Source of the DNA: Escherichia phage CJ20
Sequence record: MT533174.1
DNA: 64,000 nucleotides
Strand: one strand, 5' to 3'
Shown: one piece after another, positions 1 through 64,000 of the stretch
Position numbering within the stretch: position 1 is the first letter of the stretch
Layout of the letters: each line of letters begins with the position of its first letter
Made by a program: the position numbers and the translations under genes
The notes under the pieces: model-generated
Told to the model about the DNA's origin: nothing
What the model saw: only the letters and a program-made list of their open reading frames with translations
Database searches by the model: none

Positions 1-1
1 C

Positions 2-499
2 ATTAAGTTCGGTGAAGCAACTCCGGCTGACCAGACTACCATGATGAAAGAGATGATTCATCGTGCAGTTGCGGTATGTAAAAACGAAGGCGTTGAAATC
101 GAAGACCTGAAAGTTGTTGCTGCTCTGGTTAAGCATAACTTCCCGGACCTGCGTAAGACAATTAACGAGCTTGACCGTTACTCTGCAAAGGGTGTTATCG
201 ATTCTGGTATTCTGAGTATCGTGACAAACAATCGCACGCCAATTGATGATGTGATTGATGCCCTTAAGGACCGTAACTTTAAAGTTCTCCGTGGTCTGGC
301 TCCTAAGCATGCAAATGATTATTCGAGCTTCATTGCAAAGCTGGCTGATGAAATGTATGGCAAACTGACTGGTGCAAGTATTATCCGCATGTATGAGATT
401 GTGGGTGAGAATAATCAGTACCATGGTATTGCAGCCAATACCGAAGTTCACTTGACTTACCTGTTTGCTCAACTGGCTGGGGAAATGAAATGGCTGTAA
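2..499 (+). CDS. 44: Clamp-loader large subunit gp44, C-terminal fragment (5' end outside window)
   Basis: Open frame from window edge to stop at 497-499; directly followed by gp62 and regA homologues in T4 order. Confidence 0.7.
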   Translation: MKFGEATPADQTTMMKEMIHRAVAVCKNEGVEIEDLKVVAALVKHNFPDLRKTINELDRYSAKGVIDSGILSIVTNNRTPIDDVIDALKDRNFKVLRGLAPKHANDYSSFIAKLADEMYGKLTGASIIRMYEIVGENNQYHGIAANTEVHLTYLFAQLAGEMKWL

Positions 500-1068
500 G
501 TCTCTTTGATGATGACGTTCAATTAAACGAACATGAGGTTGCGTGGAAATCACGCGACTTTAACAAAATTCAGGAATTGTCCGATTCATACAAAGAGAAA
601 GCAGAAAATGAATTGTTCGCGATTCTTAACGACATAACCGTTAGTAAAAAACCACGGAACCTGATTCAATCAGAAAACTACAATAAATTCTGGTTGGACA
701 ATGCATTGAGTCAACATGTTGATTGCATCATGCAGGTGAACGTGATGAACTTAATCGGTTCCGGGTTAACAGACCAGCAGCATTATAATTATTTGCTGCA
801 TGCAGTTCCGCAAGGCAAGCGTTATGGCAAATGGGCTAAGGCTGAACCGGATGTAGTCAACGTCCAGCTTGTGCTCAAGCTTTTAATGAAATATTATACA
901 ATTAATGCAGATGATGCTTTGATGTATATGGAAACATTGAAAGTCAAAGGTAGTCTTAAAGATGTTTTGAAAAAGACAAAAGGTCTGGTGACGGATGAAT
1001 TCTTAAAGACCGTTACCAGTAATGTGAAAGAACAAAAAGAAATTAAAAAACAAATATTGGAATGGTAA
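490..1068 (+). CDS. 62: Clamp-loader small subunit gp62
   Basis: 192 aa; close match to remembered T4 gp62 (LNEH.VAW, NLIGSGL, GKRYGKWAK, GLVTD.FLK.VT.NVKEQK); start overlaps upstream stop. Confidence 0.9.
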   Translation: MAVSLFDDDVQLNEHEVAWKSRDFNKIQELSDSYKEKAENELFAILNDITVSKKPRNLIQSENYNKFWLDNALSQHVDCIMQVNVMNLIGSGLTDQQHYNYLLHAVPQGKRYGKWAKAEPDVVNVQLVLKLLMKYYTINADDALMYMETLKVKGSLKDVLKKTKGLVTDEFLKTVTSNVKEQKEIKKQILEW

Positions 1069-1069
1069 A

Positions 1070-1438
1070 ATGATTGAAATTACATTAAAGCAACCTGAAG
1101 ACTTCCTGAAAGTTAAAGAAACTCTGACCCGTATGGGCATCGCAAATAATAAAGACCGTGTGCTGTACCAGAGCTGCCACATCCTCCAGAAGCAAGGTCG
1201 TTATTATATTGTTCACTTCAAAGAAATGCTGCGCATGGATGGTCGTCAGGTTGATATTGACGGCGAAGACTATCAGCGCCGTGATTCCATTGCCCAACTG
1301 CTCGAAGACTGGGGCTTAATTGCTATCAAAGAAGAAGAGCATAATGAATTGTTCGCAGTAACAAACAACTTCCGTGTTATCTCCTTCAAACAAAAAGACG
1401 ACTGGAAGCTCGTAGCCAAATATACAATTGGTAATTGA
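1070..1438 (+). CDS. regA: Translational repressor RegA
   Basis: 122 aa, same length as T4 RegA, near-identical N-terminus MIEITLK.PEDFLKVKETLTRMGIANNKD. Confidence 0.9.
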   Translation: MIEITLKQPEDFLKVKETLTRMGIANNKDRVLYQSCHILQKQGRYYIVHFKEMLRMDGRQVDIDGEDYQRRDSIAQLLEDWGLIAIKEEEHNELFAVTNNFRVISFKQKDDWKLVAKYTIGN

Positions 1439-1439
1439 T

Positions 1440-1655
1440 ATGAAGCATGAAATTGAAACATGTGAACGCCTTAAAGAAGTATACGGACTTTCCCCAACTC
1501 AAACTATTTTTGACCTTTCCGAAGAACTTCAAATAGAATTTCAAAAGGAACTCAATAAATTATTGCATCCTGGCCAGAGAGTCTTCCAGGCTATGGTTAG
1601 AACTAAAGATGAAAATGGTAATCCGACCATCGAACGTCGTACAATAGAAATTTAA
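1440..1655 (+). CDS. Hypothetical small protein (71 aa)
   Basis: ATG at 1440 one base after regA stop; ORF ends just before a strong terminator hairpin. Confidence 0.45.
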   Translation: MKHEIETCERLKEVYGLSPTQTIFDLSEELQIEFQKELNKLLHPGQRVFQAMVRTKDENGNPTIERRTIEI

Positions 1656-1660
1656 AGCAA

Positions 1661-1680
1661 AGGGACTTCGGTCCCTTTTG
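1661..1680 (+). terminator. Rho-independent terminator (AGGGAC-TTCG-GTCCCT + T run)
   Basis: Perfect 6-bp GC stem with TTCG tetraloop followed by TTTT, between small ORF and gene 43. Confidence 0.7.
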
Positions 1681-1740
1681 TAGTATAATAGCGTCAAGTC
1701 ATAAAACAAAAGTCAATCACTCGACTATAAAGGAAATCAA

Positions 1741-4455
1741 ATGCAAGAATTTTATTTAACTATCGAACAAATCGGTGACAACCTGCTCGAACGATATATT
1801 GACAAGAATGGTCATGAACGTGTTCGTGAAATCCCTTATGCTCCATGCTTGTTTATGCACGCCCGAGAAGACCAGGCTGCAAAGTATACAGACATCTATA
1901 ATAAAGGTTGTGTGAAAAAAGAATTCGATTCCATGCGTGATGCATCCCAGTGGATGAAGCGAATGAATGACATGGGTCTCGAAGCTATGGGTATGGACGA
2001 CTTTAAACTCGCATACTTGTCCGACCGTTACCCACACGAAATCAAATATGATTCAAGTAAAATCCGTGTTGCTAACTTCGATATCGAGGTGACATCTCCC
2101 GATGGGTTCCCCGAACCGTCTGAAGCACGTCACCCTATTGATGCCCTGACGCACTATGATTCGGTAGACGATAAATTCTATGTCTTTGACCTTTTGGACT
2201 CACCATACGCCACTGTGGAGCAATGGTCTATTGATATTGCTGCTAAGCTGCAGGAAGATGGTGGTGATGAAGTCCCGGAAGAAATCCTGGAAAAAATTGT
2301 TTATATGGCTTTCGATTCAGAAGAAGAAATGCTCCAGCAGTATTTGGTATTCTGGAACGAGAAAACTCCGGTTATGTTAACTGGTTGGAACATCGAGAAG
2401 TTTGATATTCCATATATCTACAACCGCCTTAAAAATGTATTTGGTGAAGCTACAGCAAAACGTCTGAGCCCGCATCGTCGTACAAAAGTTAAGGTCATTA
2501 ACAACGGCTTTGGTGAAGAACAAGAAATCATTCAGATTCTGGGTATCTCTGTTCTGGATTATCTGGACCTGTATAAAAAGTTCAGCTTCACAAACCAACC
2601 GTCTTATTCGTTGGATTATGTTGCGGAATCTGAACTGGGTGTTGGTAAACTCCCGTATGATGGCCCAATTTCTAAACTGCGCGAATCAAATCACCAGCGG
2701 TATATTTCTTATAACATCATCGACGTTTATCGTGTTGTGCAGATTGACCGTAAGCGGCAGTTTATTAACCTGAGTCAGTCAATGGGTTATTATGCAAAAA
2801 TGCAGATTCAGTCTGTATTCAGCCCAATCAAAACTTGGGATGCGATTATCTTTAACAGCCTGAAGACTCAAAACAAAGTCATTCCGGAAACCAAATCGCA
2901 TGTTCGTCAATCGTTCCCTGGTGCATTTGTTAAGGAACCTATTCCGAACGCATACAAATATGTAATGAGCTGTGACTTAACATCTCTGTATCCGAGCATC
3001 ATCCGACAGATTAACATCAGTCCAGAAACGATTGCCGGTTCATTTGCTCCAGCCCAGATGTATGAATACATCGCAGGAACTGCTGACCGTCCATCTGATA
3101 CATTTAGTTGTGCTCCAAATGGTATGATGTATTTTAAAGATGTTGCGGGTATTATTCCGACAGAAGTCACCAAGGTGTTTAATCAGCGTAAAGAACACAA
3201 AGGCTATATGCTTGCGGCTCAACGTAATGGTGAACTGATTAAGGAAGCTCTGCGTAATCCAGGAACTGGTACAACCGAGCCTGAAGTTGATTATCGTCAT
3301 GACTTTGATGACAATATGAAAACAACCTTGCATGGTCTGAATCAAACAGTCCTAAATGGTATGTTGTACAAAGCGCAGATGGAAGAAGTTGCAGGCATGA
3401 CCGCGCAGATTAACCGTAAACTACTTATCAACAGTTGTTATGGTGCTCTGGGTAATATCTGGTTCCGTTACTTTGACCTGCGAAATGCAACCGCGATTAC
3501 ATCTTTCGGACAACTTGCATTGCAGTGGATTGAGCGTAAAGTTAACGAATACTTCGATAGTGTTTGCGGGACAAGCGGCGAAACTTATGTGTTCTATGGC
3601 GATACTGACTCCATTTATATCCAGTGCGATAACCTGATTAAAAAGGTTGGTGGCGAATCTAAATTCCGCGATACAAACCACCTGGTTGACTTCATGGACA
3701 AGTTCGCGAAAGACCGTCTGGAACCGGCAATCGATAAAGCTTTCCGTGAGCTGGCTGAATACATGAACAACAAACAGCACCTTATGTTTATGGACCGTGA
3801 GGCGATTGCATGTCCTCCACTGGGTTCTAAGGGTGTTGGTGGGTTCTGGACGGCGAAGAAGCGTTATGCGTTGAACGTGTACGATATGGAAGGTACACGA
3901 TATGCTGTTCCGAAACTGAAAATCATGGGTCTGGAAACTCAAAAGTCGAGTACTCCAAAGGCATGTCAGAAAGCTCTGAAAGAATGTATCCGCCGTATGC
4001 TGCAAGAAGGTGAAGAATCTCTGCAGACATACTTCAAGGAATTCAATAAGGAATTTAATGAGCTTAACTACATGACCATCGCAGGTGTATCATCGGTTAA
4101 CAACATCCAGAAATATAATGAAGGCGGTTTCCCTGGATTTAAGTGTCCGGCCCATATCAAAGGTGTGCTTGCATATATGCGTGCAACTAAAGGTCTGAAG
4201 ACTGTTCCGCAAATCATGGAAGGGGAAAAGGTGTATGTACTTCCTCTTAAAGTCGGCAACCCGTTTGGTGAAACCGTGATTGCATGGCCATCTGGGATTG
4301 AACTCCCGATTGAAATCCGTGACCAGGTTCTGCAGTGGATGGATTACAGTGCCTTGTTCCAGAAGACTTTTGTTAAGCCATTAACAGGTTTCTCTGAAGC
4401 TGCAAAGGTTGATTACGAAAAGAAAGCAACTCTTTTTGATATGTTTGACTTTTAA
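1741..4455 (+). CDS. 43: DNA polymerase gp43 (family B)
   Basis: 904 aa; exonuclease motif FDIEV, polymerase motifs SLYPSII, YGDTDS; end-to-end similarity to remembered T4/RB69 gp43. Confidence 0.97.
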   Translation: MQEFYLTIEQIGDNLLERYIDKNGHERVREIPYAPCLFMHAREDQAAKYTDIYNKGCVKKEFDSMRDASQWMKRMNDMGLEAMGMDDFKLAYLSDRYPHEIKYDSSKIRVANFDIEVTSPDGFPEPSEARHPIDALTHYDSVDDKFYVFDLLDSPYATVEQWSIDIAAKLQEDGGDEVPEEILEKIVYMAFDSEEEMLQQYLVFWNEKTPVMLTGWNIEKFDIPYIYNRLKNVFGEATAKRLSPHRRTKVKVINNGFGEEQEIIQILGISVLDYLDLYKKFSFTNQPSYSLDYVAESELGVGKLPYDGPISKLRESNHQRYISYNIIDVYRVVQIDRKRQFINLSQSMGYYAKMQIQSVFSPIKTWDAIIFNSLKTQNKVIPETKSHVRQSFPGAFVKEPIPNAYKYVMSCDLTSLYPSIIRQINISPETIAGSFAPAQMYEYIAGTADRPSDTFSCAPNGMMYFKDVAGIIPTEVTKVFNQRKEHKGYMLAAQRNGELIKEALRNPGTGTTEPEVDYRHDFDDNMKTTLHGLNQTVLNGMLYKAQMEEVAGMTAQINRKLLINSCYGALGNIWFRYFDLRNATAITSFGQLALQWIERKVNEYFDSVCGTSGETYVFYGDTDSIYIQCDNLIKKVGGESKFRDTNHLVDFMDKFAKDRLEPAIDKAFRELAEYMNNKQHLMFMDREAIACPPLGSKGVGGFWTAKKRYALNVYDMEGTRYAVPKLKIMGLETQKSSTPKACQKALKECIRRMLQEGEESLQTYFKEFNKEFNELNYMTIAGVSSVNNIQKYNEGGFPGFKCPAHIKGVLAYMRATKGLKTVPQIMEGEKVYVLPLKVGNPFGETVIAWPSGIELPIEIRDQVLQWMDYSALFQKTFVKPLTGFSEAAKVDYEKKATLFDMFDF

Positions 4456-4457
4456 GT

Positions 4458-4487
4458 GTTTACAACGGCAATGGATTGCCGTATGAT
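4458..4487 (+). promoter_or_regulatory. Early sigma70-type promoter (GTTTACA -35, TATGAT -10) with a 6-bp hairpin in the spacer
   Basis: TTTACA 4459-4464, 17-bp spacer containing CGGCAA-TGGA-TTGCCG, TATGAT 4482-4487; upstream of imm. Confidence 0.5.
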
Positions 4488-4524
4488 TACCCCATCAACT
4501 GATGAATAACTTGAGGATATTAAA

Positions 4525-4767
4525 ATGGAAGCATTAATTGCGGGTACTGTTGTTCTTGGTGCAGGTTCTTTCTTCCTGGCTGCACTGGCATATTTTCTGC
4601 CGTGGATTATCGCGCTACTGCGTGGAACCAAAAGTAATTGCGGAATCTTCTTTGTTAACCTTCTGTTAGGTTGGACAATGGTTGGATGGTTTATTGCATT
4701 TATCTGGGCACTTGTTGCTGAACGTAAATCAAACGCACAAGTAATTATCATCAAGGAAGCAAAATGA
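4525..4767 (+). CDS. imm: Superinfection immunity protein Imm-like (two transmembrane helices)
   Basis: 80 aa with two hydrophobic helices; immediately downstream of gene 43 as in T4. Confidence 0.65.
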   Translation: MEALIAGTVVLGAGSFFLAALAYFLPWIIALLRGTKSNCGIFFVNLLLGWTMVGWFIAFIWALVAERKSNAQVIIIKEAK

Positions 4768-4907
4768 AGATAATTACAATTATTGTACTGATTGCATTTT
4801 TTAGTATGTCAATCTATTGGGCAATAATGACTCCACATATGATTCCAACTTTAATTTTGGGTTGGGTATTTTTGGGGCTCCAAGCTCGCTATGAATGTTT
4901 TAATTAG
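4764..4907 (+). CDS. Small membrane peptide (47 aa)
   Basis: ATGA overlap with imm stop; single hydrophobic helix; below ORF-track size cutoff. Confidence 0.35.
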   Translation: MKIITIIVLIAFFSMSIYWAIMTPHMIPTLILGWVFLGLQARYECFN

Positions 4908-4915
4908 GAAGCAAA

Positions 4916-5419
4916 ATGAAAAAGTTAGCTATCGCAGCTGTTATGCTGCTATCTGGTTGTGCTTACCAGGGTGATGTTGTTAATGCCAACGAGATTGGTA
5001 AAGCGCGAATTGCTGCAGACCGTCAGGTGCATAATGGTTCCTTTGATTTCAAAGGTGGTACTGGACTTATCTACAAACGCGACAACAATCAATGCGGAAA
5101 CAACTGCGCGAAATATGCTCAACAAGAAATTGAGTACAAACGCGAGCAAGCTGCGAAGCATGACGAAATCATTGCCAAGCTGGAAGCAGAAACCAAGCGA
5201 CAAAATGACCTGGATACTGTTAACCAGATTTCACAGGTCTGCATGTCATATATCAATATGCAGATAAACATCATGCGCGCAGAAGCTTATCAGGCAGCGG
5301 AGACGGGTTCTCCAAAAGCTAATGAGTACCGCGATATGTATCAGCGTTCTGCTCAAAACCGTCTGAGCTATATTAATAAATGTGTAGCTAAAGAGAAAGC
5401 ACGCCAAGGTATTAACTAA
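4916..5419 (+). CDS. Predicted lipoprotein, function unknown
   Basis: 167 aa; signal peptide ending in lipobox LLSGC; coiled-coil-like Lys/Glu/Gln-rich body; SD GGAAGCAAAATG. Confidence 0.6.
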   Translation: MKKLAIAAVMLLSGCAYQGDVVNANEIGKARIAADRQVHNGSFDFKGGTGLIYKRDNNQCGNNCAKYAQQEIEYKREQAAKHDEIIAKLEAETKRQNDLDTVNQISQVCMSYINMQINIMRAEAYQAAETGSPKANEYRDMYQRSAQNRLSYINKCVAKEKARQGIN

Positions 5420-5440
5420 ACAAACTGCGAGAAGAATATT

Positions 5441-5569
5441 ATGATTGGTATGTTATTGATTAGTCTATGGCTGTTGTCTGCATTTGGTATTGGGTTTATG
5501 TACTGGTGGGACAAACGCCAGACCCGTAAGATTGTTGAACGTGCAATTAATCGTGGATTCAATCGTTAA
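5441..5569 (+). CDS. Small membrane peptide (42 aa)
   Basis: ATG at 5441, hydrophobic N-terminus, basic C-terminus; short, no homology evidence. Confidence 0.3.
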   Translation: MIGMLLISLWLLSAFGIGFMYWWDKRQTRKIVERAINRGFNR

Positions 5570-5595
5570 TTGCTCTAAAAATACAGTGATATAAT
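5568..5595 (+). promoter_or_regulatory. Putative MotA-dependent middle promoter for uvsX
   Basis: MotA-box-like TTGCTCTAA (TGCTC 5571-5575) placed 19 bp before TATAAT 5590-5595. Confidence 0.4.
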
Positions 5596-5648
5596 TATCC
5601 TATCTTAAACCTGTGAGAAAAATATAATGGTGCCTATGGAAAAAATGA

Positions 5649-6827
5649 ATGTCTATTGCAGATTTGAAATCCCGTTTGATTAAAGCTTCTACATCCAAAA
5701 TGACCGCGACTCTTACCAAGTCCAAGTTCTTTAATGATAAAGATGTAGTTCGTACAAAAATCCCGATGCTGAACATTGCAATCAGCGGTGCACTAGATGG
5801 TGGCATGCAGTCAGGTTTGACTATTTTTGCTGGTCCGTCAAAACACTTTAAATCCAATATGGGTTTAACGATGGTCTCTGCATATATGAACAAATACCCC
5901 GATGCAATCTGTTTGTTCTATGATTCAGAATTTGGTATCACAGAAGCCTATCTTCGTGCAATGAAAGTTGACCCGGAGCGTGTTATCCACACACCAATCC
6001 AGTCGGTTGAACAATTGAAAGTTGATATGGTTAACCAGCTTGAAGCAATTGAGCGTGGTGAAAAAGTCATTATCTTTATTGACTCAATCGGTAACATGGC
6101 ATCGAAAAAAGAAACAGAAGATGCGATGAACGAAAAAGTCGTTGGCGATATGACTCGTGCTAAATCCCTGAAATCTCTGTTCCGTATTGTTACTCCATAT
6201 TTTAGCATCAAGGATATTCCTTGTGTCGCGGTTAACCATACAATCGAGACGATTGAGATGTACAGTAAAACCGTTATGACCGGCGGTACAGGTGTTATGT
6301 ATTCCGCGGACACCGTATTCATTATCGGCAAACGCCAGATTAAAGAAACTGGTAAAGAACTTGAAGGCTTCCAATTTGTTCTGAACGCCGAAAAATCTCG
6401 TATGGTCAAAGAGAAAAGTAAATTCTTCATTGATGTAAAATTCGATGGCGGTATTGACCCGTATTCTGGCCTGCTTGATATGGCAATGGAAATCGGATTT
6501 GTGGTGAAACCAAAAGTTGGTTGGTATAACCGTGAATATCTTGATGTTGAGACCGGTGAAATGGTCCGCGAAGAAAAATCATGGCGCGCAAAAGATACTA
6601 ACTGCACCGAATTCTGGGGCCCGCTGTTCAAACACGAACCTTTCCGTGATGCAATCAAACGCCATTACCAACTGGGTGCAATCGATAGCAATGCTGTTGT
6701 TGATGCCGAAGTTGATGCGCTTATTGCCTCCAAGGTTGAAAAATACACTGCTCCTGAAGGTAAGACAAAACCGTCCGCGGCAGATATCGAAAACGATTTA
6801 GATATGATGGAAGACCTTGATGAATGA
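5649..6827 (+). CDS. uvsX: UvsX RecA-like recombinase
   Basis: 392 aa; Walker A-like GPSKHFKS; strong similarity to remembered T4 UvsX. Confidence 0.95.
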   Translation: MSIADLKSRLIKASTSKMTATLTKSKFFNDKDVVRTKIPMLNIAISGALDGGMQSGLTIFAGPSKHFKSNMGLTMVSAYMNKYPDAICLFYDSEFGITEAYLRAMKVDPERVIHTPIQSVEQLKVDMVNQLEAIERGEKVIIFIDSIGNMASKKETEDAMNEKVVGDMTRAKSLKSLFRIVTPYFSIKDIPCVAVNHTIETIEMYSKTVMTGGTGVMYSADTVFIIGKRQIKETGKELEGFQFVLNAEKSRMVKEKSKFFIDVKFDGGIDPYSGLLDMAMEIGFVVKPKVGWYNREYLDVETGEMVREEKSWRAKDTNCTEFWGPLFKHEPFRDAIKRHYQLGAIDSNAVVDAEVDALIASKVEKYTAPEGKTKPSAADIENDLDMMEDLDE

Positions 6828-7161
6828 TATCGATTTATCTGATTTAGATAATTTCGAGAAAGATGCGGAGGGAGCTAAGGCTCCTTCTGTACCTTACTAC
6901 GAAAAAAGTTTGGAGATTATCCGGCAATCCATGGGAACTGTACGGCAGGAAATTCTGTTATCACTTCCCGATGGGTCCAGTCACATTGTGTACGTAACCG
7001 GAATTAAAATTGAACCATCTGGAAAAGTTTCAGTTGATTTCGGCACCCCTTCTGAAGACCGCAAAGCGGAGCTTGCTGTGCATGTAGAAAAGTGTGTTAC
7101 AATGCAAATACAAGATGAAATTGATAAAATTAAAATGAAAAAGAGGTGGTGGAAGTGGTAG
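6817..7161 (+). CDS. 40: gp40-like protein (head vertex assembly factor in T4)
   Basis: 114 aa ORF between uvsX and gene 41, the gene 40 position in T4; assignment by synteny and size only. Confidence 0.55.
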   Translation: MMNDIDLSDLDNFEKDAEGAKAPSVPYYEKSLEIIRQSMGTVRQEILLSLPDGSSHIVYVTGIKIEPSGKVSVDFGTPSEDRKAELAVHVEKCVTMQIQDEIDKIKMKKRWWKW

Positions 7162-8585
7162 AAACTATTTTATCCCAGCTACTCTTTAACAAGGAATATT
7201 TTGTTAAAGTCTGGCCATATCTGAATAACACATATTTTGAAAAGGGTCCTGCAAAGACCCTTTTTAATACGATTAACGAACACGTAAAAGAATATCAAGC
7301 GGTACCAACTAAGACTGCACTTGATATCGCGCTCGACAGTTCTGACCTTTCTGAAGTCGAATATGAAGGCACAAAGAAACTCTTAGGAGTCCTGGCCGAT
7401 ACTCCAGAAGACCAGGAATGGTTGGTTAAAGAAACCGAGAAGTATGTACAGAAGTCTGCGATGTTCAATGCCACATCCAGGATTATCGAAATCCAGAGTA
7501 ATGCCGAACTTCCGAAAGATAAACGTGATAAACGAATCCCGGATATTGGTGCTATCCCTGACATCATGCGCGATGCATTGTCTATCTGTTTTGACTCTGC
7601 TCTGGGCCATGACTGGTTAAACGATTACGAGGCTCGATTCCAGACTTATCTGAACAAATCGAAGAAGGTTCCGTTCCGTATTAACATCCTGAATAAAATC
7701 ACGAAAGGTGGAGTTGAGTACGGTACAGAGAACGTTTTACTGGCCGGGACAAACGTCGGGAAATCCCTTGGACTTTGTTCGTTAGCGGCTGACTATCTTC
7801 AGACTGGTCATAACGTTCTTTATATAAGCATGGAAATGGCTGAAGAAGTATGTGCCAAACGTATTGATGCCAACTTGCTGGATGTGTCTCTGGATGATAT
7901 TGATGAAGGTCATGTGTCATGGGCGGAATATAAAGCTAAGATGGAAAAATGGCGTGCTTCCGGGACTCTTGGGACTCTGAAGATAAAACAATATCCAACT
8001 GGCGGTGCTCATGCAGATACCTTCCGCGCATTGCTGAATGAGTACAAGCTGAAGCAAGGGTTTGTGCCGGATGTGATTATTGTTGACTACCTGGCAATCT
8101 GTGCAAGCTCAAGACTGAAAACGTTTACCGAAAACAGTTACGGCCTGATTAAGATGGTTGCAGAAGAACTTCGTGGTCTGGCTGTTGAGAAAAATGTAGT
8201 CCTGTGGACTGCAGCGCAGACAACCAGGGGCGCGAACGTTGCAGCTGAGATTGATATGGCTGACATCGCAGAATCCTTTGGTATTGCTCACACGGCCGAC
8301 TTTATGTTGGGTGTTGTTGAGACCGAAGAATTCGCTCAAATGGGTCTACAGTTAATCAAACAGCTTAAGTCTCGTTATGGCGATAAGAACTACTATAATA
8401 AATTCAAGATGGGTGTTAAGAAAGGCAATCAGCGCTGGTACGAGGTTGATGATGATTCAGCTCCTAAACAAGGCCCTACGGTTAAAGAAGCCACCGGTGA
8501 GATGAATCGCCAGGCTGAAATGAATAGACAAACCAGGGTCAACAGGAGCGACCTGGACGACCTTGCTGCTCAAATGAAATTCTAA
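7146..8585 (+). CDS. 41: Replicative DnaB-like helicase gp41
   Basis: 479 aa; Walker A GTNVGKS; N-terminus aligns with T4 gp41; start codon ambiguous (GTG at 7146 or 7155). Confidence 0.95.
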   Translation: MVEVVETILSQLLFNKEYFVKVWPYLNNTYFEKGPAKTLFNTINEHVKEYQAVPTKTALDIALDSSDLSEVEYEGTKKLLGVLADTPEDQEWLVKETEKYVQKSAMFNATSRIIEIQSNAELPKDKRDKRIPDIGAIPDIMRDALSICFDSALGHDWLNDYEARFQTYLNKSKKVPFRINILNKITKGGVEYGTENVLLAGTNVGKSLGLCSLAADYLQTGHNVLYISMEMAEEVCAKRIDANLLDVSLDDIDEGHVSWAEYKAKMEKWRASGTLGTLKIKQYPTGGAHADTFRALLNEYKLKQGFVPDVIIVDYLAICASSRLKTFTENSYGLIKMVAEELRGLAVEKNVVLWTAAQTTRGANVAAEIDMADIAESFGIAHTADFMLGVVETEEFAQMGLQLIKQLKSRYGDKNYYNKFKMGVKKGNQRWYEVDDDSAPKQGPTVKEATGEMNRQAEMNRQTRVNRSDLDDLAAQMKF

Positions 8586-8603
8586 AGACCTTCGGGTCTT
8601 TTT
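8585..8603 (+). terminator. Rho-independent terminator (AAGACC-TTCG-GGTCTT + T run)
   Basis: Hairpin starts at gene 41 stop, followed by TTTT. Confidence 0.65.
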
Positions 8604-8612
8604 CATTTAGAG

Positions 8613-8642
8613 GTTTACATCACCATAAAAAGGGTGTACTAT
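8613..8642 (+). promoter_or_regulatory. Early sigma70-type promoter
   Basis: TTTACA 8614-8619, 17-bp spacer, TACTAT 8637-8642; followed by leader motif CCATCAACTACTGATGAGGA 8647-8666. Confidence 0.5.
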
Positions 8643-8673
8643 TATCCCATCAACTACTGATGAGGATAATAAA

Positions 8674-8922
8674 ATGTTATTAGTTAATGTGCATTACCAG
8701 TTCAAATCTGAAGAAGCTCTCCAAAAGTATGCTGATATTTGTGAGCATAATAAAAGAACAGCTGCCATTGTTGGTCTGAAGCCTTTTAAAATTTTGGATT
8801 GCTCCTTGAACAGAGCAAGGCGCTGGTGTAGTGTTGCCTGTCATGCTTCAGTTGAAGGGAATGATTATTTTTTCATTACTTTCAATGCACAAGATTTTCA
8901 TTTAATTAATGAATTAAAATAG
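8674..8922 (+). CDS. Hypothetical protein (82 aa)
   Basis: ATG 9 nt after GAGGA of leader motif; Cys-containing; no homology recognised. Confidence 0.45.
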   Translation: MLLVNVHYQFKSEEALQKYADICEHNKRTAAIVGLKPFKILDCSLNRARRWCSVACHASVEGNDYFFITFNAQDFHLINELK

Positions 8923-8923
8923 T

Positions 8924-8951
8924 GTACAAGCCCCTTGTCTTAGGACATAAT
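8924..8951 (+). promoter_or_regulatory. Early sigma70-type promoter
   Basis: TGTACA 8924-8929, 16-bp spacer, CATAAT 8946-8951, then leader motif TGATTCCATACTGAG. Confidence 0.5.
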
Positions 8952-9001
8952 GATTCCATACTGAGTTACACAATAAACCAACTGTTAAAAAGGAAAACCA
9001 T

Positions 9002-9304
9002 ATGTTTAATCAAACCGACATGAATCGTTACTATTTTGGACAATTCGCTCGCCGTGATGAAAACTGTGCTGCTCTTATCGCATCAGGCATTCAAACTGGT
9101 AAATTAATAAAGCTCAAAAGCGATGTTCAACCTTCATCTGTTCGCAGCTCTCTTCGTGAGTATCTGCTTGCAGGCGGTGAAGTGTACGTCATCGCCGAAC
9201 CTTTTGTTAACGTGTGCGATGATTACACAATTAGTGTGACTGTTATGCACCCAACTACTGGGAAAATTCGTTGTCTGACTATGCACAACTATGAGTTGGC
9301 ATAA
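9002..9304 (+). CDS. Hypothetical protein (100 aa)
   Basis: ORF with own promoter and terminator; no homology recognised. Confidence 0.45.
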   Translation: MFNQTDMNRYYFGQFARRDENCAALIASGIQTGKLIKLKSDVQPSSVRSSLREYLLAGGEVYVIAEPFVNVCDDYTISVTVMHPTTGKIRCLTMHNYELA

Positions 9305-9311
9305 GTGAACA

Positions 9312-9334
9312 AAGGGGCTTACAGCCCCTTTTTC
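9312..9334 (+). terminator. Rho-independent terminator (AAGGGGCT-TACA-AGCCCCTT + T run) overlapping next promoter -35
   Basis: Perfect 8-bp stem, TTTTT tail; CTTACA in the hairpin is 17 bp before TATAAT 9341-9346. Confidence 0.65.
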
Positions 9335-9346
9335 TTATGTTATAAT
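9318..9346 (+). promoter_or_regulatory. Early sigma70-type promoter embedded in terminator hairpin
   Basis: CTTACA 9318-9323, 17-bp spacer, TATAAT 9341-9346, leader CCTATCAACTACTGGAG. Confidence 0.45.
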
Positions 9347-9372
9347 GACCCTATCAACTACTGGAGAATAAA

Positions 9373-9690
9373 ATGAAAACCATTGATTGCAAGGCAGAAT
9401 ACAAAGTTTATTATCATGGGTCAAGCTCTAATGCTGGAATCCAAAATATGCTTTGTCCTCCTGATGCAACTGGTGTTCTGTCAGAAGTTGGGCGTAAGAA
9501 AAATTTAGGGCGTGTGTTTTTTACTGAAGATATTGGTTTGGCGCGTATCTATGCAGGAAGAGCAGCTCGCTCATATGGAGGAGAACCCCGTCTTTATCGT
9601 GTGATTGCACCTGTTGACGTGGTTTGTTTAAATGATACTAAAGGCGCAACAGTTTATCACGCTGCCTGGGCGTTTTGTGAGGAAATCTAA
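9373..9690 (+). CDS. Hypothetical protein (105 aa) with ADP-ribosyltransferase-like motifs (YHGS and FTEDxGxAR)
   Basis: Motif FFTEDIGLARIYA mirrors SFTEDYGIARDFA of the ModA/ModB-type protein at 15854; ends at TAA directly followed in frame by next ATG. Confidence 0.5.
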   Translation: MKTIDCKAEYKVYYHGSSSNAGIQNMLCPPDATGVLSEVGRKKNLGRVFFTEDIGLARIYAGRAARSYGGEPRLYRVIAPVDVVCLNDTKGATVYHAAWAFCEEI

Positions 9691-9894
9691 ATGTATAAAT
9701 TAGAGAACGTAGTGTTTATTGGTTGGTTTGAAAATGGCAATATGTTTACCAAAGAAACTGCGCTGGATGTCAGTGACAAAAATATGATTGAATGGGTTAC
9801 AGTGCAGTATGCAGAAGTGAATAATGCGCTGGTTAAAGCCTTTGTTAATGATAATAAAGTTTTTGAATATGATTATCGTTCTAACGAAAAATAA
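9691..9894 (+). CDS. Hypothetical protein (67 aa); same frame as 9373-9690 across a single TAA
   Basis: ATG immediately after TAA 9688-9690; position and size compatible with a T4 61.4/dmd-type small gene, not verified. Confidence 0.45.
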   Translation: MYKLENVVFIGWFENGNMFTKETALDVSDKNMIEWVTVQYAEVNNALVKAFVNDNKVFEYDYRSNEK

Positions 9895-9896
9895 CA

Positions 9897-9928
9897 GTTT
9901 ACATCAAAGGGATAATGCTGTATATTAT
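9897..9928 (+). promoter_or_regulatory. Early sigma70-type promoter
   Basis: GTTTAC 9897-9902, TATATTAT 9921-9928, leader CCTATCAACTACTGAGGAG. Confidence 0.5.
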
Positions 9929-9954
9929 CCCTATCAACTACTGAGGAGATTGAA

Positions 9955-10248
9955 ATGAAAAAGTTATTAATCGCAGCAATTCTTACCGTAGCATCATGTG
10001 GTACAGCTCCAGTTACTGCTGGACTTGATAAAGACCTTTGTGAGTGGTCTATGACCGCCGACCAGACTGATGTTGAACATCAGATTTATGCTGATATCAT
10101 GAACATTACTAAACGTGACCGTCCAGATATGGTTAAAGAAGTATCTGACCAACTGGCTTCTGGTGACGTTATGCAGTATAACTATGTTCTGTATTGCGAT
10201 GCTTCATTTGACAACAGCAAGATTGTTCAATGGGTTACAGGTGAATAA
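9955..10248 (+). CDS. sp: Spackle-like periplasmic protein (signal peptide)
   Basis: 97 aa, same length as T4 Sp; N-terminal signal peptide; motif DKDLCEWSMTADQT recalled from T4 Sp; located between genes 41 and 61 as in T4. Confidence 0.55.
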   Translation: MKKLLIAAILTVASCGTAPVTAGLDKDLCEWSMTADQTDVEHQIYADIMNITKRDRPDMVKEVSDQLASGDVMQYNYVLYCDASFDNSKIVQWVTGE

Positions 10249-10249
10249 A

Positions 10250-10687
10250 ATGATTAACAGAACTTTAGTTATCAAAAAACTTCGTTGTAAAAATCAAAAT
10301 GCACAAGCATACAGGATGTTTTGGAGCGACGAAATTCAATACCTGGGTTATTTTCTTGTTGATAGTGATAATAGAATTACGTTTGCTCATAAACTTCTTA
10401 ACAAAGAATTAAACCATTGGCAAGAACTTATTGCGGTCAAGTCTAAATTATTTTCGCGCAATACAATGCACCAATTGGTTTATTTTTTCGCTGACGGTAT
10501 TCCCGACAAGGTTGAGTTTGACGGGTTTGAATTTAAAGACATCAACCCTGATAATGAATTGAATGACAGTATTGTTAATATGGGTATCCCTGACAAGTAC
10601 ATTAAAAACAGTCTTTTGAAACTTCTGGAAAATCCTGTTTATTCAGTTGACGACCAGATTTTTAATGCTTTCATGAAGCGAGATTAA
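10250..10687 (+). CDS. Hypothetical protein (145 aa) ending DDQIFNAFMKRD
   Basis: ATG 10250 after sp stop; 3' end is one copy of a 35-bp direct repeat. Confidence 0.45.
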   Translation: MINRTLVIKKLRCKNQNAQAYRMFWSDEIQYLGYFLVDSDNRITFAHKLLNKELNHWQELIAVKSKLFSRNTMHQLVYFFADGIPDKVEFDGFEFKDINPDNELNDSIVNMGIPDKYIKNSLLKLLENPVYSVDDQIFNAFMKRD

Positions 10688-10688
10688 T

Positions 10689-11045
10689 ATGAGTTATTAT
10701 AATTTTCTGAATTTTGAACTGGCGAGCAATAATGATGGTAATGCTCATTATGAATTTCGTGAGCCTCGGTTTAATCAGGCGATTGGTTATATTATCGTTA
10801 AAGATAATGTTATTATAAAGGCTCGCTCATTTATGGTAATGAGTGGACCTTATGAAGATACTCGTGGCTATCCATTTGATAAAAAGAATGTACGCGATTG
10901 TGCGGCATGGATAACCGGAAACCCTGAAATTGGGGTCATGATATCTACTGAAGCGAATGACATTCTGGAAGGGGTCGTCAAAGCTCAAGAACCGCCTACT
11001 GATATTGATGACCAGATTTTTAATGCCTTCATGAAGCGAGGTTGA
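10689..11045 (+). CDS. Hypothetical protein (118 aa) ending DDQIFNAFMKRG
   Basis: ORF exactly bracketed by direct repeats 10648-10682 and 11006-11040. Confidence 0.5.
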   Translation: MSYYNFLNFELASNNDGNAHYEFREPRFNQAIGYIIVKDNVIIKARSFMVMSGPYEDTRGYPFDKKNVRDCAAWITGNPEIGVMISTEANDILEGVVKAQEPPTDIDDQIFNAFMKRG

Positions 11046-11046
11046 T

Positions 11047-11268
11047 ATGTATGTTTTGACCCAATTCTCTAAAGCAATATATAGTTACCCTTGCCAGTGG
11101 GAAGTCTTTATTGATACCCCTTCGCCTAAGTATGGTGTTTTTGGGCGAGTAACTACGCAAGCTTACGTTGCGCGACCGACTAAACGTCAGATTCGTAAAC
11201 TTAAAAAGGCACATCGTCAATTGATTAAAAGAAGGGAACAATATGAGTGCAATGTGTACGGGCTCTAA
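11047..11268 (+). CDS. Hypothetical protein (73 aa)
   Basis: ORF in series with neighbours; basic C-terminus; no homology recognised. Confidence 0.4.
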   Translation: MYVLTQFSKAIYSYPCQWEVFIDTPSPKYGVFGRVTTQAYVARPTKRQIRKLKKAHRQLIKRREQYECNVYGL

Positions 11269-11434
11269 GATTTCGGTCTTCCAGATTTTTGAAGAATATG
11301 AAATCGTGTCGCAAGACCAAGAAGCAATCCATGTTATCGCTGATGATGGTGTTACCTGGATTATTCCGTTGTATCATGAAGACACTTATGAAGTGACTGA
11401 TGCAAATGGTGATAAAGCTATCTTCGTTGTATAA
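11243..11434 (+). CDS. Hypothetical protein (63 aa)
   Basis: Overlaps previous ORF by 26 nt; acidic; no homology recognised. Confidence 0.35.
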   Translation: MSAMCTGSKISVFQIFEEYEIVSQDQEAIHVIADDGVTWIIPLYHEDTYEVTDANGDKAIFVV

Positions 11435-11437
11435 ATA
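11430..11437 (+). promoter_or_regulatory. Late promoter box TATAAATA
   Basis: Exact T4 late consensus 17 nt upstream of ATG 11454 with SD AAGGGGG. Confidence 0.45.
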
Positions 11438-11453
11438 GCGGAAAGGGGGTGTT

Positions 11454-11621
11454 ATGAAAACATTCAAAGATTTTATCAACGAAGATATGGTTGCCGGTGA
11501 TGCAGGTGGAAACCCAACTAATATCGCAACAGGTACCACTTCCGGGGCAGTTGTCAATAAAGGCCCTGAACAAATCCCATCAAAAAAGCATAAGAATAAA
11601 GACGATAAACCTACAGTATAA
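11454..11621 (+). CDS. Hypothetical small protein (55 aa), Gly/Thr-rich with basic tail
   Basis: ATG 11454 after late promoter box and SD; followed by tetraloop hairpin 11620-11639. Confidence 0.35.
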   Translation: MKTFKDFINEDMVAGDAGGNPTNIATGTTSGAVVNKGPEQIPSKKHKNKDDKPTV

Positions 11622-11653
11622 TGGTCCTCCGGGGCCATTGAAATGAGGAAACT

Positions 11654-12682
11654 ATGTCATATATTGATAGAGAATTTGCAGTCAAAGCTTTATCGTATCA
11701 ACCACGTTACAGAGAAGTCACCGGGAGCACATTTAAGGCAAACTGTCGTTGTAAGGTTTGTGGTGACTCCCAGAAAGATTCGCACAAGGCTCGATTCTGG
11801 GCGTATACTAATCCGGCCGATGGCGCGGTTTACGTGAAATGTTTTAACTGTGACTACTCCACGCATATAAGCAAATACATAAAAGAGTTTGAGCCAGATT
11901 TACACCGGGAATATATGGTCGAGAAGTATAAGGAGAATGCATTTGGGCGGCAACGCACTGAAGTTGTCGAAACTCCGAAAGAACCAGAAAAAACTCCGGT
12001 TATTGAGCAGCTTGCTTTTTGTGAAAGACTCGATACTTTACCAGAAGCACATCCGATAGTTAAGTATGTAAAAAGTCGGTGTATTCCGAGCAATGTTTGG
12101 AACCGGTTATGGTTTACAAACCAATGGCCTGCATTAGTTAACTCCGTCAATCCTGGGACGTATAAGAATGAAACGAATGAGCCACGCTTGGTTATTCCTA
12201 TCTTCAACGGCAAAAAAGAAATCGAATCTTTCCAAGGACGAGCTCTTCGCAAAGATGCACCACAAAAATATATCACAATCAAAGCTCACCCAGAAGCTTC
12301 CAAAGTCTATGGCGTAGACAAGATTGACGAGCGCAAGCGTGTATGGGTAATGGAAGGTCCAATTGATAGTTTGTTTATCCCTAACAGCATTGCGATAACC
12401 GGTGGAACATTAGCATTGGAAGCCGTTCCTTATGCTGAAACCAGAGTATGGGTGATGGACAACGAGCCAAGACATCCGGATACGATTAAACGTATGAAGA
12501 AGCTCGTTGAAGCTGGCGAAGCTGTTATGTTCTGGGACAATGCACCATGGCATACGAAAGACATAAATGAGATGATTAAATCAGAAGGAGCAACCCCTGA
12601 ACAAATCGAATCATATATGGCCGATAACGTTGCTCAAGGGTTGATGGCGAGAATGCGACTTTCGAAGTACGCAAAAGTTTAG
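11654..12682 (+). CDS. 61: DNA primase gp61
   Basis: 342 aa; zinc-binding CRCKVCGDS...CFNC; TOPRIM-like region; matches remembered T4 gp61. Confidence 0.93.
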   Translation: MSYIDREFAVKALSYQPRYREVTGSTFKANCRCKVCGDSQKDSHKARFWAYTNPADGAVYVKCFNCDYSTHISKYIKEFEPDLHREYMVEKYKENAFGRQRTEVVETPKEPEKTPVIEQLAFCERLDTLPEAHPIVKYVKSRCIPSNVWNRLWFTNQWPALVNSVNPGTYKNETNEPRLVIPIFNGKKEIESFQGRALRKDAPQKYITIKAHPEASKVYGVDKIDERKRVWVMEGPIDSLFIPNSIAITGGTLALEAVPYAETRVWVMDNEPRHPDTIKRMKKLVEAGEAVMFWDNAPWHTKDINEMIKSEGATPEQIESYMADNVAQGLMARMRLSKYAKV

Positions 12683-12709
12683 GAAGGGATTCCGGTAAGT
12701 TCCACAGAA

Positions 12710-12741
12710 AAACATCATGGACTTTTTAGCCCATGATGTTT
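12710..12741. other. Stem-loop (10-11 bp stem AACATCATGG/CCATGATGTT, 10-nt loop)
   Basis: Perfect inverted repeat between gene 61 stop and the 3' end of a minus-strand ORF; possible bidirectional terminator. Confidence 0.4.
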
Positions 12742-12800
12742 CTTGTCTTTCTTACTGGTTAATTTCCAAATCTGATAGAATAATGTTCACATAGTTCCAC

Positions 12801-12998
12801 CTATATAAGGCCGATTAATGCCAGTGAAACATCTACAACCGATTCGAGTGCAATGACTGGTAATATAACACCATGTGTCAATGCAACAGGGGCAACAACG
12901 AAGTTCCAGAGTAGAACTAAACAGAGTATCGAAAGGACCAGAATCGTTCGCTTACGACTGCCTTTGATGGCTTGAATTAGACTAGATAGTTTGAGCAT
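12801..12998 (-). CDS. Small membrane protein (65 aa), opposite strand to surrounding early genes
   Basis: ATG at 12998 preceded by SD GGAGGATAT; two hydrophobic segments; CATAAATA late-like box 13015-13022 on minus strand. Confidence 0.4.
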   Translation of the reverse strand: MLKLSSLIQAIKGSRKRTILVLSILCLVLLWNFVVAPVALTHGVILPVIALESVVDVSLALIGLI

Positions 12999-13083
12999 AT
13001 ATCCTCCTTCCGTGTATTTATGCTTCAAACCAATATGATATAATTAACATACAAAATAACATGAATTGATAAGGAAAAATATA

Positions 13084-13602
13084 ATGGCTCATTTTAACGA
13101 GTGTTCCCAACTGATTGCTGGTGTTGATAAAGCTGAAGAAGCTTATGACAATGCGATTACAAAAGGTACTGACCCGCTGCAGATTATGCTTGATATGCAG
13201 AAATCATTGCAAGTTCGTCTGGCTACTGAAAAACCAGAATATAACTCACATCCAGATGAATTAGCTACTGCAGGTGATGTTGTTGCATGGCTTCGTAACC
13301 AGAAAGATTATGTCGACGACGAATTCCGTGAACTTCTGACTTCTCTCGGTGGTATGTCTAATGGCGAGAAAGCTGCATCAAGTTGTTGGAAGCCGTGGAA
13401 AGCACAACATGCTGAATTCCGTAATCGTCGTATTGATGAGTTGTCTCCTGAAGACCAGCTCGAAATTAAATTTGAGATGATTGATATCCTGCACTTTGTT
13501 CTGAATATGTTCCATGGTCTTGGTCTGTCAGCAGAAGAAATCTTTAAACTGTATTACCTGAAAAATGCCGAGAACTTTGCTCGTCAGGACCGAGGTTATT
13601 AA
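13084..13602 (+). CDS. 56: dCTPase/dUTPase gp56 (MazG-like)
   Basis: 172 aa; MAHFNEC start, DPLQ.MLDMQ, SPEDQLEIKFE..DI.HFVLNMF, ending NFARQDRGY, matching remembered T4 gp56. Confidence 0.85.
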   Translation: MAHFNECSQLIAGVDKAEEAYDNAITKGTDPLQIMLDMQKSLQVRLATEKPEYNSHPDELATAGDVVAWLRNQKDYVDDEFRELLTSLGGMSNGEKAASSCWKPWKAQHAEFRNRRIDELSPEDQLEIKFEMIDILHFVLNMFHGLGLSAEEIFKLYYLKNAENFARQDRGY

Positions 13603-13844
13603 TGCCTCGTTTAAATAAACGTCAGCTTAAGAAAGCTCGTAAGAAGCATATTAATGATATAATTGAAAACGCTAATGTTGAAATCTTTGTAGAACTCTTA
13701 GCCAATCAACTAAAAAATTTATCTAAACAAGAAATTGATATGAATATTGAAAATGCTAAAAATGTAATCGAAACTCATAAACTCATAATGTTTTTGCTCA
13801 AGCTACAGCCGAATACATTGCCAATCCTACTGCTGAAAATCTAG
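13602..13844 (+). CDS. Hypothetical protein (80 aa)
   Basis: TAATG overlap with gene 56; basic N-terminus, hydrophobic C-terminus. Confidence 0.4.
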   Translation: MPRLNKRQLKKARKKHINDIIENANVEIFVELLANQLKNLSKQEIDMNIENAKNVIETHKLIMFLLKLQPNTLPILLLKI

Positions 13845-13893
13845 CTAAAATGACTGAAGCCAATAAAGCAGTCCAAGCCGTCAAATTGTAAGT

Positions 13894-13901
13894 TATAAAT
13901 A
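13894..13901 (+). promoter_or_regulatory. Late promoter box TATAAATA for soc
   Basis: Exact T4 late consensus 30 nt upstream of soc ATG with SD AAGGAG. Confidence 0.6.
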
Positions 13902-13931
13902 CACCCATATTAAACAACAAAGGAGTTTAAT

Positions 13932-14165
13932 ATGGGTGGTTTCGTTAATATCAAAACCTTCACGCATCCAGCTGGTGAAGGTAAAGAAGTTAAAGGTACT
14001 GAGGTTTCAGTTCTGTTTGAGATTTATTCAAACGAGCACCGTATTGCCAATGCTCATTATCAGACTTTCCCTTCGGCCGTTGCAGCCTATACTACTGTAG
14101 TGACTGATGCAGCCGATTGGCGAACTAAGAACGCGGCGATGTTTACGCCGACTGATATTGTTTAA
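13932..14165 (+). CDS. soc: Small outer capsid protein Soc
   Basis: 77 aa; VNIKTF, AHYQTFPS, AAYTTV match remembered T4 Soc; late promoter upstream, terminator downstream. Confidence 0.75.
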   Translation: MGGFVNIKTFTHPAGEGKEVKGTEVSVLFEIYSNEHRIANAHYQTFPSAVAAYTTVVTDAADWRTKNAAMFTPTDIV

Positions 14166-14170
14166 TTATA

Positions 14171-14193
14171 GGGAACCTTCGGGTTCCCTTTTT
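14171..14193 (+). terminator. Rho-independent terminator (GGGAACC-TTCG-GGTTCCC + T run)
   Basis: Perfect 7-bp stem with TTCG tetraloop and TTTTT, right after soc. Confidence 0.75.
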
Positions 14194-14216
14194 GCTTTTA
14201 ATAGAGATGGTATAAT
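14191..14216 (+). promoter_or_regulatory. Putative MotA-dependent middle promoter
   Basis: TTTGCTTTTA (TGCTT 14193-14197) 18 bp before TATAAT 14211-14216. Confidence 0.35.
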
Positions 14217-14241
14217 TATCTCAACTACAGAGGAGAATACT

Positions 14242-14439
14242 ATGTTAAACCGTTGGATTAAACCGAACAAAACTTTAGACGAAGTTATTGCCCATGATGT
14301 ACATTTTAAGTATGGTCTGGGTGTGTTTGATGAGGTTGTCGTACACTCGTTCATGATGCACGATGATGATTCTTTAGAATTTAATATTGAAATCCGTTGT
14401 GATGATGGTAAAGTTGAATTTAAACGAGGTTTCCTATGA
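14242..14439 (+). CDS. Hypothetical protein (65 aa)
   Basis: ATG 14242 preceded by SD GAGGAG. Confidence 0.4.
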   Translation: MLNRWIKPNKTLDEVIAHDVHFKYGLGVFDEVVVHSFMMHDDDSLEFNIEIRCDDGKVEFKRGFL

Positions 14440-14795
14440 TTAGTTGGCTCAAGAATTTATTCAAGACTAAGCCGAATGAAGGTGTGGTTCCTGTTAGCCT
14501 ACCAGATGTCAAGCTAAGAGAATATGTTTACATGGGCGATGGTATGATGGAAGAAGTTCGTCGCCGACCAGAAAAAGCCGGTAATGTCGGACCAGGTGCA
14601 TTGCCATTGAATTCGAAAAAGTTAAAAGAGCATCTGGATTCAAGACGTTCTACAAGCCATGCCGATACTACACCGCATATTGATATGACTCCGATTGTGG
14701 TTACTGCGGCCGCTGTCAGTTCGTGGACTGGTGATTCGTCTTATTCCTCCTATGATTCAGGAAGCTGCGATTCGTCTTCCAGCTCGTGTGATTAA
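14436..14795 (+). CDS. Hypothetical protein (119 aa) with Ser/Cys-rich C-terminal tail
   Basis: C-terminus TGDSSYSSYDSGSCDSSSSSCD; no homology recognised. Confidence 0.5.
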   Translation: MISWLKNLFKTKPNEGVVPVSLPDVKLREYVYMGDGMMEEVRRRPEKAGNVGPGALPLNSKKLKEHLDSRRSTSHADTTPHIDMTPIVVTAAAVSSWTGDSSYSSYDSGSCDSSSSSCD

Positions 14796-14990
14796 ATGAG
14801 AATTACAAGTTGGCTTAAAGATTGGTTGGTTACTCCAGGGATTGATGATTCCTGGGTGGCCAGAGCCGAGGAAGAAATGCAGCGCGAAGCTGAAGAATGG
14901 GCGGCTACAGGGCTTAAAGTCATGCAGGAAAAGAAGACCGAAAGAGCTGCGCTTAAACTGATGCGTGATATCTACGGAGATAAATCATGA
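14796..14990 (+). CDS. Hypothetical protein (64 aa)
   Basis: ORF in series; Glu/Ala-rich helical-looking sequence. Confidence 0.4.
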
Positions 14991-15136
14991 CACAAGAAGA
15001 AGCTGAACGTCAGGCAAAAGAAGCACTGGATTTGCTTTTGAAAATTGGCAGTAAAATGATGGAAGAAAATGAAAAGTACATCAAGGAAAATAAAATTCCT
15101 GATGGTCCATTAGTTGGTAAGAGGAAATCATTATGA
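14987..15136 (+). CDS. Hypothetical small protein (49 aa)
   Basis: ATGA overlap with previous stop; below ORF-track cutoff. Confidence 0.3.
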
Positions 15137-15621
15137 AAGTATACGAATTAGAATTCTATGTCCGTGATTCGGCTGGGCAAACACGACTTTACGATGCTAC
15201 CGCATGTCTTATCATGGTTTACAATGGCATGGATTCGGTTACCGAATTGGAAACAAAATTAATGAACATGACGATGCCGGAAAACGTTATGCTGAAGGTA
15301 TTTCATAGAAAAAACGTTGATGTGGCTGAAGGGTGTCCGTTTACTGTTTCCGAAGCTCTACACATTAAAGGCTATCGTCACCCGGACCCATATGCAGAAG
15401 GTACTGCGGATATTTTCTATAAAGATAGAGATAAAATGGCCACTGAACGCCTTAAAGGTCGCACATATCTGATTTCCACTACCGACGACCTTGCTGAAGT
15501 TGAACGTCAGATTTGGAAGCACTTTGATATCGGCTTGCGCTTTACTTTAACAGAAGAAGCTATTCAAGATACTAAAATGCGTGCTCGTATGTATGGTTAC
15601 GGTCCGATTGGTGGTTACTAA
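15133..15621 (+). CDS. Hypothetical protein (162 aa)
   Basis: SD GAGGAAATCATTATG; lies in the T4 mrh/modA.x interval; not assigned. Confidence 0.5.
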
Positions 15622-15797
15622 TGGATTTATTTGAACTTTTTGAAGAGCCTAAAGCTCCCACAGAAGCCCGTGTGGACCTAGTTGACGAGCTTGATGCGAT
15701 TATACAGAAGCATGGTTTTAGTCTCCCGTTGGAAGTTCTACGCGACCTGGCCTCATATTACGACGACCCACCTCCATGGGCACCATGGAAACAGTAG
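15621..15797 (+). CDS. Hypothetical small protein (58 aa)
   Basis: TAATG overlap; acidic; below ORF-track cutoff. Confidence 0.35.
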   Translation: MDLFELFEEPKAPTEARVDLVDELDAIIQKHGFSLPLEVLRDLASYYDDPPPWAPWKQ

Positions 15798-15826
15798 TTT
15801 ACTTACTCCCCTCCTAATGACATAAT
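15797..15826 (+). promoter_or_regulatory. Early sigma70-type promoter
   Basis: GTTTAC 15797-15802, 18-bp spacer, CATAAT 15821-15826. Confidence 0.45.
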
Positions 15827-15853
15827 GGTCTTTCTTACAACAGAGAGGCCATT

Positions 15854-16414
15854 ATGAACATCATCAAATCTGATACCGAACCCAACCAGTTAAAATTTAG
15901 TGAAATGGAGATAGCTTCATTATTTGAATGCCGCACATCAAAGGTTGATAAGGCATTGCATTCAAACGTTAACTCAATCATCAAGTCAAGGTTATCTGTG
16001 CCTGATACAGTCTTGTATCGTGGGATTACCCAGCAAGAGATTGATTTGTTAGATGAAGCAAAAGAATCAATGCAACCTTTTGAATTTGGAAGGATAACCT
16101 CCTTTACAGAAGACTATGGTATTGCCAGGGATTTTGCCGCAATGGAATATGTGTCAAGGACTATCATCAGATTGAATCATACAAAAGCTTTTTGTTACCA
16201 TGATGCGATGCGCAAAATCGCGCTTGACGTTCCACTGGAATTCTTCAATACAGCTTCTGGTTCCGAACAGGCAGCAACGTTAAGACGTGAAGAATACATG
16301 GACATGATTGATTCTGAGCTTGAATGGTTTGTTCCAGTTGACCAGAAATTCGTGATAGTTGATGCTGGATTTGTTGGTGATTATTATGTTCTTGACTGTG
16401 TACAAGCACAATAA
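15854..16414 (+). CDS. ADP-ribosyltransferase, ModA/ModB family
   Basis: 186 aa; R-S-E type motifs LYRGIT, ITSFTED, ELEWFVPVD; first of a tandem pair; ModA versus ModB orthology not resolved. Confidence 0.7.
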   Translation: MNIIKSDTEPNQLKFSEMEIASLFECRTSKVDKALHSNVNSIIKSRLSVPDTVLYRGITQQEIDLLDEAKESMQPFEFGRITSFTEDYGIARDFAAMEYVSRTIIRLNHTKAFCYHDAMRKIALDVPLEFFNTASGSEQAATLRREEYMDMIDSELEWFVPVDQKFVIVDAGFVGDYYVLDCVQAQ

Positions 16415-16427
16415 GACATGTTAAGAT
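16399..16427 (+). promoter_or_regulatory. Early sigma70-type promoter
   Basis: TGTACA 16399-16404, 17-bp spacer, TAAGAT 16422-16427; followed by leader CCTATCAACTACTGATGAGGA 16431-16451. Confidence 0.45.
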
Positions 16428-16458
16428 GTTCCTATCAACTACTGATGAGGATAATAAA

Positions 16459-17073
16459 ATGCTGTACGCAAGTCACCAATTAGCAGAGTACATCAATGCA
16501 GTTAAATGTGAATATTTTCGTGAAAATACCCAGATTGAAATTGATGAAATTTACTCTGAGTTGGAACAGAGTACACTCTGGCAGTGTATGGAAAATAAGC
16601 CAGACACTATCCAGGAAACTTTGAACAAAATTATTCGTAAGAATTTGACTTCTGCTGTGCCTGGTAAGTTATATCGCGGGATTTCTAAGAAAACTTTGGC
16701 ATATCTTGAAACCGTAGGATGTGTTGGTGCTACGATTGAGTTTGACCGTGTAATGAGTTTCTCCAAAGATTTCAAAGTCGCACGTAACTTTGCTTCCTTT
16801 AGCTTCTATGGAACCAAAAATATTTTCTGTATTAATGATGCACCATTCGCATTTGATTATCAGGAAGCGATTTTTAAAATGATTTGTGCGGCACCTCCTG
16901 AAGAGTTCAATGGACTATATCCTGAAATAACTCGTTCTTCAAACTTGCAATTAGTAAATGATGAAGATGAGATGATGTTCCCTGCGGGAACTACGCTACG
17001 CGTGGACTCTATTGAGAGCATTTATAGATGGGAAGACTATAAATTATGGAATCTTTCCGTTCTTTCTTACTGA
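16459..17073 (+). CDS. ADP-ribosyltransferase, ModA/ModB family (second tandem copy)
   Basis: 204 aa; LYRGIS, MSFSKD, DEDEMMFPAG motifs; ATG 16459 with SD GAGGA. Confidence 0.7.
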   Translation: MLYASHQLAEYINAVKCEYFRENTQIEIDEIYSELEQSTLWQCMENKPDTIQETLNKIIRKNLTSAVPGKLYRGISKKTLAYLETVGCVGATIEFDRVMSFSKDFKVARNFASFSFYGTKNIFCINDAPFAFDYQEAIFKMICAAPPEEFNGLYPEITRSSNLQLVNDEDEMMFPAGTTLRVDSIESIYRWEDYKLWNLSVLSY

Positions 17074-17155
17074 AGTATTCTGGGTTAACAAAAGGCCAAA
17101 GACCTTAGAACCATTATACACAGTAAAAATAAAAGCGTTAAAGGTGAAAAAGTAG

Positions 17156-17183
17156 TGTACATAAAAGATGAATAGTGTATAAT
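17156..17183 (+). promoter_or_regulatory. Early sigma70-type promoter
   Basis: AGTAGTGTACA, TGTACA 17156-17161, TATAAT 17178-17183, leader TGATTTCATACTGAG. Confidence 0.5.
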
Positions 17184-17229
17184 GATTTCATACTGAGTTT
17201 TCAATCGTCCGTAAGATGAGAAAAATATC

Positions 17230-17976
17230 ATGACTTTATCAAAAACCAAAACGCTGAAAGTTAAACGTCGTCTGGAACACACTCAAGCTTCCGCTAAACG
17301 TCGCGGTAAGGACTTTAACCTGGATTTTAATTATCTGGTTAACATTCTTGACCAAAAAGTTTGTGCCTATTCTGGTGAAGCATTTAACAACTCTATTGAA
17401 GATGAGAAGTTATCATTAGAGCGTTTTAACAATGATATTGGTTATATCAAAGGTAATGTTATTCCTGTTAAAAAGAAATACAATACCATGCGTTCTGATT
17501 GGTCCCTTGATGAGCTTAAACAACGTCGTGATGATGTTGCTGTAAAAATTGCTCGCCCATCCGCCAAGAAGATTGAAAAGTTAAATCTGACTGCAGAGAA
17601 ATGGGAACAGATTAAAAAGTCATATACTCATATCAAGAACATCCAACACAAACGTGAGAATCGCGTTAAACATTATGCTCAAATGAGTAAATCAGAGCAG
17701 TCTAAAGAAAACCAATTAAAAATGGTTGCTCTGAAGGCTCGCATTGATGGTTCCCGTGTTGCGGAAGGTCATGAGCTTACTAAATTGAATGTATTGCTCA
17801 AAGGTAATGACTGGAAAGTTACCAAGAAATTAACTAATGCTGAAACGCTTTTTGATTGCTATGATAAAATCATTCAAGGTCTTGAGCGTTTTGAGAAGAT
17901 TGGTTTTATTGGTAAATTAAAACTGAAACGTGGTCTACCTTTGAACGCGTCAATTTTTAAACTGATTAGAGGTTAA
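17230..17976 (+). CDS. Lys-rich protein, Srd-like by position
   Basis: 248 aa basic protein between the mod genes and dda, where T4 carries srd; synteny and size only. Confidence 0.45.
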   Translation: MTLSKTKTLKVKRRLEHTQASAKRRGKDFNLDFNYLVNILDQKVCAYSGEAFNNSIEDEKLSLERFNNDIGYIKGNVIPVKKKYNTMRSDWSLDELKQRRDDVAVKIARPSAKKIEKLNLTAEKWEQIKKSYTHIKNIQHKRENRVKHYAQMSKSEQSKENQLKMVALKARIDGSRVAEGHELTKLNVLLKGNDWKVTKKLTNAETLFDCYDKIIQGLERFEKIGFIGKLKLKRGLPLNASIFKLIRG

Positions 17977-17980
17977 TGTG

Positions 17981-18277
17981 ATGTACTACGCATATGTGCT
18001 GGTTCACAAAGATAAAGATGGTTTTGAACGCCCATTGGAGTATGATGGAAAGGTTACCTTATACACCACAAAACCGGGCGCAGAGTATGAACTTGCCAAC
18101 TATTCATATACTACAAACCGCTATTTACGCATGGGACGTATTGAAACACGGTATATTCCCAGAAAATGGTGGTTTGATAAGCGGGAAACAAAAACTGTTT
18201 TTCCTACTGAAGAACACGCACGAGAATTGAAATTAGTTTTAGATACTTTATATGTTAAGCGAGTAAAATTGGCATGA
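17981..18277 (+). CDS. Hypothetical protein (98 aa), dda.1 position
   Basis: ATG 17981 (GTG 17978 also possible); immediately upstream of dda. Confidence 0.45.
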   Translation: MYYAYVLVHKDKDGFERPLEYDGKVTLYTTKPGAEYELANYSYTTNRYLRMGRIETRYIPRKWWFDKRETKTVFPTEEHARELKLVLDTLYVKRVKLA

Positions 18278-19602
18278 TTAAATTTGAAGACTTGAACACA
18301 GGACAAAAAGAAGCTTTTGATTATATCACTGAAGCTATTCAGCGACGTTCAGGGGAATGTATCACTCTGAATGGTCCAGCTGGTACAGGTAAAACTACTC
18401 TGACAAAATTTGTCATTGACCATCTGGTGCGTAATGGAGTTATGGGAATTGTGCTTGCTGCACCAACTCACCAGGCGAAAAAAGTTTTATCTAAATTGTC
18501 TGGTCAAACAGCGAATACAATCCATAGTATCTTGAAGATTAACCCGACCACATATGAAGACCAAAACGTTTTTGAACAGCGCGAAATGCCTGACATGTCA
18601 AAATGTAATGTTCTGGTTTGTGATGAAGCAAGTATGTATGACGGGGCTCTGTTTAAGATTATTCTTAACTCTGTTCCTGAATGGTGTACTATTCTTGGGA
18701 TTGGTGATATGCACCAGCTGCAGCCAGTTGACCCAGGAAGCACACAACAAAAGATAAGCCCATTCTTTACGCATCCTAAGTTCAAACAGATTCATCTGAC
18801 TGAAGTCATGCGAAGCAATGCTCCTATCATTGAAGTGGCGACAGAAATTCGTAATGGTGGCTGGTTCCGTGACTGTATGTATGATGGTCATGGCGTACAG
18901 GGTTTTACCTCACAAACCGCTTTAAAGGATTTCATGGTAAACTATTTCGGTATTGTAAAAGATGCTGATATGTTGATGGAAAACAGGATGTATGCGTACA
19001 CGAATAAATCAGTTGAAAAACTGAACAATATTATTCGTCGCAAGCTATATGAAACGGATAAAGCATTTTTACCGTATGAAGTCCTGGTTATGCAAGAGCC
19101 ACACATGAAAGAGCTGGAATTTGAAGGTAAGAAATTCAGCGAAACCATTTTTAATAATGGTCAGTTGGTTCGCATCAAGGATTGCAAATACACTTCCACC
19201 ATTCTCCGTTGTAAAGGTGAATCGCACCAGTTAGTGATTAATTACTGGGACCTGGAAGTTGAGTCAATTGATGAAGATGAAGAATATCAGGTTGACCGCA
19301 TTAAAGTTTTACCAGAAGACCAGCAACCGAAATTCCAGGCATATCTGGCTAAAGTTGCTGATACATACAAGCAGATGAAAGCCGCTGGTAAACGTCCAGA
19401 GTGGAAAGACTTCTGGAAAGCTCGCCGGACCTTCTTGAAAGTTCGTGCTCTTCCGGTTAGTACAATCCACAAGGCCCAGGGCGTTTCAGTGGACAAAGCA
19501 TTCATCTATACTCCATGCATCCATATGGCCGAAGCTTCATTAGCGAGCCAGTTGGCTTATGTTGGAATCACACGAGCGAGGTACGACGCATATTATGTAT
19601 AA
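18274..19602 (+). CDS. dda: Dda DNA helicase (SF1B)
   Basis: 442 aa; Walker A GPAGTGKTT, Walker B LVCDEASM; N-terminus matches remembered T4 Dda. Confidence 0.93.
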   Translation: MIKFEDLNTGQKEAFDYITEAIQRRSGECITLNGPAGTGKTTLTKFVIDHLVRNGVMGIVLAAPTHQAKKVLSKLSGQTANTIHSILKINPTTYEDQNVFEQREMPDMSKCNVLVCDEASMYDGALFKIILNSVPEWCTILGIGDMHQLQPVDPGSTQQKISPFFTHPKFKQIHLTEVMRSNAPIIEVATEIRNGGWFRDCMYDGHGVQGFTSQTALKDFMVNYFGIVKDADMLMENRMYAYTNKSVEKLNNIIRRKLYETDKAFLPYEVLVMQEPHMKELEFEGKKFSETIFNNGQLVRIKDCKYTSTILRCKGESHQLVINYWDLEVESIDEDEEYQVDRIKVLPEDQQPKFQAYLAKVADTYKQMKAAGKRPEWKDFWKARRTFLKVRALPVSTIHKAQGVSVDKAFIYTPCIHMAEASLASQLAYVGITRARYDAYYV

Positions 19603-19834
19603 GGTACATAAAGAAGATTTAGATAATCTTATCTACGGTATTCAGGACGCGGTTGAATTTTTCGAAGATAATCCGACTATCGTCGCGCAGGGTAATTACG
19701 TTTTACTGGAACTGAATCTTATTCGGAAACGTATGGCTGCGATTGAATATTTTAACAATGAAGAGCCAGGGATTTTTATCTCTGATTATGTTGCTGGTGA
19801 AATTCAGAAATTAAAAGAGATGTGCGATGATTGA
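19595..19834 (+). CDS. Hypothetical protein (79 aa)
   Basis: ATG 19595 overlapping dda stop; acidic. Confidence 0.4.
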   Translation: MYKVHKEDLDNLIYGIQDAVEFFEDNPTIVAQGNYVLLELNLIRKRMAAIEYFNNEEPGIFISDYVAGEIQKLKEMCDD

Positions 19835-20510
19835 TGCTATTATTGACTTTGAAACTCTGGGAAACGGCTCGAAGGGAGCCGTTATTGACCTGGCTCTGAT
19901 TACATTCGAATCTGACCCTGCTATTGTGGAATCATTCGAAACTCTGGTTAATCGCGGCAAACGTATTAAGTTCAGCCTCGAATACCAAAAAGGAAAACGT
20001 CTGTTTGATACAACAACCATGGGTTGGTGGAAAAAACAATCACCAGAAGCTCGTGTTAACCTGGCTTCTTCTGCGCATGATGTTGATACTCTGACCGGTA
20101 TCCAACAGGCGATTGACTATCTGAATGGCAATGGAATTAACAAATACGAAAGCCTTATGTGGTGTCGTGGAATGTCTTTTGACTTCCCATTGTTTGTTGA
20201 CCTTATCCGCGACCTACAGCGCAATGAGGGGATTCCTGAGCGTGAATTGAATACCTATGACCTGGAGCCGGTTGTATTCTGGAACCAGCGAGATATCAGG
20301 ACAGCCATCGAAGCCTTGTCACTCGTCCGTAAGATGTGTGAAACCCCATTACCGAAAGGGACTTTAGATGGATTTGTGGCGCACGATTCGGTACATGACT
20401 GCGCGAAAGATATTTTGATGTTGAAGTATGCCCAGCGCTATGCTCTTGGTTTAGATGAAGTTCCTTCCGAAGAAGATGCAGACCCGTTATCTTTACCGAA
20501 AAAACGATAA
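19827..20510 (+). CDS. dexA: Exonuclease A DexA (DnaQ-like 3'-5' exonuclease)
   Basis: 227 aa; N-terminal DFETLG exonuclease motif; synteny after dda. Confidence 0.85.
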   Translation: MIDAIIDFETLGNGSKGAVIDLALITFESDPAIVESFETLVNRGKRIKFSLEYQKGKRLFDTTTMGWWKKQSPEARVNLASSAHDVDTLTGIQQAIDYLNGNGINKYESLMWCRGMSFDFPLFVDLIRDLQRNEGIPERELNTYDLEPVVFWNQRDIRTAIEALSLVRKMCETPLPKGTLDGFVAHDSVHDCAKDILMLKYAQRYALGLDEVPSEEDADPLSLPKKR

Positions 20511-20517
20511 AAAGTAG

Positions 20518-20546
20518 TGTACAAGGCCAATGGAAAGAGACATAAT
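20518..20546 (+). promoter_or_regulatory. Early sigma70-type promoter
   Basis: AAAAAGTAGTGTACA, TGTACA 20518-20523, CATAAT 20541-20546, leader TCATCAACTACTGATGAGGA 20551-20570. Confidence 0.5.
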
Positions 20547-20577
20547 CATCTCATCAACTACTGATGAGGATAACAAA

Positions 20578-20835
20578 ATGATTACTTCTTTTGAAATTGG
20601 CCAACAATATGAAATGTCTGCTCTTCAAGCTGCTGAAGCAGGTCTGACTAAAGCGTTTGAATGTGCATTTGCAAATATTCGTGGTAAAATCTTTACTGTC
20701 AATAAAATTGCGGTATATGATAAAGAAACAGACATGAACAAAGGCATCTACCTGAACGTGTCAAATGCAAAAGGTCGTCGTGAAATTATGGTTGTACAAC
20801 CTAATCAACTGGCGATGTTCAATAAGGTTGCATAA
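20578..20835 (+). CDS. Hypothetical protein (85 aa)
   Basis: ATG 8 nt after GAGGA of leader motif. Confidence 0.45.
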   Translation: MITSFEIGQQYEMSALQAAEAGLTKAFECAFANIRGKIFTVNKIAVYDKETDMNKGIYLNVSNAKGRREIMVVQPNQLAMFNKVA

Positions 20836-21590
20836 TGAAACCAGAATTTATTGACTTTGATGTTGTAAGTATGTATGTTCGCCCAATTAAACCATTAAAA
20901 CTTGAGAAACAAAATATGACTATTGAAATTAACAAAACTTATCAACTGATTGAACCTATTATTCAAAACGCAGCTATGGTTTCTGGATATAATACTTTGA
21001 CTGATGCTTTAGGTGAAGGCGAATTTATTGTTGAAACTTTTGTAAAAAGTAACTGGTTTGATAAAGCATATATTCTACATGCACGTCGCCTTGATACAAA
21101 TGAAGTAGAAAAAATTATGGTTTATGAAGCTGAGATTGAACTCTTTAAAGAAGTTGAAGAAACTCCTATCAAAGTTGGTAAAACCTACCAGCTTATTGAA
21201 GATGATAGTCAATTTGGAAAGACTGTCGCAATGCATGCTGGTTGGCGTGTACTAAAAGGTATTTTTGGATTTACTCCATTTACCGTTAAAACAGTTAAGT
21301 ACCACAATCACCAAAGCATCTTTGAATTTACTGCAGTCAATGAATCAGGTGACAATCTTGAAGCTATCCTTTATCCGCGTGAATCTGTACTGCTGAAAGA
21401 AGTTAGCGAACTGGGTGACCCTGTTGACTTGCTGTGTAAACCAGTTCAAATCAAACGTCCATTTAATAGTTCCATTTGTGGTTGGGTAACAGACCAGTGG
21501 ATTGAAGATGGTGTTGAACTCCTGAACGTCGTCCATGCTGGTGAATTTACTGTTGTCCCACGTTCCATGGTTGTTGAAATTTTTAATTAA
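20835..21590 (+). CDS. Hypothetical protein (251 aa) with internal repeat and C-terminal DQWIEDGV domain
   Basis: KTYQLIE occurs twice; C-terminal 35 aa paralogous to C-terminus of ORF 21667-22158. Confidence 0.5.
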   Translation: MKPEFIDFDVVSMYVRPIKPLKLEKQNMTIEINKTYQLIEPIIQNAAMVSGYNTLTDALGEGEFIVETFVKSNWFDKAYILHARRLDTNEVEKIMVYEAEIELFKEVEETPIKVGKTYQLIEDDSQFGKTVAMHAGWRVLKGIFGFTPFTVKTVKYHNHQSIFEFTAVNESGDNLEAILYPRESVLLKEVSELGDPVDLLCKPVQIKRPFNSSICGWVTDQWIEDGVELLNVVHAGEFTVVPRSMVVEIFN

Positions 21591-21595
21591 ATTTG

Positions 21596-21624
21596 TGTAC
21601 ATACTCTTGGGACCAGAGTATAAT
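21596..21624 (+). promoter_or_regulatory. Early sigma70-type promoter with -10 inside hairpin loop
   Basis: TGTACA 21596-21601, TATAAT 21619-21624; hairpin GGGACC(AGAGTATAAT)GGTCCC 21609-21630. Confidence 0.5.
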
Positions 21625-21666
21625 GGTCCCACTGGAGAATAAACTTATTAACCAAGAGAGAAAATT

Positions 21667-22158
21667 ATGAAAGTTGAAGCTGGTGATATTGTACGTGTTT
21701 CTAAAGAATCTCGTTCTAAAGCTGCTGGTCGTTTTGTTGAGGTTGTGGGTCTTCGCACTAATTTAGTAGGTGGAATTAAAGAAGTTAAAGTGCGTATTAT
21801 TCCTAAACATGGTCATGCTGAAACTCAATTGGCTTATGTACATCCTAAATTCCTGGAATCAACTGAATTTACTGGATACATCGCTCCAGTAGTTGAAGAA
21901 GTTGAAACCATTGACCAGTCTCATGTTGGGGTTGATTTTAAATGGAAATTAGGTAAAGGTGTCTTTTTCGTTTCACCTAAACCGTTTGAATACAAGTGCA
22001 AGTATGGTCCGACTTATGAAACCACTAGTATGTCCGGTTACATCACCGACCAGTGGGTTGAAGAAGGCGTTAAGCTCTATAACATCGTGTTCCTTGGAAC
22101 CTTTAAGGTTGTTCCTGAGAGCTTTATCGTTGAGTATGCTGATATTCATTTTGCCTAA
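21667..22158 (+). CDS. Hypothetical protein (163 aa), C-terminal DQWVEEGV domain
   Basis: C-terminus GYITDQWVEEGVKLYNIVFLGTFKVVPESFIVE parallels GWVTDQWIEDGVELLNVVHAGEFTVVPRSMVVE of previous gene. Confidence 0.5.
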   Translation: MKVEAGDIVRVSKESRSKAAGRFVEVVGLRTNLVGGIKEVKVRIIPKHGHAETQLAYVHPKFLESTEFTGYIAPVVEEVETIDQSHVGVDFKWKLGKGVFFVSPKPFEYKCKYGPTYETTSMSGYITDQWVEEGVKLYNIVFLGTFKVVPESFIVEYADIHFA

Positions 22159-22204
22159 ATTATAAAAATGATAGGGTTTTTACCCTATCAATGAGGAGAA
22201 TATT

Positions 22205-22435
22205 ATGTTTAATGAAGATTGCGTGACCACTTCCCTGACCGCTGAAGAGTTCTGGGAAACCGCTGAAAGTGATAAAGTGATTGTTAAGAAAAATATCAAT
22301 GAATTTCTTTGCACCACTGATATCATTTATGTGTATGCGTATGAAGGTGCGGAATTACCTAGCTATGCACTGTTCCGCGAAGAATCAGAAGATGGTACAG
22401 ATTTTTGGAAGGAGACTTATCATGTTGAAATTTGA
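22205..22435 (+). CDS. Hypothetical protein (76 aa)
   Basis: SD GAGGAGAATATTATG; acidic. Confidence 0.4.
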   Translation: MFNEDCVTTSLTAEEFWETAESDKVIVKKNINEFLCTTDIIYVYAYEGAELPSYALFREESEDGTDFWKETYHVEI

Positions 22436-22796
22436 AACCGATAAATGGTATTATTTTAAAGATAATGTTGCTGAAAGCAGATTTCGTTTGTTATGCTCTG
22501 ATAATGATAATATAGCTGATGCTATAATCAATGGTGAAGGATTTAGACCAGTTGGAATTGAAGGCGGTGATGTATATCGGATAGAATTTTCGACCGGTGG
22601 AATGGAGAGAATATTCATAAAGGAAGATGAGCGTCGTTTCTTTGAAGAAGAAAAAGATGACGATACTGAAGACGAATGCGAAGACGCTGATGAAGCATTT
22701 GAACCAAGCGAATTCCCTTTGACTAAAATCACCATTTCTAATAACTCTGAAGCCTGGACCGTTTACCAGATGTTGAAAGCACACTTTAAGGAATAA
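22423..22796 (+). CDS. Hypothetical acidic protein (124 aa)
   Basis: ATG 22423 with SD GGAG; poly-acidic stretch EEEKDDDTEDECEDADEAFEPSE. Confidence 0.45.
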
Positions 22797-22797
22797 C

Positions 22798-22974
22798 ATG
22801 CCACTTTATGACTACAAATGCCAATCCGAAGACTGCGCGAAAGAATACGAAAAAATCAAGAAAATCTCTGAAAGGGATAATGATGTTTGCCCTGATTGCC
22901 ATCGGCTGGCTGTTCGGTTAGTCTCGGCTCCTAAACATGTTAATGGCGGTTTTTACGACCTGCTGACTAAGTGA
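22798..22974 (+). CDS. Small zinc-ribbon protein (58 aa)
   Basis: Two CxxC pairs (CQSEDC, CPDC) spaced as in FmdB-type zinc ribbons; TAACATG start. Confidence 0.45.
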   Translation: MPLYDYKCQSEDCAKEYEKIKKISERDNDVCPDCHRLAVRLVSAPKHVNGGFYDLLTK

Positions 22975-22980
22975 GAAATT

Positions 22981-23241
22981 ATGAAATACATTAATCGTTC
23001 TATTGCAGCGCTGGTGCTGGCGGTTTCATTGGCTGGTTGTACTGATGCAGATAATGCCATTCGTGTATTAGATGCAAACGGCTATGAGCAAATCCAAATC
23101 ACCGGTTATAACTGGTTGGGTTGCTCTGAAGATGATTTTCAGCATACTGGTTTTACGGCCGTAGGCCCAACTGGTAAGAAAGTTAAAGGAACTGTTTGTT
23201 CTGGATTGCTGTTTAAGAATTCAACCATCCGATTTGAATGA
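22981..23241 (+). CDS. Predicted lipoprotein (86 aa)
   Basis: Signal peptide with lipobox LAGC. Confidence 0.5.
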   Translation: MKYINRSIAALVLAVSLAGCTDADNAIRVLDANGYEQIQITGYNWLGCSEDDFQHTGFTAVGPTGKKVKGTVCSGLLFKNSTIRFE

Positions 23242-23248
23242 GGATATT

Positions 23249-23653
23249 ATGTTTAAAATTGGAAAGAGTTATCACATTAAAGATTTAGATGGCTTCCTTA
23301 AACATGTCGGTATGCCTGGTAGCATTTTGAACCAACAAGGAACCTCTATCATTGATTTGGTTACCACCAAAGAGTTTTCAGTCACTAAGATGGAAGCAAA
23401 TGTTGTTACGGAATTTAGTACTATCGATGGAACTGGATTTTCTTTCCATAGTCGTAATGGAACCGGTCTTATTTTTGGTGATGAATTTAAATATTTTGAA
23501 GAAACCCCGATAAAGGAATATGATTCTGAAATAACCGAACAGGAATCAAAAGAGGATATCGTTGTTACCGGTGGCGATGTTATTATTACGGTTAAAACTG
23601 AAGCCGGACGCCTACAAGCTATTAAAATGTTAGAGCAGCTTCGATTCAAATAA
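23249..23653 (+). CDS. Hypothetical protein (134 aa)
   Basis: ATG 23249 after SD GAGGA; terminator directly downstream. Confidence 0.45.
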   Translation: MFKIGKSYHIKDLDGFLKHVGMPGSILNQQGTSIIDLVTTKEFSVTKMEANVVTEFSTIDGTGFSFHSRNGTGLIFGDEFKYFEETPIKEYDSEITEQESKEDIVVTGGDVIITVKTEAGRLQAIKMLEQLRFK

Positions 23654-23672
23654 AAGGCCTTCGGGCCTTTTT
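23653..23672 (+). terminator. Rho-independent terminator (AAAGGCC-TTCG-GGCCTTT + T run)
   Basis: 7-bp stem with TTCG loop and TTTTT. Confidence 0.7.
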
Positions 23673-23696
23673 GCTTTAAAATATGTGACTTATAAT
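23669..23696 (+). promoter_or_regulatory. Putative MotA-dependent middle promoter for gene 39
   Basis: MotA-box consensus TTTGCTTTA (TGCTT 23672-23676) 19 bp before TATAAT 23691-23696. Confidence 0.5.
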
Positions 23697-23718
23697 ACCT
23701 CCATACACAAGAGGAAAG

Positions 23719-25551
23719 ATGATGATTAATAATGAAATTAAAGTACTCTCGGACGTCGAGCATATCAAAAAACGTTCCGGGATGTATATTGGTTCCAGTT
23801 CAAATGAAGCGCATGAGCGATTCTTGTTTGGTGAATATAAGTCCGTAAGCTATGTTCCTGGTATTGTAAAACTGATTGATGAAATTATTGATAACTCTGT
23901 TGATGAAGCAATTCGCACCAGTTTTAAATTTGCCAATAAAATTGATGTCCAAATTAAAGATAATCAGATTTCGGTTTCTGATAATGGCCGTGGTATTCCA
24001 CAAGCAATGGTTACAGACCAAAACGGTGAACAAATCCCTGGACCTGTTGCAGCATGGACTATTCCAAAAGCAGGTGGTAACTTCGGTGATGATGCTGAAC
24101 GTAAAACTGGTGGGATGAATGGCGTCGGGTCTTCTCTGACCAATATTTTCTCTGTATTGTTCACCGGGATTACTGCCGACGGCACAAATGAAATCACCGT
24201 TAACTGCTCCAATGGTATGGAAAACAAAGGTTGGTCTACCAAGAAATCTAAGGGTAAAGGCACAACTGTTATTTTTGTTCCGGACTTCAGTCACTTTGAA
24301 GAAAATAGCCTGTCCCAGATTTATCTGGATATTACATTGGACCGTCTGCAGACTCTTGCGGTTGTTTATCCGGATATTCAGTTTACCTTTAATGGTAAAA
24401 AGGTTGATGGCAATTTCAAGAAGTTCGCCAAGCAATTCGGAACCGAAGTTGTTATCCAGGAAACTGATACAGTATCGATGGCCTTTACGACCAGCCCAGA
24501 CGGTTTCCGTCAGTTGACTTATGTCAACAACATTCATACAAAGAATGGTGGACACCACGTTGAATGTGTTATGGATGATATCTGTGAACACCTTCAGCCG
24601 GCGATTAAGCGCAAATATAAAGGCATTGAGGTGACCAAGGCACGAGTTAAAGAATGTCTCACCATGCTTATGTTCATCCGCGATATGAGCAACATGCGAT
24701 TTGATTCCCAAACCAAGGAGCGATTGACTTCTCCGGCTGGTGAAATCCGAAATCACATTAAGATTGATGCTAAGAAAATCGCGCAAGCTATTCTGAAAAA
24801 TGAACCGCTGATTATGCCGATTGTTGAAGCTGCATTAGCCCGTAAATTGGCTGCAGAGAAAGCAGCAGAGACTAAGGCAAATAAGAAAGCTTCAAAGGCC
24901 AAGGTACAAAAGCATATCAAGGCCAACGAATGGGGCAATGATAAGTTGGAAACGACTCTATTCCTGACCGAAGGGGATTCTGCAACTGGCCCATTTATCA
25001 AGGTTCGCGACCGTGAATTGCAGGGTGCTTATCCATTACGGGGTAAGTTTAAAAACACATGGGGCCTGAAAGCTATTGACGTTATGAAGAACGCTGAAGC
25101 CTTTGATGTGTGTGCAATTACTGGATTAACGATTGGACAACCGGCCGAGAATATGAATTACCGAAACATTGCTATCATGACAGATGCGGATGTGGATGGT
25201 GTCGGTAGTATCTATCCATCGTTATTGGCGTTTTTCAGTAACTGGCCAGAGCTGTTCCATGAAGGACGAATTCGCTTTGTGAAAACTCCTGTTATTATTG
25301 CGCAGCTCAAAGATAAACAAGAATGGTTCTATTCTCTTCCTGACTATGAAGAAGCTAAGGATAAACTTCCGAAGCATACCATTCGATATATCAAGGGACT
25401 TGGTTCTCTGGAAGATTCCGAGTATAAACGTGTATTGCTTGAACCGGTATTCGAAGTTGTTCAATTGCCCGACAACTGGAAAGACCTGTTCGAAATGCTC
25501 TTCGGTAAAGATTCCCAGCAGCGTAAAGATTGGATGAATGCGACGTTATAA
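23719..25551 (+). CDS. 39: DNA topoisomerase II large subunit gp39 (GyrB-like), single uninterrupted ORF covering the T4 gene 39 + gene 60 regions
   Basis: 610 aa; ATPase motifs DNGRGIP, GG.NGVGSS; TOPRIM region; longer than T4 gp39 alone. Confidence 0.93.
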   Translation: MMINNEIKVLSDVEHIKKRSGMYIGSSSNEAHERFLFGEYKSVSYVPGIVKLIDEIIDNSVDEAIRTSFKFANKIDVQIKDNQISVSDNGRGIPQAMVTDQNGEQIPGPVAAWTIPKAGGNFGDDAERKTGGMNGVGSSLTNIFSVLFTGITADGTNEITVNCSNGMENKGWSTKKSKGKGTTVIFVPDFSHFEENSLSQIYLDITLDRLQTLAVVYPDIQFTFNGKKVDGNFKKFAKQFGTEVVIQETDTVSMAFTTSPDGFRQLTYVNNIHTKNGGHHVECVMDDICEHLQPAIKRKYKGIEVTKARVKECLTMLMFIRDMSNMRFDSQTKERLTSPAGEIRNHIKIDAKKIAQAILKNEPLIMPIVEAALARKLAAEKAAETKANKKASKAKVQKHIKANEWGNDKLETTLFLTEGDSATGPFIKVRDRELQGAYPLRGKFKNTWGLKAIDVMKNAEAFDVCAITGLTIGQPAENMNYRNIAIMTDADVDGVGSIYPSLLAFFSNWPELFHEGRIRFVKTPVIIAQLKDKQEWFYSLPDYEEAKDKLPKHTIRYIKGLGSLEDSEYKRVLLEPVFEVVQLPDNWKDLFEMLFGKDSQQRKDWMNATL

Positions 25552-25554
25552 ATA
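25547..25554 (+). promoter_or_regulatory. Late promoter box TATAAATA
   Basis: Exact consensus overlapping gene 39 stop, followed by 18-bp perfect palindrome and a small ORF. Confidence 0.4.
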
Positions 25555-25558
25555 GATA

Positions 25559-25576
25559 CGGGAGAATATTCTCCCG
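25559..25576. repeat. Perfect 18-bp palindrome CGGGAGAATATTCTCCCG
   Basis: Self-complementary sequence between late box and SD of ORF 25592. Confidence 0.6.
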
Positions 25577-25591
25577 CTACTAGGAGACAAT

Positions 25592-25744
25592 ATGACTAAA
25601 TACTGGATTACACTCGCTACCGGTGAATATGGTTTTCTCTGGGCAGAGAAAAAACCTTTGTTTGCAGAATTTGTAACAATCACGTGCGAAACCTGGGAAG
25701 GTGAAACTTTCATGGCGTATGGTCAGGTCTATAAAGTAGAATAA
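25592..25744 (+). CDS. Hypothetical small protein (50 aa)
   Basis: SD TAGGAGACAATATG; ends at terminator hairpin; below ORF-track cutoff. Confidence 0.35.
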   Translation: MTKYWITLATGEYGFLWAEKKPLFAEFVTITCETWEGETFMAYGQVYKVE

Positions 25745-25749
25745 AATTT

Positions 25750-25772
25750 GGTCTCCTTCGGGAGACCTTTTT
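25750..25772 (+). terminator. Rho-independent terminator (GGTCTCC-TTCG-GGAGACC + T run)
   Basis: Perfect 7-bp stem, TTCG loop, TTTTT. Confidence 0.75.
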
Positions 25773-25776
25773 ATTA

Positions 25777-25805
25777 TGTACAAGCCACAAAAAGTGTGTT
25801 AAGAT
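25777..25805 (+). promoter_or_regulatory. Early sigma70-type promoter
   Basis: TGTACA 25777-25782, 17-bp spacer, TAAGAT 25800-25805. Confidence 0.45.
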
Positions 25806-25822
25806 GTCTTTGAGGTGAAAAT

Positions 25823-26107
25823 ATGATTATGTCTGACGGAAGTTTAGTTAATCTGCAAAATGTCGCACGGTGTATTATGGAAGCAGGTCTAAGGAAGGTG
25901 CAGGGGCTCCCAGACAACGACAGGAAGCGAAGTTACTTGTTAGCTGTAAGAACAACAGCCATGAGCATTAAGGCTGGCCAGAAGGTCCCTGAGGAGCGAA
26001 TTGAAGCACTCCTTGCATTGATATACCATGACCAAGAACATAAAGCTACCATGCGTAGTATGAGAAAAATATTACAGGAGATTGGAAATGACGAACTTCA
26101 AAGTTAA
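25823..26107 (+). CDS. Hypothetical protein (94 aa)
   Basis: SD GAGGTGAAAATATG; no homology recognised. Confidence 0.4.
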   Translation: MIMSDGSLVNLQNVARCIMEAGLRKVQGLPDNDRKRSYLLAVRTTAMSIKAGQKVPEERIEALLALIYHDQEHKATMRSMRKILQEIGNDELQS

Positions 26108-26291
26108 TATGGAACTGTTTGATAAAGCTGTCCATAAAGAATACCGCGTTATCCAACGATTTTTTGATATAAGAGAAGCTGAAGAGTTTAAAGAACGCTT
26201 CAAAGAAATCCGTATTAAAATAGCTTCAGACACCGCAACAAAGGATGAACTTCTTGAAGTTGCAGAATTAATCAAACGTAACATAAAGTGA
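26082..26291 (+). CDS. Hypothetical protein (69 aa), rIIA.1 position
   Basis: Helical-looking Lys/Glu-rich small protein just upstream of rIIA. Confidence 0.4.
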   Translation: MEMTNFKVNMELFDKAVHKEYRVIQRFFDIREAEEFKERFKEIRIKIASDTATKDELLEVAELIKRNIK

Positions 26292-26298
26292 GAAAAAC

Positions 26299-28533
26299 AT
26301 GATTTTAGAAACTGAAAAGGAAACAATCCTTGGTAATGGTGCCAAGGCATCAGCATTCACAATCCAGGCATCTCCGAAGGTGTTTAAGATTCTGACCAGC
26401 GACCTTTATACAAACAAGGTGCGCGCGGTTGTCCGTGAGCTGATTACCAATATGATTGATGCTCATATGCTCAATGGCTGTCAGGATAAATTCATTGTGC
26501 AAGCTCCTGGTGAACTGGACCCACGTTTTGTATGTCGTGACTTTGGTCCGGGTATGAGTGATTTCCAGATTCGTGGTGATGAAAATACTCCAGGTCTGTA
26601 TAACAGTTTCTTTGCATCATCCAAGGCTGAATCCAACGATTTTATTGGTGGCTTTGGCCTGGGTTCTAAATCTCCGTTCAGTTATACAGAGACGTTTAGC
26701 CTGATTTCATATCATGATGGACAAGTTAATGGTTATGTCGCTTATATGGACGGCGATGGTCCACAGATTAAGCCAACCTTTAGCGAACCAATGAAACCTG
26801 GTGACCGCACAGGGATTGAAGTTGTTGTCCCAGTCGATAGTAATGATTTTGGTAAGTTCCGCTACGAGATTGCATATATCATGCGTCCATTCGCTGGACT
26901 GGCTGAAGTGCAAGGCGCTGGCGAAATTGAATACTTCCCGGAATTTGATGATTACTATGCTCCAGCGCGTATTAATTATAGCAGTCCAGAACGTTATGGA
27001 CTTTATGCAATTTATGGCGGAATTGTTTATCCGATTGGTGATGGTTACACCAAGAAAACCTGGATGACTGCCAAAAATGATGTTGTCTTTATTAAGTTCC
27101 CGATGGGTTCGTTGGATATTGCACCTTCTCGCGAAGCGTTATCACTGGACAAACGTACGGTCGCAAATATCGTTGAACGTATTGAAGCCCTTGATAAGAA
27201 AGTCATGGAAGACGATTGTAAGAAATGGCAGGAATCAGAATGTCTCCGCCATACATATCGCGAATTGCAGAATCTGAATTATGAAGCTCGTAATTTTCTG
27301 AAAGCTCGTAATGTTGAAACGAAATTTACGAAATCACAATTGACCTTTAATCAGATGTACGAAATGTTCGAGCTGGACAAAGACCTTATTAATGCCGGGG
27401 TTGTCTATGATATCTATCGTGACACTCGTCTGAAACGTCTGCGTAACGCAAGCTCAAGCTCGAACACAGCAAGTCTGACGAGCATGTTTGGTATTCAGAA
27501 TGATACCTTGAACATTGTTATTGACGATGTTAAAGGGCGAATTGCGATGATTCGTGGTATCAGTTCAATGTTGTATGATACCAGCGCAAAAGCTAAAAAG
27601 CTTATTGCATCTGGTAAAGTCCCGACTCGTCAGGGTAGTAGTCTACTGTTTGTTGACCCGACCAGCGAAATTCAAACACGGTTGATGGTTCAACTCCAGG
27701 AACGATTTGAAGGCGATACAGTTAATATCTATCGTACGTCTGAACTGACTGCCCTTGTAAAAGACTGGATTCCGGTTGCTGACCCGAAAGCGCGCGTTAA
27801 GTCAAAGACTCCATCATTGATTCGTTGGACTAAAACCAATGGTCGCTGGCAGTCTGTTGAAGAATTTACATGTGCAGCTGATGCAGAGGAAATCGATGGT
27901 TATGCTGTATTCATTAACCGCAGTAGCATTTCCCCGTTGAATCAAGAATATGGCACCACGACCTTCGGGACCCAGACATTGTGCAAACTGGCGAATCTGT
28001 TGGAAATCAATGAATTCTGTGTTATTCGTCCACAGCTTCAGAAAAAGGTTACCAAGCTGGCGCAGTGCGATTGTCTGATTGAAGCTGCAGTCAATCGTTA
28101 TGTGGAATTGATTGATGCGGTTGATGCAGACCAGTACATTGCCGCTTCAAGCCGTTCGCGTTATTATATTCCTATCCTGTCTGAATATGCAGAACTGAAT
28201 TTTATGTTCAAGTATTTTTATGCAAAAGATGTTCAGAAAGATGTGAATACTGACTATGCCGAACTAATGCAGTTCAATAAGTTCTTTGCTTATAACGCAT
28301 ATAACAGTGGAACGGTTGATAAGACCATGCAGGAAACGCTGGTCCTTTGTAATAAGATTTATGACGACCTGACCAAAAACGCTTCGGTAACAAGCGATAA
28401 AATGGTTTTTGAATTTGAAAAGAATCACCCGATTGTTTCACACTTTTTATATAACCGTAACGCTATGTCAACTGAACAAGTACAGAACGTTGCTCAAATC
28501 ATGAAGGCCGTGGAAGCGGCCAATAAGGAATAA
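26299..28533 (+). CDS. rIIA: rIIA protein (GHKL ATPase-like N-terminus)
   Basis: 744 aa; N-terminal motifs RELITNMIDA, DFGPGM, GGFGLGSK; followed directly by rIIB. Confidence 0.9.
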   Translation: MILETEKETILGNGAKASAFTIQASPKVFKILTSDLYTNKVRAVVRELITNMIDAHMLNGCQDKFIVQAPGELDPRFVCRDFGPGMSDFQIRGDENTPGLYNSFFASSKAESNDFIGGFGLGSKSPFSYTETFSLISYHDGQVNGYVAYMDGDGPQIKPTFSEPMKPGDRTGIEVVVPVDSNDFGKFRYEIAYIMRPFAGLAEVQGAGEIEYFPEFDDYYAPARINYSSPERYGLYAIYGGIVYPIGDGYTKKTWMTAKNDVVFIKFPMGSLDIAPSREALSLDKRTVANIVERIEALDKKVMEDDCKKWQESECLRHTYRELQNLNYEARNFLKARNVETKFTKSQLTFNQMYEMFELDKDLINAGVVYDIYRDTRLKRLRNASSSSNTASLTSMFGIQNDTLNIVIDDVKGRIAMIRGISSMLYDTSAKAKKLIASGKVPTRQGSSLLFVDPTSEIQTRLMVQLQERFEGDTVNIYRTSELTALVKDWIPVADPKARVKSKTPSLIRWTKTNGRWQSVEEFTCAADAEEIDGYAVFINRSSISPLNQEYGTTTFGTQTLCKLANLLEINEFCVIRPQLQKKVTKLAQCDCLIEAAVNRYVELIDAVDADQYIAASSRSRYYIPILSEYAELNFMFKYFYAKDVQKDVNTDYAELMQFNKFFAYNAYNSGTVDKTMQETLVLCNKIYDDLTKNASVTSDKMVFEFEKNHPIVSHFLYNRNAMSTEQVQNVAQIMKAVEAANKE

Positions 28534-28534
28534 T

Positions 28535-29509
28535 ATGTTTAATATTAAAGCTTTATCCAAATTTGACCAAAACCAGGTAGTTTCTCTTTATAAAACTGGT
28601 AATTATACCCAACAGGAACTAGCAGATAATTTCGGTGTATCGGTTGACACCATTCGCCGTGTTTTGAAAAATGATAAAGAATCAAAATTAGCTAAAACCA
28701 TTTCTGCATCACTGAAAGCAGCTGTTGGTGTGGCGATTAATGCTCCGGTGACAGTAACGGTTGAAGTCCCGGTTGTTGAAGATACAATCGGCGGAAGCCG
28801 CCCGGAAATCGTATGGAATGCATCAAGCAAATTCGTTTCCATCACTGAAGGTCGTACGGTCTGGAACGCAACAAAAGACCATAAACACTTTAATGATATT
28901 ATTCAGGCATTGATTGAATCTCGTTTTGATGATGCTATCGAGTTTATCTCAATCAAAGCTGCAGTACAAAAATATGTGAAAGGTGATGTGCGTATTGAAG
29001 GTGGTAGCCTGTTCTATCAGGGAATTGAACTGCGCTCTGGCCTGGTTACTCGTATCATTGATTCAATGCAAAATGGCGAAGACTTTGAATTCTATCTGCC
29101 ATTCCTCGAGAATCTCCTTGAGAACCCGAGTGAGAAAGCTGTACAGCGTTTGTTTGACTTCCTGGTTGCGAACGATATCGAAATCACCGAAGACGGTCAT
29201 TTCATCGCCTGGAAAATGGTTCGTTCAACCTACAAAGATTGCCACTCAAACACATTTGACAACAGCCCTGGCCAATATGTTAAAATGCCGCGCTCTCGTG
29301 TGAATGACAATGACGAACAGACCTGTTCAACTGGGTTGCATGTTTGCTCTAAAGGTTATATCGGAAGTGGTTTTGGTCATGGTGATGGACGCATCGTATC
29401 CTGTAAAGTTCACCCGCGTGATGTTGTAAGTATCCCGGTGGATTATAATGACAGTAAGATGAGGGTCTGTGGTTACCTGGTTCTTGATGATGTAACTGAA
29501 CAATTCTAA
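28535..29509 (+). CDS. rIIB: rIIB protein
   Basis: 324 aa; N-terminus with LYKTGNYTQQELADNFGVSVDTIRRVLKN matches remembered T4 rIIB. Confidence 0.9.
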   Translation: MFNIKALSKFDQNQVVSLYKTGNYTQQELADNFGVSVDTIRRVLKNDKESKLAKTISASLKAAVGVAINAPVTVTVEVPVVEDTIGGSRPEIVWNASSKFVSITEGRTVWNATKDHKHFNDIIQALIESRFDDAIEFISIKAAVQKYVKGDVRIEGGSLFYQGIELRSGLVTRIIDSMQNGEDFEFYLPFLENLLENPSEKAVQRLFDFLVANDIEITEDGHFIAWKMVRSTYKDCHSNTFDNSPGQYVKMPRSRVNDNDEQTCSTGLHVCSKGYIGSGFGHGDGRIVSCKVHPRDVVSIPVDYNDSKMRVCGYLVLDDVTEQF

Positions 29510-29542
29510 ATTAATCGGGGTTTCGGCCCCTAATGAGGCTTT

Positions 29543-29740
29543 ATGTTAGGTTTCCAAGCACGTGCAGTTGAAGAACATGACCAGCTGGTTTTGAAAATCA
29601 ATGCTCTTGAAGAATTTATTAAGGGCGGTGTTTTTGAAACTCTCGATGCTCGTCAACAAGGTCTTTTGATTGCACAACTTGACGCGATGGGCGCTTATGC
29701 TCATGTACTGGCAGTTCGTATCTCTTATTTTGGTGAATAA
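29543..29740 (+). CDS. Hypothetical protein (65 aa)
   Basis: ATG 29543; helical-looking; no homology recognised. Confidence 0.35.
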   Translation: MLGFQARAVEEHDQLVLKINALEEFIKGGVFETLDARQQGLLIAQLDAMGAYAHVLAVRISYFGE

Positions 29741-29743
29741 ATT

Positions 29744-30013
29744 ATGATTAAGCATTTCAATGTGTCAGACCGTGACATCAAAGTTTCAAATCTCCGGGGT
29801 CATCATTATGCAGGAATAGTTTACTGCGGTAAGCTCATCAAGCATGAAGGTGATGTTCACTATGGTTGGTTGGAATGTGATGAAGTAGTTGTTGGGGAAT
29901 TCCCTGACCCGGATTCTGATACATTTGATGCTAATGACCGTTTGTATTATGGCGAGCTTCACATCCGTGGAATCGTCGGTATCGATGAGGTCGTAAATGA
30001 TTCAGAAGAGTAA
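29744..30013 (+). CDS. Hypothetical protein (89 aa)
   Basis: ORF in series; acidic C-terminus. Confidence 0.4.
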   Translation: MIKHFNVSDRDIKVSNLRGHHYAGIVYCGKLIKHEGDVHYGWLECDEVVVGEFPDPDSDTFDANDRLYYGELHIRGIVGIDEVVNDSEE

Positions 30014-30590
30014 AACCTGGGAGCATCTGAAAAAGATGCCCTCCTTTCTTTATACAAAGGAAGACTTAAACCCCGAATCCCTGCAGAAGATTGTAGACAC
30101 GGCCAGGTATTCATTGCGTAAAGACCCAGGTCAGGACCGTGAGCAAGTCATGCAAAGATGTATGGTGGCCACAATGGCTGAACAAGCTATTGCTAAATGG
30201 ACTTCTGGTTTTTTATGTGGCGGCGACGAAGATTACGATAATCCTTATTCCTTTGCATTTGATGTAGTTTCGAAGGAAGGGGTAAGAATCGAAGTCAAGA
30301 CCCACCAGTCTGGTTCCAAATGGATATCCGTACACACTGGCCACCAGGGCGATTATCCGCATGGTTACGGGATTAATCTTGGTCCTTTTATGCAGCACAA
30401 GCTTGCTGACCTTATGATTATGCTCGATGTAAAAGAGACTCTCAAAGGTTATAGATTTAAACCAAAATTCCTTGCTGGGCCTGGTGCTTTCGTTCCTGAG
30501 TCTGGTCTTGTGCAGAAGTCACAAGGGGATGGCTGGTACCTCCGTTCTTGTTCAGAAGAAAAATTTCCCTATCACCGGTTTACAAGCTGA
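29997..30590 (+). CDS. denB: Endonuclease IV DenB
   Basis: 197 aa; LYTKE.LNP, MVATM.EQAIAKW, VKTHQSGSKWISVHTGHQG, NLGPF, GWYL motifs match remembered T4 endo IV; next to rIIB as in T4. Confidence 0.75.
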   Translation: MIQKSKTWEHLKKMPSFLYTKEDLNPESLQKIVDTARYSLRKDPGQDREQVMQRCMVATMAEQAIAKWTSGFLCGGDEDYDNPYSFAFDVVSKEGVRIEVKTHQSGSKWISVHTGHQGDYPHGYGINLGPFMQHKLADLMIMLDVKETLKGYRFKPKFLAGPGAFVPESGLVQKSQGDGWYLRSCSEEKFPYHRFTS

Positions 30591-30604
30591 ACCAACCGTG
30601 TAAT

Positions 30605-30634
30605 AATGTCCTCATACCAACAAATGAGGACATT
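30605..30634 (+). promoter_or_regulatory. Hairpin sequestering the ribosome-binding site of the downstream ORF
   Basis: Perfect 11-bp inverted repeat AATGTCCTCAT / ATGAGGACATT, 8-nt loop; GAGGA lies in the 3' arm, ATG at 30638. Confidence 0.5.
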
Positions 30635-30637
30635 ATC

Positions 30638-30913
30638 ATGGAACACGTTACTACTCACAACATCAAACAAATTCTTATCCAAGCACTCAAAAACAACAAC
30701 ATCAATTTTCCAACCCATGAAATTTTTGATGTGGCATTCAACGAAGTCCAGGGTCAAGTTGCATATTATGACGTTATCGTTTATCTTTCAGAATTTGAAG
30801 TCTACCACCTGACTGAAATTGCTTTCTATCTCTATCGTGGGACTGCAGATTTTACTGGGGTCGTGAATGCAGTTGGCGCATATAAAGAAGTTAAAGAACA
30901 AATGCACAATTAA
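30638..30913 (+). CDS. Hypothetical protein (91 aa)
   Basis: ATG 30638 four nt after the hairpin; no homology recognised. Confidence 0.4.
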   Translation: MEHVTTHNIKQILIQALKNNNINFPTHEIFDVAFNEVQGQVAYYDVIVYLSEFEVYHLTEIAFYLYRGTADFTGVVNAVGAYKEVKEQMHN

Positions 30914-30924
30914 TTAAAAAGTAG

Positions 30925-30954
30925 TGTACATCAGTATGGAGTCTAATGTATAAT
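30925..30954 (+). promoter_or_regulatory. Early sigma70-type promoter
   Basis: AAAAAGTAGTGTACA, TGTACA 30925-30930, TATAAT 30949-30954, leader TGATTCCATACTGAG. Confidence 0.5.
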
Positions 30955-30988
30955 GATTCCATACTGAGCTACTAACTGGAGAAACAAA

Positions 30989-31252
30989 ATGAAATTTAAA
31001 TTTTACTATGTCAAGCATAAAGTTACTGGGGAATTTGTTGCATTTACAACTTCATCCAATAATCAAGGTGATACTTTTACTTCATTGTTCTTATCCAGAT
31101 GGGATTCAGACCAGCCTTATTTGTCCACAAAAGAGCATCTTCAACGTATGGCGAAGGGCGAGCTAAACGATTCTTGGGATAATATTGTGAATAATTGTAT
31201 CAAGAAAGCTATCCAAGAAAATCAACTTGAAATCATTGAGGTGGAATTGTGA
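30989..31252 (+). CDS. Hypothetical protein (87 aa), tandem paralog A
   Basis: N-terminus MKFKFYYVKHKVTGEFVA; paralog of next ORF. Confidence 0.5.
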   Translation: MKFKFYYVKHKVTGEFVAFTTSSNNQGDTFTSLFLSRWDSDQPYLSTKEHLQRMAKGELNDSWDNIVNNCIKKAIQENQLEIIEVEL

Positions 31253-31515
31253 ATATTAAATTATATTACGCCAAGCACAAAGTTACAGGTATGGTTGTTG
31301 CTGCTATGTATGACGCGTCAGGTGATGGTGATGATGTTATTACAGAGTTATCTCTTTCTGATTGTAAATTTCTTCGCCCGTTGGTTGCATCAAAGCGTGA
31401 TTTAAAAAAGCTTATTGATGGTAAGCTGGACAATATTGATGGTATAGATATTTTTTATGACCTCCGCGTCGCATTGTCTGATGGATTGATTGAAATCAAA
31501 GAGGTGATATTTTGA
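31249..31515 (+). CDS. Hypothetical protein (88 aa), tandem paralog B, GTG start overlapping upstream stop
   Basis: N-terminus (M)NIKLYYAKHKVTGMVVA; GTGA start/stop overlap. Confidence 0.45.
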   Translation: MNIKLYYAKHKVTGMVVAAMYDASGDGDDVITELSLSDCKFLRPLVASKRDLKKLIDGKLDNIDGIDIFYDLRVALSDGLIEIKEVIF

Positions 31516-31607
31516 GCAGCAAAACCTGGTGTCTTATCTGGATGTTGTGTATCCCAGTAATTTGCGTTTGTTTTAGTTTATTATTAATGAAACTTGCATA
31601 AAAGAGT

Positions 31608-31635
31608 TGTACATCTCCGGTGGTTGTAGTATAAT
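31608..31635 (+). promoter_or_regulatory. Early sigma70-type promoter
   Basis: TGTACA 31608-31613, 16-bp spacer, TATAAT 31630-31635, leader CCTATCAACTACTGGAG. Confidence 0.45.
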
Positions 31636-31661
31636 GAACCTATCAACTACTGGAGATGATT

Positions 31662-31778
31662 ATGAAAAAGTTACTTAAAGCCATTTGGAACATGTTTGTG
31701 CTGTTTGTTGTCCTGAGCATTTTCCCAATTGTTTTTATGATTGACCATGTGCGTGTTTACTTTAACTATTTCTTTTGA
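31662..31778 (+). CDS. Small membrane peptide (38 aa)
   Basis: ATG 31662 after leader motif; one hydrophobic helix. Confidence 0.3.
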   Translation: MKKLLKAIWNMFVLFVVLSIFPIVFMIDHVRVYFNYFF

Positions 31779-31788
31779 GGATAATATT

Positions 31789-31995
31789 ATGAATTACAAT
31801 TCACACTTTCAGAAATCCAATCGTCGCTTTGACTTTATGTTCAAGTTTATTGTGGCAATGATTATCCTGATTTTCATTGGTGCCATTGCAATGATTGGTT
31901 TCCAGCTCTGGATTGCTGCTGAAGTATTCACACAAATCCAGGATAATGGTTTGAAGTCTGTTGTTGATGTAATTTGGAATGGAGTTAAGCAATGA
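31789..31995 (+). CDS. Small membrane protein (68 aa)
   Basis: SD GAGGATAATATTATG; central hydrophobic helix. Confidence 0.4.
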   Translation: MNYNSHFQKSNRRFDFMFKFIVAMIILIFIGAIAMIGFQLWIAAEVFTQIQDNGLKSVVDVIWNGVKQ

Positions 31996-32237
31996 AACTT
32001 TTTAAAGACATTGCAGTTGGTGAAAAATTTGTCCTGGGTAATGGTCAACAACTGATTCGCATTTCGCCTTTAATGGATTCAAATGAACATCCTGTGCGCA
32101 CTGAAAACTGTTTGGATTATCCTTTTTATCAGAAGCGTTTTGCAATTGAAAATAATACTGAGTGCTTCACAGTTGATGAACTGATGGAATCATCAGAAGA
32201 AGTTGACTTGTGGGATGGTGTGGTAGACCCTGAATAA
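31992..32237 (+). CDS. Hypothetical protein (81 aa)
   Basis: ATGA overlap with upstream ORF; acidic C-terminus. Confidence 0.45.
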   Translation: MKLFKDIAVGEKFVLGNGQQLIRISPLMDSNEHPVRTENCLDYPFYQKRFAIENNTECFTVDELMESSEEVDLWDGVVDPE

Positions 32238-32252
32238 ACTGAGGAAAATATT

Positions 32253-32597
32253 ATGTCTAAAGTATTTTTTGGTAATGCTAAAGTTATGTTCTTTAAACAG
32301 ATTAGCCTTCAGGAGGCGTCGGAGGCATTCAATCAAAGTATGATTCCTGACGTACATCCAAAAGTTATGACGAGTGCTGATTTCGTTTTCGTCCAAGACC
32401 CGGAAACAGGCTTTTATCGGTTCATTAAATTTCGTATGAGTATGGAGCCAGGTTATCATAGTGCTTACTACGTGAGTTATGAAAATGTTATCAAAGAATT
32501 GCGTAATACCTATAAGCGCGCTTTGACCCCGCTGAATAAGGTGTATAATGCTTCCTTTTATACGAGCGGATTTATTTTAGAACAACTTCAAAAATAG
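32253..32597 (+). CDS. Hypothetical protein (114 aa)
   Basis: SD GAGGAAAATATTATG; no homology recognised. Confidence 0.45.
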   Translation: MSKVFFGNAKVMFFKQISLQEASEAFNQSMIPDVHPKVMTSADFVFVQDPETGFYRFIKFRMSMEPGYHSAYYVSYENVIKELRNTYKRALTPLNKVYNASFYTSGFILEQLQK

Positions 32598-32626
32598 TGT
32601 ACATACTCTTGGGGTCAGAGTATAAT
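32598..32626 (+). promoter_or_regulatory. Early sigma70-type promoter with -10 inside hairpin loop
   Basis: TGTACA 32598-32603, TATAAT 32621-32626; hairpin GGGGTCA(GAGTATAA)TGACCCC 32611-32632. Confidence 0.5.
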
Positions 32627-32670
32627 GACCCCACTGGAGCACAAAACTTTAACTTACTGAGGAAATTAAT

Positions 32671-33120
32671 ATGACTACTTACATGACCCGTCGTGACGTA
32701 CTGAATGCTGGCGCTACCACTGTTGCTCACATCCATAATGGCAATTATGTTGCAGGGCGTCCAACTAAAGAAGCTATCGCCCAACCAGGTTTTTATTTCG
32801 TGGTCAAAGGTGAAGGCGAATCGCGTATTGTTGCCGCACGTTTTTATGTTGGTAACCAACGTTCACAACAAGGGTTTGACACTGTATTAAGTCACATCCG
32901 CAAACAGCGTTCACAACTGTCACGCACAATGGCGAACAATGGTGTTATCTATGAAGTCCTGTTTGTTCCAGTTTCTAAAATGAAACCCCTGACAACTGGT
33001 TATGGTAAAGGTCAAATTGCGATGGCGTTCACTCGCTCACATAGTTCTGATTGCCAGACCCTTTCAGAAATGAATCGCATGCTTGCTGATAACTTTAAAT
33101 TCATTCTGCAGAGCTATTAA
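32671..33120 (+). CDS. ndd: Nucleoid disruption protein Ndd
   Basis: 149 aa; [43 protein letters not shown] match remembered T4 Ndd. Confidence 0.8.
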
Positions 33121-33121
33121 T

Positions 33122-33202
33122 ATGAGTAATTTCCATAACGAACATGTGATGCAATGGCATCGTCATAATCTTAAATTAACTGGCGTCTTTGGACGCCCTT
33201 GA
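33122..33202 (+). CDS. stp: Stp peptide (26 aa)
   Basis: [11 protein letters not shown]...GVFGR matches remembered 26-residue T4 Stp; directly after ndd. Confidence 0.7.
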
Positions 33203-33209
33203 GGAAAAT

Positions 33210-33374
33210 ATGACATCAGTTTTTACTTTTATCTGGCTCGTAGCTGTTATCGTTGCTGTGACTCTTTTTGCTACAGGTGTATGGGTCCCAAGTACTCTTT
33301 TTGCAGGATTTATTTGCACATGGTTTGTACTGGATGCCTTAGTTAAATTTCTGGAATCAGCGGTTAATAAATGA
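33210..33374 (+). CDS. Small membrane protein (54 aa), Ac-like by position
   Basis: SD GAGGAAAATATG; two hydrophobic helices; sits where T4 has ac, between stp and gene 52. Confidence 0.4.
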   Translation: MTSVFTFIWLVAVIVAVTLFATGVWVPSTLFAGFICTWFVLDALVKFLESAVNK

Positions 33375-33511
33375 TTAAACAAATCTTGGGCTACTCGTTA
33401 GCCCTTGCTACCTTATTGGTAGCGCTGTATTATGGAGTTATGTTTGCATTAGTGCAGGTTGTGCTTTTTATTTCTGATGCTATAATGGCAGTACATTCAC
33501 TGATATGGTAA
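33371..33511 (+). CDS. Small membrane protein (46 aa)
   Basis: ATGA overlap; hydrophobic; below ORF-track cutoff. Confidence 0.3.
   Translation: MIKQILGYSLALATLLVALYYGVMFALVQVVLFISDAIMAVHSLIW
33461..33486 (+). promoter_or_regulatory. Putative MotA-dependent middle promoter for gene 52
   Basis: GTTGTGCTTTTTA (TGCTT 33463-33467) 18 bp before TATAAT 33481-33486. Confidence 0.4.
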
Positions 33512-33515
33512 AAAT

Positions 33516-34847
33516 ATGCAACTGAATAAACGTGATTTAAAAGACATTATTGACGTGGAAGCATTGTCATATGCTATCTACACTGTGGAAGGTCGTGCAA
33601 TCCCAAACATGATTGATGGTTTTAAACCAGTTCACAGATTTGTTATGGCGAGAGCATTAGACCTGGCGCGTGGTGATAAGAATAAATTCCATAAGGTTGC
33701 ATCCATCGCCGGCGGCGTGGCTGATTATGGTTATCACCATGGCGAAGCATCAGCGGAAGAAGCAACTTCTGGTCTGGTCGCAACATATAAAAATGAATAC
33801 CCCATGTTTGATGGGCAAGGCAACTTTGGTTCCAGAATGGTGCCAGAAGCATCATCAGCTCGTTATGTATTCGCAAGGGTTTCAAAGAACTTTTATAACT
33901 TGTTTAAGGATACAGAATATGCTCCGGTCCATCCTGATGAAGAACATAAGCCTCCTGCTTTTTATCTTCCTGTTATTCCTACTGTATTACTTAACGCCAC
34001 TTCTGGGATTGCTGTTGGCTTCGCTACTGATATTCTTCCTCATTCGTTCCAGGACGTCAAGGAAGCTGTTAAAGCTATCGTGGAAGGTCGTGAGCCGGTT
34101 GCTCCGAAAGTAAAATATCCAGAATTCCGTGGTGAAGTTGTTGAGCTGGAAGAGCCTGGTAAGTATGAGCTTCATGGCACGTACAAAATGACTTCCAGAA
34201 CTCAAATGGAAATTACTGAAATTCCAGTCCAATGGAACCTGGAAAAGTATACAAGTAAAATCCTGGACCCACTGGAAGAGAAAGGTTTTATCACCTGGAA
34301 AGATAACTGTGGCGAGCATGGTTTTGGGTTTAAGATTAAATTCCGCAAAGAATACAAGCTGGATGGTACTGAAGAAGAGAATCATGAGAAAATCATGAAA
34401 GACTTCGGTCTGATTGAGAAGCTCTCCCAGAACTTAACAGTGCTTAATCACAAAGGTAAACTGGCTGAATACACCAACACGCTTGACCTGATTCGCGATT
34501 TCGTTGATGTCCGTAAGACTTATGTCCAAGTGCGAATTGATAGTAAGATTAAAGAAACTGAAGCAGCATTTAAACTGGCCCGGGCGAAAGTTTTCTTTAT
34601 TAAAGAAGTGATTGACGGCAAGGTTGTTATCCAGGGGAAACCTCGTAAGAAGTTGATTGAGGAGCTCCAGGCAAGCGAAATATATGGTGAGTTTGCAGAG
34701 AAGTTAGTGGCGATGAACATCTACCATATGACCTCTGATGAAGCCAAGAAGCTTGCAGACGAAGCAAAGGCTAAGAAAGCTGAGCATGAGTACTGGAAGG
34801 CAACTGATGTTAAAACTGAATACCTTAATGACTTGGAGGCTCTATGA
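33516..34847 (+). CDS. 52: DNA topoisomerase II medium subunit gp52 (GyrA-like)
   Basis: 443 aa; N-terminal EGRAIPNMIDGFKPVHRF and later catalytic-Tyr region; matches remembered T4 gp52. Confidence 0.93.
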   Translation: MQLNKRDLKDIIDVEALSYAIYTVEGRAIPNMIDGFKPVHRFVMARALDLARGDKNKFHKVASIAGGVADYGYHHGEASAEEATSGLVATYKNEYPMFDGQGNFGSRMVPEASSARYVFARVSKNFYNLFKDTEYAPVHPDEEHKPPAFYLPVIPTVLLNATSGIAVGFATDILPHSFQDVKEAVKAIVEGREPVAPKVKYPEFRGEVVELEEPGKYELHGTYKMTSRTQMEITEIPVQWNLEKYTSKILDPLEEKGFITWKDNCGEHGFGFKIKFRKEYKLDGTEEENHEKIMKDFGLIEKLSQNLTVLNHKGKLAEYTNTLDLIRDFVDVRKTYVQVRIDSKIKETEAAFKLARAKVFFIKEVIDGKVVIQGKPRKKLIEELQASEIYGEFAEKLVAMNIYHMTSDEAKKLADEAKAKKAEHEYWKATDVKTEYLNDLEAL

Positions 34848-34938
34848 GCATAGAAAATGAATACGCAGTGATTTGTGCTGCTGTAGCTGGCCTGTTGATT
34901 GCCTGGGTTATTGGCAAAGTGATTGATTCTTAAAAACT

Positions 34939-34960
34939 AGGACCCTTCGGGGTCCTTTTT
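34939..34960 (+). terminator. Rho-independent terminator (AGGACCC-TTCG-GGGTCCT + T run)
   Basis: 7-bp stem, TTCG loop, TTTTT. Confidence 0.75.
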
Positions 34961-34974
34961 ATTTTAAAAAGTAG

Positions 34975-35003
34975 TGTACAATCCCCTTGACCTGATGCAT
35001 AAT
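34975..35003 (+). promoter_or_regulatory. Early sigma70-type promoter
   Basis: AAAAAGTAGTGTACA, TGTACA 34975-34980, CATAAT 34998-35003, leader TGATTCCATACTGAG. Confidence 0.5.
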
Positions 35004-35052
35004 GATTCCATACTGAGTTACAAACTGAATCACAAAAACTTTGGAGAATAAA

Positions 35053-35268
35053 ATGTTTACTGCACAACAGAATGAAGGTCAAGAATACATTAACGCTAAA
35101 TTCAAATCTAATAAAGAAGCTTGCTATTATTACTTTGACATGTTCAAACTGGCGAATTCTAAAGAAGAACGTAAACAAGCGATTGATGTTATTGTTTCTA
35201 CTTCCCATATGAAGCGTACTGTGGTACAATCATATGCATCCAATTACATGAAATCTATTAAGGGATAA
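35053..35268 (+). CDS. Hypothetical protein (71 aa)
   Basis: ATG 35053 after SD GGAGAATAAAATG. Confidence 0.4.
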   Translation: MFTAQQNEGQEYINAKFKSNKEACYYYFDMFKLANSKEERKQAIDVIVSTSHMKRTVVQSYASNYMKSIKG

Positions 35269-35270
35269 TT

Positions 35271-35879
35271 ATGAACAAGTTAAATTATATCGTTAAATGC
35301 TCCCAGAACGCTCTACACGAGACTGATGTCAATGCTCTGGTGTTTGTATACAAAAACAACTTTGTTCGTCCAGAGGTTGTTTTAGACCAGCAGAACACAT
35401 CAATTGATAGCGTACAGACATTGTTGAATAACAACTATGTTGAAGCTTCTGGTGATGGTTTGATGGTTACAGAAAAAGGTGTTGACCTTATTCTGGATGC
35501 GGCTGAACTTTGGGCAAATGAAAATAATCCTGACCTTCTGGAAGTAAAGAAGACAAGAACAAAACGCGGTGTGACTGATGAAATGGAAGCGACTGCAGAA
35601 TATATCAAAGAGCAATTGTTGTCCATTGGTATTGACTTTAAGAGCATTTCAGAAGACCGCAGTAATTTGATTGTGAAGTTCAAGCGTGTCAAGACATTAA
35701 AACAGATTGATGTGCGACGTGATGGTCAGATTCGCGTGCATGCGTATAATACTGAACAAAAGATAGTAAAACAGTTTACAGACGTGGGATTTAGCGTTAA
35801 AGTAGGTGGATTGAATACCTACATTGACAATCATATGTCAACTGAAAACATTCAACATGTTATTAACATCTTAAAGTGA
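35271..35879 (+). CDS. motA: Middle-transcription activator MotA
   Basis: 202 aa; position between genes 52 and asiA and motif SGDGL as in remembered T4 MotA. Confidence 0.75.
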   Translation: MNKLNYIVKCSQNALHETDVNALVFVYKNNFVRPEVVLDQQNTSIDSVQTLLNNNYVEASGDGLMVTEKGVDLILDAAELWANENNPDLLEVKKTRTKRGVTDEMEATAEYIKEQLLSIGIDFKSISEDRSNLIVKFKRVKTLKQIDVRRDGQIRVHAYNTEQKIVKQFTDVGFSVKVGGLNTYIDNHMSTENIQHVINILK

Positions 35880-35886
35880 GGAAATT

Positions 35887-36231
35887 ATGAATAAGCTGAA
35901 TATTGTTAATGAATTGCGTGCTTGTGTAGAACCTACTCAAGAGGGTTGGGATGTTTGGTATCATGGCGCTTATCTTGGAACTATTATCAAGGTCAAAGCT
36001 GGGTTATATTTAATCATTCGTGAAAATTCTGAATTCCCTAATGGAGTAGCTCCTGGTGGTATTCGCAAGAACTTCATGGCGGCAATTGGTGCCTTTGTTC
36101 CAGCAGCATATGAAGTATATAAAGCTGACTACAAAGAATACCAGGAATCACAACCAGTTATTCGCTCAATTGGTGTTAATAAAGCACAACAGAAAAGTCT
36201 GTGGCAACGTGTTAAAGGTTGGTTCAAATGA
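35887..36231 (+). CDS. Hypothetical protein (114 aa)
   Basis: SD GAGGAAATTATG; no homology recognised. Confidence 0.45.
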
Positions 36232-36716
36232 ATCCATTAAAAGGTAAAGAATTATCCTTTAAAGACCGTATGGCCTTATTGGATAAAGCTCTTTCTCGTG
36301 AAACTCCTGAAAGTCTCGCTGCTAAACTACAGGCATATGGTGATTACACTGAATATACAGAAGAGGATGTTTTAGAAGAGGTTCCTGAAATCTGTTGGCA
36401 GATTGCTCATTGGAACAACAATGAAAAATATCAGCGACGGATTGTGTGTGCTGCCAACCGCTTTAAGTTAAAAGATGGTGGGACTCTGGTTATTCCTGGT
36501 GCCAGACATTATTCCAAGGATATGGCAGAAGTGCTTGACCAGGTAAGTGATAAACTCGTGTCAGACCATGTTTGTGGTGACGACCAAGGATTTATTGACC
36601 AATACAGCAATTACTGGACCCGCGAAGAAGCAATGATTATTGCGACTTATGCAAATCAGGTGCGCATTGAACGTGGTGGCAGTGAGAAAGAACTTTATTC
36701 AGAGGACCTTTACTAA
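36228..36716 (+). CDS. Hypothetical protein (162 aa)
   Basis: ATGA overlap; contains VCAANR...[11 protein letters not shown]; no family assigned. Confidence 0.45.
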
Positions 36717-36994
36717 TGAACCTTAAACAACTCCAAATTGATGCGATTGAAAACCATATTAATCATATCAAACGTCTGAATACCATGATGGAAGAAAACT
36801 GGGGAACTTATGTTAACCAACCAGCTTGGGATGCCCTAGACCATGAATATATAAAGGATATTAGTGATAACACATATAGAGTTAGAGAAGGTCTGAAGCC
36901 CTTCCTGCGTGATATGTATATTGCGACTAATAAAGAAATTATTAGCTCTCTTGAATACCAATTAAGGAAATTGCATGAACAACCTGGTAGCTAA
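36716..36994 (+). CDS. Hypothetical protein (92 aa), Arn position and size
   Basis: Same length as T4 Arn and located upstream of asiA; assignment untested. Confidence 0.4.
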   Translation: MNLKQLQIDAIENHINHIKRLNTMMEENWGTYVNQPAWDALDHEYIKDISDNTYRVREGLKPFLRDMYIATNKEIISSLEYQLRKLHEQPGS

Positions 36995-37083
36995 ACACGA
37001 TTTCAATAAGGCGTCTGTCCATAAGGATAAGAAGAAAACCGAAATGCAGTCCAAACGCAAGCAGAAGCACAAGGAGAATCACT

Positions 37084-37248
37084 ATGAGTCATAACTTAGA
37101 GAACACCATCACTGGTCAGCGTACACGCGAGCAGGCTTGCTTTGAGGAATTCCTTGGAGCTGATTTTAAGTTCCAGGAACCAGTTGAACAGTTGTATCAG
37201 GAATATGTTGTACAGATGGAAAATCATGTGTACAACCCAGAGGAATAA
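37084..37248 (+). CDS. Hypothetical small protein (54 aa)
   Basis: SD AAGGAGAATCACTATG; acidic. Confidence 0.3.
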   Translation: MSHNLENTITGQRTREQACFEEFLGADFKFQEPVEQLYQEYVVQMENHVYNPEE

Positions 37249-37306
37249 TAGTACAATATCCCTACTGAATAATTGAATGTCTTATTGAATACTTGAGTAA
37301 ATTAAA

Positions 37307-37582
37307 ATGACTAAATTTGAAATCGTTTCTGAAATTGTTACTGTAACTTCAATTTTGATTAAAACCGACCGGGAAGATATTACGATGAAGCGTGATGTGT
37401 TTATCGCGTTTTTGAATGAGTTGGGATTGAGGAATGAGAATGGTAATGAGTTAAACAATGTATCGTTTAACAAGTTGTTTAAAAGTTTATCTGAAGATGA
37501 AATTGAACAAATCATTGAACAATTTAACGAAGGATTCGAAGATATACACCGTTATCTTATGATGTATACCTCCGGATTCTAA
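37307..37582 (+). CDS. asiA: Anti-sigma70 factor AsiA
   Basis: 91 aa; EIVTVTSILIK, FIAFLNE.G, EQFNEGFE..HRYL.MYT match remembered T4 AsiA. Confidence 0.85.
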   Translation: MTKFEIVSEIVTVTSILIKTDREDITMKRDVFIAFLNELGLRNENGNELNNVSFNKLFKSLSEDEIEQIIEQFNEGFEDIHRYLMMYTSGF

Positions 37583-38232
37583 CGTGTACGCCCGAGCGTA
37601 CGACCTGCTTGTCCACACATAGCAGAAAGCCTATCAAAACTAAGGTCGGGTTTTTGCTTATACCAGTACAACGAGACTGTGCCTGCGTAAACGTTTTCCA
37701 AATTAAAGAATGGGCAGCTGAACATATATTCGAAGCTGCTTTTTTTCTTTGTTGGTAAGAATACAGATTCCGTGCCGGATTCAAAATAATTACCATTAAC
37801 CCCCGCCAAATATTCTGCTGAAGTTTTATCTATTGGAAACCCACCCAAATTTTTTTCATCAACTGATTCAGGCAATATCCCCTCATACCCCACCATATCC
37901 ACAAAGTAGTTAAGGTTAGTTGGTCTAAAGGAATATATCGCCGTGAAGTCAGCTCCGCTTGACGAGTGGACTATCTGGATTTGCTCGATAGCTGCAATTT
38001 TAAATCTGTTATCCTGGTCTTGCCTTATCATTTCTGTGTACGAGGCGTATGAAGCATCCCTGTACGCATCTAAAATTGCATCACCTTTATACCAGATTAC
38101 CGCCATTAAAAATAATAGAACAATAACTAGTACCCGGGAAAAAACAACTTTCCCGGTCGCATTATCTTTAAAAATTCTATCAAGAAGTCCAAAAAGTAGG
38201 TCTGATAATGAAAATCCTACTTTTGGTTCCAT
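37579..38232 (-). CDS. t: Holin T
   Basis: 217 aa with single N-proximal transmembrane helix and large periplasmic domain; length and position as T4 t. Confidence 0.9.
   Translation of the reverse strand: MEPKVGFSLSDLLFGLLDRIFKDNATGKVVFSRVLVIVLLFLMAVIWYKGDAILDAYRDASYASYTEMIRQDQDNRFKIAAIEQIQIVHSSSGADFTAIYSFRPTNLNYFVDMVGYEGILPESVDEKNLGGFPIDKTSAEYLAGVNGNYFESGTESVFLPTKKKSSFEYMFSCPFFNLENVYAGTVSLYWYKQKPDLSFDRLSAMCGQAGRTLGRTR
37586..37601. other. Stem-loop GTACGC-CCGA-GCGTAC at the convergent asiA / t junction
   Basis: Perfect 6-bp inverted repeat 4 nt after asiA stop, inside the 3' end of t; no T run. Confidence 0.3.
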
Positions 38233-38250
38233 ACTTTTCTCCTTTAAAGA

Positions 38251-38258
38251 TATTTATA
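38251..38258 (-). promoter_or_regulatory. Late promoter box TATAAATA for t
   Basis: Reverse complement of tatttata 38251-38258; 18 nt upstream of t start with SD AGGAG. Confidence 0.6.
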
Positions 38259-38269
38259 ATACAGAAGTA

Positions 38270-39052
38270 TTACACACGGCTTCCGTGGATGGTTCCTACG
38301 TTCTGCCAAGAAGGAGCATTGCCTGTAACGGCTGCACCGCCGGCCCCACCGCCTGATGTTGAGACTTTCTTGCCCCAACCATTTCCCCCGGCAGCAGCTA
38401 CGTTACCACCATTACCGGCACCCCACTGTCCACCAGCGTTACCACCTGAACCAGCCGCAGTTAGAGACGCGTTACCACCCGGTTGATACCCAACGGAGCC
38501 ACCGAGTCCGAATGGACGGCCGCCACCACCACCACAGGTGGCATTAGTTGGCCATCTATTTTGCAATGATGCAGCGCCGCCGCCACCGCCGCCACCGGCG
38601 ATAGAACCATTATTACGAATACGGAGTTTAGTTCCGGCAGCGTTATGGATTGCTGTACCACCTGCTTGGCCTGCAGAACCATTGGTAGAACCGTTACCTC
38701 CTCGACCATAAACAGTTACACCGCTGTTAATAGTAAGCTGTATATACGCATTAGGTAAGTTGCTAGGGAATTCCAGGCAAGGGTTTCCTCTGCTGTTAGA
38801 TACTAAGTCACCAGTGATTGTAATAACCACTGGCGCACCACCTTGGGCTCTCATCCAGTTAATAAGGGAGTTTCTATCATAATTATGGTTGGCGCCTATA
38901 GATAGATAAATTTCTTTTGATTGTCCTGCCATCGAACCCATCCAACCCGGTACTGCAACTCGCACATCTCGCATTGCCGCATCCATCCAACGTTGTCCCG
39001 TTTCATCTACGGCAGATTGTCCAATCCAACCAGGAACACCTACAATTGCCAT
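38270..39052 (-). CDS. 38: Tail fibre adhesin gp38 (T2-type, glycine-rich motifs)
   Basis: 260 aa; conserved N-terminus MAIVGVPGWIG and several poly-Gly motifs separated by variable segments. Confidence 0.85.
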   Translation of the reverse strand: MAIVGVPGWIGQSAVDETGQRWMDAAMRDVRVAVPGWMGSMAGQSKEIYLSIGANHNYDRNSLINWMRAQGGAPVVITITGDLVSNSRGNPCLEFPSNLPNAYIQLTINSGVTVYGRGGNGSTNGSAGQAGGTAIHNAAGTKLRIRNNGSIAGGGGGGGAASLQNRWPTNATCGGGGGRPFGLGGSVGYQPGGNASLTAAGSGGNAGGQWGAGNGGNVAAAGGNGWGKKVSTSGGGAGGAAVTGNAPSWQNVGTIHGSRV

Positions 39053-39064
39053 TAAAAATCCTTA

Positions 39065-39080
39065 GAGGGCCGAAGCCCTC
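39065..39080 (-). other. Intergenic stem-loop GAGGGC-TTCG-GCCCTC between genes 37 and 38
   Basis: Perfect 6-bp stem with tetraloop just upstream of the gp38 SD; possible attenuator or mRNA processing site. Confidence 0.35.
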
Positions 39081-39083
39081 TTG

Positions 39084-42000
39084 TTAATTAAGTTTTGCTT
39101 CAAGTTCTTTAACTTTAGCCGACAGAGTTTTAACTGCTTCAATTAACAGAGCAACTTGTGCCTGGGTTGAAACGGTAAGAACTTTGTTACCTTTAATGTC
39201 GTCAACTTCACGAATAGCTTCAGGTAATACTTTTTCTAAACTCTGTGCAATAACACCTGCTTCGGTATGAACAACTTCGCCACCAATATAATCAGCTTTA
39301 TCATAGATTAAACCGTCTAGCTGTTCAACCTTATCAAGAGCATTTTCAATCGGTTTGAAGTTAGATTTCAAACGAATATCAGAACGAATATAAACGTTCG
39401 GGGCGTTAATATTCATATCCGAATAAGTATCACCTGACTGGAATCTCATGCGGCGGGCGGCATTAGTAATAATATCAAAAATACCGTCACCGCTCTGTTT
39501 AATACCAGTGTCATTATCACCGATTGCAATCGAGTTGCCACCAAGTGCGTTATTGATGTTAATACCAAATGAATTCATTTGATTAACACCAGATACAGTA
39601 GCGTTATTTAATACAAAGCGGTTAGCCCCGCCTGGAGTTTTTTCAAAGTAAGCAATATAGTTAGTTTCATCGGCAATTTCAATACGGTTACCGCGCGTAC
39701 CATCACCTGCATGAAATATACTCATATGTCTTGGATTAGCACCAGACTTATTAAAGTGAATATAACCATTATCTTTGATAACAATATCATTATAGAATGT
39801 GGCAAAGTCGCGAACAGATATGCCATTATTCATTGATACTTCACCAGTCGACAAGCTAATTGCGAAAGGACGTTTACTGTTCCAATCACCATTGACTGTA
39901 GCTGCGCCATCAGTAGCATTTTTATCTGTAAACAGAATATAAAAACTTCCACCGTCGTTTCGTAACATTGTAGCAACAGAACCAGTTTTATCATAGTTAC
40001 TTCTGATACGAATACCGGTTTGGTTATTAATAGCTATTTCAGAATCAGCTTCATAACGTTTTACTTTACCTGTGTCTACCAGGTTGTTAAGCATGTTAGC
40101 TACTTGGCCTTTAACATGATCAACTGGCAAAGAATCTACTGGGTTTTGAGTAGGACCAAAAGCGCCGATAACTTCTACGGTAGCATTATCAACTGCATGC
40201 CAGGTATAAGCTAATTGGTTGGCATAAGTACCAGATTCAACATAGACATCATATGTATTTCCTGAGGTATTAACTACAGCAATATCAGTAAGACCCGCAG
40301 CTGTTCTGGTATACATCACGGCGTTTAAACCTAATGGGCGGTCATTACCAGTACGAAGAACAATTTCTGTTATAGCACACTGCGTAAACAGTCCAGTATT
40401 AAATCCTTTACCACCAGTTACGGTAAATGAAGCAGTAGAAGTAGATTGTGGCATTGTTACTGTTGCAAACTTATACCATCCAGCAGTTGCACCGTATGTT
40501 ACAAATCCGGAATTGACCTTACGGTTTAATGTGGTATTCAAGTTAACAAAATTACCAGAACCACCTGTAATATTACCAGTTCTATCAAATCTGACTTGGC
40601 CTGCTATTAAATCGCGAGGTGAAATAAAATCACCGTTTTTAATAAATTCCCATCCAAAATCAGCGGTCTGTGGACCTGAAGAACCGTTATCTCCGCCACC
40701 ATGGTAATGAACTCGGAAATTACCATTATTAATTAAAGTCCCCAATGAATAGCAACCGTTACCTTGAACATAACGCTGTTTCAAAATCGGAACATATGTA
40801 CCAGTATCAGCTCTATCAATATTCATATAGAACGGCGCACGGACATTTTCATTATTCTGGGAAGCAAATGAACCCGCACCAGCTGGTCGAACTGCGTCAG
40901 TGCATTCGGCATCAATATACGATGCTTGTCCTATCTGCATACGGAAATTAGGAGAAATGCGACTATTACTAGTAACAACAACAAGTTTGCTATCATTGTC
41001 CACAGTAATCATATTACCGCCAGCTCCATCATCGCCTAACGTAACAGAATGGCGCATTTGTACCATACCATTATTAAGACTAATACTTAGCGGGCGGAGA
41101 TTACTTATTCCACCACTTTCACCAGCGTCTTTAGGAGTTGGAATAATATGCAATGCCGCTTCTGAACGACGGAAAATAGCACCGTATTCAGCGTTCCAAA
41201 TTCTTAATGCATCTGCTGTTCCACCAATTTTTACTTGTCCGGTAATAGAAGAACCACCACGAATAGTAGCCCCATTTTCAAAAGTAACGCCACCGCCAAA
41301 TGTACCTTTACCGGAAGCAGTAATATCACCAAGGCCTATGATATGGCCTGTTTCAACAGTTCCGTTAAACTTAAAGTTGACAGGTCCTATACCTCCGGCA
41401 ACGGCCGGATTTGTACGCTGGGCATAAAAATAATAACCTTGCGAATCTGATACTTCAAATACAGTTTCTCTGTTACCGCCGCCTGCATTAAATGAATTAC
41501 CCCAAGCTTTAAGTGTTACAGTGTTTTTGTTTTGACCGTTACGAAGACCTGCGTCCCAATTGATAGTTTTAGTACCATCAACACCAGAAGGCGCTTTAAA
41601 CGATAAAGCATTAGTATTATCATCACCATTTAAAAACAAGCCCGTACGCATAGAAATACGCTGGGTGGAGTTAATTGTTCCGTCCGCTCTAATAGCAACG
41701 CTATTGGAACCGGTTTTAATATCTAAAATTCCTGGTTCAACAATTAAACCTTCTGCCATACCAACAGCCATACGACCCGTGCCACGGAAATAGTGATACA
41801 TTTTAGAATTGCTGTTATAACCGATATGAGTCTGACCATCACCGTTATTATTACCATCAACCTCGGTACGCGCAGTAAACATTGCTTGGTTGTTATTTGG
41901 GAAATCCCAAGTAGAACCAGAATCTCGACTATAACCAACCATCAATTTTTTAGTACTATTAATACCGTTATTAAGAATAGTTGCAGATGAAATACCATTG

Positions 42001-43016
42001 GCCATTAAATCGATAACGCCGTCACGGACCCATTTAATACCTGTATCGTTATCACCAATGGCAATACCTATAGAAATAGCTGAATCTAATGGATAACGAC
42101 CATTTACGCCACTATCAGGAAGACCTACCGAAATAGATTTACCTGCAGTAATACGCCCACTAGTATCAAACGCCCATTGGAAAGATGAAGGCCCAATACC
42201 AGTCCACCAAGAAATTTCTTGTGGCTTACCTTTGCGACAATCAGCAATTTCATGGAAAATACTTGATGCACTTGATGCGCGTAATTTACGCAAATAGTTT
42301 AAACCGTTAGTAGTATCATCAGAACCATCAGCTGGTGGGTTATAAACCCAGGTCGGTAATGAAACCCAGTCATAGCCGATGTTGGCATTTGCAACAAATG
42401 ATTTTGTACTGAAATTAATATTTTTGGTAACAATTTCAGGTCCAGTGATAATACCGTTGGCCGAGTTAATATTACCCGAAGCCGAAATATTACCTGCGCG
42501 GACCTCAATATTGCCATTATCTACAATAAAACTACCATTACGATTAAAAGTCCAATATTTTGAATCACCCGCTTCATTAATATAATGGAATTTAAAACTG
42601 CCTTCGCTTACTAATGTACCTGCTGAAAAAGTGCCGTCTTTATAACGTTGCTTAATCAAAGGGTGATATTCTGATACTGAGGTAGTTGAACTCAAATCCG
42701 TAAAGATAGGTGCTTTAGTCAGATGTTGGTTTGCCCATGCGCCATTACCGGCGGTCTTAGGTAAAAATTCAATATATTTACCGGCATAAACAAATTGGTT
42801 ACCGTTAAGGTTAAATGTCCCATTTTGAAGAACATCCCCATCAATAGTTCCGCCTTTTGCAAAGCCCAAATCAATAATCTGTCCTTGGTCGGATTTAGTA
42901 AAAATAGTGCGGTCACGCAAGTTAATAGCCAGTTCGCCTTCATCTAACTGAGCTGCAGTAGGCTTGGCTCCTGGTGTTTTACTTCTTTTAAATTGTATCG
43001 ATTTTAAAGTAGCCAT
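39084..43016 (-). CDS. 37: Long tail fibre distal subunit gp37 with C-terminal intramolecular-chaperone-like domain
   Basis: 1310 aa; N-terminus MATLK.IQFKRSK and long internal blocks match remembered T4 gp37; last 100 aa resemble a self-cleaving chaperone domain (SDIRLK motif). Confidence 0.95.
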   Translation of the reverse strand: MATLKSIQFKRSKTPGAKPTAAQLDEGELAINLRDRTIFTKSDQGQIIDLGFAKGGTIDGDVLQNGTFNLNGNQFVYAGKYIEFLPKTAGNGAWANQHLTKAPIFTDLSSTTSVSEYHPLIKQRYKDGTFSAGTLVSEGSFKFHYINEAGDSKYWTFNRNGSFIVDNGNIEVRAGNISASGNINSANGIITGPEIVTKNINFSTKSFVANANIGYDWVSLPTWVYNPPADGSDDTTNGLNYLRKLRASSASSIFHEIADCRKGKPQEISWWTGIGPSSFQWAFDTSGRITAGKSISVGLPDSGVNGRYPLDSAISIGIAIGDNDTGIKWVRDGVIDLMANGISSATILNNGINSTKKLMVGYSRDSGSTWDFPNNNQAMFTARTEVDGNNNGDGQTHIGYNSNSKMYHYFRGTGRMAVGMAEGLIVEPGILDIKTGSNSVAIRADGTINSTQRISMRTGLFLNGDDNTNALSFKAPSGVDGTKTINWDAGLRNGQNKNTVTLKAWGNSFNAGGGNRETVFEVSDSQGYYFYAQRTNPAVAGGIGPVNFKFNGTVETGHIIGLGDITASGKGTFGGGVTFENGATIRGGSSITGQVKIGGTADALRIWNAEYGAIFRRSEAALHIIPTPKDAGESGGISNLRPLSISLNNGMVQMRHSVTLGDDGAGGNMITVDNDSKLVVVTSNSRISPNFRMQIGQASYIDAECTDAVRPAGAGSFASQNNENVRAPFYMNIDRADTGTYVPILKQRYVQGNGCYSLGTLINNGNFRVHYHGGGDNGSSGPQTADFGWEFIKNGDFISPRDLIAGQVRFDRTGNITGGSGNFVNLNTTLNRKVNSGFVTYGATAGWYKFATVTMPQSTSTASFTVTGGKGFNTGLFTQCAITEIVLRTGNDRPLGLNAVMYTRTAAGLTDIAVVNTSGNTYDVYVESGTYANQLAYTWHAVDNATVEVIGAFGPTQNPVDSLPVDHVKGQVANMLNNLVDTGKVKRYEADSEIAINNQTGIRIRSNYDKTGSVATMLRNDGGSFYILFTDKNATDGAATVNGDWNSKRPFAISLSTGEVSMNNGISVRDFATFYNDIVIKDNGYIHFNKSGANPRHMSIFHAGDGTRGNRIEIADETNYIAYFEKTPGGANRFVLNNATVSGVNQMNSFGININNALGGNSIAIGDNDTGIKQSGDGIFDIITNAARRMRFQSGDTYSDMNINAPNVYIRSDIRLKSNFKPIENALDKVEQLDGLIYDKADYIGGEVVHTEAGVIAQSLEKVLPEAIREVDDIKGNKVLTVSTQAQVALLIEAVKTLSAKVKELEAKLN

Positions 43017-43024
43017 AATGCCTC

Positions 43025-43684
43025 TTAATAATATCCAAAATCTTCAGATGTACCTCTAAGAACAACCTGGTCAATACGAGGAACGTGTTCGTTCAATGTA
43101 CCTGGGTTCCTAGATATGAAATTCGGGGCTGAAAGAACACCAGCCATAGATTGTATGTTACTATTATTTATTTGGACCTGTTTTGCGTTATCCACATCAC
43201 TTAATCCAACTTGTGCTTTTGACGGAGTATTCCCTGGAGAAAACACTCGACCTGATTCGTCTTTAATTTGACGACCAAGGATATCACCCATTACAGTAAG
43301 ACGGTTTGCACCTATAACAGTAGTCGGGTCGAAAATTACAAACGGTGTACCATCCGATGTCTCAAGACCCATACCTTTGCTCATTCTAAATGAGAAAGAA
43401 TATGTAGCAGACATCGGGGAGTTGTTTACTTTACGTCCTAATTTAACCCAATACCCATCAGTGTCTTTAAACTGTAAATCTTTATCAAACCCTACAGTGT
43501 TTAAATATGTCCCACCTGCTGCTTTAGAAACAAAGTCGTTATCTGCTGCTTGCGGTTTATTGAATTCTGTATATACTTTATATGTTTTGTAAAATAAATC
43601 ATTGCTTACGGGCGTCAACGGAAAATTGCCCTGGTGCCATATTACTGACCCGCCAGTCGTTGAGCCTACTCTTAAATCGGCCAT
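43025..43684 (-). CDS. 36: Long tail fibre subunit gp36
   Basis: 219 aa; N-terminus MADLRVGSTTGGSVIWHQGNFPL matches remembered T4 gp36. Confidence 0.9.
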   Translation of the reverse strand: MADLRVGSTTGGSVIWHQGNFPLTPVSNDLFYKTYKVYTEFNKPQAADNDFVSKAAGGTYLNTVGFDKDLQFKDTDGYWVKLGRKVNNSPMSATYSFSFRMSKGMGLETSDGTPFVIFDPTTVIGANRLTVMGDILGRQIKDESGRVFSPGNTPSKAQVGLSDVDNAKQVQINNSNIQSMAGVLSAPNFISRNPGTLNEHVPRIDQVVLRGTSEDFGYY

Positions 43685-43709
43685 ATTAGTTCCCCTTATT
43701 AGATAGGAG

Positions 43710-43717
43710 TATTTATA
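43710..43717 (-). promoter_or_regulatory. Late promoter box TATAAATA for gene 36
   Basis: Reverse complement of tatttata 43710-43717; downstream SD AAGGGG then ATG. Confidence 0.55.
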
Positions 43718-43719
43718 AC

Positions 43720-43741
43720 GAAAAAAGGACCCGAAGGTCCT
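43720..43741 (-). terminator. Rho-independent terminator after gene 35 (minus strand)
   Basis: AGGACC-CGAA-GGTCCT hairpin 43726-43741 with A run 43720-43725 on plus strand, i.e. T run downstream on minus. Confidence 0.65.
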
Positions 43742-44877
43742 TATTGTTTTTCTCTGAATTCCGCGGCAAATACGAATCCAGCTTGACTGGACCTTGTTGC
43801 ATTTTTATCATTCAATTGTGCAATGACATTACCCATATTACCTGGTTCTCCAGCCACAACCATTCTTATGCCGTTAATACCGATTTCTGCGGATTTAGCC
43901 TGTGTTTCTTGTCGAGCGATTTCTGTAAAGAAAATATTCCTTACTCCACCTTGTCCAGCAGCAACGGTCTTCCTTGCATACAATGTAAATCCATCAGCAT
44001 TCGGTGGAACAACAACATAACGTTCAAACGTCATCCATGCACCAGCCGGTGGACTTGCTTGACCTGTAGATGGGATATCATAATCGTTTGACTGAATCAT
44101 CGTCTGACCATTAAAGAATCGAACAGACATCTGAGTTGTTCCAAGGTCTTTAAGCGCCTGGTCATATGTCAGCTGAAACTTCAGGTAAAAAGTATCACCA
44201 GGGGCCATATTATAATCGGCCGCAGGAGTGATGGGAGAGTCTGTGGGGAAGCGTTTTATTTCTTGTGTACTATTACTATAATATGTGTTTCCGTCTTCCA
44301 CGACGCGCAGAGGGAATCCTGTGCCACCCACATCAGCAAAGTCGTCGTACACCATTTCCAATGGAGTCAATACATCTTCAACAGTTTTCCCGTCATTATA
44401 CAACACATGCTCTTTAACGATTGCATTTCGACCAGAGATATAAAAAGCCGAATACGAAGTATCAACTTGGTCAATCAACCACTTATCCGGAAATGCAGTC
44501 GAGCCGCGTGTTCTGAACCAATCAATTAAAGTTTGGGAAGCATTCAATTTCCCCTGCGATATCAAACAAACAATCCTACCCGCTGGAATGGAATTAATAT
44601 AAGTCACAAAGGCCTGTGAAATGACATCATAGTCTTTTGTGAAACCATAGTTTTTGGTTGCAGTGATTGTATTTGTTACTGGGTCAATCTCAATAAGGTT
44701 TAATCCATTTTGGAAGTTCTGAGGCCCGAAGGCCTCATCTTGAAACTTAACGTAGGGATAGTTTGGCGATTTGGTACAAGTCCCAGCAATCGACAATTTA
44801 TATCTTACTGCGTTATTTTCAGAAAGCACGGGAACTTGGACATATCCCTGTCCAAATTCAGCCATAAATCTTTCCAT
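43741..44877 (-). CDS. 35: Long tail fibre hinge subunit gp35
   Basis: 378 aa; between genes 34 and 36; size close to T4 gp35. Confidence 0.85.
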   Translation of the reverse strand: MERFMAEFGQGYVQVPVLSENNAVRYKLSIAGTCTKSPNYPYVKFQDEAFGPQNFQNGLNLIEIDPVTNTITATKNYGFTKDYDVISQAFVTYINSIPAGRIVCLISQGKLNASQTLIDWFRTRGSTAFPDKWLIDQVDTSYSAFYISGRNAIVKEHVLYNDGKTVEDVLTPLEMVYDDFADVGGTGFPLRVVEDGNTYYSNSTQEIKRFPTDSPITPAADYNMAPGDTFYLKFQLTYDQALKDLGTTQMSVRFFNGQTMIQSNDYDIPSTGQASPPAGAWMTFERYVVVPPNADGFTLYARKTVAAGQGGVRNIFFTEIARQETQAKSAEIGINGIRMVVAGEPGNMGNVIAQLNDKNATRSSQAGFVFAAEFREKQ

Positions 44878-44885
44878 AATACCTC

Positions 44886-47800
44886 TTATGGTGTATCAAT
44901 CCATTCGAATTTAACGGATTTAGTTACTGGGTCCGGAACAATACGTACGTTACCGATTCTTAACCAATCCCTGATAGTCAGGTTACTCATCGAAGCGTTA
45001 TCAGCAGGCAATGCACCAATATCCGACGGCTGAGGTGGGTTACCGCCATCAAAGACCTGAACAAAACCAGACCATGCGTTTTTGTTCTGCTGCCATGTAC
45101 GAGTCCAACGAGTGGTGCTTGCATTAGCAGTATTCGGATAAGTAATCCAGTCTTGATAGAGTGAATTCAGCGTGTTGCCAAACTGAGTCAATGTACCAGG
45201 TGATTTAACTTCTTCACCACGCTCCAAATAAGGCAGACCAGTTACTTCGTTAGTCTTTTCAACCATTTTGAAATAACCAGGGAATTGCTTATAAGTGGCT
45301 TCGTCATTAACGTCAACGGACCAGAAACCGGTATTATCTGCATTAGGTTTTCTAGAATAAAGGTCCGCAGGTTTAGTACCCTGAGAACGAATTCTCGAGT
45401 TAACAGTTAAACCACCCAAATTTATAGTAGCACCTTTGGCAATGATTAAGCTTTCACCAATCGTTACTTGGCCAGATGTATTACTAATAGCTAATGGTCT
45501 TAATCCGTTAAAGCCACCAGTCTGGTCATTTGCATTTGTAAGCATGAAATAGATGTTCGAGTTATCATTACGAATAAAGAACCCGTACTGTCCATTAATA
45601 GCTCTAAATGCGTTTGCACTATAGGTTATAAATTCACCTTGTGCAGTCACCGAACGTCCAAATGTTGCCGCACCATTAGCATTCAATGTTCCGGATGCAT
45701 TAACGTTAATCGGTTGAACTGTGCCGTTGATACTAAAAGTAATATTACCAAGATTATTCCGTTGCGAATAAAAGTGATTAGATGTTTCATCACCAACTTC
45801 AAACACGGTAGAACGAGTCGTATCCGAACCGCCACCATACTGGTTACCCCACACACGGATGCTCATTGACTGAACCGGGTTTGCACCGGATGCAGGACCT
45901 TTTTCGAAAACGATACGGGTCGGAGTTCCTGTGTTACGTATAGTAAATGTGGAGTTAGCAGCCAACGAGCCACCAAATTCACCGGTACCACCAGTCGCCA
46001 GCTGACCATCAACTCTTATGTTCTTTCTAAGGGTTAATGTACCTTCAACGATTTGGTCAATATCACGACGAATGAACTGCGTGCTATCCAGGTTATCCAG
46101 TTTATCCGAGTCTGCGGCTTTAGCTAAACGCGGCAGGAAGTTACCAAGGGTTTTGTTTAACTCATACGGAGAGATAGCATAGCTATTTTTCTCGTACAGG
46201 TCAAGAGCCTGGGTCGAACCTGCAGTTGCATTACCGACAAAAGTAATTGCACCTTCAGACATCTTAGCAAAGCCGCGGGTCGTCGTGGTTGCTGCCCATG
46301 TTGGTTCGGACTGCGCAATCCATTTCAGACTAACCGGAGAAACAGCCAGAACTGAACTTGTTCCTGCGATAGTTTCTGCGCGAGTAGCGATGCGAACAAT
46401 ACCTTCGGTGCCTTCTGTGGCTTTTTTCGACATCAACTTAAGCGGAGTAACGATTGTTTTATCGTCAGTACCAGTATTAACTTCAAGTTGAGTAGCCAGT
46501 CTTGCAGTGCCACGTTGAGTCTCATTTGCTTCAAGAATATTCAGCGTATAATGGTCCCAGAGCGTCCCTGTTTCTACTAAACCACTTGCTGCAATAACAG
46601 AAGTACGAGCAGTATTATTAAGTCTAGTTTTAATTTTTAATGGCGTTGCGATACGAGTATCATCAGTGCCAGTATCAAATTCTGATTGCGTAGCAATCTC
46701 GGCTATGCCGGATAATGATTCTGTTGCTTTACGGTCATTCAACGTTTTAGGAGTCACAGCTCTGGTATAATCGGTTCCGGCATTAGTTTCAGCCTGAGTT
46801 GCAATCTCGATTAAACCATGGTTTGAATCTGTTGCTCTGCGTGCACCTAATGTTTCCGGAGTCACGACCGAGTTACTGAATCCTGTATTTGTTGCCCCGG
46901 CGTTAACTTCTGACTGAGTAGCCAGATATACAGCACCTTGGTTATTCTGGTCAGCTTTATATTGGTCCAAAGCTTTCGGAGAAATTACCAGAGTGGTTGT
47001 ATTTTTATTATAAACGTTTGTCCCAACAGTTATACGGCTTGCTGCTGGAGTAGTCCCAGTAGTAGGAACATACTTAACGATACCAGATAAGCTTTCGGAG
47101 CCCTGACGAGCTTGTAGCTTGCGTGGAGTGATGATTGTAGTATCATCTATACCTGCATCAGTTTCTTGCTGTGTGGCGATTTCTGCGAGCCCACGTCTTG
47201 TTTCTGTAGCTGTACGTTCGTTTAACTTTTTCGGAGAAACGATAATATCATCCTGGAAAGCAAAAGTCGTATCCTGGTTCACCTGAGCAGTGTTAGCAAT
47301 TCGTGCAATACCACGACGTGATTCAGTAGCCACACGGTTAGCCAAAGTCTGCGGAGTAATTGCTAATTCTTTTTCAGGGTTATTTTCATGGTCAACGTTG
47401 GCCTGTGCCTGGTTAGCCAATGCAATAACACCCAGACGAGCACGGGTCAAATCATCCTTCGAGTCAACTCGTTCTACAGTCGGAACGTTTTGCGCAACAA
47501 CCCAATAGTTAATGTTCTTAACCGTATCTTCAAGATAACTTAATTCGATAACTGGCGTATAACTTATGTTACCATTGAAAGTCAAAGAGTCAACCAATAC
47601 CCATTCAGTATCCGGTGGATATTCCGAACGTTTCGGGAACTGGAGCAGCTGAACAGAAGACGCGATTTTATCAGTAGCCGAAGCTTTAATATTAACAGTC
47701 TGTGCCTTGCGAAGATAGTTCAGAGCAATCTTAACTACGTCCCCTGGACGAACACCCGTCGGAAGGTCGATGTTAATTGTCTGCGAGGTGTTGTTATCAT

Positions 47801-48785
47801 TACCGAACACGATAATACTTTCGTTTGACAGCAATTTCACACTGTCACGGATTACGCGCAGGCGAGTTTTGTTATCACCATCCCAAGTCACCCACAGTTT
47901 TTCAGTGGCATTATAAACGAAGAAGCCATCACCAGTTGTACGGAATTCCATACTGTGCTGACCCTGTTTACCCAGAGAGCTTGACTCGTCAAACGTTTCA
48001 ACATCCAGGTGATATAATGGCCCTAATCCATCTATGTCTACCGATTTGACAATATCACCTTGGTTAGCATACTTAGGAAGAACAAATGTAATTTTTTCTG
48101 CAGTCGTATAATGACGCATAATAAAATCTGATGCTTGAGTTCGATATTTACCAGAGCTTGGTTCAATTCTTATTCCGCGTTCTTCGTTACCGGCTTCCCA
48201 AAACTGCCATAAGCGGTTTGAAAAGATAAGCATGTTATAAGAGAACGGTTTTGTAATTAAAACTTCTGAATACTGATTACCAAAACGAACAATCTTTTGG
48301 TTACCTTGACCAGGTACGTTGCTCGATTGAACTTTGATTTCATTATAACCGGTATTACCACCGATATCTTTAATAACGATGGTATCACCATCAGTCGGGT
48401 TCGGGGGTAATGTAAATGTGGTAAAGCTTGCAGCTGAGTCGACCGCGATAAATTCCCCGGAATTAAGCTGACGAGTCGGAGATGCAACAGTTTCCCATTT
48501 CGGGTCAGTACGGGTTGCAGTCCAATATTGCTGAACAAATGAGCCAGCTGGTTCTGCGATTTCGCGTTGGGAAACCCAAATACGGTTATCATAGATAACT
48601 GCGAAGTTCTTTTTGTATCCACGCGTTGCATCATATTGTTGAACTGTGTTTTCTTCTATAAAGAAATCTACGTTAACGCCGTCTGACAAAACTGAGTAAT
48701 CAGCTTTAGCGACATTAATGACTTTCTCACCAGCAGCATCGAGACCGGATGTTGCTCTGAATGCTGGTTTTAAAATATCGGCCAT
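44886..48785 (-). CDS. 34: Long tail fibre proximal subunit gp34
   Basis: 1299 aa; extensive similarity to remembered T4 gp34 including C-terminus IGALP.DNA.M.NLTIRD.LRIGNVRIVPDPV. Confidence 0.95.
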   Translation of the reverse strand: MADILKPAFRATSGLDAAGEKVINVAKADYSVLSDGVNVDFFIEENTVQQYDATRGYKKNFAVIYDNRIWVSQREIAEPAGSFVQQYWTATRTDPKWETVASPTRQLNSGEFIAVDSAASFTTFTLPPNPTDGDTIVIKDIGGNTGYNEIKVQSSNVPGQGNQKIVRFGNQYSEVLITKPFSYNMLIFSNRLWQFWEAGNEERGIRIEPSSGKYRTQASDFIMRHYTTAEKITFVLPKYANQGDIVKSVDIDGLGPLYHLDVETFDESSSLGKQGQHSMEFRTTGDGFFVYNATEKLWVTWDGDNKTRLRVIRDSVKLLSNESIIVFGNDNNTSQTINIDLPTGVRPGDVVKIALNYLRKAQTVNIKASATDKIASSVQLLQFPKRSEYPPDTEWVLVDSLTFNGNISYTPVIELSYLEDTVKNINYWVVAQNVPTVERVDSKDDLTRARLGVIALANQAQANVDHENNPEKELAITPQTLANRVATESRRGIARIANTAQVNQDTTFAFQDDIIVSPKKLNERTATETRRGLAEIATQQETDAGIDDTTIITPRKLQARQGSESLSGIVKYVPTTGTTPAASRITVGTNVYNKNTTTLVISPKALDQYKADQNNQGAVYLATQSEVNAGATNTGFSNSVVTPETLGARRATDSNHGLIEIATQAETNAGTDYTRAVTPKTLNDRKATESLSGIAEIATQSEFDTGTDDTRIATPLKIKTRLNNTARTSVIAASGLVETGTLWDHYTLNILEANETQRGTARLATQLEVNTGTDDKTIVTPLKLMSKKATEGTEGIVRIATRAETIAGTSSVLAVSPVSLKWIAQSEPTWAATTTTRGFAKMSEGAITFVGNATAGSTQALDLYEKNSYAISPYELNKTLGNFLPRLAKAADSDKLDNLDSTQFIRRDIDQIVEGTLTLRKNIRVDGQLATGGTGEFGGSLAANSTFTIRNTGTPTRIVFEKGPASGANPVQSMSIRVWGNQYGGGSDTTRSTVFEVGDETSNHFYSQRNNLGNITFSINGTVQPINVNASGTLNANGAATFGRSVTAQGEFITYSANAFRAINGQYGFFIRNDNSNIYFMLTNANDQTGGFNGLRPLAISNTSGQVTIGESLIIAKGATINLGGLTVNSRIRSQGTKPADLYSRKPNADNTGFWSVDVNDEATYKQFPGYFKMVEKTNEVTGLPYLERGEEVKSPGTLTQFGNTLNSLYQDWITYPNTANASTTRWTRTWQQNKNAWSGFVQVFDGGNPPQPSDIGALPADNASMSNLTIRDWLRIGNVRIVPDPVTKSVKFEWIDTP

Positions 48786-48815
48786 GTGCTTTATCCTTAT
48801 TGATTGGTATACGTG

Positions 48816-48823
48816 TATTTATA
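48816..48823 (-). promoter_or_regulatory. Late promoter box TATAAATA for gene 34
   Basis: Reverse complement of tatttata 48816-48823; 30 nt upstream of gene 34 ATG with SD AAGGA. Confidence 0.6.
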
Positions 48824-48824
48824 T

Positions 48825-48852
48825 TGCTTTAAAAATTTTATGCTAATATAAT
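48825..48852 (+). promoter_or_regulatory. Putative middle or early promoter for rnh
   Basis: ATTGCTTTA MotA-box-like (TGCTT 48825-48829) then TAATATAAT 48844-48852. Confidence 0.35.
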
Positions 48853-48880
48853 CGAGTCAACTAATTGAACAGAGGTTCAT

Positions 48881-49825
48881 ATGAATTTAGATTTTTTACT
48901 CCCTGAAGAAGACCGTCAAAAAGATGGTTTTCAGTTACTCGATTTTAGTCAGCTCATCATGGCTGCAGCCTTCCAGGAATTCGGCAAAGACGCAGGCTTT
49001 CCGAAGGTAACAACTGCAATGACCCGCCACTTGGTGCTGAACTCTATCCGAAAAAATATCGTGCAGTTCAAGAAGCTCGGTTATACGATTCCAATTATTT
49101 GTGTTGATAACTCGAAGAATGGTTATTGGCGTCGAACGAAATCTTATTATTATAAGAAAAACCGTGCGAAAGCTCGCGAAGAGTCTCAATTCGATTGGGA
49201 AGGTCTACATGCTGCCATGCACATCATCATCGATGAAATGGAAAAACATATGCCTTACATCGTGATGAATATAGATAAAGTCGAGGCTGATGACCATATT
49301 GCAGTATTAACAAAATTGCTCACTGGTCTCGGTCATCCGGTTATGGTTGTTTCTTCAGATGGTGACTTTACCCAGTTGCATAAATTCCCTGGGGTGAAAC
49401 AATGGTCCCCGATGCAGAAAAAATATGTCAAAACTAAATCAGGCGATGCCCTTATGGATTGCGTGACAAAGGTTGTTAAAGGTGACAAAAAAGATAACGT
49501 GTCGAGCATCAAGGTTCGTGGTGATTTTTATTACACTCACGAAGAAGGTGAACGCACTCCACCGACACGTGCAGCCGAGCTTGAACAAATTGCGCTCAAC
49601 TATTACGACCATGACGTGCTGAAAACGCTTTTAACAGAAGAGCAATATAATAGATTCTGTGAAAACCAATTGTTGATTGATATGGACTTTATCCCAACGG
49701 AAATATCCGCTTCAATCTTAGAACGATATAATAACTACGTTATCCCAGCCAAAAGTAAAGTTTATCCTTACTTTGTTAAGTCTGGTCTGTCTAAACTAAC
49801 TGCAAACATTGCTGAATTTTATTAA
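48881..49825 (+). CDS. rnh: RNase H (5'-3' exonuclease, FEN-like)
   Basis: 314 aa; motifs IDFSQ, YWRR..YYYKKNR.KAREES, DKVEADDHIAVL, SSDGDFTQLHK match remembered T4 RNase H. Confidence 0.9.
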   Translation: MNLDFLLPEEDRQKDGFQLLDFSQLIMAAAFQEFGKDAGFPKVTTAMTRHLVLNSIRKNIVQFKKLGYTIPIICVDNSKNGYWRRTKSYYYKKNRAKAREESQFDWEGLHAAMHIIIDEMEKHMPYIVMNIDKVEADDHIAVLTKLLTGLGHPVMVVSSDGDFTQLHKFPGVKQWSPMQKKYVKTKSGDALMDCVTKVVKGDKKDNVSSIKVRGDFYYTHEEGERTPPTRAAELEQIALNYYDHDVLKTLLTEEQYNRFCENQLLIDMDFIPTEISASILERYNNYVIPAKSKVYPYFVKSGLSKLTANIAEFY

Positions 49826-49833
49826 GGTATATT

Positions 49834-50103
49834 ATGAAAGAGAAAAAAGTGAAAGTTGAATTTTGTCCTGATACTCATGGTGCTGAACTGGCCAAGCTGA
49901 TTAAAGCTGCTTCCGATACCAAATTAAAAATGGAAGCATATGCAGACGAAATTAAAGACCTTAAAGATAAGGCAAAAACTGAATTAGGCGTTGACGGTAA
50001 GATGTTCAATACACAGCTCGGCCTGTATCATAAAGGCACTCGTGAGCGTTTTGAAGATGAAAAAACCGAAGCTGTGGAGCTCTATGATGTCCTCTTTAGT
50101 TAA
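49834..50103 (+). CDS. dsbA: dsDNA-binding late transcription enhancer DsbA
   Basis: 89 aa, same size and position as T4 dsbA. Confidence 0.65.
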   Translation: MKEKKVKVEFCPDTHGAELAKLIKAASDTKLKMEAYADEIKDLKDKAKTELGVDGKMFNTQLGLYHKGTRERFEDEKTEAVELYDVLFS

Positions 50104-50377
50104 TTTTGATACACAGAAAACTGAATCGCCTTCTGGGGCGATTAGTAAGCAGCAAAACGGGCTTGATATTGAAGCCATGGTCGAGTCAACTGAAATGTCT
50201 TATCTGGAAGCTACAACTGCCTGGTTGGAAGAACGTGGAATTCCTGAGGGCAATTTTGCGCGATATATCCCTGCGGGAATCGTCGATAAGATTATGAATG
50301 AAGCATATGATGATAACCTGCTTCGTCCGAGTATGTCTCGTACACAGAAAACTAATACGCTGGACTTTTTGTTATGA
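50084..50377 (+). CDS. 33: Late transcription co-activator gp33
   Basis: About 97 aa from ATG 50084 (SD GGAG); between dsbA and gene 59 as in T4; start uncertain (50057 possible). Confidence 0.65.
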   Translation: MMSSLVNFDTQKTESPSGAISKQQNGLDIEAMVESTEMSYLEATTAWLEERGIPEGNFARYIPAGIVDKIMNEAYDDNLLRPSMSRTQKTNTLDFLL

Positions 50378-51042
50378 TTACGATTCGCATGCCTCCAAAT
50401 AACAACCGATATATAAATGGTAAATCAGTATACCAACTGTACTTATCCATCAAACAGCATTTTTCGGGTCGTTATGATATTATCAAATATAACTGGACCA
50501 TGCGAATCTCCGATAGTGCTTATCAAAAACGTCGCGATAAGTATTTTTTCGAAAAGCTTAGCGATAAGTACACTCTTAAAGAATTAACGTTAATATTCAT
50601 GTCAAACCTGGTTGCGAACCAGGATGCATGGATAGGCGATATAAGTGATGCCGATGCTCTGATATTTTACAGAGAATACATTGGCAGACTTAAAAGAATT
50701 AGACAAGTATACGAAGATGATATAAAGAACATCTATTACTTCAGTAAGAAAGTCGAAGTCAAATCGCTCCAAGAGATTTTCGAGTATAATACTAAAGTGA
50801 ATACAAGTTATATTTTCAAACTTCTCCAATCGAATGTTATCTCATTTGAAACGTTTTGTTTGCTTGATTCATTTTTAGGTATTATAAATAAACATGATGA
50901 ACAGACTAACGACTTGGTTTGGGAAAAGTATTCAACCAAACTAAATGCCTATAAGAAAATCTTAAATATAGATTCTCTTGAAGCTCGTAAATTGTTCATC
51001 GAGACCGTTAAAAACTGTCAAATAACGCTTCAAACACTTTGA
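50374..51042 (+). CDS. 59: Helicase loader gp59
   Basis: 222 aa; long identity runs with remembered T4 gp59 (NLVANQDAWIGDISDADAL.FYREYIGRLK, YYFSKKVEV, SYIFKLLQSN.ISFETF). Confidence 0.9.
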   Translation: MITIRMPPNNNRYINGKSVYQLYLSIKQHFSGRYDIIKYNWTMRISDSAYQKRRDKYFFEKLSDKYTLKELTLIFMSNLVANQDAWIGDISDADALIFYREYIGRLKRIRQVYEDDIKNIYYFSKKVEVKSLQEIFEYNTKVNTSYIFKLLQSNVISFETFCLLDSFLGIINKHDEQTNDLVWEKYSTKLNAYKKILNIDSLEARKLFIETVKNCQITLQTL

Positions 51043-51102
51043 AGTATAATTAATACGTAATCAAAACAACTGCTAAAAATCAAATAATCTAAGGAAAATC
51101 AT

Positions 51103-52014
51103 ATGTCTATGTTTAAACGTAAAAACCCTGCTGACCTGGCTGCTTCCCTTAACGCTCTTAAAGGTGGTTCTGGTTTCTCTTCTGACGATAAAAAAGAATG
51201 GAAACTGAAAGATACTGATGGCGTCGGCTCTGCGGTTATTCGTTTCCTGCCTTCTAAGAATGAAGAAAATCCATCTCCATTCATCAAGCTCGTTAACCAC
51301 GGCTTTAAAAATGCTGGTCAATGGTATATTGAAAACTGTACTTCTACTCACGGCGATTATGAAAACTGTCCTGTGTGTGCGTACATGAATAAGAATGACC
51401 TGTACAATACAAACGAATCCGAATATCGTAAACTGAAGCGTAATACTTCTTACTGGGCTAACATCCTGGTCATTAAAGACCCTGCTGTTCCGTCTAACGA
51501 AGGTCAAGTATTCAAATATCGCTTTGGTAAGAAAATCATGGACAAAATCAACCAGATGGTTGAAGTCGATGTTGACATGGGCGAAACAGCTATTGATGTA
51601 ACTTGTCCTTTTGAAGGTGCGAACTTCGTACTGAAATCTAAACTGGTTTCCGGTTATAAAAACTACGATGATTCCAAATTCATGAACCAGTCTGAAATCG
51701 CCGGCATCAATGATGAAGCATTCCAGAAAAAACTTTGGGACGACATGTCTGACCTGAATGAATTGCTGGTATTTAAATCTCTTGAAGAGAATCAGAAGAA
51801 ATTCTCTAAAGTAATGGGTACAGCTGCTCTCGGTGGTGCTGCTTCTAAAGCTGCTGCGCAAGCCGATAAACTGGGCGCTGACCTGGACGATTTTGATAAA
51901 GATATGGAAGACTTCACTTCCAGCAAACCTGCTAAGTCTGAACGCGCTGCGACTGCTCCAAGCACTCCAGAGCCTTCTGATGATGGTCTTGACGACCTTC
52001 TGGCTGGCCTTTAA
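51103..52014 (+). CDS. 32: Single-stranded DNA-binding protein gp32
   Basis: 303 aa; zinc site [10 protein letters not shown]; [26 protein letters not shown]; acidic C-terminus ending [11 protein letters not shown]. Confidence 0.95.
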
Positions 52015-52020
52015 TATAAG

Positions 52021-52042
52021 GGGACCTTCGGGTCCCTTTTTT
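52021..52042 (+). terminator. Rho-independent terminator (GGGACC-TTCG-GGTCCC + T run)
   Basis: Perfect 6-bp stem, TTCG loop, TTTTTT, 7 nt after gene 32 stop. Confidence 0.75.
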
Positions 52043-52057
52043 ATTTTCAAAAAGTAG

Positions 52058-52086
52058 TGTACAAGTCCTTTGAGCTAAGGCATAAT
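52058..52086 (+). promoter_or_regulatory. Early sigma70-type promoter
   Basis: AAAAAGTAGTGTACA, TGTACA 52058-52063, CATAAT 52081-52086, leader CCATCAACTACTGATAACAACTGAGGA. Confidence 0.5.
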
Positions 52087-52124
52087 GATTCCATCAACTA
52101 CTGATAACAACTGAGGAAATAAAA

Positions 52125-52487
52125 ATGGAAATCGGCAAAAAATATGAGTTCAATCCACATCGTATTAAATCTTTCATTGATATTAGTTCATCGAATGCTA
52201 GTATGGTCGACATCATCCAAGAAAATGGCGGTTGGTTTGAAGTTAAATCAATATCAAGTGCAGACGGCTATGATTATGTAACCGAAATCATTTGTGCTAA
52301 TGGTGCAATCTATAATGATGATGGCATGGGTGATGATTATTTTGAACTTAGTGAAGAAGAGTTTTATTGCTTCCGCGAATACTCCAGTTATGCAAAAACA
52401 CCTTCAGGGGCGGTTTCTATTAATTGTGTTGTGGATGCTAATAACGTCGACCAAATCATTGAACTTCTACAAAAAGCTTTCAAATAA
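52125..52487 (+). CDS. Hypothetical protein (120 aa), paralog of 52834-53202
   Basis: Shares G.Y, FI, DY, YFEL.E.EF..F.E spacing with ORF 52834. Confidence 0.5.
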   Translation: MEIGKKYEFNPHRIKSFIDISSSNASMVDIIQENGGWFEVKSISSADGYDYVTEIICANGAIYNDDGMGDDYFELSEEEFYCFREYSSYAKTPSGAVSINCVVDANNVDQIIELLQKAFK

Positions 52488-52489
52488 CA

Positions 52490-52520
52490 GTTTACAACGG
52501 GTCTATGGTTGAGATACTAT
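52490..52520 (+). promoter_or_regulatory. Early sigma70-type promoter
   Basis: GTTTACA 52490-52496, TACTAT 52515-52520, leader CCTATCAACTACATGAGGA 52524-52542. Confidence 0.45.
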
Positions 52521-52549
52521 AGGCCTATCAACTACATGAGGAAAATAAA

Positions 52550-52777
52550 ATGGCTAAAGTTAATATTGATATCGTTGATTTTGAATACACTTACGAAGTT
52601 ATCCGCAATCGTTATCCTTCTTTGTGTATGACTTACATTAAAGATACCCAATTCTTTAGTGTTCAAATTGAAGTCCAGGGTCCTCTTGAAGACCTTACCC
52701 GCTTTATGCAAAATGAATATTGCGAAGGGATGCACCCGGAAGACGCTAAATTTTATATGAATTTGATTGAAGCTTAG
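52550..52777 (+). CDS. Hypothetical protein (75 aa)
   Basis: ATG after leader motif; no homology recognised. Confidence 0.45.
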
Positions 52778-52833
52778 TATACAAACCAACGGGAACATGC
52801 TAATATGTTCCCAACTGAAATGAGGAAATTAAA

Positions 52834-53202
52834 ATGATGGAAACTGGTAAATTTTACGTATTAGACCCTGCTGCTAAAAAACAATTCATCGCTGGTAGTC
52901 CTGATGATAATTCGTGCATAGTCAAGCTGATGGAACAGCATGGCAGTTCCTTCAAAGTCCTGGATATGTGCTTTATTGATGGCGATTATTTTGTTGAAAA
53001 AGTTGAAATGAAAGATGGCACCATCCTGAATAGTATGGGGGATTCTGATGAGTACTTTGAACTCGCTGAATGGGAATTCTGTCACTTCCTGGAAGTTGAT
53101 GGCGATGCTCCTTATGTTGATACCCAAACCATTCATGTGCAGGTAAATCATAAAAATGCCGCAGAAGTCATTGCACTGATTAAAGCAACTTTTGGGGTCT
53201 AA
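52834..53202 (+). CDS. Hypothetical protein (122 aa), paralog of 52125-52487
   Basis: See 52125; SD GAGGAAATTAAAATG. Confidence 0.5.
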   Translation: MMETGKFYVLDPAAKKQFIAGSPDDNSCIVKLMEQHGSSFKVLDMCFIDGDYFVEKVEMKDGTILNSMGDSDEYFELAEWEFCHFLEVDGDAPYVDTQTIHVQVNHKNAAEVIALIKATFGV

Positions 53203-53458
53203 TATGACTAAAGATGATTTCCTGGATGCAGTAGAAAAAGCAAGCGAACAATTTGAAGTAATGGGTGTACGAGTTCATAAAGACAGAAATTATGGCCTCG
53301 ATGTTCAAACATACTCATTGTGGCTTGTTGGTGAACACAGTCTTGCAACCAATCTTGTTATGGGGGTTGATACTCATCCTTTATTAGTTAAGTTCAGAAG
53401 TATGGAAAAAGCCACCAAGGAAATGATTAAACTTGGCAAATGGCTTGATAAAATTTAA
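53192..53458 (+). CDS. Hypothetical protein (88 aa)
   Basis: Overlaps previous ORF by 11 nt. Confidence 0.45.
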   Translation: MGSNMTKDDFLDAVEKASEQFEVMGVRVHKDRNYGLDVQTYSLWLVGEHSLATNLVMGVDTHPLLVKFRSMEKATKEMIKLGKWLDKI

Positions 53459-53465
53459 AAAGTAG

Positions 53466-53494
53466 TGTACAACCAAATGGGGCTATGACATAAT
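53466..53494 (+). promoter_or_regulatory. Early sigma70-type promoter
   Basis: AAAAAGTAGTGTACA, TGTACA 53466-53471, CATAAT 53489-53494, leader TGGTCCCATACTGAG. Confidence 0.5.
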
Positions 53495-53531
53495 GGTCCC
53501 ATACTGAGTTACCAAATAACTGGAGAATAAA

Positions 53532-53771
53532 ATGAAATTACAACGTGAGAGCATCAAAGATTCAGAAGTTAAAGGTAAATGGTACTTCACAATCCAGGGT
53601 AACAATCCAGAAGCTCTGGAAAAAGCTGAACAAGCTTTGTGTGAAATGGGTTGGAAAGATGAGTGTGATGGTTGTCCTCTTTATGAAGATGGCAGCTCGT
53701 CTGGTTTCTGGATTCACCACTCTGATGTTGACCAATTTAAAGCTGACTGGAAAGTTGCTAAGAAAGCGTGA
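53532..53771 (+). CDS. Hypothetical protein (79 aa)
   Basis: SD GGAGAATAAAATG; contains CDGC. Confidence 0.45.
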   Translation: MKLQRESIKDSEVKGKWYFTIQGNNPEALEKAEQALCEMGWKDECDGCPLYEDGSSSGFWIHHSDVDQFKADWKVAKKA

Positions 53772-53781
53772 GGAAAATATA

Positions 53782-54119
53782 ATGCTTGCTGAATACACTT
53801 GTTTTGCTAAAGATGATGCACATCCTGAACTGATTCTTGAAGTTAAGGTTAATACTCTTGAACAAAAATTTGATTGGAGCCTTTACATCTATCCTAAAAA
53901 TAATATTGATGGTCCACAGAAATATACGCTTAATGACAAGTGCATTAGTGGTATCATTGGATATGGTACAAGTGAAAGCAAATATTCATTAGAAGATATT
54001 CGCCAATCACGTTGCGCGGTATCATATTTTGATACAGATACAATTAAACATCTTTACAAATTGATTCTCGATATTCGCAAAGATTTTACTGCCATTAAAA
54101 AGACAGTTAAGGAATTAAA

Positions 54120-54123
<4 letters not shown>
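53782..54123 (+). CDS. Hypothetical protein (113 aa)
   Basis: ATG 53782 after SD GAGGAAAATATA; the longer track ORF from 53545 overlaps the previous gene and is not used. Confidence 0.45.
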
Positions 54124-55785
<1,662 letters not shown>

Positions 55786-55845
55786 TGCAAATTCAAATTG
55801 CTGGCATTTTATTTTTGGTCGTAATGGTCAGACTTAACTTCCTTC

Positions 55846-55853
55846 TATAAATA
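55846..55853 (+). promoter_or_regulatory. Late promoter box TATAAATA upstream of nrdA
   Basis: Exact consensus 64 nt before nrdA ATG; followed by 9-bp-stem hairpin 55867-55896. Confidence 0.4.
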
Positions 55854-55866
55854 CGATTCCGCTCCA

Positions 55867-55896
55867 GGGGTCATGTGTTAGTATAAGCATGACCCC
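55867..55896 (+). other. Leader hairpin GGGGTCATG-(12 nt)-CATGACCCC
   Basis: Perfect 9-bp inverted repeat in the td-nrdA intergenic region. Confidence 0.5.
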
Positions 55897-55916
55897 ATTT
55901 TATAACAGAGGAAAAC

Positions 55917-58172
55917 ATGCAAGTACAAAAAAGTAGTGGCGTATCTCAAGATTTTGATGGCCAGAAAATTATTAAAGTTCTTTCCTGGTCATGTGAAGGA
56001 ACCAATATCGACCCGTATGAATTATACGAAACAATCAAACCACATCTGCGCGATGGTATGACTACTCGTGATATTCAGACGGTTATCATCAAAGTGTCTG
56101 CTGGGCTTATCTCGGTTGAAGAACCAGATTACCAATACGTTGCAGCGAAGGCTACGATGTTTGCTCTGCGTAAAGATGTTTATGGCCAGTTTGAGCCACG
56201 TTCTTTTATTGACCAGATTTCTTATTGTGTTAATGAAGGCAAATATGACCCGGAGCTGTTGTCAAGCTACTCGGCTGAAGAGATTACTTATCTGGAATCT
56301 CGTATCAAGCACGAACGCGATTTTGACCTGACTTATGCAGGCGCGATGCAGTTGAAAGAGAAATACCTGGTTAAAGATAAAACCACTGGGAAAATCTACG
56401 AGACTCCACAATTCGCTATCATGGCTATCGGAATGGCACTGCACCAGGATGAACCAACGGACCGTCTGAAGCACGTTTGCCGTTTTTATGATGCAGTATC
56501 CACTCGACAGGTTTCGTTGCCTACACCTATCATGGCGGGCGCCAGAACACCTACCAGGCAGTTCAGTTCCTGCGTGGTTATCGAAGCTGCTGACTCCCTG
56601 AAGTCAATCAATAAGACTGCCAATTCAATCATCGAATATATCAGTAAGCGTGCGGGTATCGGCATCAACGTTGGTATGATTCGTGCCGAAGGTTCGAAAA
56701 TCGGTATGGGTGAAGTCAAGCATACTGGTGTTATTCCGTTCTGGAAACATTTCCAAACGGCTGTTAAATCCTGTTCACAAGGTGGAATCCGTGGCGGCGC
56801 TGCTACTGCTTATTATCCTATTTGGCATTTGGAAGTTGAAAATTTACTCGTTCTGAAGAACAACAAAGGCGTTGAAGAAAACCGTATCAGGCATATGGAC
56901 TATGGTGTCCAGTTGAATAACCTGATGATGGAACGACTGGCCAAGAATGATTACATCACTCTGTTTAGTCCACACGAAGCTGGCGGTGAATTGTATTATT
57001 CATATTTTGATAACCCGGATAAATTCCGTGAGTTATATGAAGCCTTAGAAAAAGACCCGACAGTTCGTAAGAAACGTATCAAAGCAAAAGATGTATTTGA
57101 ATTATTCATGACCGAACGTTCCGGTACAGCCAGGGTTTATCCGCAGTTCGTCGATAACGTGAATGACTACACTCCGTTCATCCGCGATAAGGCTCCGATT
57201 CGTCAATCAAACCTTTGCTGCGAAATTGCAATCCCGACTACTGATGTGAACAGCGAAGACGCTGAAATCGGATTGTGCACCCTCTCTGCATTTGTTCTGG
57301 ATAGTTTTGACTGGCAGGACCAAGATAAGATTAACGAGCTAGCCGAAGTTCAAGTTCGTGCTCTTGATAATCTGTTGGACTACCAGGGTTATCCGGTTAA
57401 AGAAGCTCTGAAAGCCAAAAAACGCCGCAACCTGGGTGTTGGGGTTACTAACTATGCTGCATGGTTGGCAAGCAATTTCGCTTCCTACACTGATGCAAAC
57501 GATTTAACGCATGAACTGTTCGAGAGATTACAATATGGCCTTATCCGTGCATCAATCAAACTCGCCAAAGAAAAAGGACCTTGCGAATATTATTCAGACA
57601 CTCGTTGGGCTCGAGGCGAATTACCTATCGACTGGTACAATAAAAAGATTGACCAAATCGCAGCTCCAAACTACGTTTGTGACTGGGCGCAGTTGCGGGA
57701 AGACCTGGTTGCGCATGGCATCCGTAATAGCACATTATCAGCACTTATGCCTTGTGAGTCATCTTCCCAAGTTTCTAACAGTACAAACGGTATCGAACCT
57801 CCGCGTGGACCAGTCTCTATTAAAGAGTCAAAAGAGGGTTCCTTTAATCAAGTCGTGCCCAATATTGAGCACAATAAAGGATTGTACGATTACGCATGGG
57901 TGCTAGCTAAGCAAGGTAACAAACCTTATCTGACACAAGTCGCGATTATGTTGAAATGGATTTGTCAGTCAGCATCAGCCAATACATATTATGACCCGCA
58001 GAATTATCCGAAAGGAAAAGTTCCGATGTCAGTTATGCTTGACGACCTGATGTACTTCTGGTATTTTGGTGGAAAAAACCTTTATTATCATAACACTCGA
58101 GATGGTTCCGGAACAGACGATTACGAAATCGAAGCTCCTAAAGCAGAAGACTGCTCCGCCTGTAAACTTTGA
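55917..58172 (+). CDS. nrdA: Ribonucleotide reductase large subunit NrdA
   Basis: 751 aa; N-terminal ATP-cone; class I RNR active-site region NLCCEI. Confidence 0.95.
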   Translation: MQVQKSSGVSQDFDGQKIIKVLSWSCEGTNIDPYELYETIKPHLRDGMTTRDIQTVIIKVSAGLISVEEPDYQYVAAKATMFALRKDVYGQFEPRSFIDQISYCVNEGKYDPELLSSYSAEEITYLESRIKHERDFDLTYAGAMQLKEKYLVKDKTTGKIYETPQFAIMAIGMALHQDEPTDRLKHVCRFYDAVSTRQVSLPTPIMAGARTPTRQFSSCVVIEAADSLKSINKTANSIIEYISKRAGIGINVGMIRAEGSKIGMGEVKHTGVIPFWKHFQTAVKSCSQGGIRGGAATAYYPIWHLEVENLLVLKNNKGVEENRIRHMDYGVQLNNLMMERLAKNDYITLFSPHEAGGELYYSYFDNPDKFRELYEALEKDPTVRKKRIKAKDVFELFMTERSGTARVYPQFVDNVNDYTPFIRDKAPIRQSNLCCEIAIPTTDVNSEDAEIGLCTLSAFVLDSFDWQDQDKINELAEVQVRALDNLLDYQGYPVKEALKAKKRRNLGVGVTNYAAWLASNFASYTDANDLTHELFERLQYGLIRASIKLAKEKGPCEYYSDTRWARGELPIDWYNKKIDQIAAPNYVCDWAQLREDLVAHGIRNSTLSALMPCESSSQVSNSTNGIEPPRGPVSIKESKEGSFNQVVPNIEHNKGLYDYAWVLAKQGNKPYLTQVAIMLKWICQSASANTYYDPQNYPKGKVPMSVMLDDLMYFWYFGGKNLYYHNTRDGSGTDDYEIEAPKAEDCSACKL

Positions 58173-58210
58173 TATAATTATGCTCATGGATGAGCTATTG
58201 AGGAAATAAA

Positions 58211-59389
58211 ATGAGTACAGTTTTTAATACCACTCCAGTGGATGTTTTAGCTGAGCCGATGTTTTTTGGTTCAGGATTGGGGATTGCCCGTTATGATATC
58301 CAGCGCCATAAAGTTTTCGAAGAATTAACAGAAAAGCAATTATCATTCTTCTGGCGACCTGAGGAAGTAAACCTGATGATGGATGGAGCCCAATTTAATA
58401 AGCTTCCTGAACATCAACAAAATATTTTTACCAACAACCTGAAATACCAATCACTTCTGGATAGTATTCAGGGTCGTGCTCCAGCTGCAGCATTAGCCGC
58501 ATTAGTTTCTGACCCGAGTCTTGATACATGGATTCAGACCTGGACATTCAGCGAGACAATTCACTCTCGTTCTTATACGCACATAATGCGAAATCTCTAT
58601 ACGGACCCGGCGAAGGTATTCGACGAAATCCTGTTAGATGATGCAATCATGAAGCGTGCAGAATCCATTGGTCATTACTATGATGATGTTCTGAATAAAA
58701 CTCGTCAATGGCAAAACCAGATTGCTTTTGTTGAACTGGCCAAAGAAACTCCCGAAGCGGACGAACGTTTGGAACGAGCTATCAAACAAGAAGCTATCGC
58801 CAAACGAGTATTGATGAAGTCTCTTTATCTCTGCCTGCATGTTATTAACGCGCTGGAAGCTATTCGTTTTTATGTATCTTTTGCATGTACTTTCAACTTC
58901 CATAAGAACATGGAAATCATGGAAGGTAACGCGAAGATAATGAAGTTCATCGCCCGTGATGAACAGCTCCATCTTAAGGGGACCCAATATATTCTTCGTC
59001 AGCTGCAGACTGGTGTTGACGGTGACGAATGGGTTAAAATTGCTCACGAATGTGAAGCAGAAGCCGCAGCTATTTTCATGGAAGTCAATCGCCAGGAAAA
59101 GGAATGGGCTGTACATCTGTTTAAAGATGGTGGACTCCCCGGGCTGAGCGTCGAGATTCTTAACCGGTTCATCGATTACCTGACGGTTTCTCGTATGAAG
59201 CAATGTGGTCTCCCGTGTGAAATCGTGTTAGAATCTACTAAGCACCCGATTCCATGGATTCGCGAATATCTTAACTCTGATAATGTGCAATCTGCACCAC
59301 AAGAAGTTGAGTTGTCTGCTTACCTGGTAGCCCAGATTGACAATGACGTCGATGAGAATGTTCTTGCTGGTTTCCGTAAATATCTATAA
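58211..59389 (+). CDS. nrdB: Ribonucleotide reductase small subunit NrdB, uninterrupted
   Basis: 392 aa continuous ORF with di-iron ligand motifs; no intron. Confidence 0.93.
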   Translation: MSTVFNTTPVDVLAEPMFFGSGLGIARYDIQRHKVFEELTEKQLSFFWRPEEVNLMMDGAQFNKLPEHQQNIFTNNLKYQSLLDSIQGRAPAAALAALVSDPSLDTWIQTWTFSETIHSRSYTHIMRNLYTDPAKVFDEILLDDAIMKRAESIGHYYDDVLNKTRQWQNQIAFVELAKETPEADERLERAIKQEAIAKRVLMKSLYLCLHVINALEAIRFYVSFACTFNFHKNMEIMEGNAKIMKFIARDEQLHLKGTQYILRQLQTGVDGDEWVKIAHECEAEAAAIFMEVNRQEKEWAVHLFKDGGLPGLSVEILNRFIDYLTVSRMKQCGLPCEIVLESTKHPIPWIREYLNSDNVQSAPQEVELSAYLVAQIDNDVDENVLAGFRKYL

Positions 59390-59391
59390 GG

Positions 59392-59411
59392 AAAGGGCTT
59401 CGGCCCTTTTT
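59392..59411 (+). terminator. Rho-independent terminator (AAAGGGC-TTCG-GCCCTTT + T run)
   Basis: Hairpin 3 nt after nrdB stop, TTTT tail. Confidence 0.65.
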
Positions 59412-59415
59412 GCCC

Positions 59416-59826
59416 ATGAAACAAATCGCTGATGAATACAGTTTTATAAAATACGCGGAGTTAGAGTTAGTCGATGGTAAAATCCCTATCCTTACTCTCG
59501 CAAACAAGAAAAATGTTATCTATGCTATTTCAGTTGATGATGAACTAGTGTATATTGGTAAGACGAACAACCTTAAGAAGCGTATCAACTATTACCGGAC
59601 TGCGATTAACCGAATCGACCAGACGAGTGATTCAAACAAATCCCGGATGATACATGAAGCTTTACAAGAAGGTAAAAAGGTGGTATTCTATGCACGACAA
59701 TGTTTCAATCTGTCAATGACCAATGAACTTGGCACAATGTCAGTCGAAACGATGTCTCTGGAAGAGCCGATGTTCATCAAGCTTTTTAATCCCCCGTGGA
59801 ATTACCAACATAAGGTGAAGAAATGA
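59416..59826 (+). CDS. denA: Endonuclease II DenA (GIY-YIG)
   Basis: 136 aa from ATG 59416; VIYAI...LVYIGKT..L.KRINYYR GIY-YIG core; matches remembered T4 DenA. Confidence 0.85.
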   Translation: MKQIADEYSFIKYAELELVDGKIPILTLANKKNVIYAISVDDELVYIGKTNNLKKRINYYRTAINRIDQTSDSNKSRMIHEALQEGKKVVFYARQCFNLSMTNELGTMSVETMSLEEPMFIKLFNPPWNYQHKVKK

Positions 59827-60959
59827 TTGAATTATATGATAACTTAATGAAGCTTTGCGCCGAATCCGATAAAGGTAAGTTTTTCTATACGGATTTTGTT
59901 TCTCCATTTGAAACTAAGTTCCGCATCTTCAGCTATAACTATGCTTCCTATAGTGATTGGCTTCTTGATGATGCACTGGAGTGTCGTGGCATTATGTTTG
60001 AAATGGATGACAATGGTCCAGTTCGCATTGCTGCCCGTCCTATGGAAAAATTCTTTAATCTGGGTGAGAACCCAATGACCATGGACCTTAACCTTGATGA
60101 AGTTGTCCTGGTTACTGCAAAAGCTGATGGTAGCTTGGTTTCTACTTATATGGACCAGACCAATATTGCTTTTAAATCCAAAGGGTCAATTAAAAGCTCC
60201 CAAGCTGCTGAATCTCTGCAGGTGTTTAAACAACCGCACCGTGAAGCGTTCAGGGCTCGTGTGACTGAAATCACTGAAGCTGGTTATACATGCAATATGG
60301 AATATGTTGCACCAACCAACCGCATTGTTTTGCCTTACCAGGAACGTGACCTGATTTTACTGAACGTTCGTCATAATGAAACTGGCGAATATATTCCTTA
60401 TCCTGAGCTGTTCAAAGATGCTGCACTCCGTCCTTTCCTGGTTGAAGCATATGACCTGGTGAGCATTGAGAATGTTCGTGGTATGAAAGAGATTGAAGGT
60501 TTCGTCTACGAGCTGGCAAGTGGTCAGAAGTTCAAGCTGAAAACAGAATGGTATTGTGCTCTGCACCATACTAAAGACTCCATTAATAATAATGAGCGCC
60601 TGTTTGAAGTTGTTGTTGCCGGCGGCGCAGATGATGTTATTGCCATGTTTACTGGTGATGATTATGCTCGCGAAAAAGTTAATGCCTTTACCATTGTACA
60701 TCTGGATTATCTGTCTAATACGCTGGGATTGTTGCTTGATGCCCAGAAACAGTTAGCAGGAAAAGACCGTCGCGAGTTTGCGATTAAAGGTCAAGAGTTG
60801 TGTAAACCATACCCGGGATTGTTCTCCGTATTAATGAACACATATCAACGCCCGCAGGAAACCGAACAAACGATTGCTCAAATCAATAAAGTTTTCCTTA
60901 AAAATCATAAACTTTACATTCCGTCGGACTACCAAGCGGAAGTAATCCTTCCTGAATAA
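59823..60959 (+). CDS. rnlA: RNA ligase 1 RnlA (gene 63)
   Basis: 378 aa; nucleotidyltransferase lysine motif TAKADGSLVSTY; N-terminus matches remembered T4 Rnl1. Confidence 0.9.
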   Translation: MIELYDNLMKLCAESDKGKFFYTDFVSPFETKFRIFSYNYASYSDWLLDDALECRGIMFEMDDNGPVRIAARPMEKFFNLGENPMTMDLNLDEVVLVTAKADGSLVSTYMDQTNIAFKSKGSIKSSQAAESLQVFKQPHREAFRARVTEITEAGYTCNMEYVAPTNRIVLPYQERDLILLNVRHNETGEYIPYPELFKDAALRPFLVEAYDLVSIENVRGMKEIEGFVYELASGQKFKLKTEWYCALHHTKDSINNNERLFEVVVAGGADDVIAMFTGDDYAREKVNAFTIVHLDYLSNTLGLLLDAQKQLAGKDRREFAIKGQELCKPYPGLFSVLMNTYQRPQETEQTIAQINKVFLKNHKLYIPSDYQAEVILPE

Positions 60960-60970
60960 TAAAAAAGGGG

Positions 60971-60999
60971 TGTACAAGCCCCTCCTTTCTATACATAAT
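60971..60999 (+). promoter_or_regulatory. Early sigma70-type promoter
   Basis: GGGGTGTACAAGCCCC hairpin containing TGTACA 60971-60976, CATAAT 60994-60999, leader CCATCAACTACTGATGAGGA 61004-61023. Confidence 0.5.
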
Positions 61000-61030
61000 G
61001 GTTCCATCAACTACTGATGAGGACTAAAAC

Positions 61031-61264
61031 ATGTTAAACTTAATTACAAATGAAAGAGTTACACAGGCATATGGTGACAGTAATGACGGAATCTATGTCT
61101 ACAAGGGAGACCGCCGGATTGGTTTCATTACTGACCTGAAGGCCAAATTGTTAAAAGAACTGAAAGCTCAAACAGGTGATTCTGGGTTTAGAGCAAGAGC
61201 CAAAAAGAAAGATGAACGCCTGGGTGCCAACTCTTTTGGTCCCCGGGGTTACAACCGCTACTAA
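61031..61264 (+). CDS. Truncated paralog of the Alc N-terminus (77 aa)
   Basis: N-terminal 45 aa (GDSNDGIYVYKGDRRIGFITDLKAKL) parallel Alc (GDRHDGIYVYKGTKKIGLMTDLRKKL) encoded immediately downstream. Confidence 0.5.
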   Translation: MLNLITNERVTQAYGDSNDGIYVYKGDRRIGFITDLKAKLLKELKAQTGDSGFRARAKKKDERLGANSFGPRGYNRY

Positions 61265-61277
61265 TGAGGAAAATATT

Positions 61278-61781
61278 ATGGATATGCAACTGATTTCAAA
61301 TGAAATGATTGTCAATGAATATGGTGACCGTCATGACGGAATTTATGTCTATAAAGGGACCAAGAAAATTGGTCTCATGACTGACTTGCGGAAAAAACTC
61401 GCCTCCAATAAAAAGTTGAAGGCGAAACAAAAAGAATATCGCGATAAAAAATCAGAAGAGCGGAAAGAAGCACTGCATGAATCTGTTCCTGAAATGGTTG
61501 ACTTCTTAAAGAACCATTTGGTTAAATATGATGCAGAAGTGTTCATCAATCAGACCCAACCTAATGTGCATATCAATGGATGTGTTTGTTATGTTGTGGT
61601 TGAACCCCTGACACTTCAACACCGCCTGGGAATTAAACACCCAGTGTTAACCCAGGATGATATGGCGGATGAAGTTGGTAATCAGTTCCGCATTTCAGCA
61701 TCTGACAGTACAAATCACATCCTCCTGAATGGTTTATCCCAGGATGATATTGTTGAGGTAATCATCAAGTTATGCAAATAA
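61278..61781 (+). CDS. alc: Alc, inhibitor of transcription on cytosine-containing DNA
   Basis: 167 aa from ATG 61278 (SD GAGGA); position between rnlA and pseT as in T4; sequence recalled as Alc-like. Confidence 0.8.
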   Translation: MDMQLISNEMIVNEYGDRHDGIYVYKGTKKIGLMTDLRKKLASNKKLKAKQKEYRDKKSEERKEALHESVPEMVDFLKNHLVKYDAEVFINQTQPNVHINGCVCYVVVEPLTLQHRLGIKHPVLTQDDMADEVGNQFRISASDSTNHILLNGLSQDDIVEVIIKLCK

Positions 61782-62125
61782 GTAATCTCACTGCAGGGCT
61801 TATGCTCGCCCTGATAGTAACTGCTGGTAGTGGTTTCTATCTAAAAGCAAAAGTGGATAATCTCAAGACAGCGGTGGCGGAAGTCACCAAAGTCGCAGAA
61901 GATAATGCGAAAAATCTGCAATCAGTAAAAGACCAGGTTAATCAAATTAATCTCCTTGACCAACAGCGCCAGGAATATGTTGAACTCCTGCAGAAGGAAA
62001 ATGATAAACTTCGCGCAGATGCAAAACGTGCTAAGGTTGTGGCTGCGAAGCCTAAATTAGTTGAAAAACAGATTAATCAGTCATTTGATAAGTTCGCCCA
62101 GGACTTCCAGGAGCTCACCAAATGA
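61772..62125 (+). CDS. Inner-membrane spanin (i-spanin, pseT.3-like)
   Basis: 117 aa; N-terminal transmembrane helix then coiled-coil; followed by lipoprotein partner. Confidence 0.7.
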   Translation: MQISNLTAGLMLALIVTAGSGFYLKAKVDNLKTAVAEVTKVAEDNAKNLQSVKDQVNQINLLDQQRQEYVELLQKENDKLRADAKRAKVVAAKPKLVEKQINQSFDKFAQDFQELTK

Positions 62126-62412
62126 TGAAATCTATCATGGCAGTATGTTTGGCTATTGGACTCGTTTCATGCGCCCAGAAGCCCGTTGTGGAGCCCACAA
62201 TCCAAGTTCATCCTAATTGGCCTGTTGCATTGGCTGATTACAAACAGCAATGGGAAGTTAAGGTAATTGATGGTCAAGTCTGGGTTGGTATGCCTTTTGA
62301 AGCATCGCAAGAATTCAGGATTTGGATGAATGATGTAAAAAGGTATGTACATGACCAAAAAGGTATGTTATGTTATTATCGTTCTGAACTAAAAGAGGAA
62401 CGTTGCAAATGA
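62122..62412 (+). CDS. Outer-membrane spanin lipoprotein (o-spanin, pseT.2-like)
   Basis: 96 aa; signal peptide with lipobox LVSC; ATGA overlap with i-spanin. Confidence 0.7.
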   Translation: MMKSIMAVCLAIGLVSCAQKPVVEPTIQVHPNWPVALADYKQQWEVKVIDGQVWVGMPFEASQEFRIWMNDVKRYVHDQKGMLCYYRSELKEERCK

Positions 62413-62516
62413 TTGAGTCTTGTATCGATGGGTCGGATGTCATTCTATTTGGCTTTACATGCTTTTGTTTTGGAATCGTGCTTAGCATGTGTATAAATGG
62501 TATTTTTGGAAAGTAG

Positions 62517-62545
62517 TTTACAAACTCTTGGGAGCAGAGTATAAT
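62517..62545 (+). promoter_or_regulatory. Early sigma70-type promoter with -10 inside hairpin loop
   Basis: TTTACA 62517-62522, TATAAT 62540-62545; hairpin GGGAGC(AGAGTATAAT)GCTCCT 62530-62551. Confidence 0.5.
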
Positions 62546-62573
62546 GCTCCTACGGATTATAAAATTTGAGGAA

Positions 62574-63058
62574 ATGACTATGACATTACGTGATAACAGT
62601 TTTGTGGCTAAGCCTGAATACATTTCAGGTGTTAAATCCCCTGCATTACAAAAGCTCTTAAAATTAGGGTCCTGTGCAAGTACACCAATTGAAAAGAAGG
62701 CAACTTTTGATTTTGCTTGGGCTATGGTGGACGGTATTGATGTAGTAAGACAGGTAACTTTTTATGCTCCGGGCGCTATTAAGCCTTCGCAAATTATTAA
62801 TCTGGATGGAAGTAATTATATTACTATTCAGCATTGGTATCGTATGATGCGACCTGTTTGGGAATACCCGGAATTTATTGAAGAATACAATGAAAAAGAA
62901 CGTATTCGTGAGCTAGTAAAAAGTTTTGAATACGCGGCTAAACGCCATGGTCAAATGCAATCTGCCGCTGCACTTGGTGATGTTTCTGAAAGTGCAGCTT
63001 ATGAAACTGGTAAAATCCTTAAAACCTGTCGCGAAGAACTTTATAAGGAGCTTGGCGT

Positions 63059-63062
<4 letters not shown>
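62574..63062 (+). CDS. Hypothetical protein (about 162 aa)
   Basis: Start taken at ATG 62574 (or 62580) after SD GAGGAA; track ORF start 62544 lies inside the promoter hairpin. Confidence 0.45.

Positions 63063-64000
<938 letters not shown>

Follow-up and report, generated by a model that had tools for sequence, protein, structure and literature searches.

Tail-coding direct repeats border a present-or-absent gene in a probable tandem pair of AdfA-like paralogues of Escherichia phage CJ20

AdfA, or anti-DarT factor A, is the product of gene 61.2 of T4 and RB69 (PF23813; phrog_3781). Its variants bind DarT1, and the substitution R164H switches binding in the RB69 protein (PMC11825919). Binding and neutralisation of DarT1 have been shown for T4 AdfA and RB69 AdfA(R164H) only, AdfA was dispensable for DarTG1 resistance in T4, and T2 was reported to "naturally lack an adfA homolog" (PMC11825919). 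The region between genes 41 and 61 has been proposed by others as a possible "anti-TA island", and experiments with T4 have demonstrated duplications and deletions in this same region through microhomologies of 6-10 bp (PMC9391042).

Here we analysed a stretch of 64,000 nucleotides of Escherichia phage CJ20 (MT533174.1), referred to as the window, in which two adjacent open reading frames, ORF145 and ORF118, end in the same C-terminal peptide as AdfA and, like AdfA, are located in the 41-61 region immediately 3' of sp. AdfA is a protein of 206-216 aa with two domains in tandem; ORF145 and ORF118 are single-domain proteins of 145 and 118 aa. In our assessment, the locus most probably represents tandem, diverged AdfA-family paralogues after sp, in which the repeats encoding the common tail let recombination add or remove one 358-bp unit.

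The repeat pair and the genes around it

The location of the locus between genes 41 and 61, as given in the original prediction, was borne out by a gp41-type helicase gene and a gp61-type primase gene on its two sides (Table 1). The direct repeats that had been noted at the 3' ends of the two ORFs as a 35-mer (10648-10682 and 11006-11040, 33/35) were likewise confirmed; they can be extended to 45 nt (41/45 identity), lie 358 nt apart from start to start, and bracket ORF118 exactly. Each 45-nt copy runs from the 3' end of its ORF through the stop into the start codon (ATG) of the following gene. ORF145 ends in VYSVDDQIFNAFMKRD and ORF118 in PTDIDDQIFNAFMKRG, each followed by the stop; the tails, which had been called identical, share the core DDQIFNAFM but end in D and G, respectively, and are thus near-identical. 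The sequence GAGA in copy 1 (10680-10683) occupies the place equivalent to GAGG in copy 2 (11038-11041), and the latter, 5 nt ahead of the ATG of the DUF7279 gene, is Shine-Dalgarno-like and probably the ribosome-binding site of that gene.

Table 1. Coordinates of the features of the locus, in positions of the window
Feature	Position	Strand	Description
gp41-type helicase gene	7146-8585
Promoter-like site upstream of sp	9898..9926	+	TTTACA-17-TATATT, 10/12 matches; within repeat family D7
sp (Spackle) gene	9955..10248	+	Pfam PF25676 T4_Spackle, E 1.4e-43; conserved left border of the slot
ORF145, 145 aa	10250..10687	+	phrog_8539, E 9.8e-92; no Pfam match
Repeat copy 1	10647..10691	+	codons for (V)DDQIFNAFMKRD, stop TAA, ATG of ORF118
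ORF118, 118 aa	10689..11045	+	phrog_4122, E 2.7e-52; present/absent unit among relatives
Repeat copy 2	11005..11049	+	codons for (I)DDQIFNAFMKRG, stop TGA, ATG of DUF7279 gene
DUF7279 gene	11047..11268	+	Pfam PF23945, E 3.5e-20; right neighbour of ORF118
gp61-type primase gene	11654-12682

A degenerate back-translation of DDQIFNAFM found two sites only in the 64-kb window with up to 3 mismatches allowed, with 0.00 matches expected from 100 shuffles. The remaining direct-repeat families of at least 30 nt in the window are of a different character: several of them (D1-D7) are intergenic and carry promoter-like TATAAT/CATAAT hexamers, and in the others the secondary copies are less than approximately 80% identical. 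Within sp, a stretch at 10073-10117 resembles the repeat at 62% identity and in frame (VEHQIYADIMNITKRD); this candidate third copy was treated as chance. The promoter-like site upstream of sp belongs to D7, a repeated promoter/leader family, and would likely yield a single early transcript that covers sp, ORF145, ORF118 and the genes after them. Sites resembling a promoter or a terminator were not found at the borders of the ORF118 unit, at either repeat copy. A search of NCBIfam returned zero matches. The synteny of sp is kept in SP18, VR26, MX01, EAWsc9, RB32, T4, T2, RB69 and metagenomic contigs, and all tail-bearing family members whose genomic context was examined lie directly 3' of it. 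ORF145 itself is present in 85 phage records, all of the Gaprivervirus/Dhakavirus type.

The conserved tail and the protein bodies

Both window proteins carry DDQIFNAFM-x-(R/K)-(G/D) at their extreme C-terminus, a motif that does not vary in any full-length representative of the family and is common to three PHROG families, namely those of the window members and that of AdfA. Roughly 560 genomes carry the tail. The tail had been read as a footprint of recombination, but a search for it in other phage proteins instead identified a conserved motif of the AdfA/gp61.2 family (PF23813, phrog_4122, phrog_8539). With its tail, ORF118 aligns to the final 14 positions (198-211 of 211) of the Pfam AdfA profile at 23.2 bits, which is below the gathering score of 27, and ORF145 has no match to this profile even at E <=10; neither window protein reaches the gathering score. 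Anti-DarT activity is a candidate function for both. On the same profile, RB32 gp61.2 scores 429 bits, and RB32 ORF033c, which is 45% identical to ORF118, exceeds the gathering score with 32.2 bits over positions 113-211, the C-terminal half. When a profile of all three families was run against 1.84 billion representatives, 11 proteins were found, and the 7 full-length ones all end in DDQIFNAFM. The AdfA representative was matched in two stretches by the single-domain profile.

Comparison of 65 copies of the tail, which comprise 28 distinct DNA variants, showed synonymous variation at each of the 8 degenerate codons of DDQIFNAFM and not a single residue change, which indicates that selection acts on the peptide. 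In the metagenomic contig L048, two tails that are only approximately 71% identical in DNA encode the same core peptide. The tail peptide is thus under purifying selection, whereas the bodies have diverged almost past sequence recognition; it is not a neutral recombination scar and defines an AdfA superfamily. Host mimicry by the tail was rejected, as none of 185,579 bacterial and archaeal genomes contained an exact match to the degenerate codons of DDQIFNAFM, and a search of metagenomes and IMG/VR returned the same three families only. A resemblance of the tail to clamp-binding C-terminal peptides was also considered, and the motif match was poor. Concerted evolution was rejected for the window, as the identity of the two tails within the genome (approximately 88% over 42 nt) is not above that of ORF118 tails between genera (approximately 86%), and we make no claim of gene conversion for the window. 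In RB32 and VR20, where the tails of one genome differ at 1 and 2 positions, respectively, there is a suggestion of gene conversion.

Upstream of the tail the two proteins had been described as unrelated, a view that our data do not favour. In the AlphaFold2 models, the body of ORF145 has a pLDDT of approximately 80-88 and is joined to the tail by a long linker of low confidence, residues 103-145 fall below 50, and a tail helix spans residues 134-142; ORF118 has a mean pLDDT of 80.6, a low-confidence linker at residues 100-105 and its tail in a low-confidence helix (107-116). The order of strands and helices is the same in both models. The ORF145 and ORF118 families are each other's best non-self match in Foldseek, with E-values of 4.8e-4 (ORF145 against the ORF118 family) and 7.1e-5 (the reciprocal) that are inflated by the common tail, as Foldseek uses amino-acid identity, and with TM-scores of 0.47-0.57, which are borderline. 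In addition, each protein aligns collinearly, as a single domain, with the C-terminal half of AdfA, and the motifs F/Y-R, G-x3-V-x-D/N-N-x-I, F-x-x-N and G-F/Y-E are collinear across all three families in a multi-family alignment. In RB32, the C-terminal half of gp61.2 and the ORF118-type protein ORF033c share 34% identity in BLASTP (E 1e-8).

Profile comparisons made without the tail point in the same direction. Across family pairs, hhalign P-values were 0.0017-0.059, against 0.096-0.49 for reversed-sequence controls, and every real comparison was better than its own control. Against the AdfA domain, ORF118 reached 0.0017-0.0027 and ORF145 a marginal 0.015-0.021 (reversed controls 0.096-0.42). 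The tail-free similarity of ORF145 to the other families as a whole is marginal (P 0.015-0.059), with BLASTP giving either no match or E 0.13. Judging from these profiles and from the predicted models, ORF145 and ORF118 are probably related upstream of the tail as diverged AdfA-like paralogues, with the evidence on the body of ORF145 being supportive and short of decisive. A +1 frameshift fusing ORF145 to ORF118 was considered on paper, with nothing in its support.

Gain and loss of the 358-bp unit

The 118-aa gene is a real presence/absence polymorphism whose borders fall exactly at the repeats. Approximately 33 of the 85 records with the 145-aa gene also have the 118-aa gene and approximately 52 lack it, so that relatives with a single repeat copy, as had been anticipated, do exist; in VR26 (Gaprivervirus) and MX01 (Dhakavirus), for instance, the 145-aa gene, which carries the single repeat copy, leads directly into the homologue of the DUF7279 gene. 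In Tequatrovirus, the 358-bp unit is present in RB32, RB68, UFV05, 4E10 and SG1 and missing from T4, PE37 and G157lw. There, the AdfA tail ends in NKG (AAA) in 9/9 genomes with the 118-aa gene next, and in NRG (AGA), as does the tail of the 118-aa gene, in 6/6 genomes with 61.1 next. This K/R marker suggests, at the level of sequence, a breakpoint inside the tail, but it could reflect a single historical event, since every one-copy Tequatrovirus genome has the RB32/T4-type 3' half of adfA. Within the window's own group, the recombination model fits less cleanly: the copy that remains in VR26 keeps the D codon of copy 1 and is not chimeric; the crossover would have to lie within the last 7-8 nt of the repeat, or VR26 would have to represent the ancestral state. 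MX01 is compatible with a chimera. The last 12-15 nt of the repeat (GAGG, stop, ATG) stay with whichever gene follows. The DUF7279 gene is also variable, and the EAWsc9 locus lacks it through a gene-precise indel whose junction shares AATATG only, without long repeats.

These observations have to be weighed against the original prediction, according to which ORF118 is a foreign cassette, unrelated to its neighbour and inserted or exchanged through short homologies, with the repeats as the footprint of that event. Such an origin would be in line with the exact bracketing of the gene, with the single repeat copy and missing ORF118 of VR26, MX01 and most Dhakavirus records, with the annotation of SP18, where the best match of the gene was to RB32 and not, as for the neighbour genes, to JS98, and with the demonstrated ability of T4 to recombine at short homologies. 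We nevertheless regard it as unlikely, given that the tail is invariant across the whole family and varies synonymously, as expected of a selected sequence rather than a scar, and that the bodies appear alike in fold and motifs. Moreover, Tequatrovirus has the same tandem order with the 358-bp unit in the same slot, which, together with the tandem 143-aa and 118-aa genes of contig L048, points to an old paralogous pair. Of the proposed cassette, the presence or absence of the gene at the repeats therefore stands, whereas its foreign or mobile origin does not: we found no evidence for ORF118 as a foreign mobile cassette, and old tandem paralogy with later gain and loss fits better than insertion, since the same two-gene order and 358-bp unit occur at the same slot in Tequatrovirus (RB32, RB68). 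Plain tandem paralogy, which had been set against the cassette from the outset, is supported in that the tail is a conserved motif of a paralogous family, but not in the sense that all relatives carry both genes.

A further explanation, that the bodies are unrelated and a short C-terminal module was copied between genes by recombination, draws on the weak tail-free similarity of ORF145 to the other families and on a mosaic between the protein P0035 and ORF145, in which the last 30 or so residues are near-identical and the rest is approximately 28% identical. We consider it quite improbable in view of the conserved motifs collinear in all three families, the identical order of secondary-structure elements, the reciprocal Foldseek matches with TM-scores near 0.5, the consistent advantage of real hhalign comparisons over reversed controls, and the one slot that is used by all families. 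It is still harder to credit that the repeat is kept for a function in DNA or RNA, as a recombination signal, regulatory RNA or processing site, with the peptide being incidental. Its last 12-15 nt do hold signals of the downstream gene, but every degenerate codon of the core varies synonymously under constant amino acids, the L048 copies are as divergent as given above, and neither promoter-like nor terminator-like sites coincide with the repeats. The probability of an assembly artefact, or of a similarity due to chance, is negligible, considering the outcome of the shuffles and the recurrence of the same arrangement in dozens of independently sequenced phages.

Proposed mechanism and comparison with known systems

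Under the preferred reading of tandem AdfA-family paralogues, the globular body of each protein would recognise a toxin or defence protein, and the variable linker would tether it to a constant short helix supplying a common function. The invariance of the peptide turns its codons into direct repeats of 35-45 bp, between which unequal homologous recombination could gain or lose one 358-bp paralogue unit, and the resulting gain and loss would vary the repertoire of the phage. The hairpin motif G-x3-V-K-D-N-x-I of AdfA is shared by the window proteins. The residue R164, which sets the specificity of AdfA, corresponds in the alignment to D70 in ORF118 and to Q75 in ORF145, and each of these lies in the equivalent, confidently modelled helix of the body. 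Here we tentatively speculate that the constant, linker-tethered tail helix might bind DarT-type toxins at a conserved site, or else some other shared partner, while the bodies give specificity, and that constant tail DNA might enable phages to gain, lose and exchange heads through unequal recombination. If true, the AdfA superfamily would consist of "variable head, constant tail" toxin neutralisers.

Two "hypothetical" genes of Gaprivervirus and Dhakavirus are now attached to a known anti-defence family, and our comparisons suggest that a module of approximately 100 residues, which also exists in stand-alone genes, is fused in tandem in AdfA. T2, reported as having no adfA homolog, has a single-domain paralogue with the same tail, and this paralogue, ORF145 and ORF118 are thus candidate inhibitors of other DarT variants or toxins. 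The invariant tail next to hypervariable bodies offers a direct experimental handle. The present findings add detail to a family and a mechanism that were both known already, and no paradigm changes with them.

With regard to the mechanism, gene-sized indels at repeated sequences are also known from the hyperplastic regions of T4-type phages as promoter-early stem-loop (PeSL) cassettes (PMC2839356, PMC4122927). PeSLs are intergenic promoter/terminator motifs, whereas the borders in the window are coding 3' ends, and PeSL borders were ruled out for the ORF118 unit, neither border having such motifs. The segmental amplification of dmd-tifA in T4, with its compensating deletions (PMC9391042), is similar in its region, in the direct repeats at its borders and in the one copy that is left. 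However, the repeats of the laboratory phage are fortuitous microhomologies of 6-10 bp, while those of the window are 35-45 bp long and encode a selected peptide, and the events in question are deduced from natural variation. The 358-bp polymorphism would be a natural counterpart of the short-homology recombination seen when T4 evolves in the laboratory.

With regard to the proteins, RB32 ORF033c and the T2 gene annotated '61.2' (phrog_4122) are apparent orthologues of ORF118 at approximately 45% identity, with its length, its tail and the 358-bp unit. This unit follows a tail-bearing gene in RB32 and lies directly after sp in T2 and UFV13; the upstream partner is two-domain AdfA in Tequatrovirus versus ORF145 in the window, and the downstream neighbour 61.1 versus the DUF7279 gene. 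Type II antitoxins have a disordered C-terminal toxin-binding tail that is variable and toxin-specific. By analogy, they and the AdfA family may be seen to share a globular part with a flexible C-terminal predicted helix, and AdfA, like type II antitoxins, neutralises its toxin by binding. In classical antitoxins, however, it is the tail that varies, whereas in the AdfA family the variation lies in the body and the tail stays constant.

A direct repeat at the 3' ends of two neighbouring genes

ORF145 (145 aa) and ORF118 (118 aa), the two genes following sp (the spackle gene), encode proteins ending in ...VYSVDDQIFNAFMKRD and ...PTDIDDQIFNAFMKRG, respectively. The 35-mer repeat that the original prediction placed at their 3' ends is present with 33/35 identity and forms part of a direct repeat of 45 nt (41/45 identical, spacing 358 nt) that also covers the stop codon and the next gene's ATG. 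A degenerate back-translation of DDQIFNAFM recovered these two sites only in the 64 kb at up to 3 mismatches, against 0.00 expected from shuffles, and the remaining long direct repeats of the window, several of them intergenic with promoter-like hexamers and others weak, are unlike it. As such, the tail repeat is real and non-random. Its last codons, the stop and the next start read CGA GGT TGA T ATG, with GAGG 5 nt ahead of the ATG, suggesting that the next gene probably takes its ribosome-binding site from this part of the repeat. Identity across the interval is 95-98% with Gaprivervirus phages (P479, SP18, VR20 and others) and ~86% with Dhakavirus phages (MX01, JS98 group).

Several other elements were observed in the window. 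Within sp, a weak in-frame third copy (10073-10117; residues VEHQIYADIMNITKRD versus VDDQIFNAFMKRD in the tail, 62% nucleotide identity), overlapped by a terminator-like hairpin call at 10067-10083, is probably due to chance. The DUF7279 gene overlaps the next ORF (11243-11434) by 26 nt (11243-11268) in a different frame, an overlap also present in the SP18 and VR26 annotations. Intergenic direct repeats fall into families built of a GTGTACA/TTTACA element, a TATAAT-like box and, just before start codons, a conserved leader (CCATCAACTACTGATGAGGATAATAAAATG), and resemble early promoter/leader (PeSL-like) cassettes of the T4 type; one of two terminator-like hairpins (9311-9331) overlaps a promoter-like site at 9318-9346.

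Coordinates of window features (nt) and of elements in the two predicted models (residues)
Feature	Coordinates	Remark
Gene 41 helicase	7146-8585	
Terminator-like G+C-rich hairpin with T run	8584-8601	right after gene 41
Terminator-like G+C-rich hairpin with T run	9311-9331	after ORF 9002-9304
Several small genes, then dmd		between gene 41 and sp
sp	9955-10248	5' neighbour of ORF145
ORF145	10250-10687	
Repeat copy 1	10647-10691	
ORF118	10689-11045	
Repeat copy 2	11005-11049	
DUF7279 gene	11047-11268	directly after ORF118
Two small genes		between DUF7279 gene and gene 61
Primase gene 61	11654-12682	
Intergenic repeats	8605-8680, 8916-8986, 9332-9379, 9912-9958, 16422-16464, 17172-17218, 20509-20583, 21589-21643, 30943-30989, 31621-31672, 32591-32645, 34968-35038, 52049-52121, 53459-53538, 60962-61036, 62510-62564	
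ORF118 model	strands 6-15, 18-25, 30-38, 41-47, 55-57; helix 65-76; strand 82-85	
ORF145 model	strands 5-11, 19-25, 30-37, 42-51, 56-59; helix 70-81; strand 87-91	

Probable relation of the two proteins to the AdfA family

With its last 14 residues, ORF118 matches the final 14 positions of Pfam PF23813 (AdfA, "anti-DarT factor A", the T4 gp61.2 family), and in PHROGs this ending is common to phrog_8539 (ORF145), phrog_4122 (ORF118) and phrog_3781 (210 aa). RB32 gp61.2 scored 429 bits against the AdfA profile, and RB32 ORF033c, 45% identical to ORF118, exceeded the gathering score of 27 with 32.2 bits, its match covering the profile's C-terminal half. A three-family profile searched against 1.84 billion representative proteins found 11 proteins, seven of them full-length (AdfA, ORF145, two ORF118 types, P0035 of 143 aa, P0062 of 125 aa and P0065 of 120 aa), all seven terminating in DDQIFNAFM-x-R-G/D. 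AdfA gave two separate matching stretches, as a two-domain protein would. The genes of P0035, P0062 and P0065 each lie directly 3' of sp on T4-like contigs, that of P0035 being followed by a 118-aa member in the same tandem layout as in the window. The exact tail codon pattern had no match in bacterial and archaeal genomes (185,579 species), and in metagenomes and IMG/VR was confined to these families. AdfA-like proteins form a small family restricted to this single slot.

Among 65 tail copies there were 28 distinct DNA variants, with synonymous alternatives at all eight degenerate DDQIFNAFM codons (GAT/GAC twice, CAA/CAG, ATT/ATA, TTT/TTC twice, AAT/AAC and GCT/GCC/GCA), and the two tails of one genome (contig L048) were only ~71% identical in DNA; no amino-acid change in DDQIFNAFM occurred in any full-length family representative. 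This codon variation indicates that selection acts on the tail as a peptide and not as DNA.

The two proteins had been proposed to be unrelated upstream of the tail, a view that the collinear joint family alignment (G33 and V37 invariant), the shared order of structural elements and the reciprocal structure matches speak against. The sequence evidence for relatedness is modest: in BLASTP, the C-terminal half of RB32 gp61.2 matched ORF033c at 34% identity (E 1e-8 when the tail was included, 0.012 when it was left out), and tail-free profile comparisons of ORF118 with either half of AdfA gave P 0.0017-0.0027, those of ORF145 with the AdfA halves 0.015-0.021 and that of ORF145 with ORF118 0.059, all better than their own reversed-sequence controls (0.096-0.49) and all aligning the same hairpin motif. 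Structure prediction adds support, as the strands and helices of the ORF118 (body pLDDT ~90) and ORF145 (~80-88) models follow the same order. In BFVD, each model has the other's family among its best matches outside its own (E 7.1e-5 and 4.8e-4; TM 0.47-0.57), and the ORF118 model also matches a 212-aa protein, probably an AdfA. Given that these E-values are aided by the shared tail, we regard common ancestry of the two bodies as quite likely rather than proven.

Public labels for ORF145 are inconsistent ('serine/threonine protein kinase' in EAWsc9, 'transcriptional regulator' in P8 and ESCO10), and ORF118 appears in EAWsc9 as a 'DUF2528 domain-containing protein'; Pfam and NCBIfam scans gave no support for the kinase, regulator or DUF2528 names.

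Gene gain, loss and recombination at the tails

Relatives with a single repeat copy and no ORF118 had been predicted, and VR26 (Gaprivervirus) and MX01 (Dhakavirus) are such genomes, in which ORF145 and one repeat copy lead into the DUF7279 gene and ORF118 is absent exactly. In the phage collection, ORF145 occurs in 85 records and the Gaprivervirus-type ORF118 in ~33. The order is sp, adfA, 118-aa gene, 61.1 in RB32, RB68, UFV05, 4E10 and SG1; sp, adfA, 61.1 in T4, PE37 and G157lw; and sp, 118-aa gene, 61.1 in T2 and UFV13, the extra unit of RB32 being 358 bp, as in the window. The repeats thus match the borders of a gene that is naturally present in some relatives and absent from others.

In Tequatrovirus, AdfA tails end in NKG (AAA) in 9/9 loci where the 118-aa gene is next and in NRG (AGA) in 6/6 where 61.1 is next; NRG (AGA) is also the invariable ending of the 118-aa gene's tail. 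Hence, the tail's 3' end goes with whichever gene lies downstream, as would result from a crossover within the identical block of 33 nt. The pattern may nevertheless go back to one historical event spread by later recombination, because all one-copy genomes carry the RB32/T4-type 3' half of adfA. The adfA gene shows strong mosaicism across RB32, T4, RB68, UFV05, PE37, G157lw, 4E10 and SG1: its first ~180 nt come in two allele types (about 52% identical in DNA), and identity beyond is 88-100% (loci L005, L024 and L026-L031); PE37 and G157lw join an RB68-type 5' end to the RB32/T4-type 3' half. The evidence in the window's own group is weaker: the single copy of VR26 retains the copy-1 D codon, and that of MX01, with GAC at its 5' end and GGT at its 3' end, is compatible with a chimera. 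T4 recombines at 6-10 bp microhomologies in the same region (PMC9391042), so that repeats of 35-45 bp should suffice as substrates. However, EAWsc9 (locus L004, 2650-2670) keeps ORF145 and ORF118 and lacks the DUF7279 gene gene-precisely, with AATATG as the sole shared sequence at the junction, and gene-precise indels here therefore also arise without long repeats. On balance, it seems fairly likely that the 358-bp unit is gained or lost through recombination between the repeats.

Of the proposed mobile cassette carrying an unrelated gene, the presence/absence at the repeats stands, but what the repeat marks is probably a tandem pair of paralogues from a known anti-defence family, of ancient divergence and with a C-terminal peptide under selection in common.

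Further variation was seen at this locus. The ORF145 homologue of VR7/VR25 (P0030) is ~71% identical to that of the window, its central segment (roughly residues 55-115) being replaced and its N-terminus and last ~30 residues unchanged, and is another mosaic allele. In UFV13 (L006, 2479-2492) and T2 (L025, 2157-2216), the spacer between sp and the 118-aa gene, TAA-TTAGAGGTTAGT-ATG, is similar to the final 12 nt of a tail (AGAGGTTAATATG) and could be either what is left of a deleted adfA or just the ribosome-binding site. The metagenomic T4-like contig L044 (1871-2491) has an HNH endonuclease gene that separates the gene 41 helicase from the dmd region, and its DUF7279 gene lies upstream of sp, not downstream of the AdfA-like slot.

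Proposed function and comparison with known systems

Both models show the tail as a short low-pLDDT helix (ORF118 107-116, ORF145 134-142) preceded by a low-confidence linker; linker length differs between families, with ~5-7 residues in ORF118, 10-16 in AdfA and ~35 in ORF145. A docking or folding-upon-binding motif would be expected to look like this, with a variable tether carrying a peptide that does not change, and the tail might act as one. AdfA binds DarT1 in a two-hybrid assay, and R164H confers binding and counter-defence on RB69 AdfA (PMC11825919). R164 lies within "NINRIAS"; its equivalents in the joint alignment, ORF118 D70 and ORF145 Q75, lie on the confidently modelled helix, at a position that varies between families. 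Together with the proposal that this region is an anti-TA island comprising dmd, tifA (61.4) and adfA (PMC9391042), this leads us to propose that ORF145 and ORF118 may bind toxins or defence proteins, each with its own specificity, where the body would give specificity and the tail would provide a constant function. T2, described as lacking adfA (PMC11825919), does carry a single-domain paralogue, and this homologue of ORF118 is labelled gp61.2 in its public annotation.

The likeness of ORF033c to gp61.2 is already in the RB32 GenBank annotation; neither PMC11825919 nor PMC9391042 describes the link of ORF145 to the AdfA family, the distinction between single- and two-domain members or the complete lack of variation in the tail. 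PeSL motifs (PMC2839356, PMC4122927) are not the borders of the ORF118 unit. AdfA is the nearest family described so far; the window proteins differ from it in falling below its Pfam threshold and in lacking the two-domain architecture, but share with it the tail, the slot and probably the domain fold.

Follow-up and report, generated by a model that had tools for sequence, protein, structure and literature searches.

A conserved start sequence in the early-promoter cassettes of a T4-like coliphage

Early-promoter cassettes and the genes behind them

The DNA analysed here, a 64,000-nucleotide stretch of Escherichia phage CJ20 (MT533174.1) that we call the window, is that of a T4-like coliphage. 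This phage falls into the SP18/VR20/RZ group (Gaprivervirus), and the window is 97% identical to Gaprivervirus phages. The early genes lie on its plus strand. We identified 20 early-promoter cassettes, which take the form of an A-rich tract, GT(G/T)TAC, a gap of 17–19 nt and (C/T)ATAAT (Table 1). All 20 show the features of T4-type sigma-70 early promoters: two hexamers 17–19 nt apart and an A-rich tract, on the early strand and 5′ of an ORF. A separate sigma-70 consensus scan of positions 8400–21700 recovered the same promoters, the one at 16398 excepted. In 19 of the 20 cassettes, an A that follows C or T is the seventh base past the −10 hexamer, and this A is the predicted +1. The +1 positions are predictions from this geometry (the 7-nt rule) and from T4 annotation practice. 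The rule was checked on the T4 record, where Pe133295 is named for position 133295, exactly the A that is seventh after the −10. C is preferred at −3 to −1 ahead of the start in RB69, RB49 and 44RR (Nolan 2006, PMC1524935).

Table 1. Early-promoter cassettes of the window, with predicted start sites and start sequences (SD, Shine–Dalgarno).
Cassette	Coordinates	Strand	Predicted +1	Start sequence	ATG	Other features
imm, variant motif A	4458..4527	+	4494	ATCAACTGATGA	4525	−35 GTTTAC at 4458; −10 TATGAT at 4482–4487; 8-bp palindrome in spacer
Motif A, 82-aa ORF	8613..8676	+	8649	ATCAACTACTGATGAGGATAATAAAATG	8674	discriminator TATCC pairs with GGATA, so that SD occlusion is predicted for read-through RNA alone; energy to open 5.3 vs 13.8 kcal/mol, p = 0.03
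Motif B	8922..9004	+	8958	ATACTGAGTTAC	9002	
Motif A	9311..9375	+	9353	ATCAACTACTGGAGAATAAAATG	9373	−35 hexamer in loop of terminator-like hairpin 9311–9331; SD GGAGAAUAAAA fits RegB consensus (consensus from PMC3014915)
sp (spackle), motif A	9897..9957	+	9933	ATCAACTACTGAGGAG	9955	orthologous leaders: T4 ATAAACTACTGAGGAG, JS98 ATCCACTAATGAGGAG
Without motif, 5′ of modB-like gene	15797..15856	+		+1 region TCTTAC		CATAATGGTCTTTCT pairs with AGAGAGGCCATTATG; SD and AUG predicted buried in read-through RNA; 2.3 vs 18.8 kcal/mol, p = 0.016
modA-like gene, motif A (flagged site)	16398..16461	+	16434	ATCAACTACTGATGAGGATAATAAAATG	16459	−10 TAAGAT at 16422–16427; opening energy 4.1 vs 9.1 kcal/mol, p = 0.066
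srd, motif B	17155..17232	+	17190	ATACTGAGTTTT	17230	
Motif A	20517..20580	+	20553	ATCAACTACTGATGAGGATAACAAAATG	20578	stem CTCATCA/TGATGAG extends into SD; 3.4 vs 15.1 kcal/mol, p = 0.03
motB, shortest leader form	21595..21669	+	21631	ACTGGAGAATAAAC		RegB-consensus GGAG at 5′ end; stem GGGACC/GGTCCC around −10 (p = 0.003); architecture as in T4 motB promoter
Motif B	30924..30991	+	30961	ATACTGAG	30989	13-bp inverted repeat TCAGTATGGAGTC / GATTCCATACTGA around −10 (p = 0.007); downstream gene varies among relatives
ndd.4-like ORF, motif A	31607..31664	+	31642	ATCAACTACTGGAGAT		motif and SD complementary over 18 bp to spacer ATCTCCGGTGGTTGTAG, G.U pairs included (p = 0.003); opening energy 2.1 vs 15.1 kcal/mol, p = 0.016
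ndd	32597..32673	+	32633	ACTGGAGCAC		stem GGGGTC/GACCCC around −10 (p = 0.02), compensatory vs stem at 21595
motA.1-like ORF and motA, motif B	34974..35055	+	35010	ATACTGAGTTAC	35053	SD GGAGAATAAAATG; UUCG-loop terminator directly 5′
asiA	37228..37309	+	37264	ACTGAATAAT		
Motif A	52057..52127	+	52093	ATCAACTACTGATAAC	52125	SD 10 nt further
frd.3-like, variant motif A	52490..52552	+	52527	ATCAACTACATGAGGA	52550	
frd.1-like, motif B	53465..53534	+	53501	ATACTGAGTTAC	53532	SD GGAGAATAAAATG; repeat around −10, p = 0.053
Small alc-like ORF, motif A	60970..61033	+	61006	ATCAACTACTGATGAGGACT	61031	stem AGGGG/CCCCT around −35; opening energy 2.6 vs 10.0 kcal/mol, p = 0.098
Leader also in JS98	62516..62582	+		ACGGATTATAAA		stem GGGAGC/GCTCC(T) around −10, p = 0.05

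The cassettes have the layout of the PeSL cassettes (Arbiol 2010, PMC2839356; Comeau 2014, PMC4122927): an AT-rich tract, sigma-70-like −35 and −10 hexamers, a stem-loop, an SD and an ATG. A stem-loop near the promoter is visible in most of them, and its placement varies as it does in PeSLs (within the spacer, across the −10 or flanking the −35). Folding of 100-mers from the cassettes is slightly more stable than that of random windows, even though their GC content is lower (p = 0.04). The hexamers differ, being GTGTAC and CATAAT here compared with TTGACA/TATAAT in RB49 and TTTACW/TAYWAT in PST and T4. The motif family belongs to a known portable module of promoter and ribosome site, the PeSL type, which makes the finding real and largely ordinary. 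However, published accounts of PeSLs focus on the promoter and its stem-loop, not on the segment from +1 to +12, which is the most constrained part here.

Like PeSLs, the cassettes lie 5′ of small variable early ORFs, and indels and replacements in close relatives start there. This agrees with the proposal of the first-pass annotation that the motifs mark the boundaries of exchangeable gene cassettes, as gene replacements and indels between relatives do start at cassette edges. Against RZ and VR20 there are four cassette-linked events, which involve small ORFs; the junction is at the motif edge in one of the four and on the −35/UP side in three. VR20 is without the 8613 cassette and its ORF, with the junctions in promoter elements, and both RZ and VR20 have an additional ORF as an insertion immediately 5′ of the −35 in the 15797 cassette. 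After the 30924 cassette, at least three alternative contents occur among 39 genomes, and divergence sets in directly past CCATACTGAG. The insertions of homing-endonuclease size lie away from the cassettes. In T4, cassettes of approximately 70 nt are near-identical, shared spacers included. For RB49 mini-circles, mapping placed the crossovers in the interval from the −10 to the SD/ATG (PMC2839356).

The sequence from +1 to +12

Two conserved leader motifs, A and B, had been listed between the −10 element and the ribosome-binding site of many early genes, and we found the listed sequence at every one of the positions. A search of the whole window with CATCAACTACTGA, allowing up to two mismatches, gave 12 matches against 1.8 expected, a number reached by none of 100 shuffles. 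All nine plus-strand matches lie directly 3′ of a −10 hexamer; the three on the minus strand correspond to the chance level. Motif B gave four matches at up to one mismatch, and 53494 was added at two mismatches. Stray partial matches at 9252 and 13702 were rejected, as they lie inside coding sequence without promoters.

The proposed fixed distance to the promoter was confirmed: the A of ATCAAC or ATACTG is always the seventh base past the −10 hexamer. Motif A (ATCAACTACTGA), motif B (ATACTGAG) and the shorter forms ACTGGAG and ACTGAAT all begin at the predicted +1 A. Because they begin there, the motifs are predicted to be within the RNA, as had been supposed. As originally drawn, the motif opens with one or two bases (C, C/T) that close the discriminator and lie 5′ of the predicted start. 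The division into two motifs did not hold. A and B are one family whose members differ by indels, B being A minus CAACT, and further shortened forms are found at 21631, 32633 and 37264.

The words of the motif are promoter-specific. Of 13 promoter-proximal genes, 6 have ACTAC 5′ of the SD, versus 1 of 65 internal genes, and the motif words are no general ribosome-site context. Roughly one early promoter in two carries the motif in full. G-poor AACTAC/ATACAC leaders are also present at two MotA-box (middle-type) promoters of the window, and the feature is therefore not strictly early-specific.

A strong constraint on the motif is visible in the comparison with RZ and VR20. Positions +1 to +12 are substituted at 3 of 408 sites (0.7%), the lowest rate of all cassette parts, compared with 46 of 544 (8.5%) in the spacer (p = 7e-9), 18 of 204 (8.8%) in the discriminator and 45 of 510 (8.8%) at codon position 3. 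The −35 and −10 hexamers are also less constrained than the first 12 transcribed bases. In T4, the motA, imm.1, e.8, trna.4, denV, nrdC.8, nrdC.10 and ndd.4 promoters start with ATCAACTAC(TGA). JS98 has the same start sequence as T4 and the window; RB69 and RB49 have looser ATC-, G-poor variants. In each of the five phages, the first G to be transcribed tends to fall at +11. No B-type leader (ATACTGAG) was found in the scanned T4 regions.

In IMG/VR, an 18-mer scan matched only genomes of the VR20/VR25/VR26 type and four small contigs, and a 14-mer common to T4 gave mostly single chance matches. BLAST with a whole cassette returned the same genus only. The motif string in full-text literature matched unrelated primers only, and literature searches on RNA-seq mapping of T4 start sites and on the promoters of VR7 gave no usable result. 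The literature searched assigns no function to +1 to +12 and contains no mutational test of the start sequence.

Leader folding and read-through RNA

The primary leaders are predicted to be unstructured, with minimum free energies of 0 to −1.2 kcal/mol in 16 of the 20 cassettes; the folds of all primary leaders are no better than those of shuffles. The energy for opening the region from the SD to the AUG is 3.0 kcal/mol in the primary RNA, 6.7 kcal/mol in read-through RNA and 4.6 kcal/mol with shuffled upstream sequence. When occlusion in read-through RNA was evaluated for each cassette, four reached p ≤ 0.05 and three more p ≤ 0.12. A helix that covers the SD or AUG and has its 5′ arm upstream of the start is clearly predicted at 8613, 15797, 20517 and 31607 (p ≤ 0.03) and more weakly at 16398, 52057 and 60970; no SD-covering read-through helix is predicted in the remaining 13 of 20. 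Across the whole window, complementarity split upstream and downstream of +1 is not significant (mean z −0.15).

Inverted repeats around the −10 occur in 5 of the 20 window cassettes (binomial p = 0.003) and in 11 of 26 T4 cassettes; with the sequence re-partitioned at the −10, the repeats bracket this element in a subset only. The stems GGGACC/GGTCCC, GGGGTC/GACCCC and GGGAGC/GCTCCT show compensatory changes. A T4 GenBank record from 1986 already marks such repeats at the −10 boxes of denV and regB and places the RBS within the 3′ arm. An Rfam scan of the whole window at the gathering threshold gave no match.

These folds suggest that, in about one third of the cassettes, an inverted repeat that extends 5′ of +1 would hide the ribosome site in read-through RNA alone. 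Where the leader continues as TGATGAGGA, or the spacer holds a complement of the leader, a hairpin with its 5′ arm upstream of +1 would form, and it would bury the SD only in RNA that reads through from upstream promoters. The T4 e, soc, 49 and I-TevI hairpins (reviewed in PMC3014915) likewise have the 5′ arm upstream of an internal start, such that only the read-through RNA forms the SD-occluding helix and the promoter-initiated RNA is open. Those hairpins belong to late promoters and were shown experimentally, whereas the window cassettes are early and the helices are predicted, in only about one third of them.

Readings of the start sequence

The hairpin CATCA-ACTAC-TGATG had been proposed as part of the motif, and a hairpin in the primary transcript could control stability or translation at the adjacent SD. 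Of the 10 A copies, 4–5 have the inverted repeat, as do several copies in T4 (AUCA...UGAU); with discriminator bases added, the stem extends over the SD and its energy is −7.8 kcal/mol. However, its first base is at −1, and a +1 at A cuts it to a 4-bp stem of −0.6 kcal/mol that shuffles equal (z > 0). The full TGATG arm is found in 4 of 10 motif A copies, and the 6 of 10 that lack the 3′ arm still keep ATCAACTACTG. The loop ACTAC is conserved as strongly as the stem, covariation is absent within the hairpin, and the primary transcript is predicted to have no stable 5′-terminal stem kept by covariation. A function for this hairpin is thus highly improbable. The proposed RegB-like processing fared better in one part. 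RegB with S1 cleaves at GG*AGRAYARAA (Durand 2006, PMC1702504), and the SDs that follow the motifs (GGAGAAUAAAA, GGAUAAUAAAA) fit this consensus or its cleaved GGAU variant; they include GGAGAATAAAA at approximately 9363, 35040 and 53519 and GGATAATAAAA at 8663 and 16448. The leader at 21631, with GGAGAATAAAC at 21634, has its ortholog in the motB leader of T4, which is a standard substrate for RegB. The GGAU site of motB.2 is cleaved by RegB, and regB homologues occur in Gaprivervirus genomes. The features of a RegB/S1 site (an unpaired GGAG or GGAU with RAYARAA in an early mRNA, and a regB gene) are found in the SD part only. As in known sites, the GGAG lies in SDs and in the conserved motB-type leader, but the conserved motif sits 5′ of it, where published truncations show nucleotides to be dispensable for cleavage (PMC1702504); the motif itself is therefore not the RegB determinant. 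Moreover, 10–20 variable nucleotides separate motif and SD in T4 and at 52093, and the T4 denV leader carries the motif although its GGAG is RegB-resistant. That the motif directs processing by RegB or another endoribonuclease is very hard to sustain.

The motif could also be a homology patch of mobile PeSL-type cassettes, kept uniform by frequent gene conversion or exchange among the cassettes and among co-infecting phages, and thus reflect recombination rather than function. The different ORFs behind the same cassette in relatives with divergence right after CCATACTGAG, the absence of the 8613 cassette and ORF from VR20, the RB49 crossovers and the near-identical T4 cassettes all fit such a history. 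Against it, the adjoining discriminator is neutral-like and differs among paralogous cassettes, and conversion tracts would not end so sharply. The motif is also common to genera with differing −35, −10 and discriminator preferences, and three of the four junctions lie away from it. We regard recombination as an unlikely cause of the conservation. The sharp boundary of constraint and the conservation across genera are compatible as well with a dedicated cis signal (AUCAACUACUGA and its shortened forms) that is read after initiation on the DNA or the nascent 5′ end, and that would be more than an optimised start region. It might be the target of the rapid shut-off of T-even early promoters, or a self-mark by which immediate-early mRNAs of the phage are distinguished from those of the host during phage-induced mRNA decay; we consider this doubtful. 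Still less probable is a post-initiation binding site for a trans-acting factor, be it a phage protein, an RNA or rRNA, for example an early-promoter shut-off factor or a reader of a self-mark on phage early mRNA. Twelve nucleotides under extreme constraint and with no structure of their own would suit such a site, and reviews describe the way in which T4 early promoters are shut off as unknown (PMC2988021, PMC3014915). However, there is no candidate factor, 16S rRNA complementarity is nothing special (z ≥ 0), half of the early promoters do without the full motif, and related leaders follow middle-type promoters. An rRNA-pairing enhancer was rejected, with complementarity to E. coli 16S rRNA no better than that of shuffles, as was a sigma-dependent pause element, as inspection found no −10-like hexamer with A2 and T6 inside the motif. 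The pyrimidines at −2/−1 and the U at +2 mismatch the NAD-capping preference.

We favor the reading, at a probability of roughly 0.6, that A and B are longer and shorter versions of a single element, the initial transcribed sequence (+1 to approximately +12) in the repeated early-promoter cassettes of a T-even-type phage. T4 Pe promoters are described as ‘uber’ promoters with UP, −35 and −10 elements, ‘additional regions of consensus’ and a C-rich −3 to −1 (Hinton 2010, PMC2988021; Nolan 2006, PMC1524935), as is seen here, and approximately ten T4 early promoters, that of motA among them, start with ATCAACTACTGA as in the window. The window phage differs in being of another genus, with its own −35/−10 flavor and different discriminators. 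In the proposed order, a cassette starts with a UP-like tract rich in A, followed by GT(G/T)TAC and a variable spacer in which one half of an inverted repeat often lies. Next come (C/T)ATAAT and a discriminator of 6 nt with C-C/T as its last bases, and then A(+1)TC AACTACTG..., the SD and the ATG. The start element would be part of both the extended promoter and the mRNA 5′ end. It would set the start at pyrimidine(−1)/A(+1), and the G-free, structure-free first ~10 nt would favor productive escape from a very strong promoter. The unstructured leader would allow immediate ribosome loading at the adjacent SD. We infer a benefit for promoter escape and translation. Secondary roles are conceivable in subsets of the cassettes, where the predicted hairpins may occlude the SD in read-through RNA, the conserved flanks may act as homology patches for swaps of the downstream ORF, in PeSL-type shuffling, and the SDs may serve as RegB/S1-consensus cleavage sites.

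For the Gaprivervirus group, the analysis adds 20 early-promoter cassettes with predicted start sites to the annotation, and mapping the cassettes corrected at least one over-long gene start. The predicted read-through-only hairpins suggest a simple route to limit some genes to the immediate-early period. If positions +1 to +12 tune escape, 5′-end stability or translation, they would amount to a concise rule for designing very strong phage promoters, and also to a handle on the timing of early genes.

The motif at the predicted start of early transcripts

The conserved leader motif is the predicted initial transcribed sequence of early-promoter cassettes of the T-even type. The cassettes in the window belong to a known kind of element, the T4 Pe promoters and the promoter-early stem-loop cassettes (PeSLs). 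Around the flagged site (16398-16461), a 4-kb stretch shares 97% identity with Escherichia phages DK-13 and RZ and 93-97% with SP18 and VR20 (genus Gaprivervirus, Tevenvirinae). Annotation transferred from RZ and VR20 gives the order 44/62/regA/43, uvsX, 41, sp, 61, modB/modA, srd and dda, followed by motB, 39, rIIA/B, ndd, 52, motA and asiA, then tail-fibre genes on the opposite strand, and finally rnh, 32, frd, td, nrdA/B, rnlA and alc. The plus strand is therefore the one for early and middle genes.

Every motif copy reported in the first-pass annotation is present. The motif A core, with up to two mismatches, gave 12 matches against 1.8 expected, a number reached in 0 of 100 shuffles. All nine matches on the plus strand directly follow a -10 hexamer; the three on the minus strand are no more than expected by chance. 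The promoters found with a regular expression were called again by an independent consensus scan (8400-21700, without 16398). We compiled 20 cassettes, named here by start coordinate, with an A-rich tract, GT(G/T)TAC, 17-19 nt, a (C/T)ATAAT-like hexamer, 6 nt ending in C-C/T, and then A. This A follows the 6-nt discriminator in 19 of the 20, and all motif forms begin with it. As it is the seventh base after the -10, the proposed fixed distance from sigma70-type promoters holds. The leader takes form A (ATCAACTACTGA) in ten cassettes, two of them variants, form B (ATACTGAG) in five, ACTGGAG in two, and ACTGAAT and ACGGATT in one each. A and B had been described as separate motifs; they are a single family of varying length, because dropping CAACT from A gives B. 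ACTAC, CAACT and ACTG occur 5' of the Shine-Dalgarno sequence (SD) at 6-10 of 13 promoter-proximal genes vs 1-5 of 65 internal genes, so the motif is a feature of the promoter with its start site rather than of ribosome-binding sites generally.

Sigma-70 promoters usually start at the seventh base after the -10. The T4 RefSeq promoter Pe133295 is named for position 133295, which is an A, seventh after its -10 and directly preceded by CT. The start is preceded by a C-rich -3 to -1 in RB69, RB49 and 44RR, as confirmed for RB49 by 5' mapping (Nolan et al. 2006, PMC1524935). On the basis of the -10 geometry, Pe133295 and the RB49 mapping, the motif corresponds to +1 to +12 of the predicted transcript. 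The leading C(C/T) in the motif as originally drawn falls at -2/-1, upstream of the predicted +1.

Constraint and distribution among T4-like phages

We aligned 34 orthologous cassette pairs between the window and RZ and VR20. Substitutions were found at 3/408 positions (0.007) in +1 to +12, 4/238 (0.017) in the -35, 5/238 (0.021) in the -10, 22/628 (0.035) in the rest of the 5'UTR, 51/816 (0.062) in the UP tract, 46/544 (0.085) in the spacer and 18/204 (0.088) in the discriminator, with 16/1020 (0.016) at codon positions 1+2 and 45/510 (0.088) at position 3. The start segment is thus more constrained than either promoter hexamer, and differs from spacer, discriminator and third positions with p between 5e-9 and 7e-7. 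The constraint sets in sharply at +1, a pattern that favours selection acting on these bases over homogenisation through long conversion tracts.

The same start is found at many T4 early promoters. TACTAT-acaact/taccct-ATCAACTACTGATAC... occurs at imm.1, e.8, motA, the promoter at 167086 and one upstream of cef; trna.4 starts with ATCAACTACTGAGGAG, denV with ATCAACTACAGGAG, nrdC.8 with ATCAACTACGGAGG and ndd.4 with ATCAACTATGGAGG, and ipI and regB have the degenerate forms ATCAAAA/ATCAG. JS98 has ATCAACTACTGGAGG, ATCAACTACTGAGGAG, ATCAACTTGGAG and others, RB69 has ATCAACTACAGAGG, ATCAACCATAGGAG and ATCAAAACAAGAGG, and RB49 has ATCGACAAC... and ATCGAAAAC... An ATC start followed by some 10 nt poor in G is therefore general among these T4-like coliphages, and the first transcript G clusters at +11 in all five phage sets. 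The full ATCAACTACTG is common to T4, JS98 and the window's genus despite differing preferred -35 (GTTTAC vs GTGTAC), -10 (TACTAT vs CATAAT) and discriminator sequences. In an IMG/VR scan the 18-mer form was confined to the window's genus. A literature text search found no mention of the motif string, and we found no published description of a conserved start sequence in this genus.

Some T4 early cassettes (T4 coordinates 55384, 146875; 27080, 70696, 166807; T4 stretches L002/L006/L007) fall into groups with identical spacers, either aagcataaagctttatgg, which is perfectly palindromic and includes a HindIII site, or aagactgttcttcc(a/g)tgg. Such sharing points to entire cassettes having been duplicated or converted recently in T4. 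Upstream of cef (T4 minus strand, L002 6570-6640), the spacer of a cassette holds ATCAGTAGTTGAT, which repeats that cassette's leader ATCAACTACTGAT exactly, in inverted orientation, and a very short ORF (ATGGAAAATTCGCTAAAGGTGTTGATACTCTTCTGA) follows the cassette.

RNA structure, RegB-type sites and read-through

Predicted folds give the primary leaders (+1 to AUG) almost no structure (MFE between 0 and -1.2 kcal/mol for 16/20; z-scores against shuffles mostly positive). The hairpin CATCA-ACTAC-TGATG, proposed earlier, is reduced to AUCA/UGAU (-0.6 kcal/mol) when the transcript begins at the A. Its TGATG arm is missing from 6/10 A copies, and the "loop" ACTAC is conserved as much as the "stem"; the hairpin is thus no explanation for the conservation. 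There is no Rfam family match anywhere in the window, and the motifs are not especially complementary to 16S rRNA. The suggestion of a RegB-like site fits the SDs that follow the motifs. Strong RegB/S1 sites have the published consensus GG*AGRAYARAA (PMC3014915). GGAGAAUAAAA occurs as the SD in several places in the window, and GGAUAAUAAAA, the SD that goes with motif A, is identical to the T4 motB.2 site, one of two GGAU sites reported to be efficiently cut. In T4 the standard RegB substrate is the GGAG of the motB leader, to which the leader at 21631 (ACUGGAGAAUAAAC) is orthologous, and regB homologues are found in the genus. The motif itself is not a RegB determinant, since truncation experiments with RegB/S1 required no nucleotide 5' of GGAG (PMC1702504) and T4 denV has the motif yet is RegB-resistant. 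The excess constraint over the -35 and -10 gives a dedicated post-initiation signal in +1 to +12 a small probability. The G-poor, motif-like leaders of two MotA-box promoters (AACTACAGAGGAG, ATACACAAGAGG) argue against a strictly early-specific factor.

In many cassettes the 5' arm of an inverted repeat is located upstream of +1. Repeats bracketing the -10 were significant in 5/20 window cassettes (binomial p=0.003), 11/26 in T4 and 5/10 in RB49. Opening SD to AUG was predicted to cost 3.0 kcal/mol in promoter-initiated RNA, 6.7 in read-through RNA (begun 60 nt upstream) and 4.6 with the upstream part shuffled. The effect was strong (p<=0.03) at 8613, 15797, 20517 and 31607, and less marked at 16398, 52057 and 60970; T4 and JS98 followed the same trend. 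Among the window's candidates for translational gating that depends on the promoter, 15821-15856 is the clearest (predicted 2.3 kcal/mol in promoter-initiated vs 18.8 in read-through RNA). The T4 e, soc, 49 and I-TevI hairpins have the architecture predicted here: a promoter within the hairpin gives an open RBS, and read-through RNA is closed (PMC3014915). As early as 1986, T4 record X04567 marked such repeats at the -10 boxes of denV and regB, the RBS being part of the 3' arm. Occlusion of the SD confined to read-through RNA is predicted for about one third of cassettes and is no general property.

Features of the promoter cassettes and neighbouring sequence (window coordinates)
Position	Feature	Detail
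8608-8941	Cassette A + 82-aa ORF missing in VR20	Junctions within GTGTAC (-35) of neighbouring cassettes
	sp cassette	Extra ORF in VR20 immediately 5'
15797	Extra ORF in RZ and VR20	Immediately 5' of -35
30924	After B cassette: 87-aa ORF; RZ unrelated 51-aa ORF; VR20 none	Divergence right after CCATACTGAG
12676-12748, 23704-23718, 51012-51023, 55794-55907, 58181-58209	RZ insertions, 620-880 nt	Annotated homing endonuclease or endonuclease VII-like
31607	18-bp helix (G.U pairs included)	Spacer ATCTCCGGTGGTTGTAG with motif + SD
30924	Inverted repeat	13 bp
21595, 32597, 62516	GGGACC/GGTCCC, GGGGTC/GACCCC, GGGAGC/GCTCCT	Compensatory changes between them
8613, 16398, 20517, 60970	Discriminator (T)CC pairs with GGA of SD	Lengthens small hairpin
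15821-15856 (cassette 15797)	-10 hexamer + 9 nt (CATAATGGTCTTTCT)	15-bp complement of AGAGAGGCCATTATG (SD + AUG, modB-like gene)
~14170-14240, 23652-23720	Terminators	Then MotA-box (tttGCTTt) + TATAAT middle-type promoters (~14200, 23690)
8584-8601, 25750-25770, 34939-34960, 52018-52040	GC stems, CTTCGG (UUCG-type) loops, T-runs directly 5' of early cassettes	T-run merges with A/T-rich UP tract: composite terminator-promoter
9311-9331	Terminator-like hairpin AAAGGGGC-TTACA-GCCCCTTT, then T-run	Loop holds -35 of 9317 promoter
20578	SD-supported start, 85 aa, as in VR20 annotation	RZ RefSeq gp041 (ortholog) annotated from ATG at 20530, inside promoter spacer
38259-46290	Minus strand, tail-fibre genes (gene 37/38 region)	No alignment >=80% identity to RZ; flanks 88-96%; usual host-range mosaic

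Gene exchange and the proposed role of the start element

An indel and replacement comparison of the window with RZ and VR20 gave four cassette-linked events (Table), in agreement with the earlier claim that the leaders mark boundaries of exchangeable gene cassettes. At 30924, many of 39 database genomes are alignable just as far as the ATG. None of the endonuclease-type RZ insertions lies at a promoter cassette. The cassette-linked events match PeSL-mediated shuffling; PeSL cassettes have been described for PST/T4 (PMC4122927), and RB49 mini-circle crossovers map between the -10 and the SD/ATG (PMC2839356).

We consider it fairly probable (roughly 0.6 for all these points taken together) that the start element acts as part of both an extended promoter and the mRNA 5' end. 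It would fix the A start, and the G-free, unstructured leader would favour fast promoter escape and immediate translation. Subsets of cassettes may add SD occlusion confined to read-through RNA, RegB-type SDs, and service as recombination joints.

Follow-up and report, generated by a model that had tools for sequence, protein, structure and literature searches.

Adjacent MotB.1- and MotB-type genes of a T4-like phage share a C-terminal domain and differ in their N-terminal modules

Results

Identity of the gene pair and its neighborhood

The window analyzed here is a stretch of 64,000 nucleotides from Escherichia phage CJ20 (sequence record MT533174.1). It carries two adjacent open reading frames, referred to as ORF1 and ORF2, whose coordinates and quoted peptides in an earlier sequence-only reading proved exact on re-checking:

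20835..21590, + strand: ORF1, motB.1-type gene, 251 aa (SP18 annotation; phrog_2333, E 6.5e-79)
21667..22158, + strand: ORF2, motB gene, 163 aa (full-length PF17613 match; T4 MotB orthologue)

The 2.1 kb around the pair is 97.6% identical in DNA to Shigella phage SP18 (Tevenvirinae, Gaprivervirus), and about 30 related coliphages have 93-98% DNA identity over the same 2.1 kb around motB.1-motB. The SP18 annotation names the counterpart of ORF1 motB.1 and the counterpart of ORF2 motB, within the gene order modA-srd-dda.1-dda-dexA-motB.1-motB-cef-goF-39.2-39.1-39, and the order in T4 is identical. PHROG family assignments agree with these identities. The neighbors of the pair in the window are Dda helicase, DexA exonuclease, Cef and GoF, and the ORF1 gene lies directly upstream of motB in the early dexA-goF block, both in the window and in the SP18 and T4 annotations. 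The best explanation for the pair, in which we have high confidence, is that it represents the motB.1 and motB early genes of a T4-like Gaprivervirus phage of the SP18 group. The two genes sit in the non-essential early block dda-dexA-motB.1-motB-cef-goF, in line with the earlier description of their surroundings as an accessory region of the genome. The stop codon of a 101-aa ORF upstream overlaps the start of motB.1 (TAATG), and this overlap suggests that motB.1 may be translationally coupled to the preceding ORF.

ORF2 has the layout and sequence of MotB

ORF2 matches PF17613 (MotB, modifier of transcription) at E 6.9e-51 and 172.7 bits, compared with a cut-off of 25, over model positions 1-161 of 162, and is 100% identical to MotB of Escherichia phage CJ20. 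It resembles T4 MotB in size (163 versus 162 aa), in sequence (53% identity over the full length), in its two-domain layout, in its position between motB.1 and cef and in the promoter core upstream. The proteins come from different genera, Gaprivervirus for ORF2 and Tequatrovirus for T4, with no architectural difference between them. The domains of ORF2 are as follows:

21667..21864, + strand: MotB N-terminal domain, residues 1-66, basic KOW-like small barrel
21865..21921, + strand: acidic linker, residues 67-85, net charge -5, largely predicted disordered (pLDDT <50 at 68-83)
21922..22146, + strand: MotB C-terminal domain, residues 86-160, common with MotB.1 (pLDDT mostly >90; hhalign against the MotB.1 family)

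The AlphaFold2 model of ORF2, built from its family alignment (pLDDT 79.9), places a four-strand N-terminal barrel at residues 8-58 and C-terminal strands at 98-110, 116-132, 135-142, 145-150 and 154-157. This layout, with the basic KOW-like barrel in front of the conserved C-terminal domain, is that of MotB, and ORF2 is an orthologue of T4 MotB.

A C-terminal domain shared by ORF1 and ORF2

The counterpart of the MotB C-terminal domain occupies the end of ORF1:

21417..21587, + strand: C-terminal domain of ORF1, residues 195-251, core motif GWVTDQWIEDGVELLNVVHAG (PF17613 positions 118-154; hhalign)

The sequence-only reading described adjacent paralogs ending in related 35-aa segments at about 70 percent DNA identity. 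The paralogy is borne out through the common C-terminal domain and the segments are clearly related, but the quoted segments are 33 aa each, with 19/33 residues (58%) and 61/99 nucleotides (62%) identical. BLASTP aligns ORF1 and ORF2 at E 1e-12 over 38 aa with composition adjustment, and hhalign of the two family profiles (probability 98.7%, E 3.7e-16, 53 columns) widens the module to ORF1 residues 199-251 and ORF2 residues 94-159, the ORF2 copy carrying 11 inserted residues. This domain is the sole module common to the two proteins by sequence, and a profile search of the window found no copies beyond these two. PF17613 scores 35.5 bits on ORF1 (cut-off 25) with the match confined to model positions 118-154, so ORF1 belongs to this family at the domain level only. 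AlphaFold2 predicts the same five-strand order in both C-terminal domains, with the ORF1 strands at 203-206, 214-224, 227-234, 237-242 and 246-248, and in both proteins a short helix separates strand 5 from strand 4, with no helix lying between strands 3 and 4.

Chance or compositional similarity between proteins of no common fold would draw on the shortness of the segment and on nothing else. Against it stand the BLASTP and hhalign E values, the gathering score passed by PF17613 on ORF1 and the five-strand pattern predicted in both models, and we consider this explanation next to impossible. Low-complexity similarity in particular, named in the earlier reading as the case against a shared domain, is ruled out: the segment has no low-complexity character, and the strand patterns predicted for it in the two proteins agree.

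Fold and charge of the shared domain

When solved structures were searched by sequence with the MotB family profile, nothing matched even at E 10, so no experimental structure can serve as a guide. The models suggest that the shared domain is an acidic SH3/Tudor/KOW-like five-strand barrel; the structure searches bearing on this were made with whole multi-domain models rather than with the domain alone, and their output does not give the aligned domain. An SH3-like topology is favored by the predicted helix between strands 4 and 5 and the absence of one between strands 3 and 4. The likeness to SH3-like small barrels (KOW of NusG/Spt5, Tudor, PWWP, chromo) is at the level of fold only, with 8-20% identity and no detectable sequence homology. 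EF-P and eIF5A chains were also among the matches of the whole-model search.

The predicted topology weakens the published assignment of the C-terminal domain to the OB fold (SCOPe b.40.4.5, cold-shock type), while the use of whole models and the matches to EF-P and eIF5A limit how firmly the fold can be called. In the account of Son et al. (2021), the shared module is an OB fold of the cold-shock or eIF5A C-terminal type that binds DNA or RNA, with the N-terminal modules modulating this activity, and either MotB domain could bind DNA (PMC7827196). Several features speak against a nucleic-acid-binding OB module. The C-terminal domain is acidic across the family, with a mean net charge of -4.1 in both branches compared with +5.9 for the MotB N-terminal domain; none of the positions invariant in both branches (F, D, W, E, G, L, N, V, G, V) is basic, in agreement with the alignments made within each family; and the predicted helix placement follows the SH3/Tudor/KOW pattern. 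We regard a nucleic-acid-binding OB module as possible, though on the unlikely side.

ORF1 combines a leader, two N-terminal modules and the shared domain

No KOW match was found in ORF1 with the domain HMMs. Upstream of the C-terminal domain, ORF1 is made up of three parts:

20835..20915, + strand: N-terminal leader, residues 1-27, motif IDFDVVSMYVxPIKPL, conserved in the alignment and predicted disordered (pLDDT <50)
20916..21161, + strand: N-terminal module A, residues 28-109, small barrel (AlphaFold2: strand, helix, three strands, short helix, strand)
21162..21413, + strand: N-terminal module B, residues 110-193, with module A and the LSm-like N-terminal domain of T4 MotB.1 as homologues

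The AlphaFold2 model of ORF1, built from the family alignment, is of moderate quality (pLDDT 73.9, pTM 0.39), and the positions of its domains relative to each other are unreliable. The prediction for each repeat is a bent antiparallel sheet of five strands accompanied by one helix; the elements of module A are strands at 35-38, 63-71, 78-85, 91-97 and 104-106 and helices at 46-59 and 98-103, and module B has the same element order at residues 117-190. [quoted passage not shown] (2021): its C-terminal domain is nearer to that of MotB.1 than to that of MotB, its N-terminal region is not of the KOW type, and in the family alignments it carries the C-terminal core motif of that group, CGWVTDQWIEDGVELLNVVHAG.

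A close known counterpart of ORF1 is T4 MotB.1 (P39415), which likewise has an LSm-like module and a MotB-type C-terminal domain and is encoded directly upstream of motB. Residues 112-251 of ORF1 are 47% identical to the 143-aa T4 MotB.1, module B is 38% identical to T4 MotB.1 residues 2-115 (E 2e-17), and Foldseek matches the ORF1 model to P39415 at E 1e-6 with a TM of 0.61. The difference lies in about 110 extra N-terminal residues in ORF1, which comprise the leader and a second module of subtype A, the subtype that is the sole module in most MotB.1-type proteins of Tequatrovirus and Mosigvirus. ORF1 is thus a MotB.1-family protein consisting of a leader, two diverged LSm-like barrels and a MotB-type C-terminal barrel. 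[quoted passage not shown] The best non-self matches of the module-A HMM in the window were two Frd.2 paralogs at non-significant E values of 0.17 and 0.75, and GoF of the window gave pairwise scores against the repeats that did not exceed those of shuffles and no significant HMM match.

Origin of the internal repeat

The heptad KTYQLIE occurs at residues 34 and 116 of ORF1 and marks a repeat of about 82 aa, with 29 of 83 positions identical (35%) between residues 28-109 and 110-193. The Smith-Waterman score between the two repeats is 75, compared with 24 +/- 4.5 for shuffles (z 11.4), and an HMM built for each repeat type recovers the opposite repeat at 1e-10 and 4e-9. The internal duplication proposed in the sequence-only reading therefore corresponds to a real two-module repeat, but not to a recent event, given the 35% identity and the occurrence of each subtype singly elsewhere.

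A recent tandem duplication within the gene itself would account for two homologous modules in tandem, each with KTYQLIE. It does not fit well with repeats that share so little identity, or with their nearest relatives: repeat 1 is nearer to the module that stands alone at the N terminus in about 104 other cluster representatives of MotB.1 type, and repeat 2 is nearer to the single module of T4 MotB.1 and of P0095. We consider a recent duplication improbable. As other phages have either subtype by itself at this locus, and as identity between the two is no more than 35%, the ORF1 repeat is, from the sequence comparisons, better described as a fusion of two old N-terminal subtypes, for which recombination between paralogous or allelic motB.1 genes is a likely route. 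Gaprivervirus carries both subtypes in tandem, and other phages have one or the other alone.

Three further candidates for relatives of the repeats were compared by pairwise scores and HMMs, and none gave a significant result: the upstream 101-aa ORF, a 139-aa ORF at 23234-23653 and the extra N-terminal domain of 247-aa MotB.1 variants.

Architectures and distribution of the family

We classified 240 cluster representatives from two database searches with domain HMMs, where A and B denote the two MotB.1 N-terminal subtypes and CTD the shared C-terminal domain:

KOW-CTD, 118/240: MotB
A-CTD, 104/240: the common MotB.1 type of Tequatrovirus and relatives, 141-183 aa, with A as the only N-terminal module
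A-B-CTD, 8/240: the type found in the window, 250-252 aa
X-A-CTD, 8/240: X is an unrelated extra N-terminal domain
B-CTD, 2/240: T4 MotB.1 and P0095

Hybrids were found in addition, among the matches of the exhaustive search described below. In KOW-leader-CTD proteins a KOW domain like that of MotB is joined to a C-terminal domain of the MotB.1 type, and the MotB.1 leader motif lies between the two in P0247, P0249, P0250 and P0255; one protein is B-leader-CTD. The family is built by module shuffling around a conserved C-terminal barrel.

An exhaustive search of 1.84 billion representatives with the C-terminal-domain profile returned 36 proteins at E <= 0.001, about 28 of them genuine small proteins of the MotB/MotB.1 kind. 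The long proteins in this search (601-862 aa) are not family members: one of them, P0259, is a repetitive fibre-like protein that matches through a short repeated SGYATEQWVE-like motif, and the others give matches of this kind as well, with 4-7 short stretches falling on one and the same part of the profile. Among 50,697 phage records, tblastn detects the family in 738 and the tandem A-B form (at least 80% identity) in 33. Membership is limited to a narrow range of small proteins of phage type, mostly from T4-like phages.

Promoter-like site and stems around motB

The sequence-only reading had placed a promoter-hairpin cassette between the two genes, and a promoter-like match and a stem are indeed found there. 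A further stem-loop lies between motB and cef:

21596..21624, + strand: sigma-70/T4-early-type promoter-like site TGTACA-17-TATAAT, 10/12 matches, upstream of motB
21609..21630, + strand: inverted repeat GGGACC-N10-GGTCCC bracketing the -10 hexamer, with no U-tract after it
22169..22190, + strand: nine-pair stem-loop TGATAGGGT-tttt-ACCCTATCA between motB and cef (-13.4 kcal/mol, z -2.3)

The site TGTACA-17-TATAAT, a match to the consensus only, is joint best on the + strand in a 4.3-kb scan. A 33-nt stretch covering spacer, stem and -10 hexamer (core ACTCTTGGGACCAGAGTATAATGGTCCC) is identical upstream of T4 motB. From the consensus match, motB probably has its own early promoter. The RNA of 21588-21672 is predicted to fold at -19.3 kcal/mol (z -2.7), and the window holds 2 further copies of the GGGACC/GGTCCC inverted repeat, with compensating changes in the arms. 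The intergenic stem was considered as an intrinsic terminator and rejected in the canonical form, since no U-tract follows.

Discussion

The core of what is described here is already known. The genes are named and annotated in SP18, and both the common C-terminal domain of MotB and MotB.1 and the adjacency of their genes are stated by Son et al. (2021; PMC7827196, section 3.2 and discussion), who distinguished four categories of homologues and suggested gene duplication. The sequence-only reading recognized neither the gene names nor the published relationship. With the gene pair annotated in public phage genomes and its paralogy published, the discovery value of the locus is small. In the two papers dealing with MotB.1, the terms "tandem" (for domains) and "duplicat" are not applied to MotB.1. 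Our additions are the natural two-barrel MotB.1 variant documented here, an argument from charge and fold on the nature of the shared domain and a likely frameshift in the T4 reference motB.1.

DNA binding, toxicity and effects on H-NS have been described only for T4 MotB, to which ORF2 was compared by sequence and layout, and by orthology the function of T4 MotB may be carried over to ORF2. Synthesis of T4 MotB, an early protein, starts about 1 minute after infection (PMC6070864; PMC7827196). The protein is toxic in E. coli when expressed alone, binds both modified and unmodified DNA tightly whatever the sequence, co-purifies on DNA with H-NS and StpA and doubles burst size (Patterson-West et al., 2018; PMC6070864). 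It alters the H-NS footprint, de-represses some H-NS-silenced genes and up-regulates 75 host genes, about one third of them H-NS-regulated (Son et al., 2021; PMC7827196). For T4 MotB.1, an LSm-like N-terminal domain was published in 2025, a reporter assay showed no strong post-transcriptional effect, and standard laboratory assays revealed no phenotype of amber or deletion mutants (PMC12152347).

The suggestion in the sequence-only reading that such paralogs are host-takeover or anti-defence effectors can be divided into two parts. Host takeover fits ORF2, since T4 MotB is a host-directed, toxic early protein that acts on H-NS-silenced genes, while for anti-defence we have no evidence for either gene. 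Inhibition of a bacterial immune system by the pair would agree with the early, non-essential character of the genes, their variable architecture and their place in an accessory region, and with the interference of MotB with H-NS, a silencer of foreign DNA (PMC7827196). Our literature searches gave no experimental link to any defence system, however, and knock-down of T4 motB leaves the phage transcriptome unchanged (PMC6070864); the T4 motB.1 mutants without phenotype in the laboratory strains tested (PMC12152347) count against it as well. An anti-defence role of the pair thus appears quite unlikely.

The interest of the family for work on T4 early genes lies in exchangeable small barrels attached to one conserved acidic C-terminal barrel, an arrangement that suggests a division of labor between the domains. 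The acidic mean charge of the shared barrel and the lack of basic residues among its invariant positions fit a docking or pairing role better than DNA binding. From net charge and conservation, the basic KOW barrel of MotB would most likely make the DNA contact and the conserved acidic C-terminal barrel would most likely be a common docking or self-association module. We offer this assignment tentatively, with confidence well short of even. Such a module would bring MotB and MotB.1 to the same target, and the N-terminal modules would differ in their ligand, with DNA bound by that of MotB and either RNA or a protein by the LSm-like barrels of MotB.1. The fullest version of the proposal, an acidic SH3-like docking module, rather than a DNA-binding OB fold, that pairs the abundant early proteins MotB and MotB.1 or brings both to one host target, e.g., H-NS/StpA-DNA filaments, with interchangeable N-terminal barrels delivering different activities there, is speculative and in our estimate rather unlikely. 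If it were true, the interchangeable barrels (KOW, A, B and A+B) would deliver different nucleic-acid- or protein-binding activities to one place, and the double-barrel MotB.1 of Gaprivervirus would be a bivalent adaptor.

The comparison with T4 also bears on its reference annotation. MotB.1 is 119 aa in the T4 reference record and 143 aa in 13 other T4-type records, and the shorter form, which is without about the last half of the shared C-terminal domain, looks like the product of a one-base frameshift when the sequences are compared. The 119-aa form is probably not the protein that T4 makes, and the interpretation of experiments with a 119-aa MotB.1 construct could be affected.

Reading frame of motB.1 in the T4 reference

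The T4 reference record (NC_000866.4) carries motB.1 as a 119-aa reading frame ending in GWVTDQWIGRWR and a stop (positions 1792-1812 of the locus, about 7291-7311 of the record). This stop results from one surplus G, which became apparent when the T4 sequence was compared with window 21495-21510. In silico deletion of the surplus G gives a T4 MotB.1 of 143 aa with a complete MotB-type C-terminal domain. The intact 143-aa protein is encoded with 100% identity by 13 further T4-type records (T4T, MT984581, KJ477684-6, OL964735/45, OZ209023/57, OZ035787, MZ375356, RB55 and RB59), and only in AF158101.6 and NC_000866.4 were two pieces required to obtain it. The 2025 study of the LSm-like family (PMC12152347) gives MotB.1 as a 13.8-kDa protein and used synthesised genes; we therefore infer that the truncated form may have been the one used there.

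Related and neighboring open reading frames

Three reading frames bear on the family and its surroundings:
52089-52484, Frd.2-family ORF (PF03197, E 2e-35)
52819-53199, paralogous Frd.2-family ORF (PF03197, E 4e-33)
20530-20835, 101-aa ORF (phrog_17795, function unknown)

The two Frd.2 paralogs, spaced about 300 bases apart, were the top non-self matches of an HMM of the MotB.1 module A, an N-terminal LSm-like barrel, at non-significant E-values of 0.17 and 0.75. This ranking agrees with the LSm-like family relationship described in the literature.

The stop of the 101-aa ORF overlaps the motB.1 start in TAATG. The corresponding position in T4 is occupied by motB.2, which is unrelated to this ORF, and MotB.1 variants of 245-250 aa in other phages carry an N-terminal fusion of another, different extra domain. 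The exhaustive C-terminal-domain profile search also returned a predicted 43-aa peptide (P0261) whose first 16 residues correspond to the start of MotB.2 (13 match T4 MotB.2 exactly) and whose other 27 are the end of the C-terminal domain of MotB.1. It looks like a deletion remnant, resembling a 29-aa peptide that Son et al. (2021) pointed out in RB69.

Promoter-like cassettes and an intergenic stem-loop

The early-promoter-like cassette ACTCTTGGGnnCAGAGTATAATGnnCC occurs three times in the window, against 0.12 copies expected by chance:
21596-21630, arms GGGACC/GGTCCC
32598-32633, arms GGGGTC/GACCCC
62516-62551, arms GGGAGC/GCTCC(t)

In all three copies 6-bp arms flank the -10 hexamer, and their sequence varies while complementarity is kept: of the six stem positions two are changed, with full compensation. 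Since the stem lies upstream of the start site expected for its own promoter, its formation would be limited to read-through RNA or DNA.

A separate element sits in the interval from the motB stop to the ribosome-binding site of cef:
22169-22190, nine-pair stem-loop, TGATAGGGT-tttt-ACCCTATCA (-13.4 kcal/mol, z -2.3)

On the minus strand a T-run follows this stem-loop, which there has a terminator-like score.
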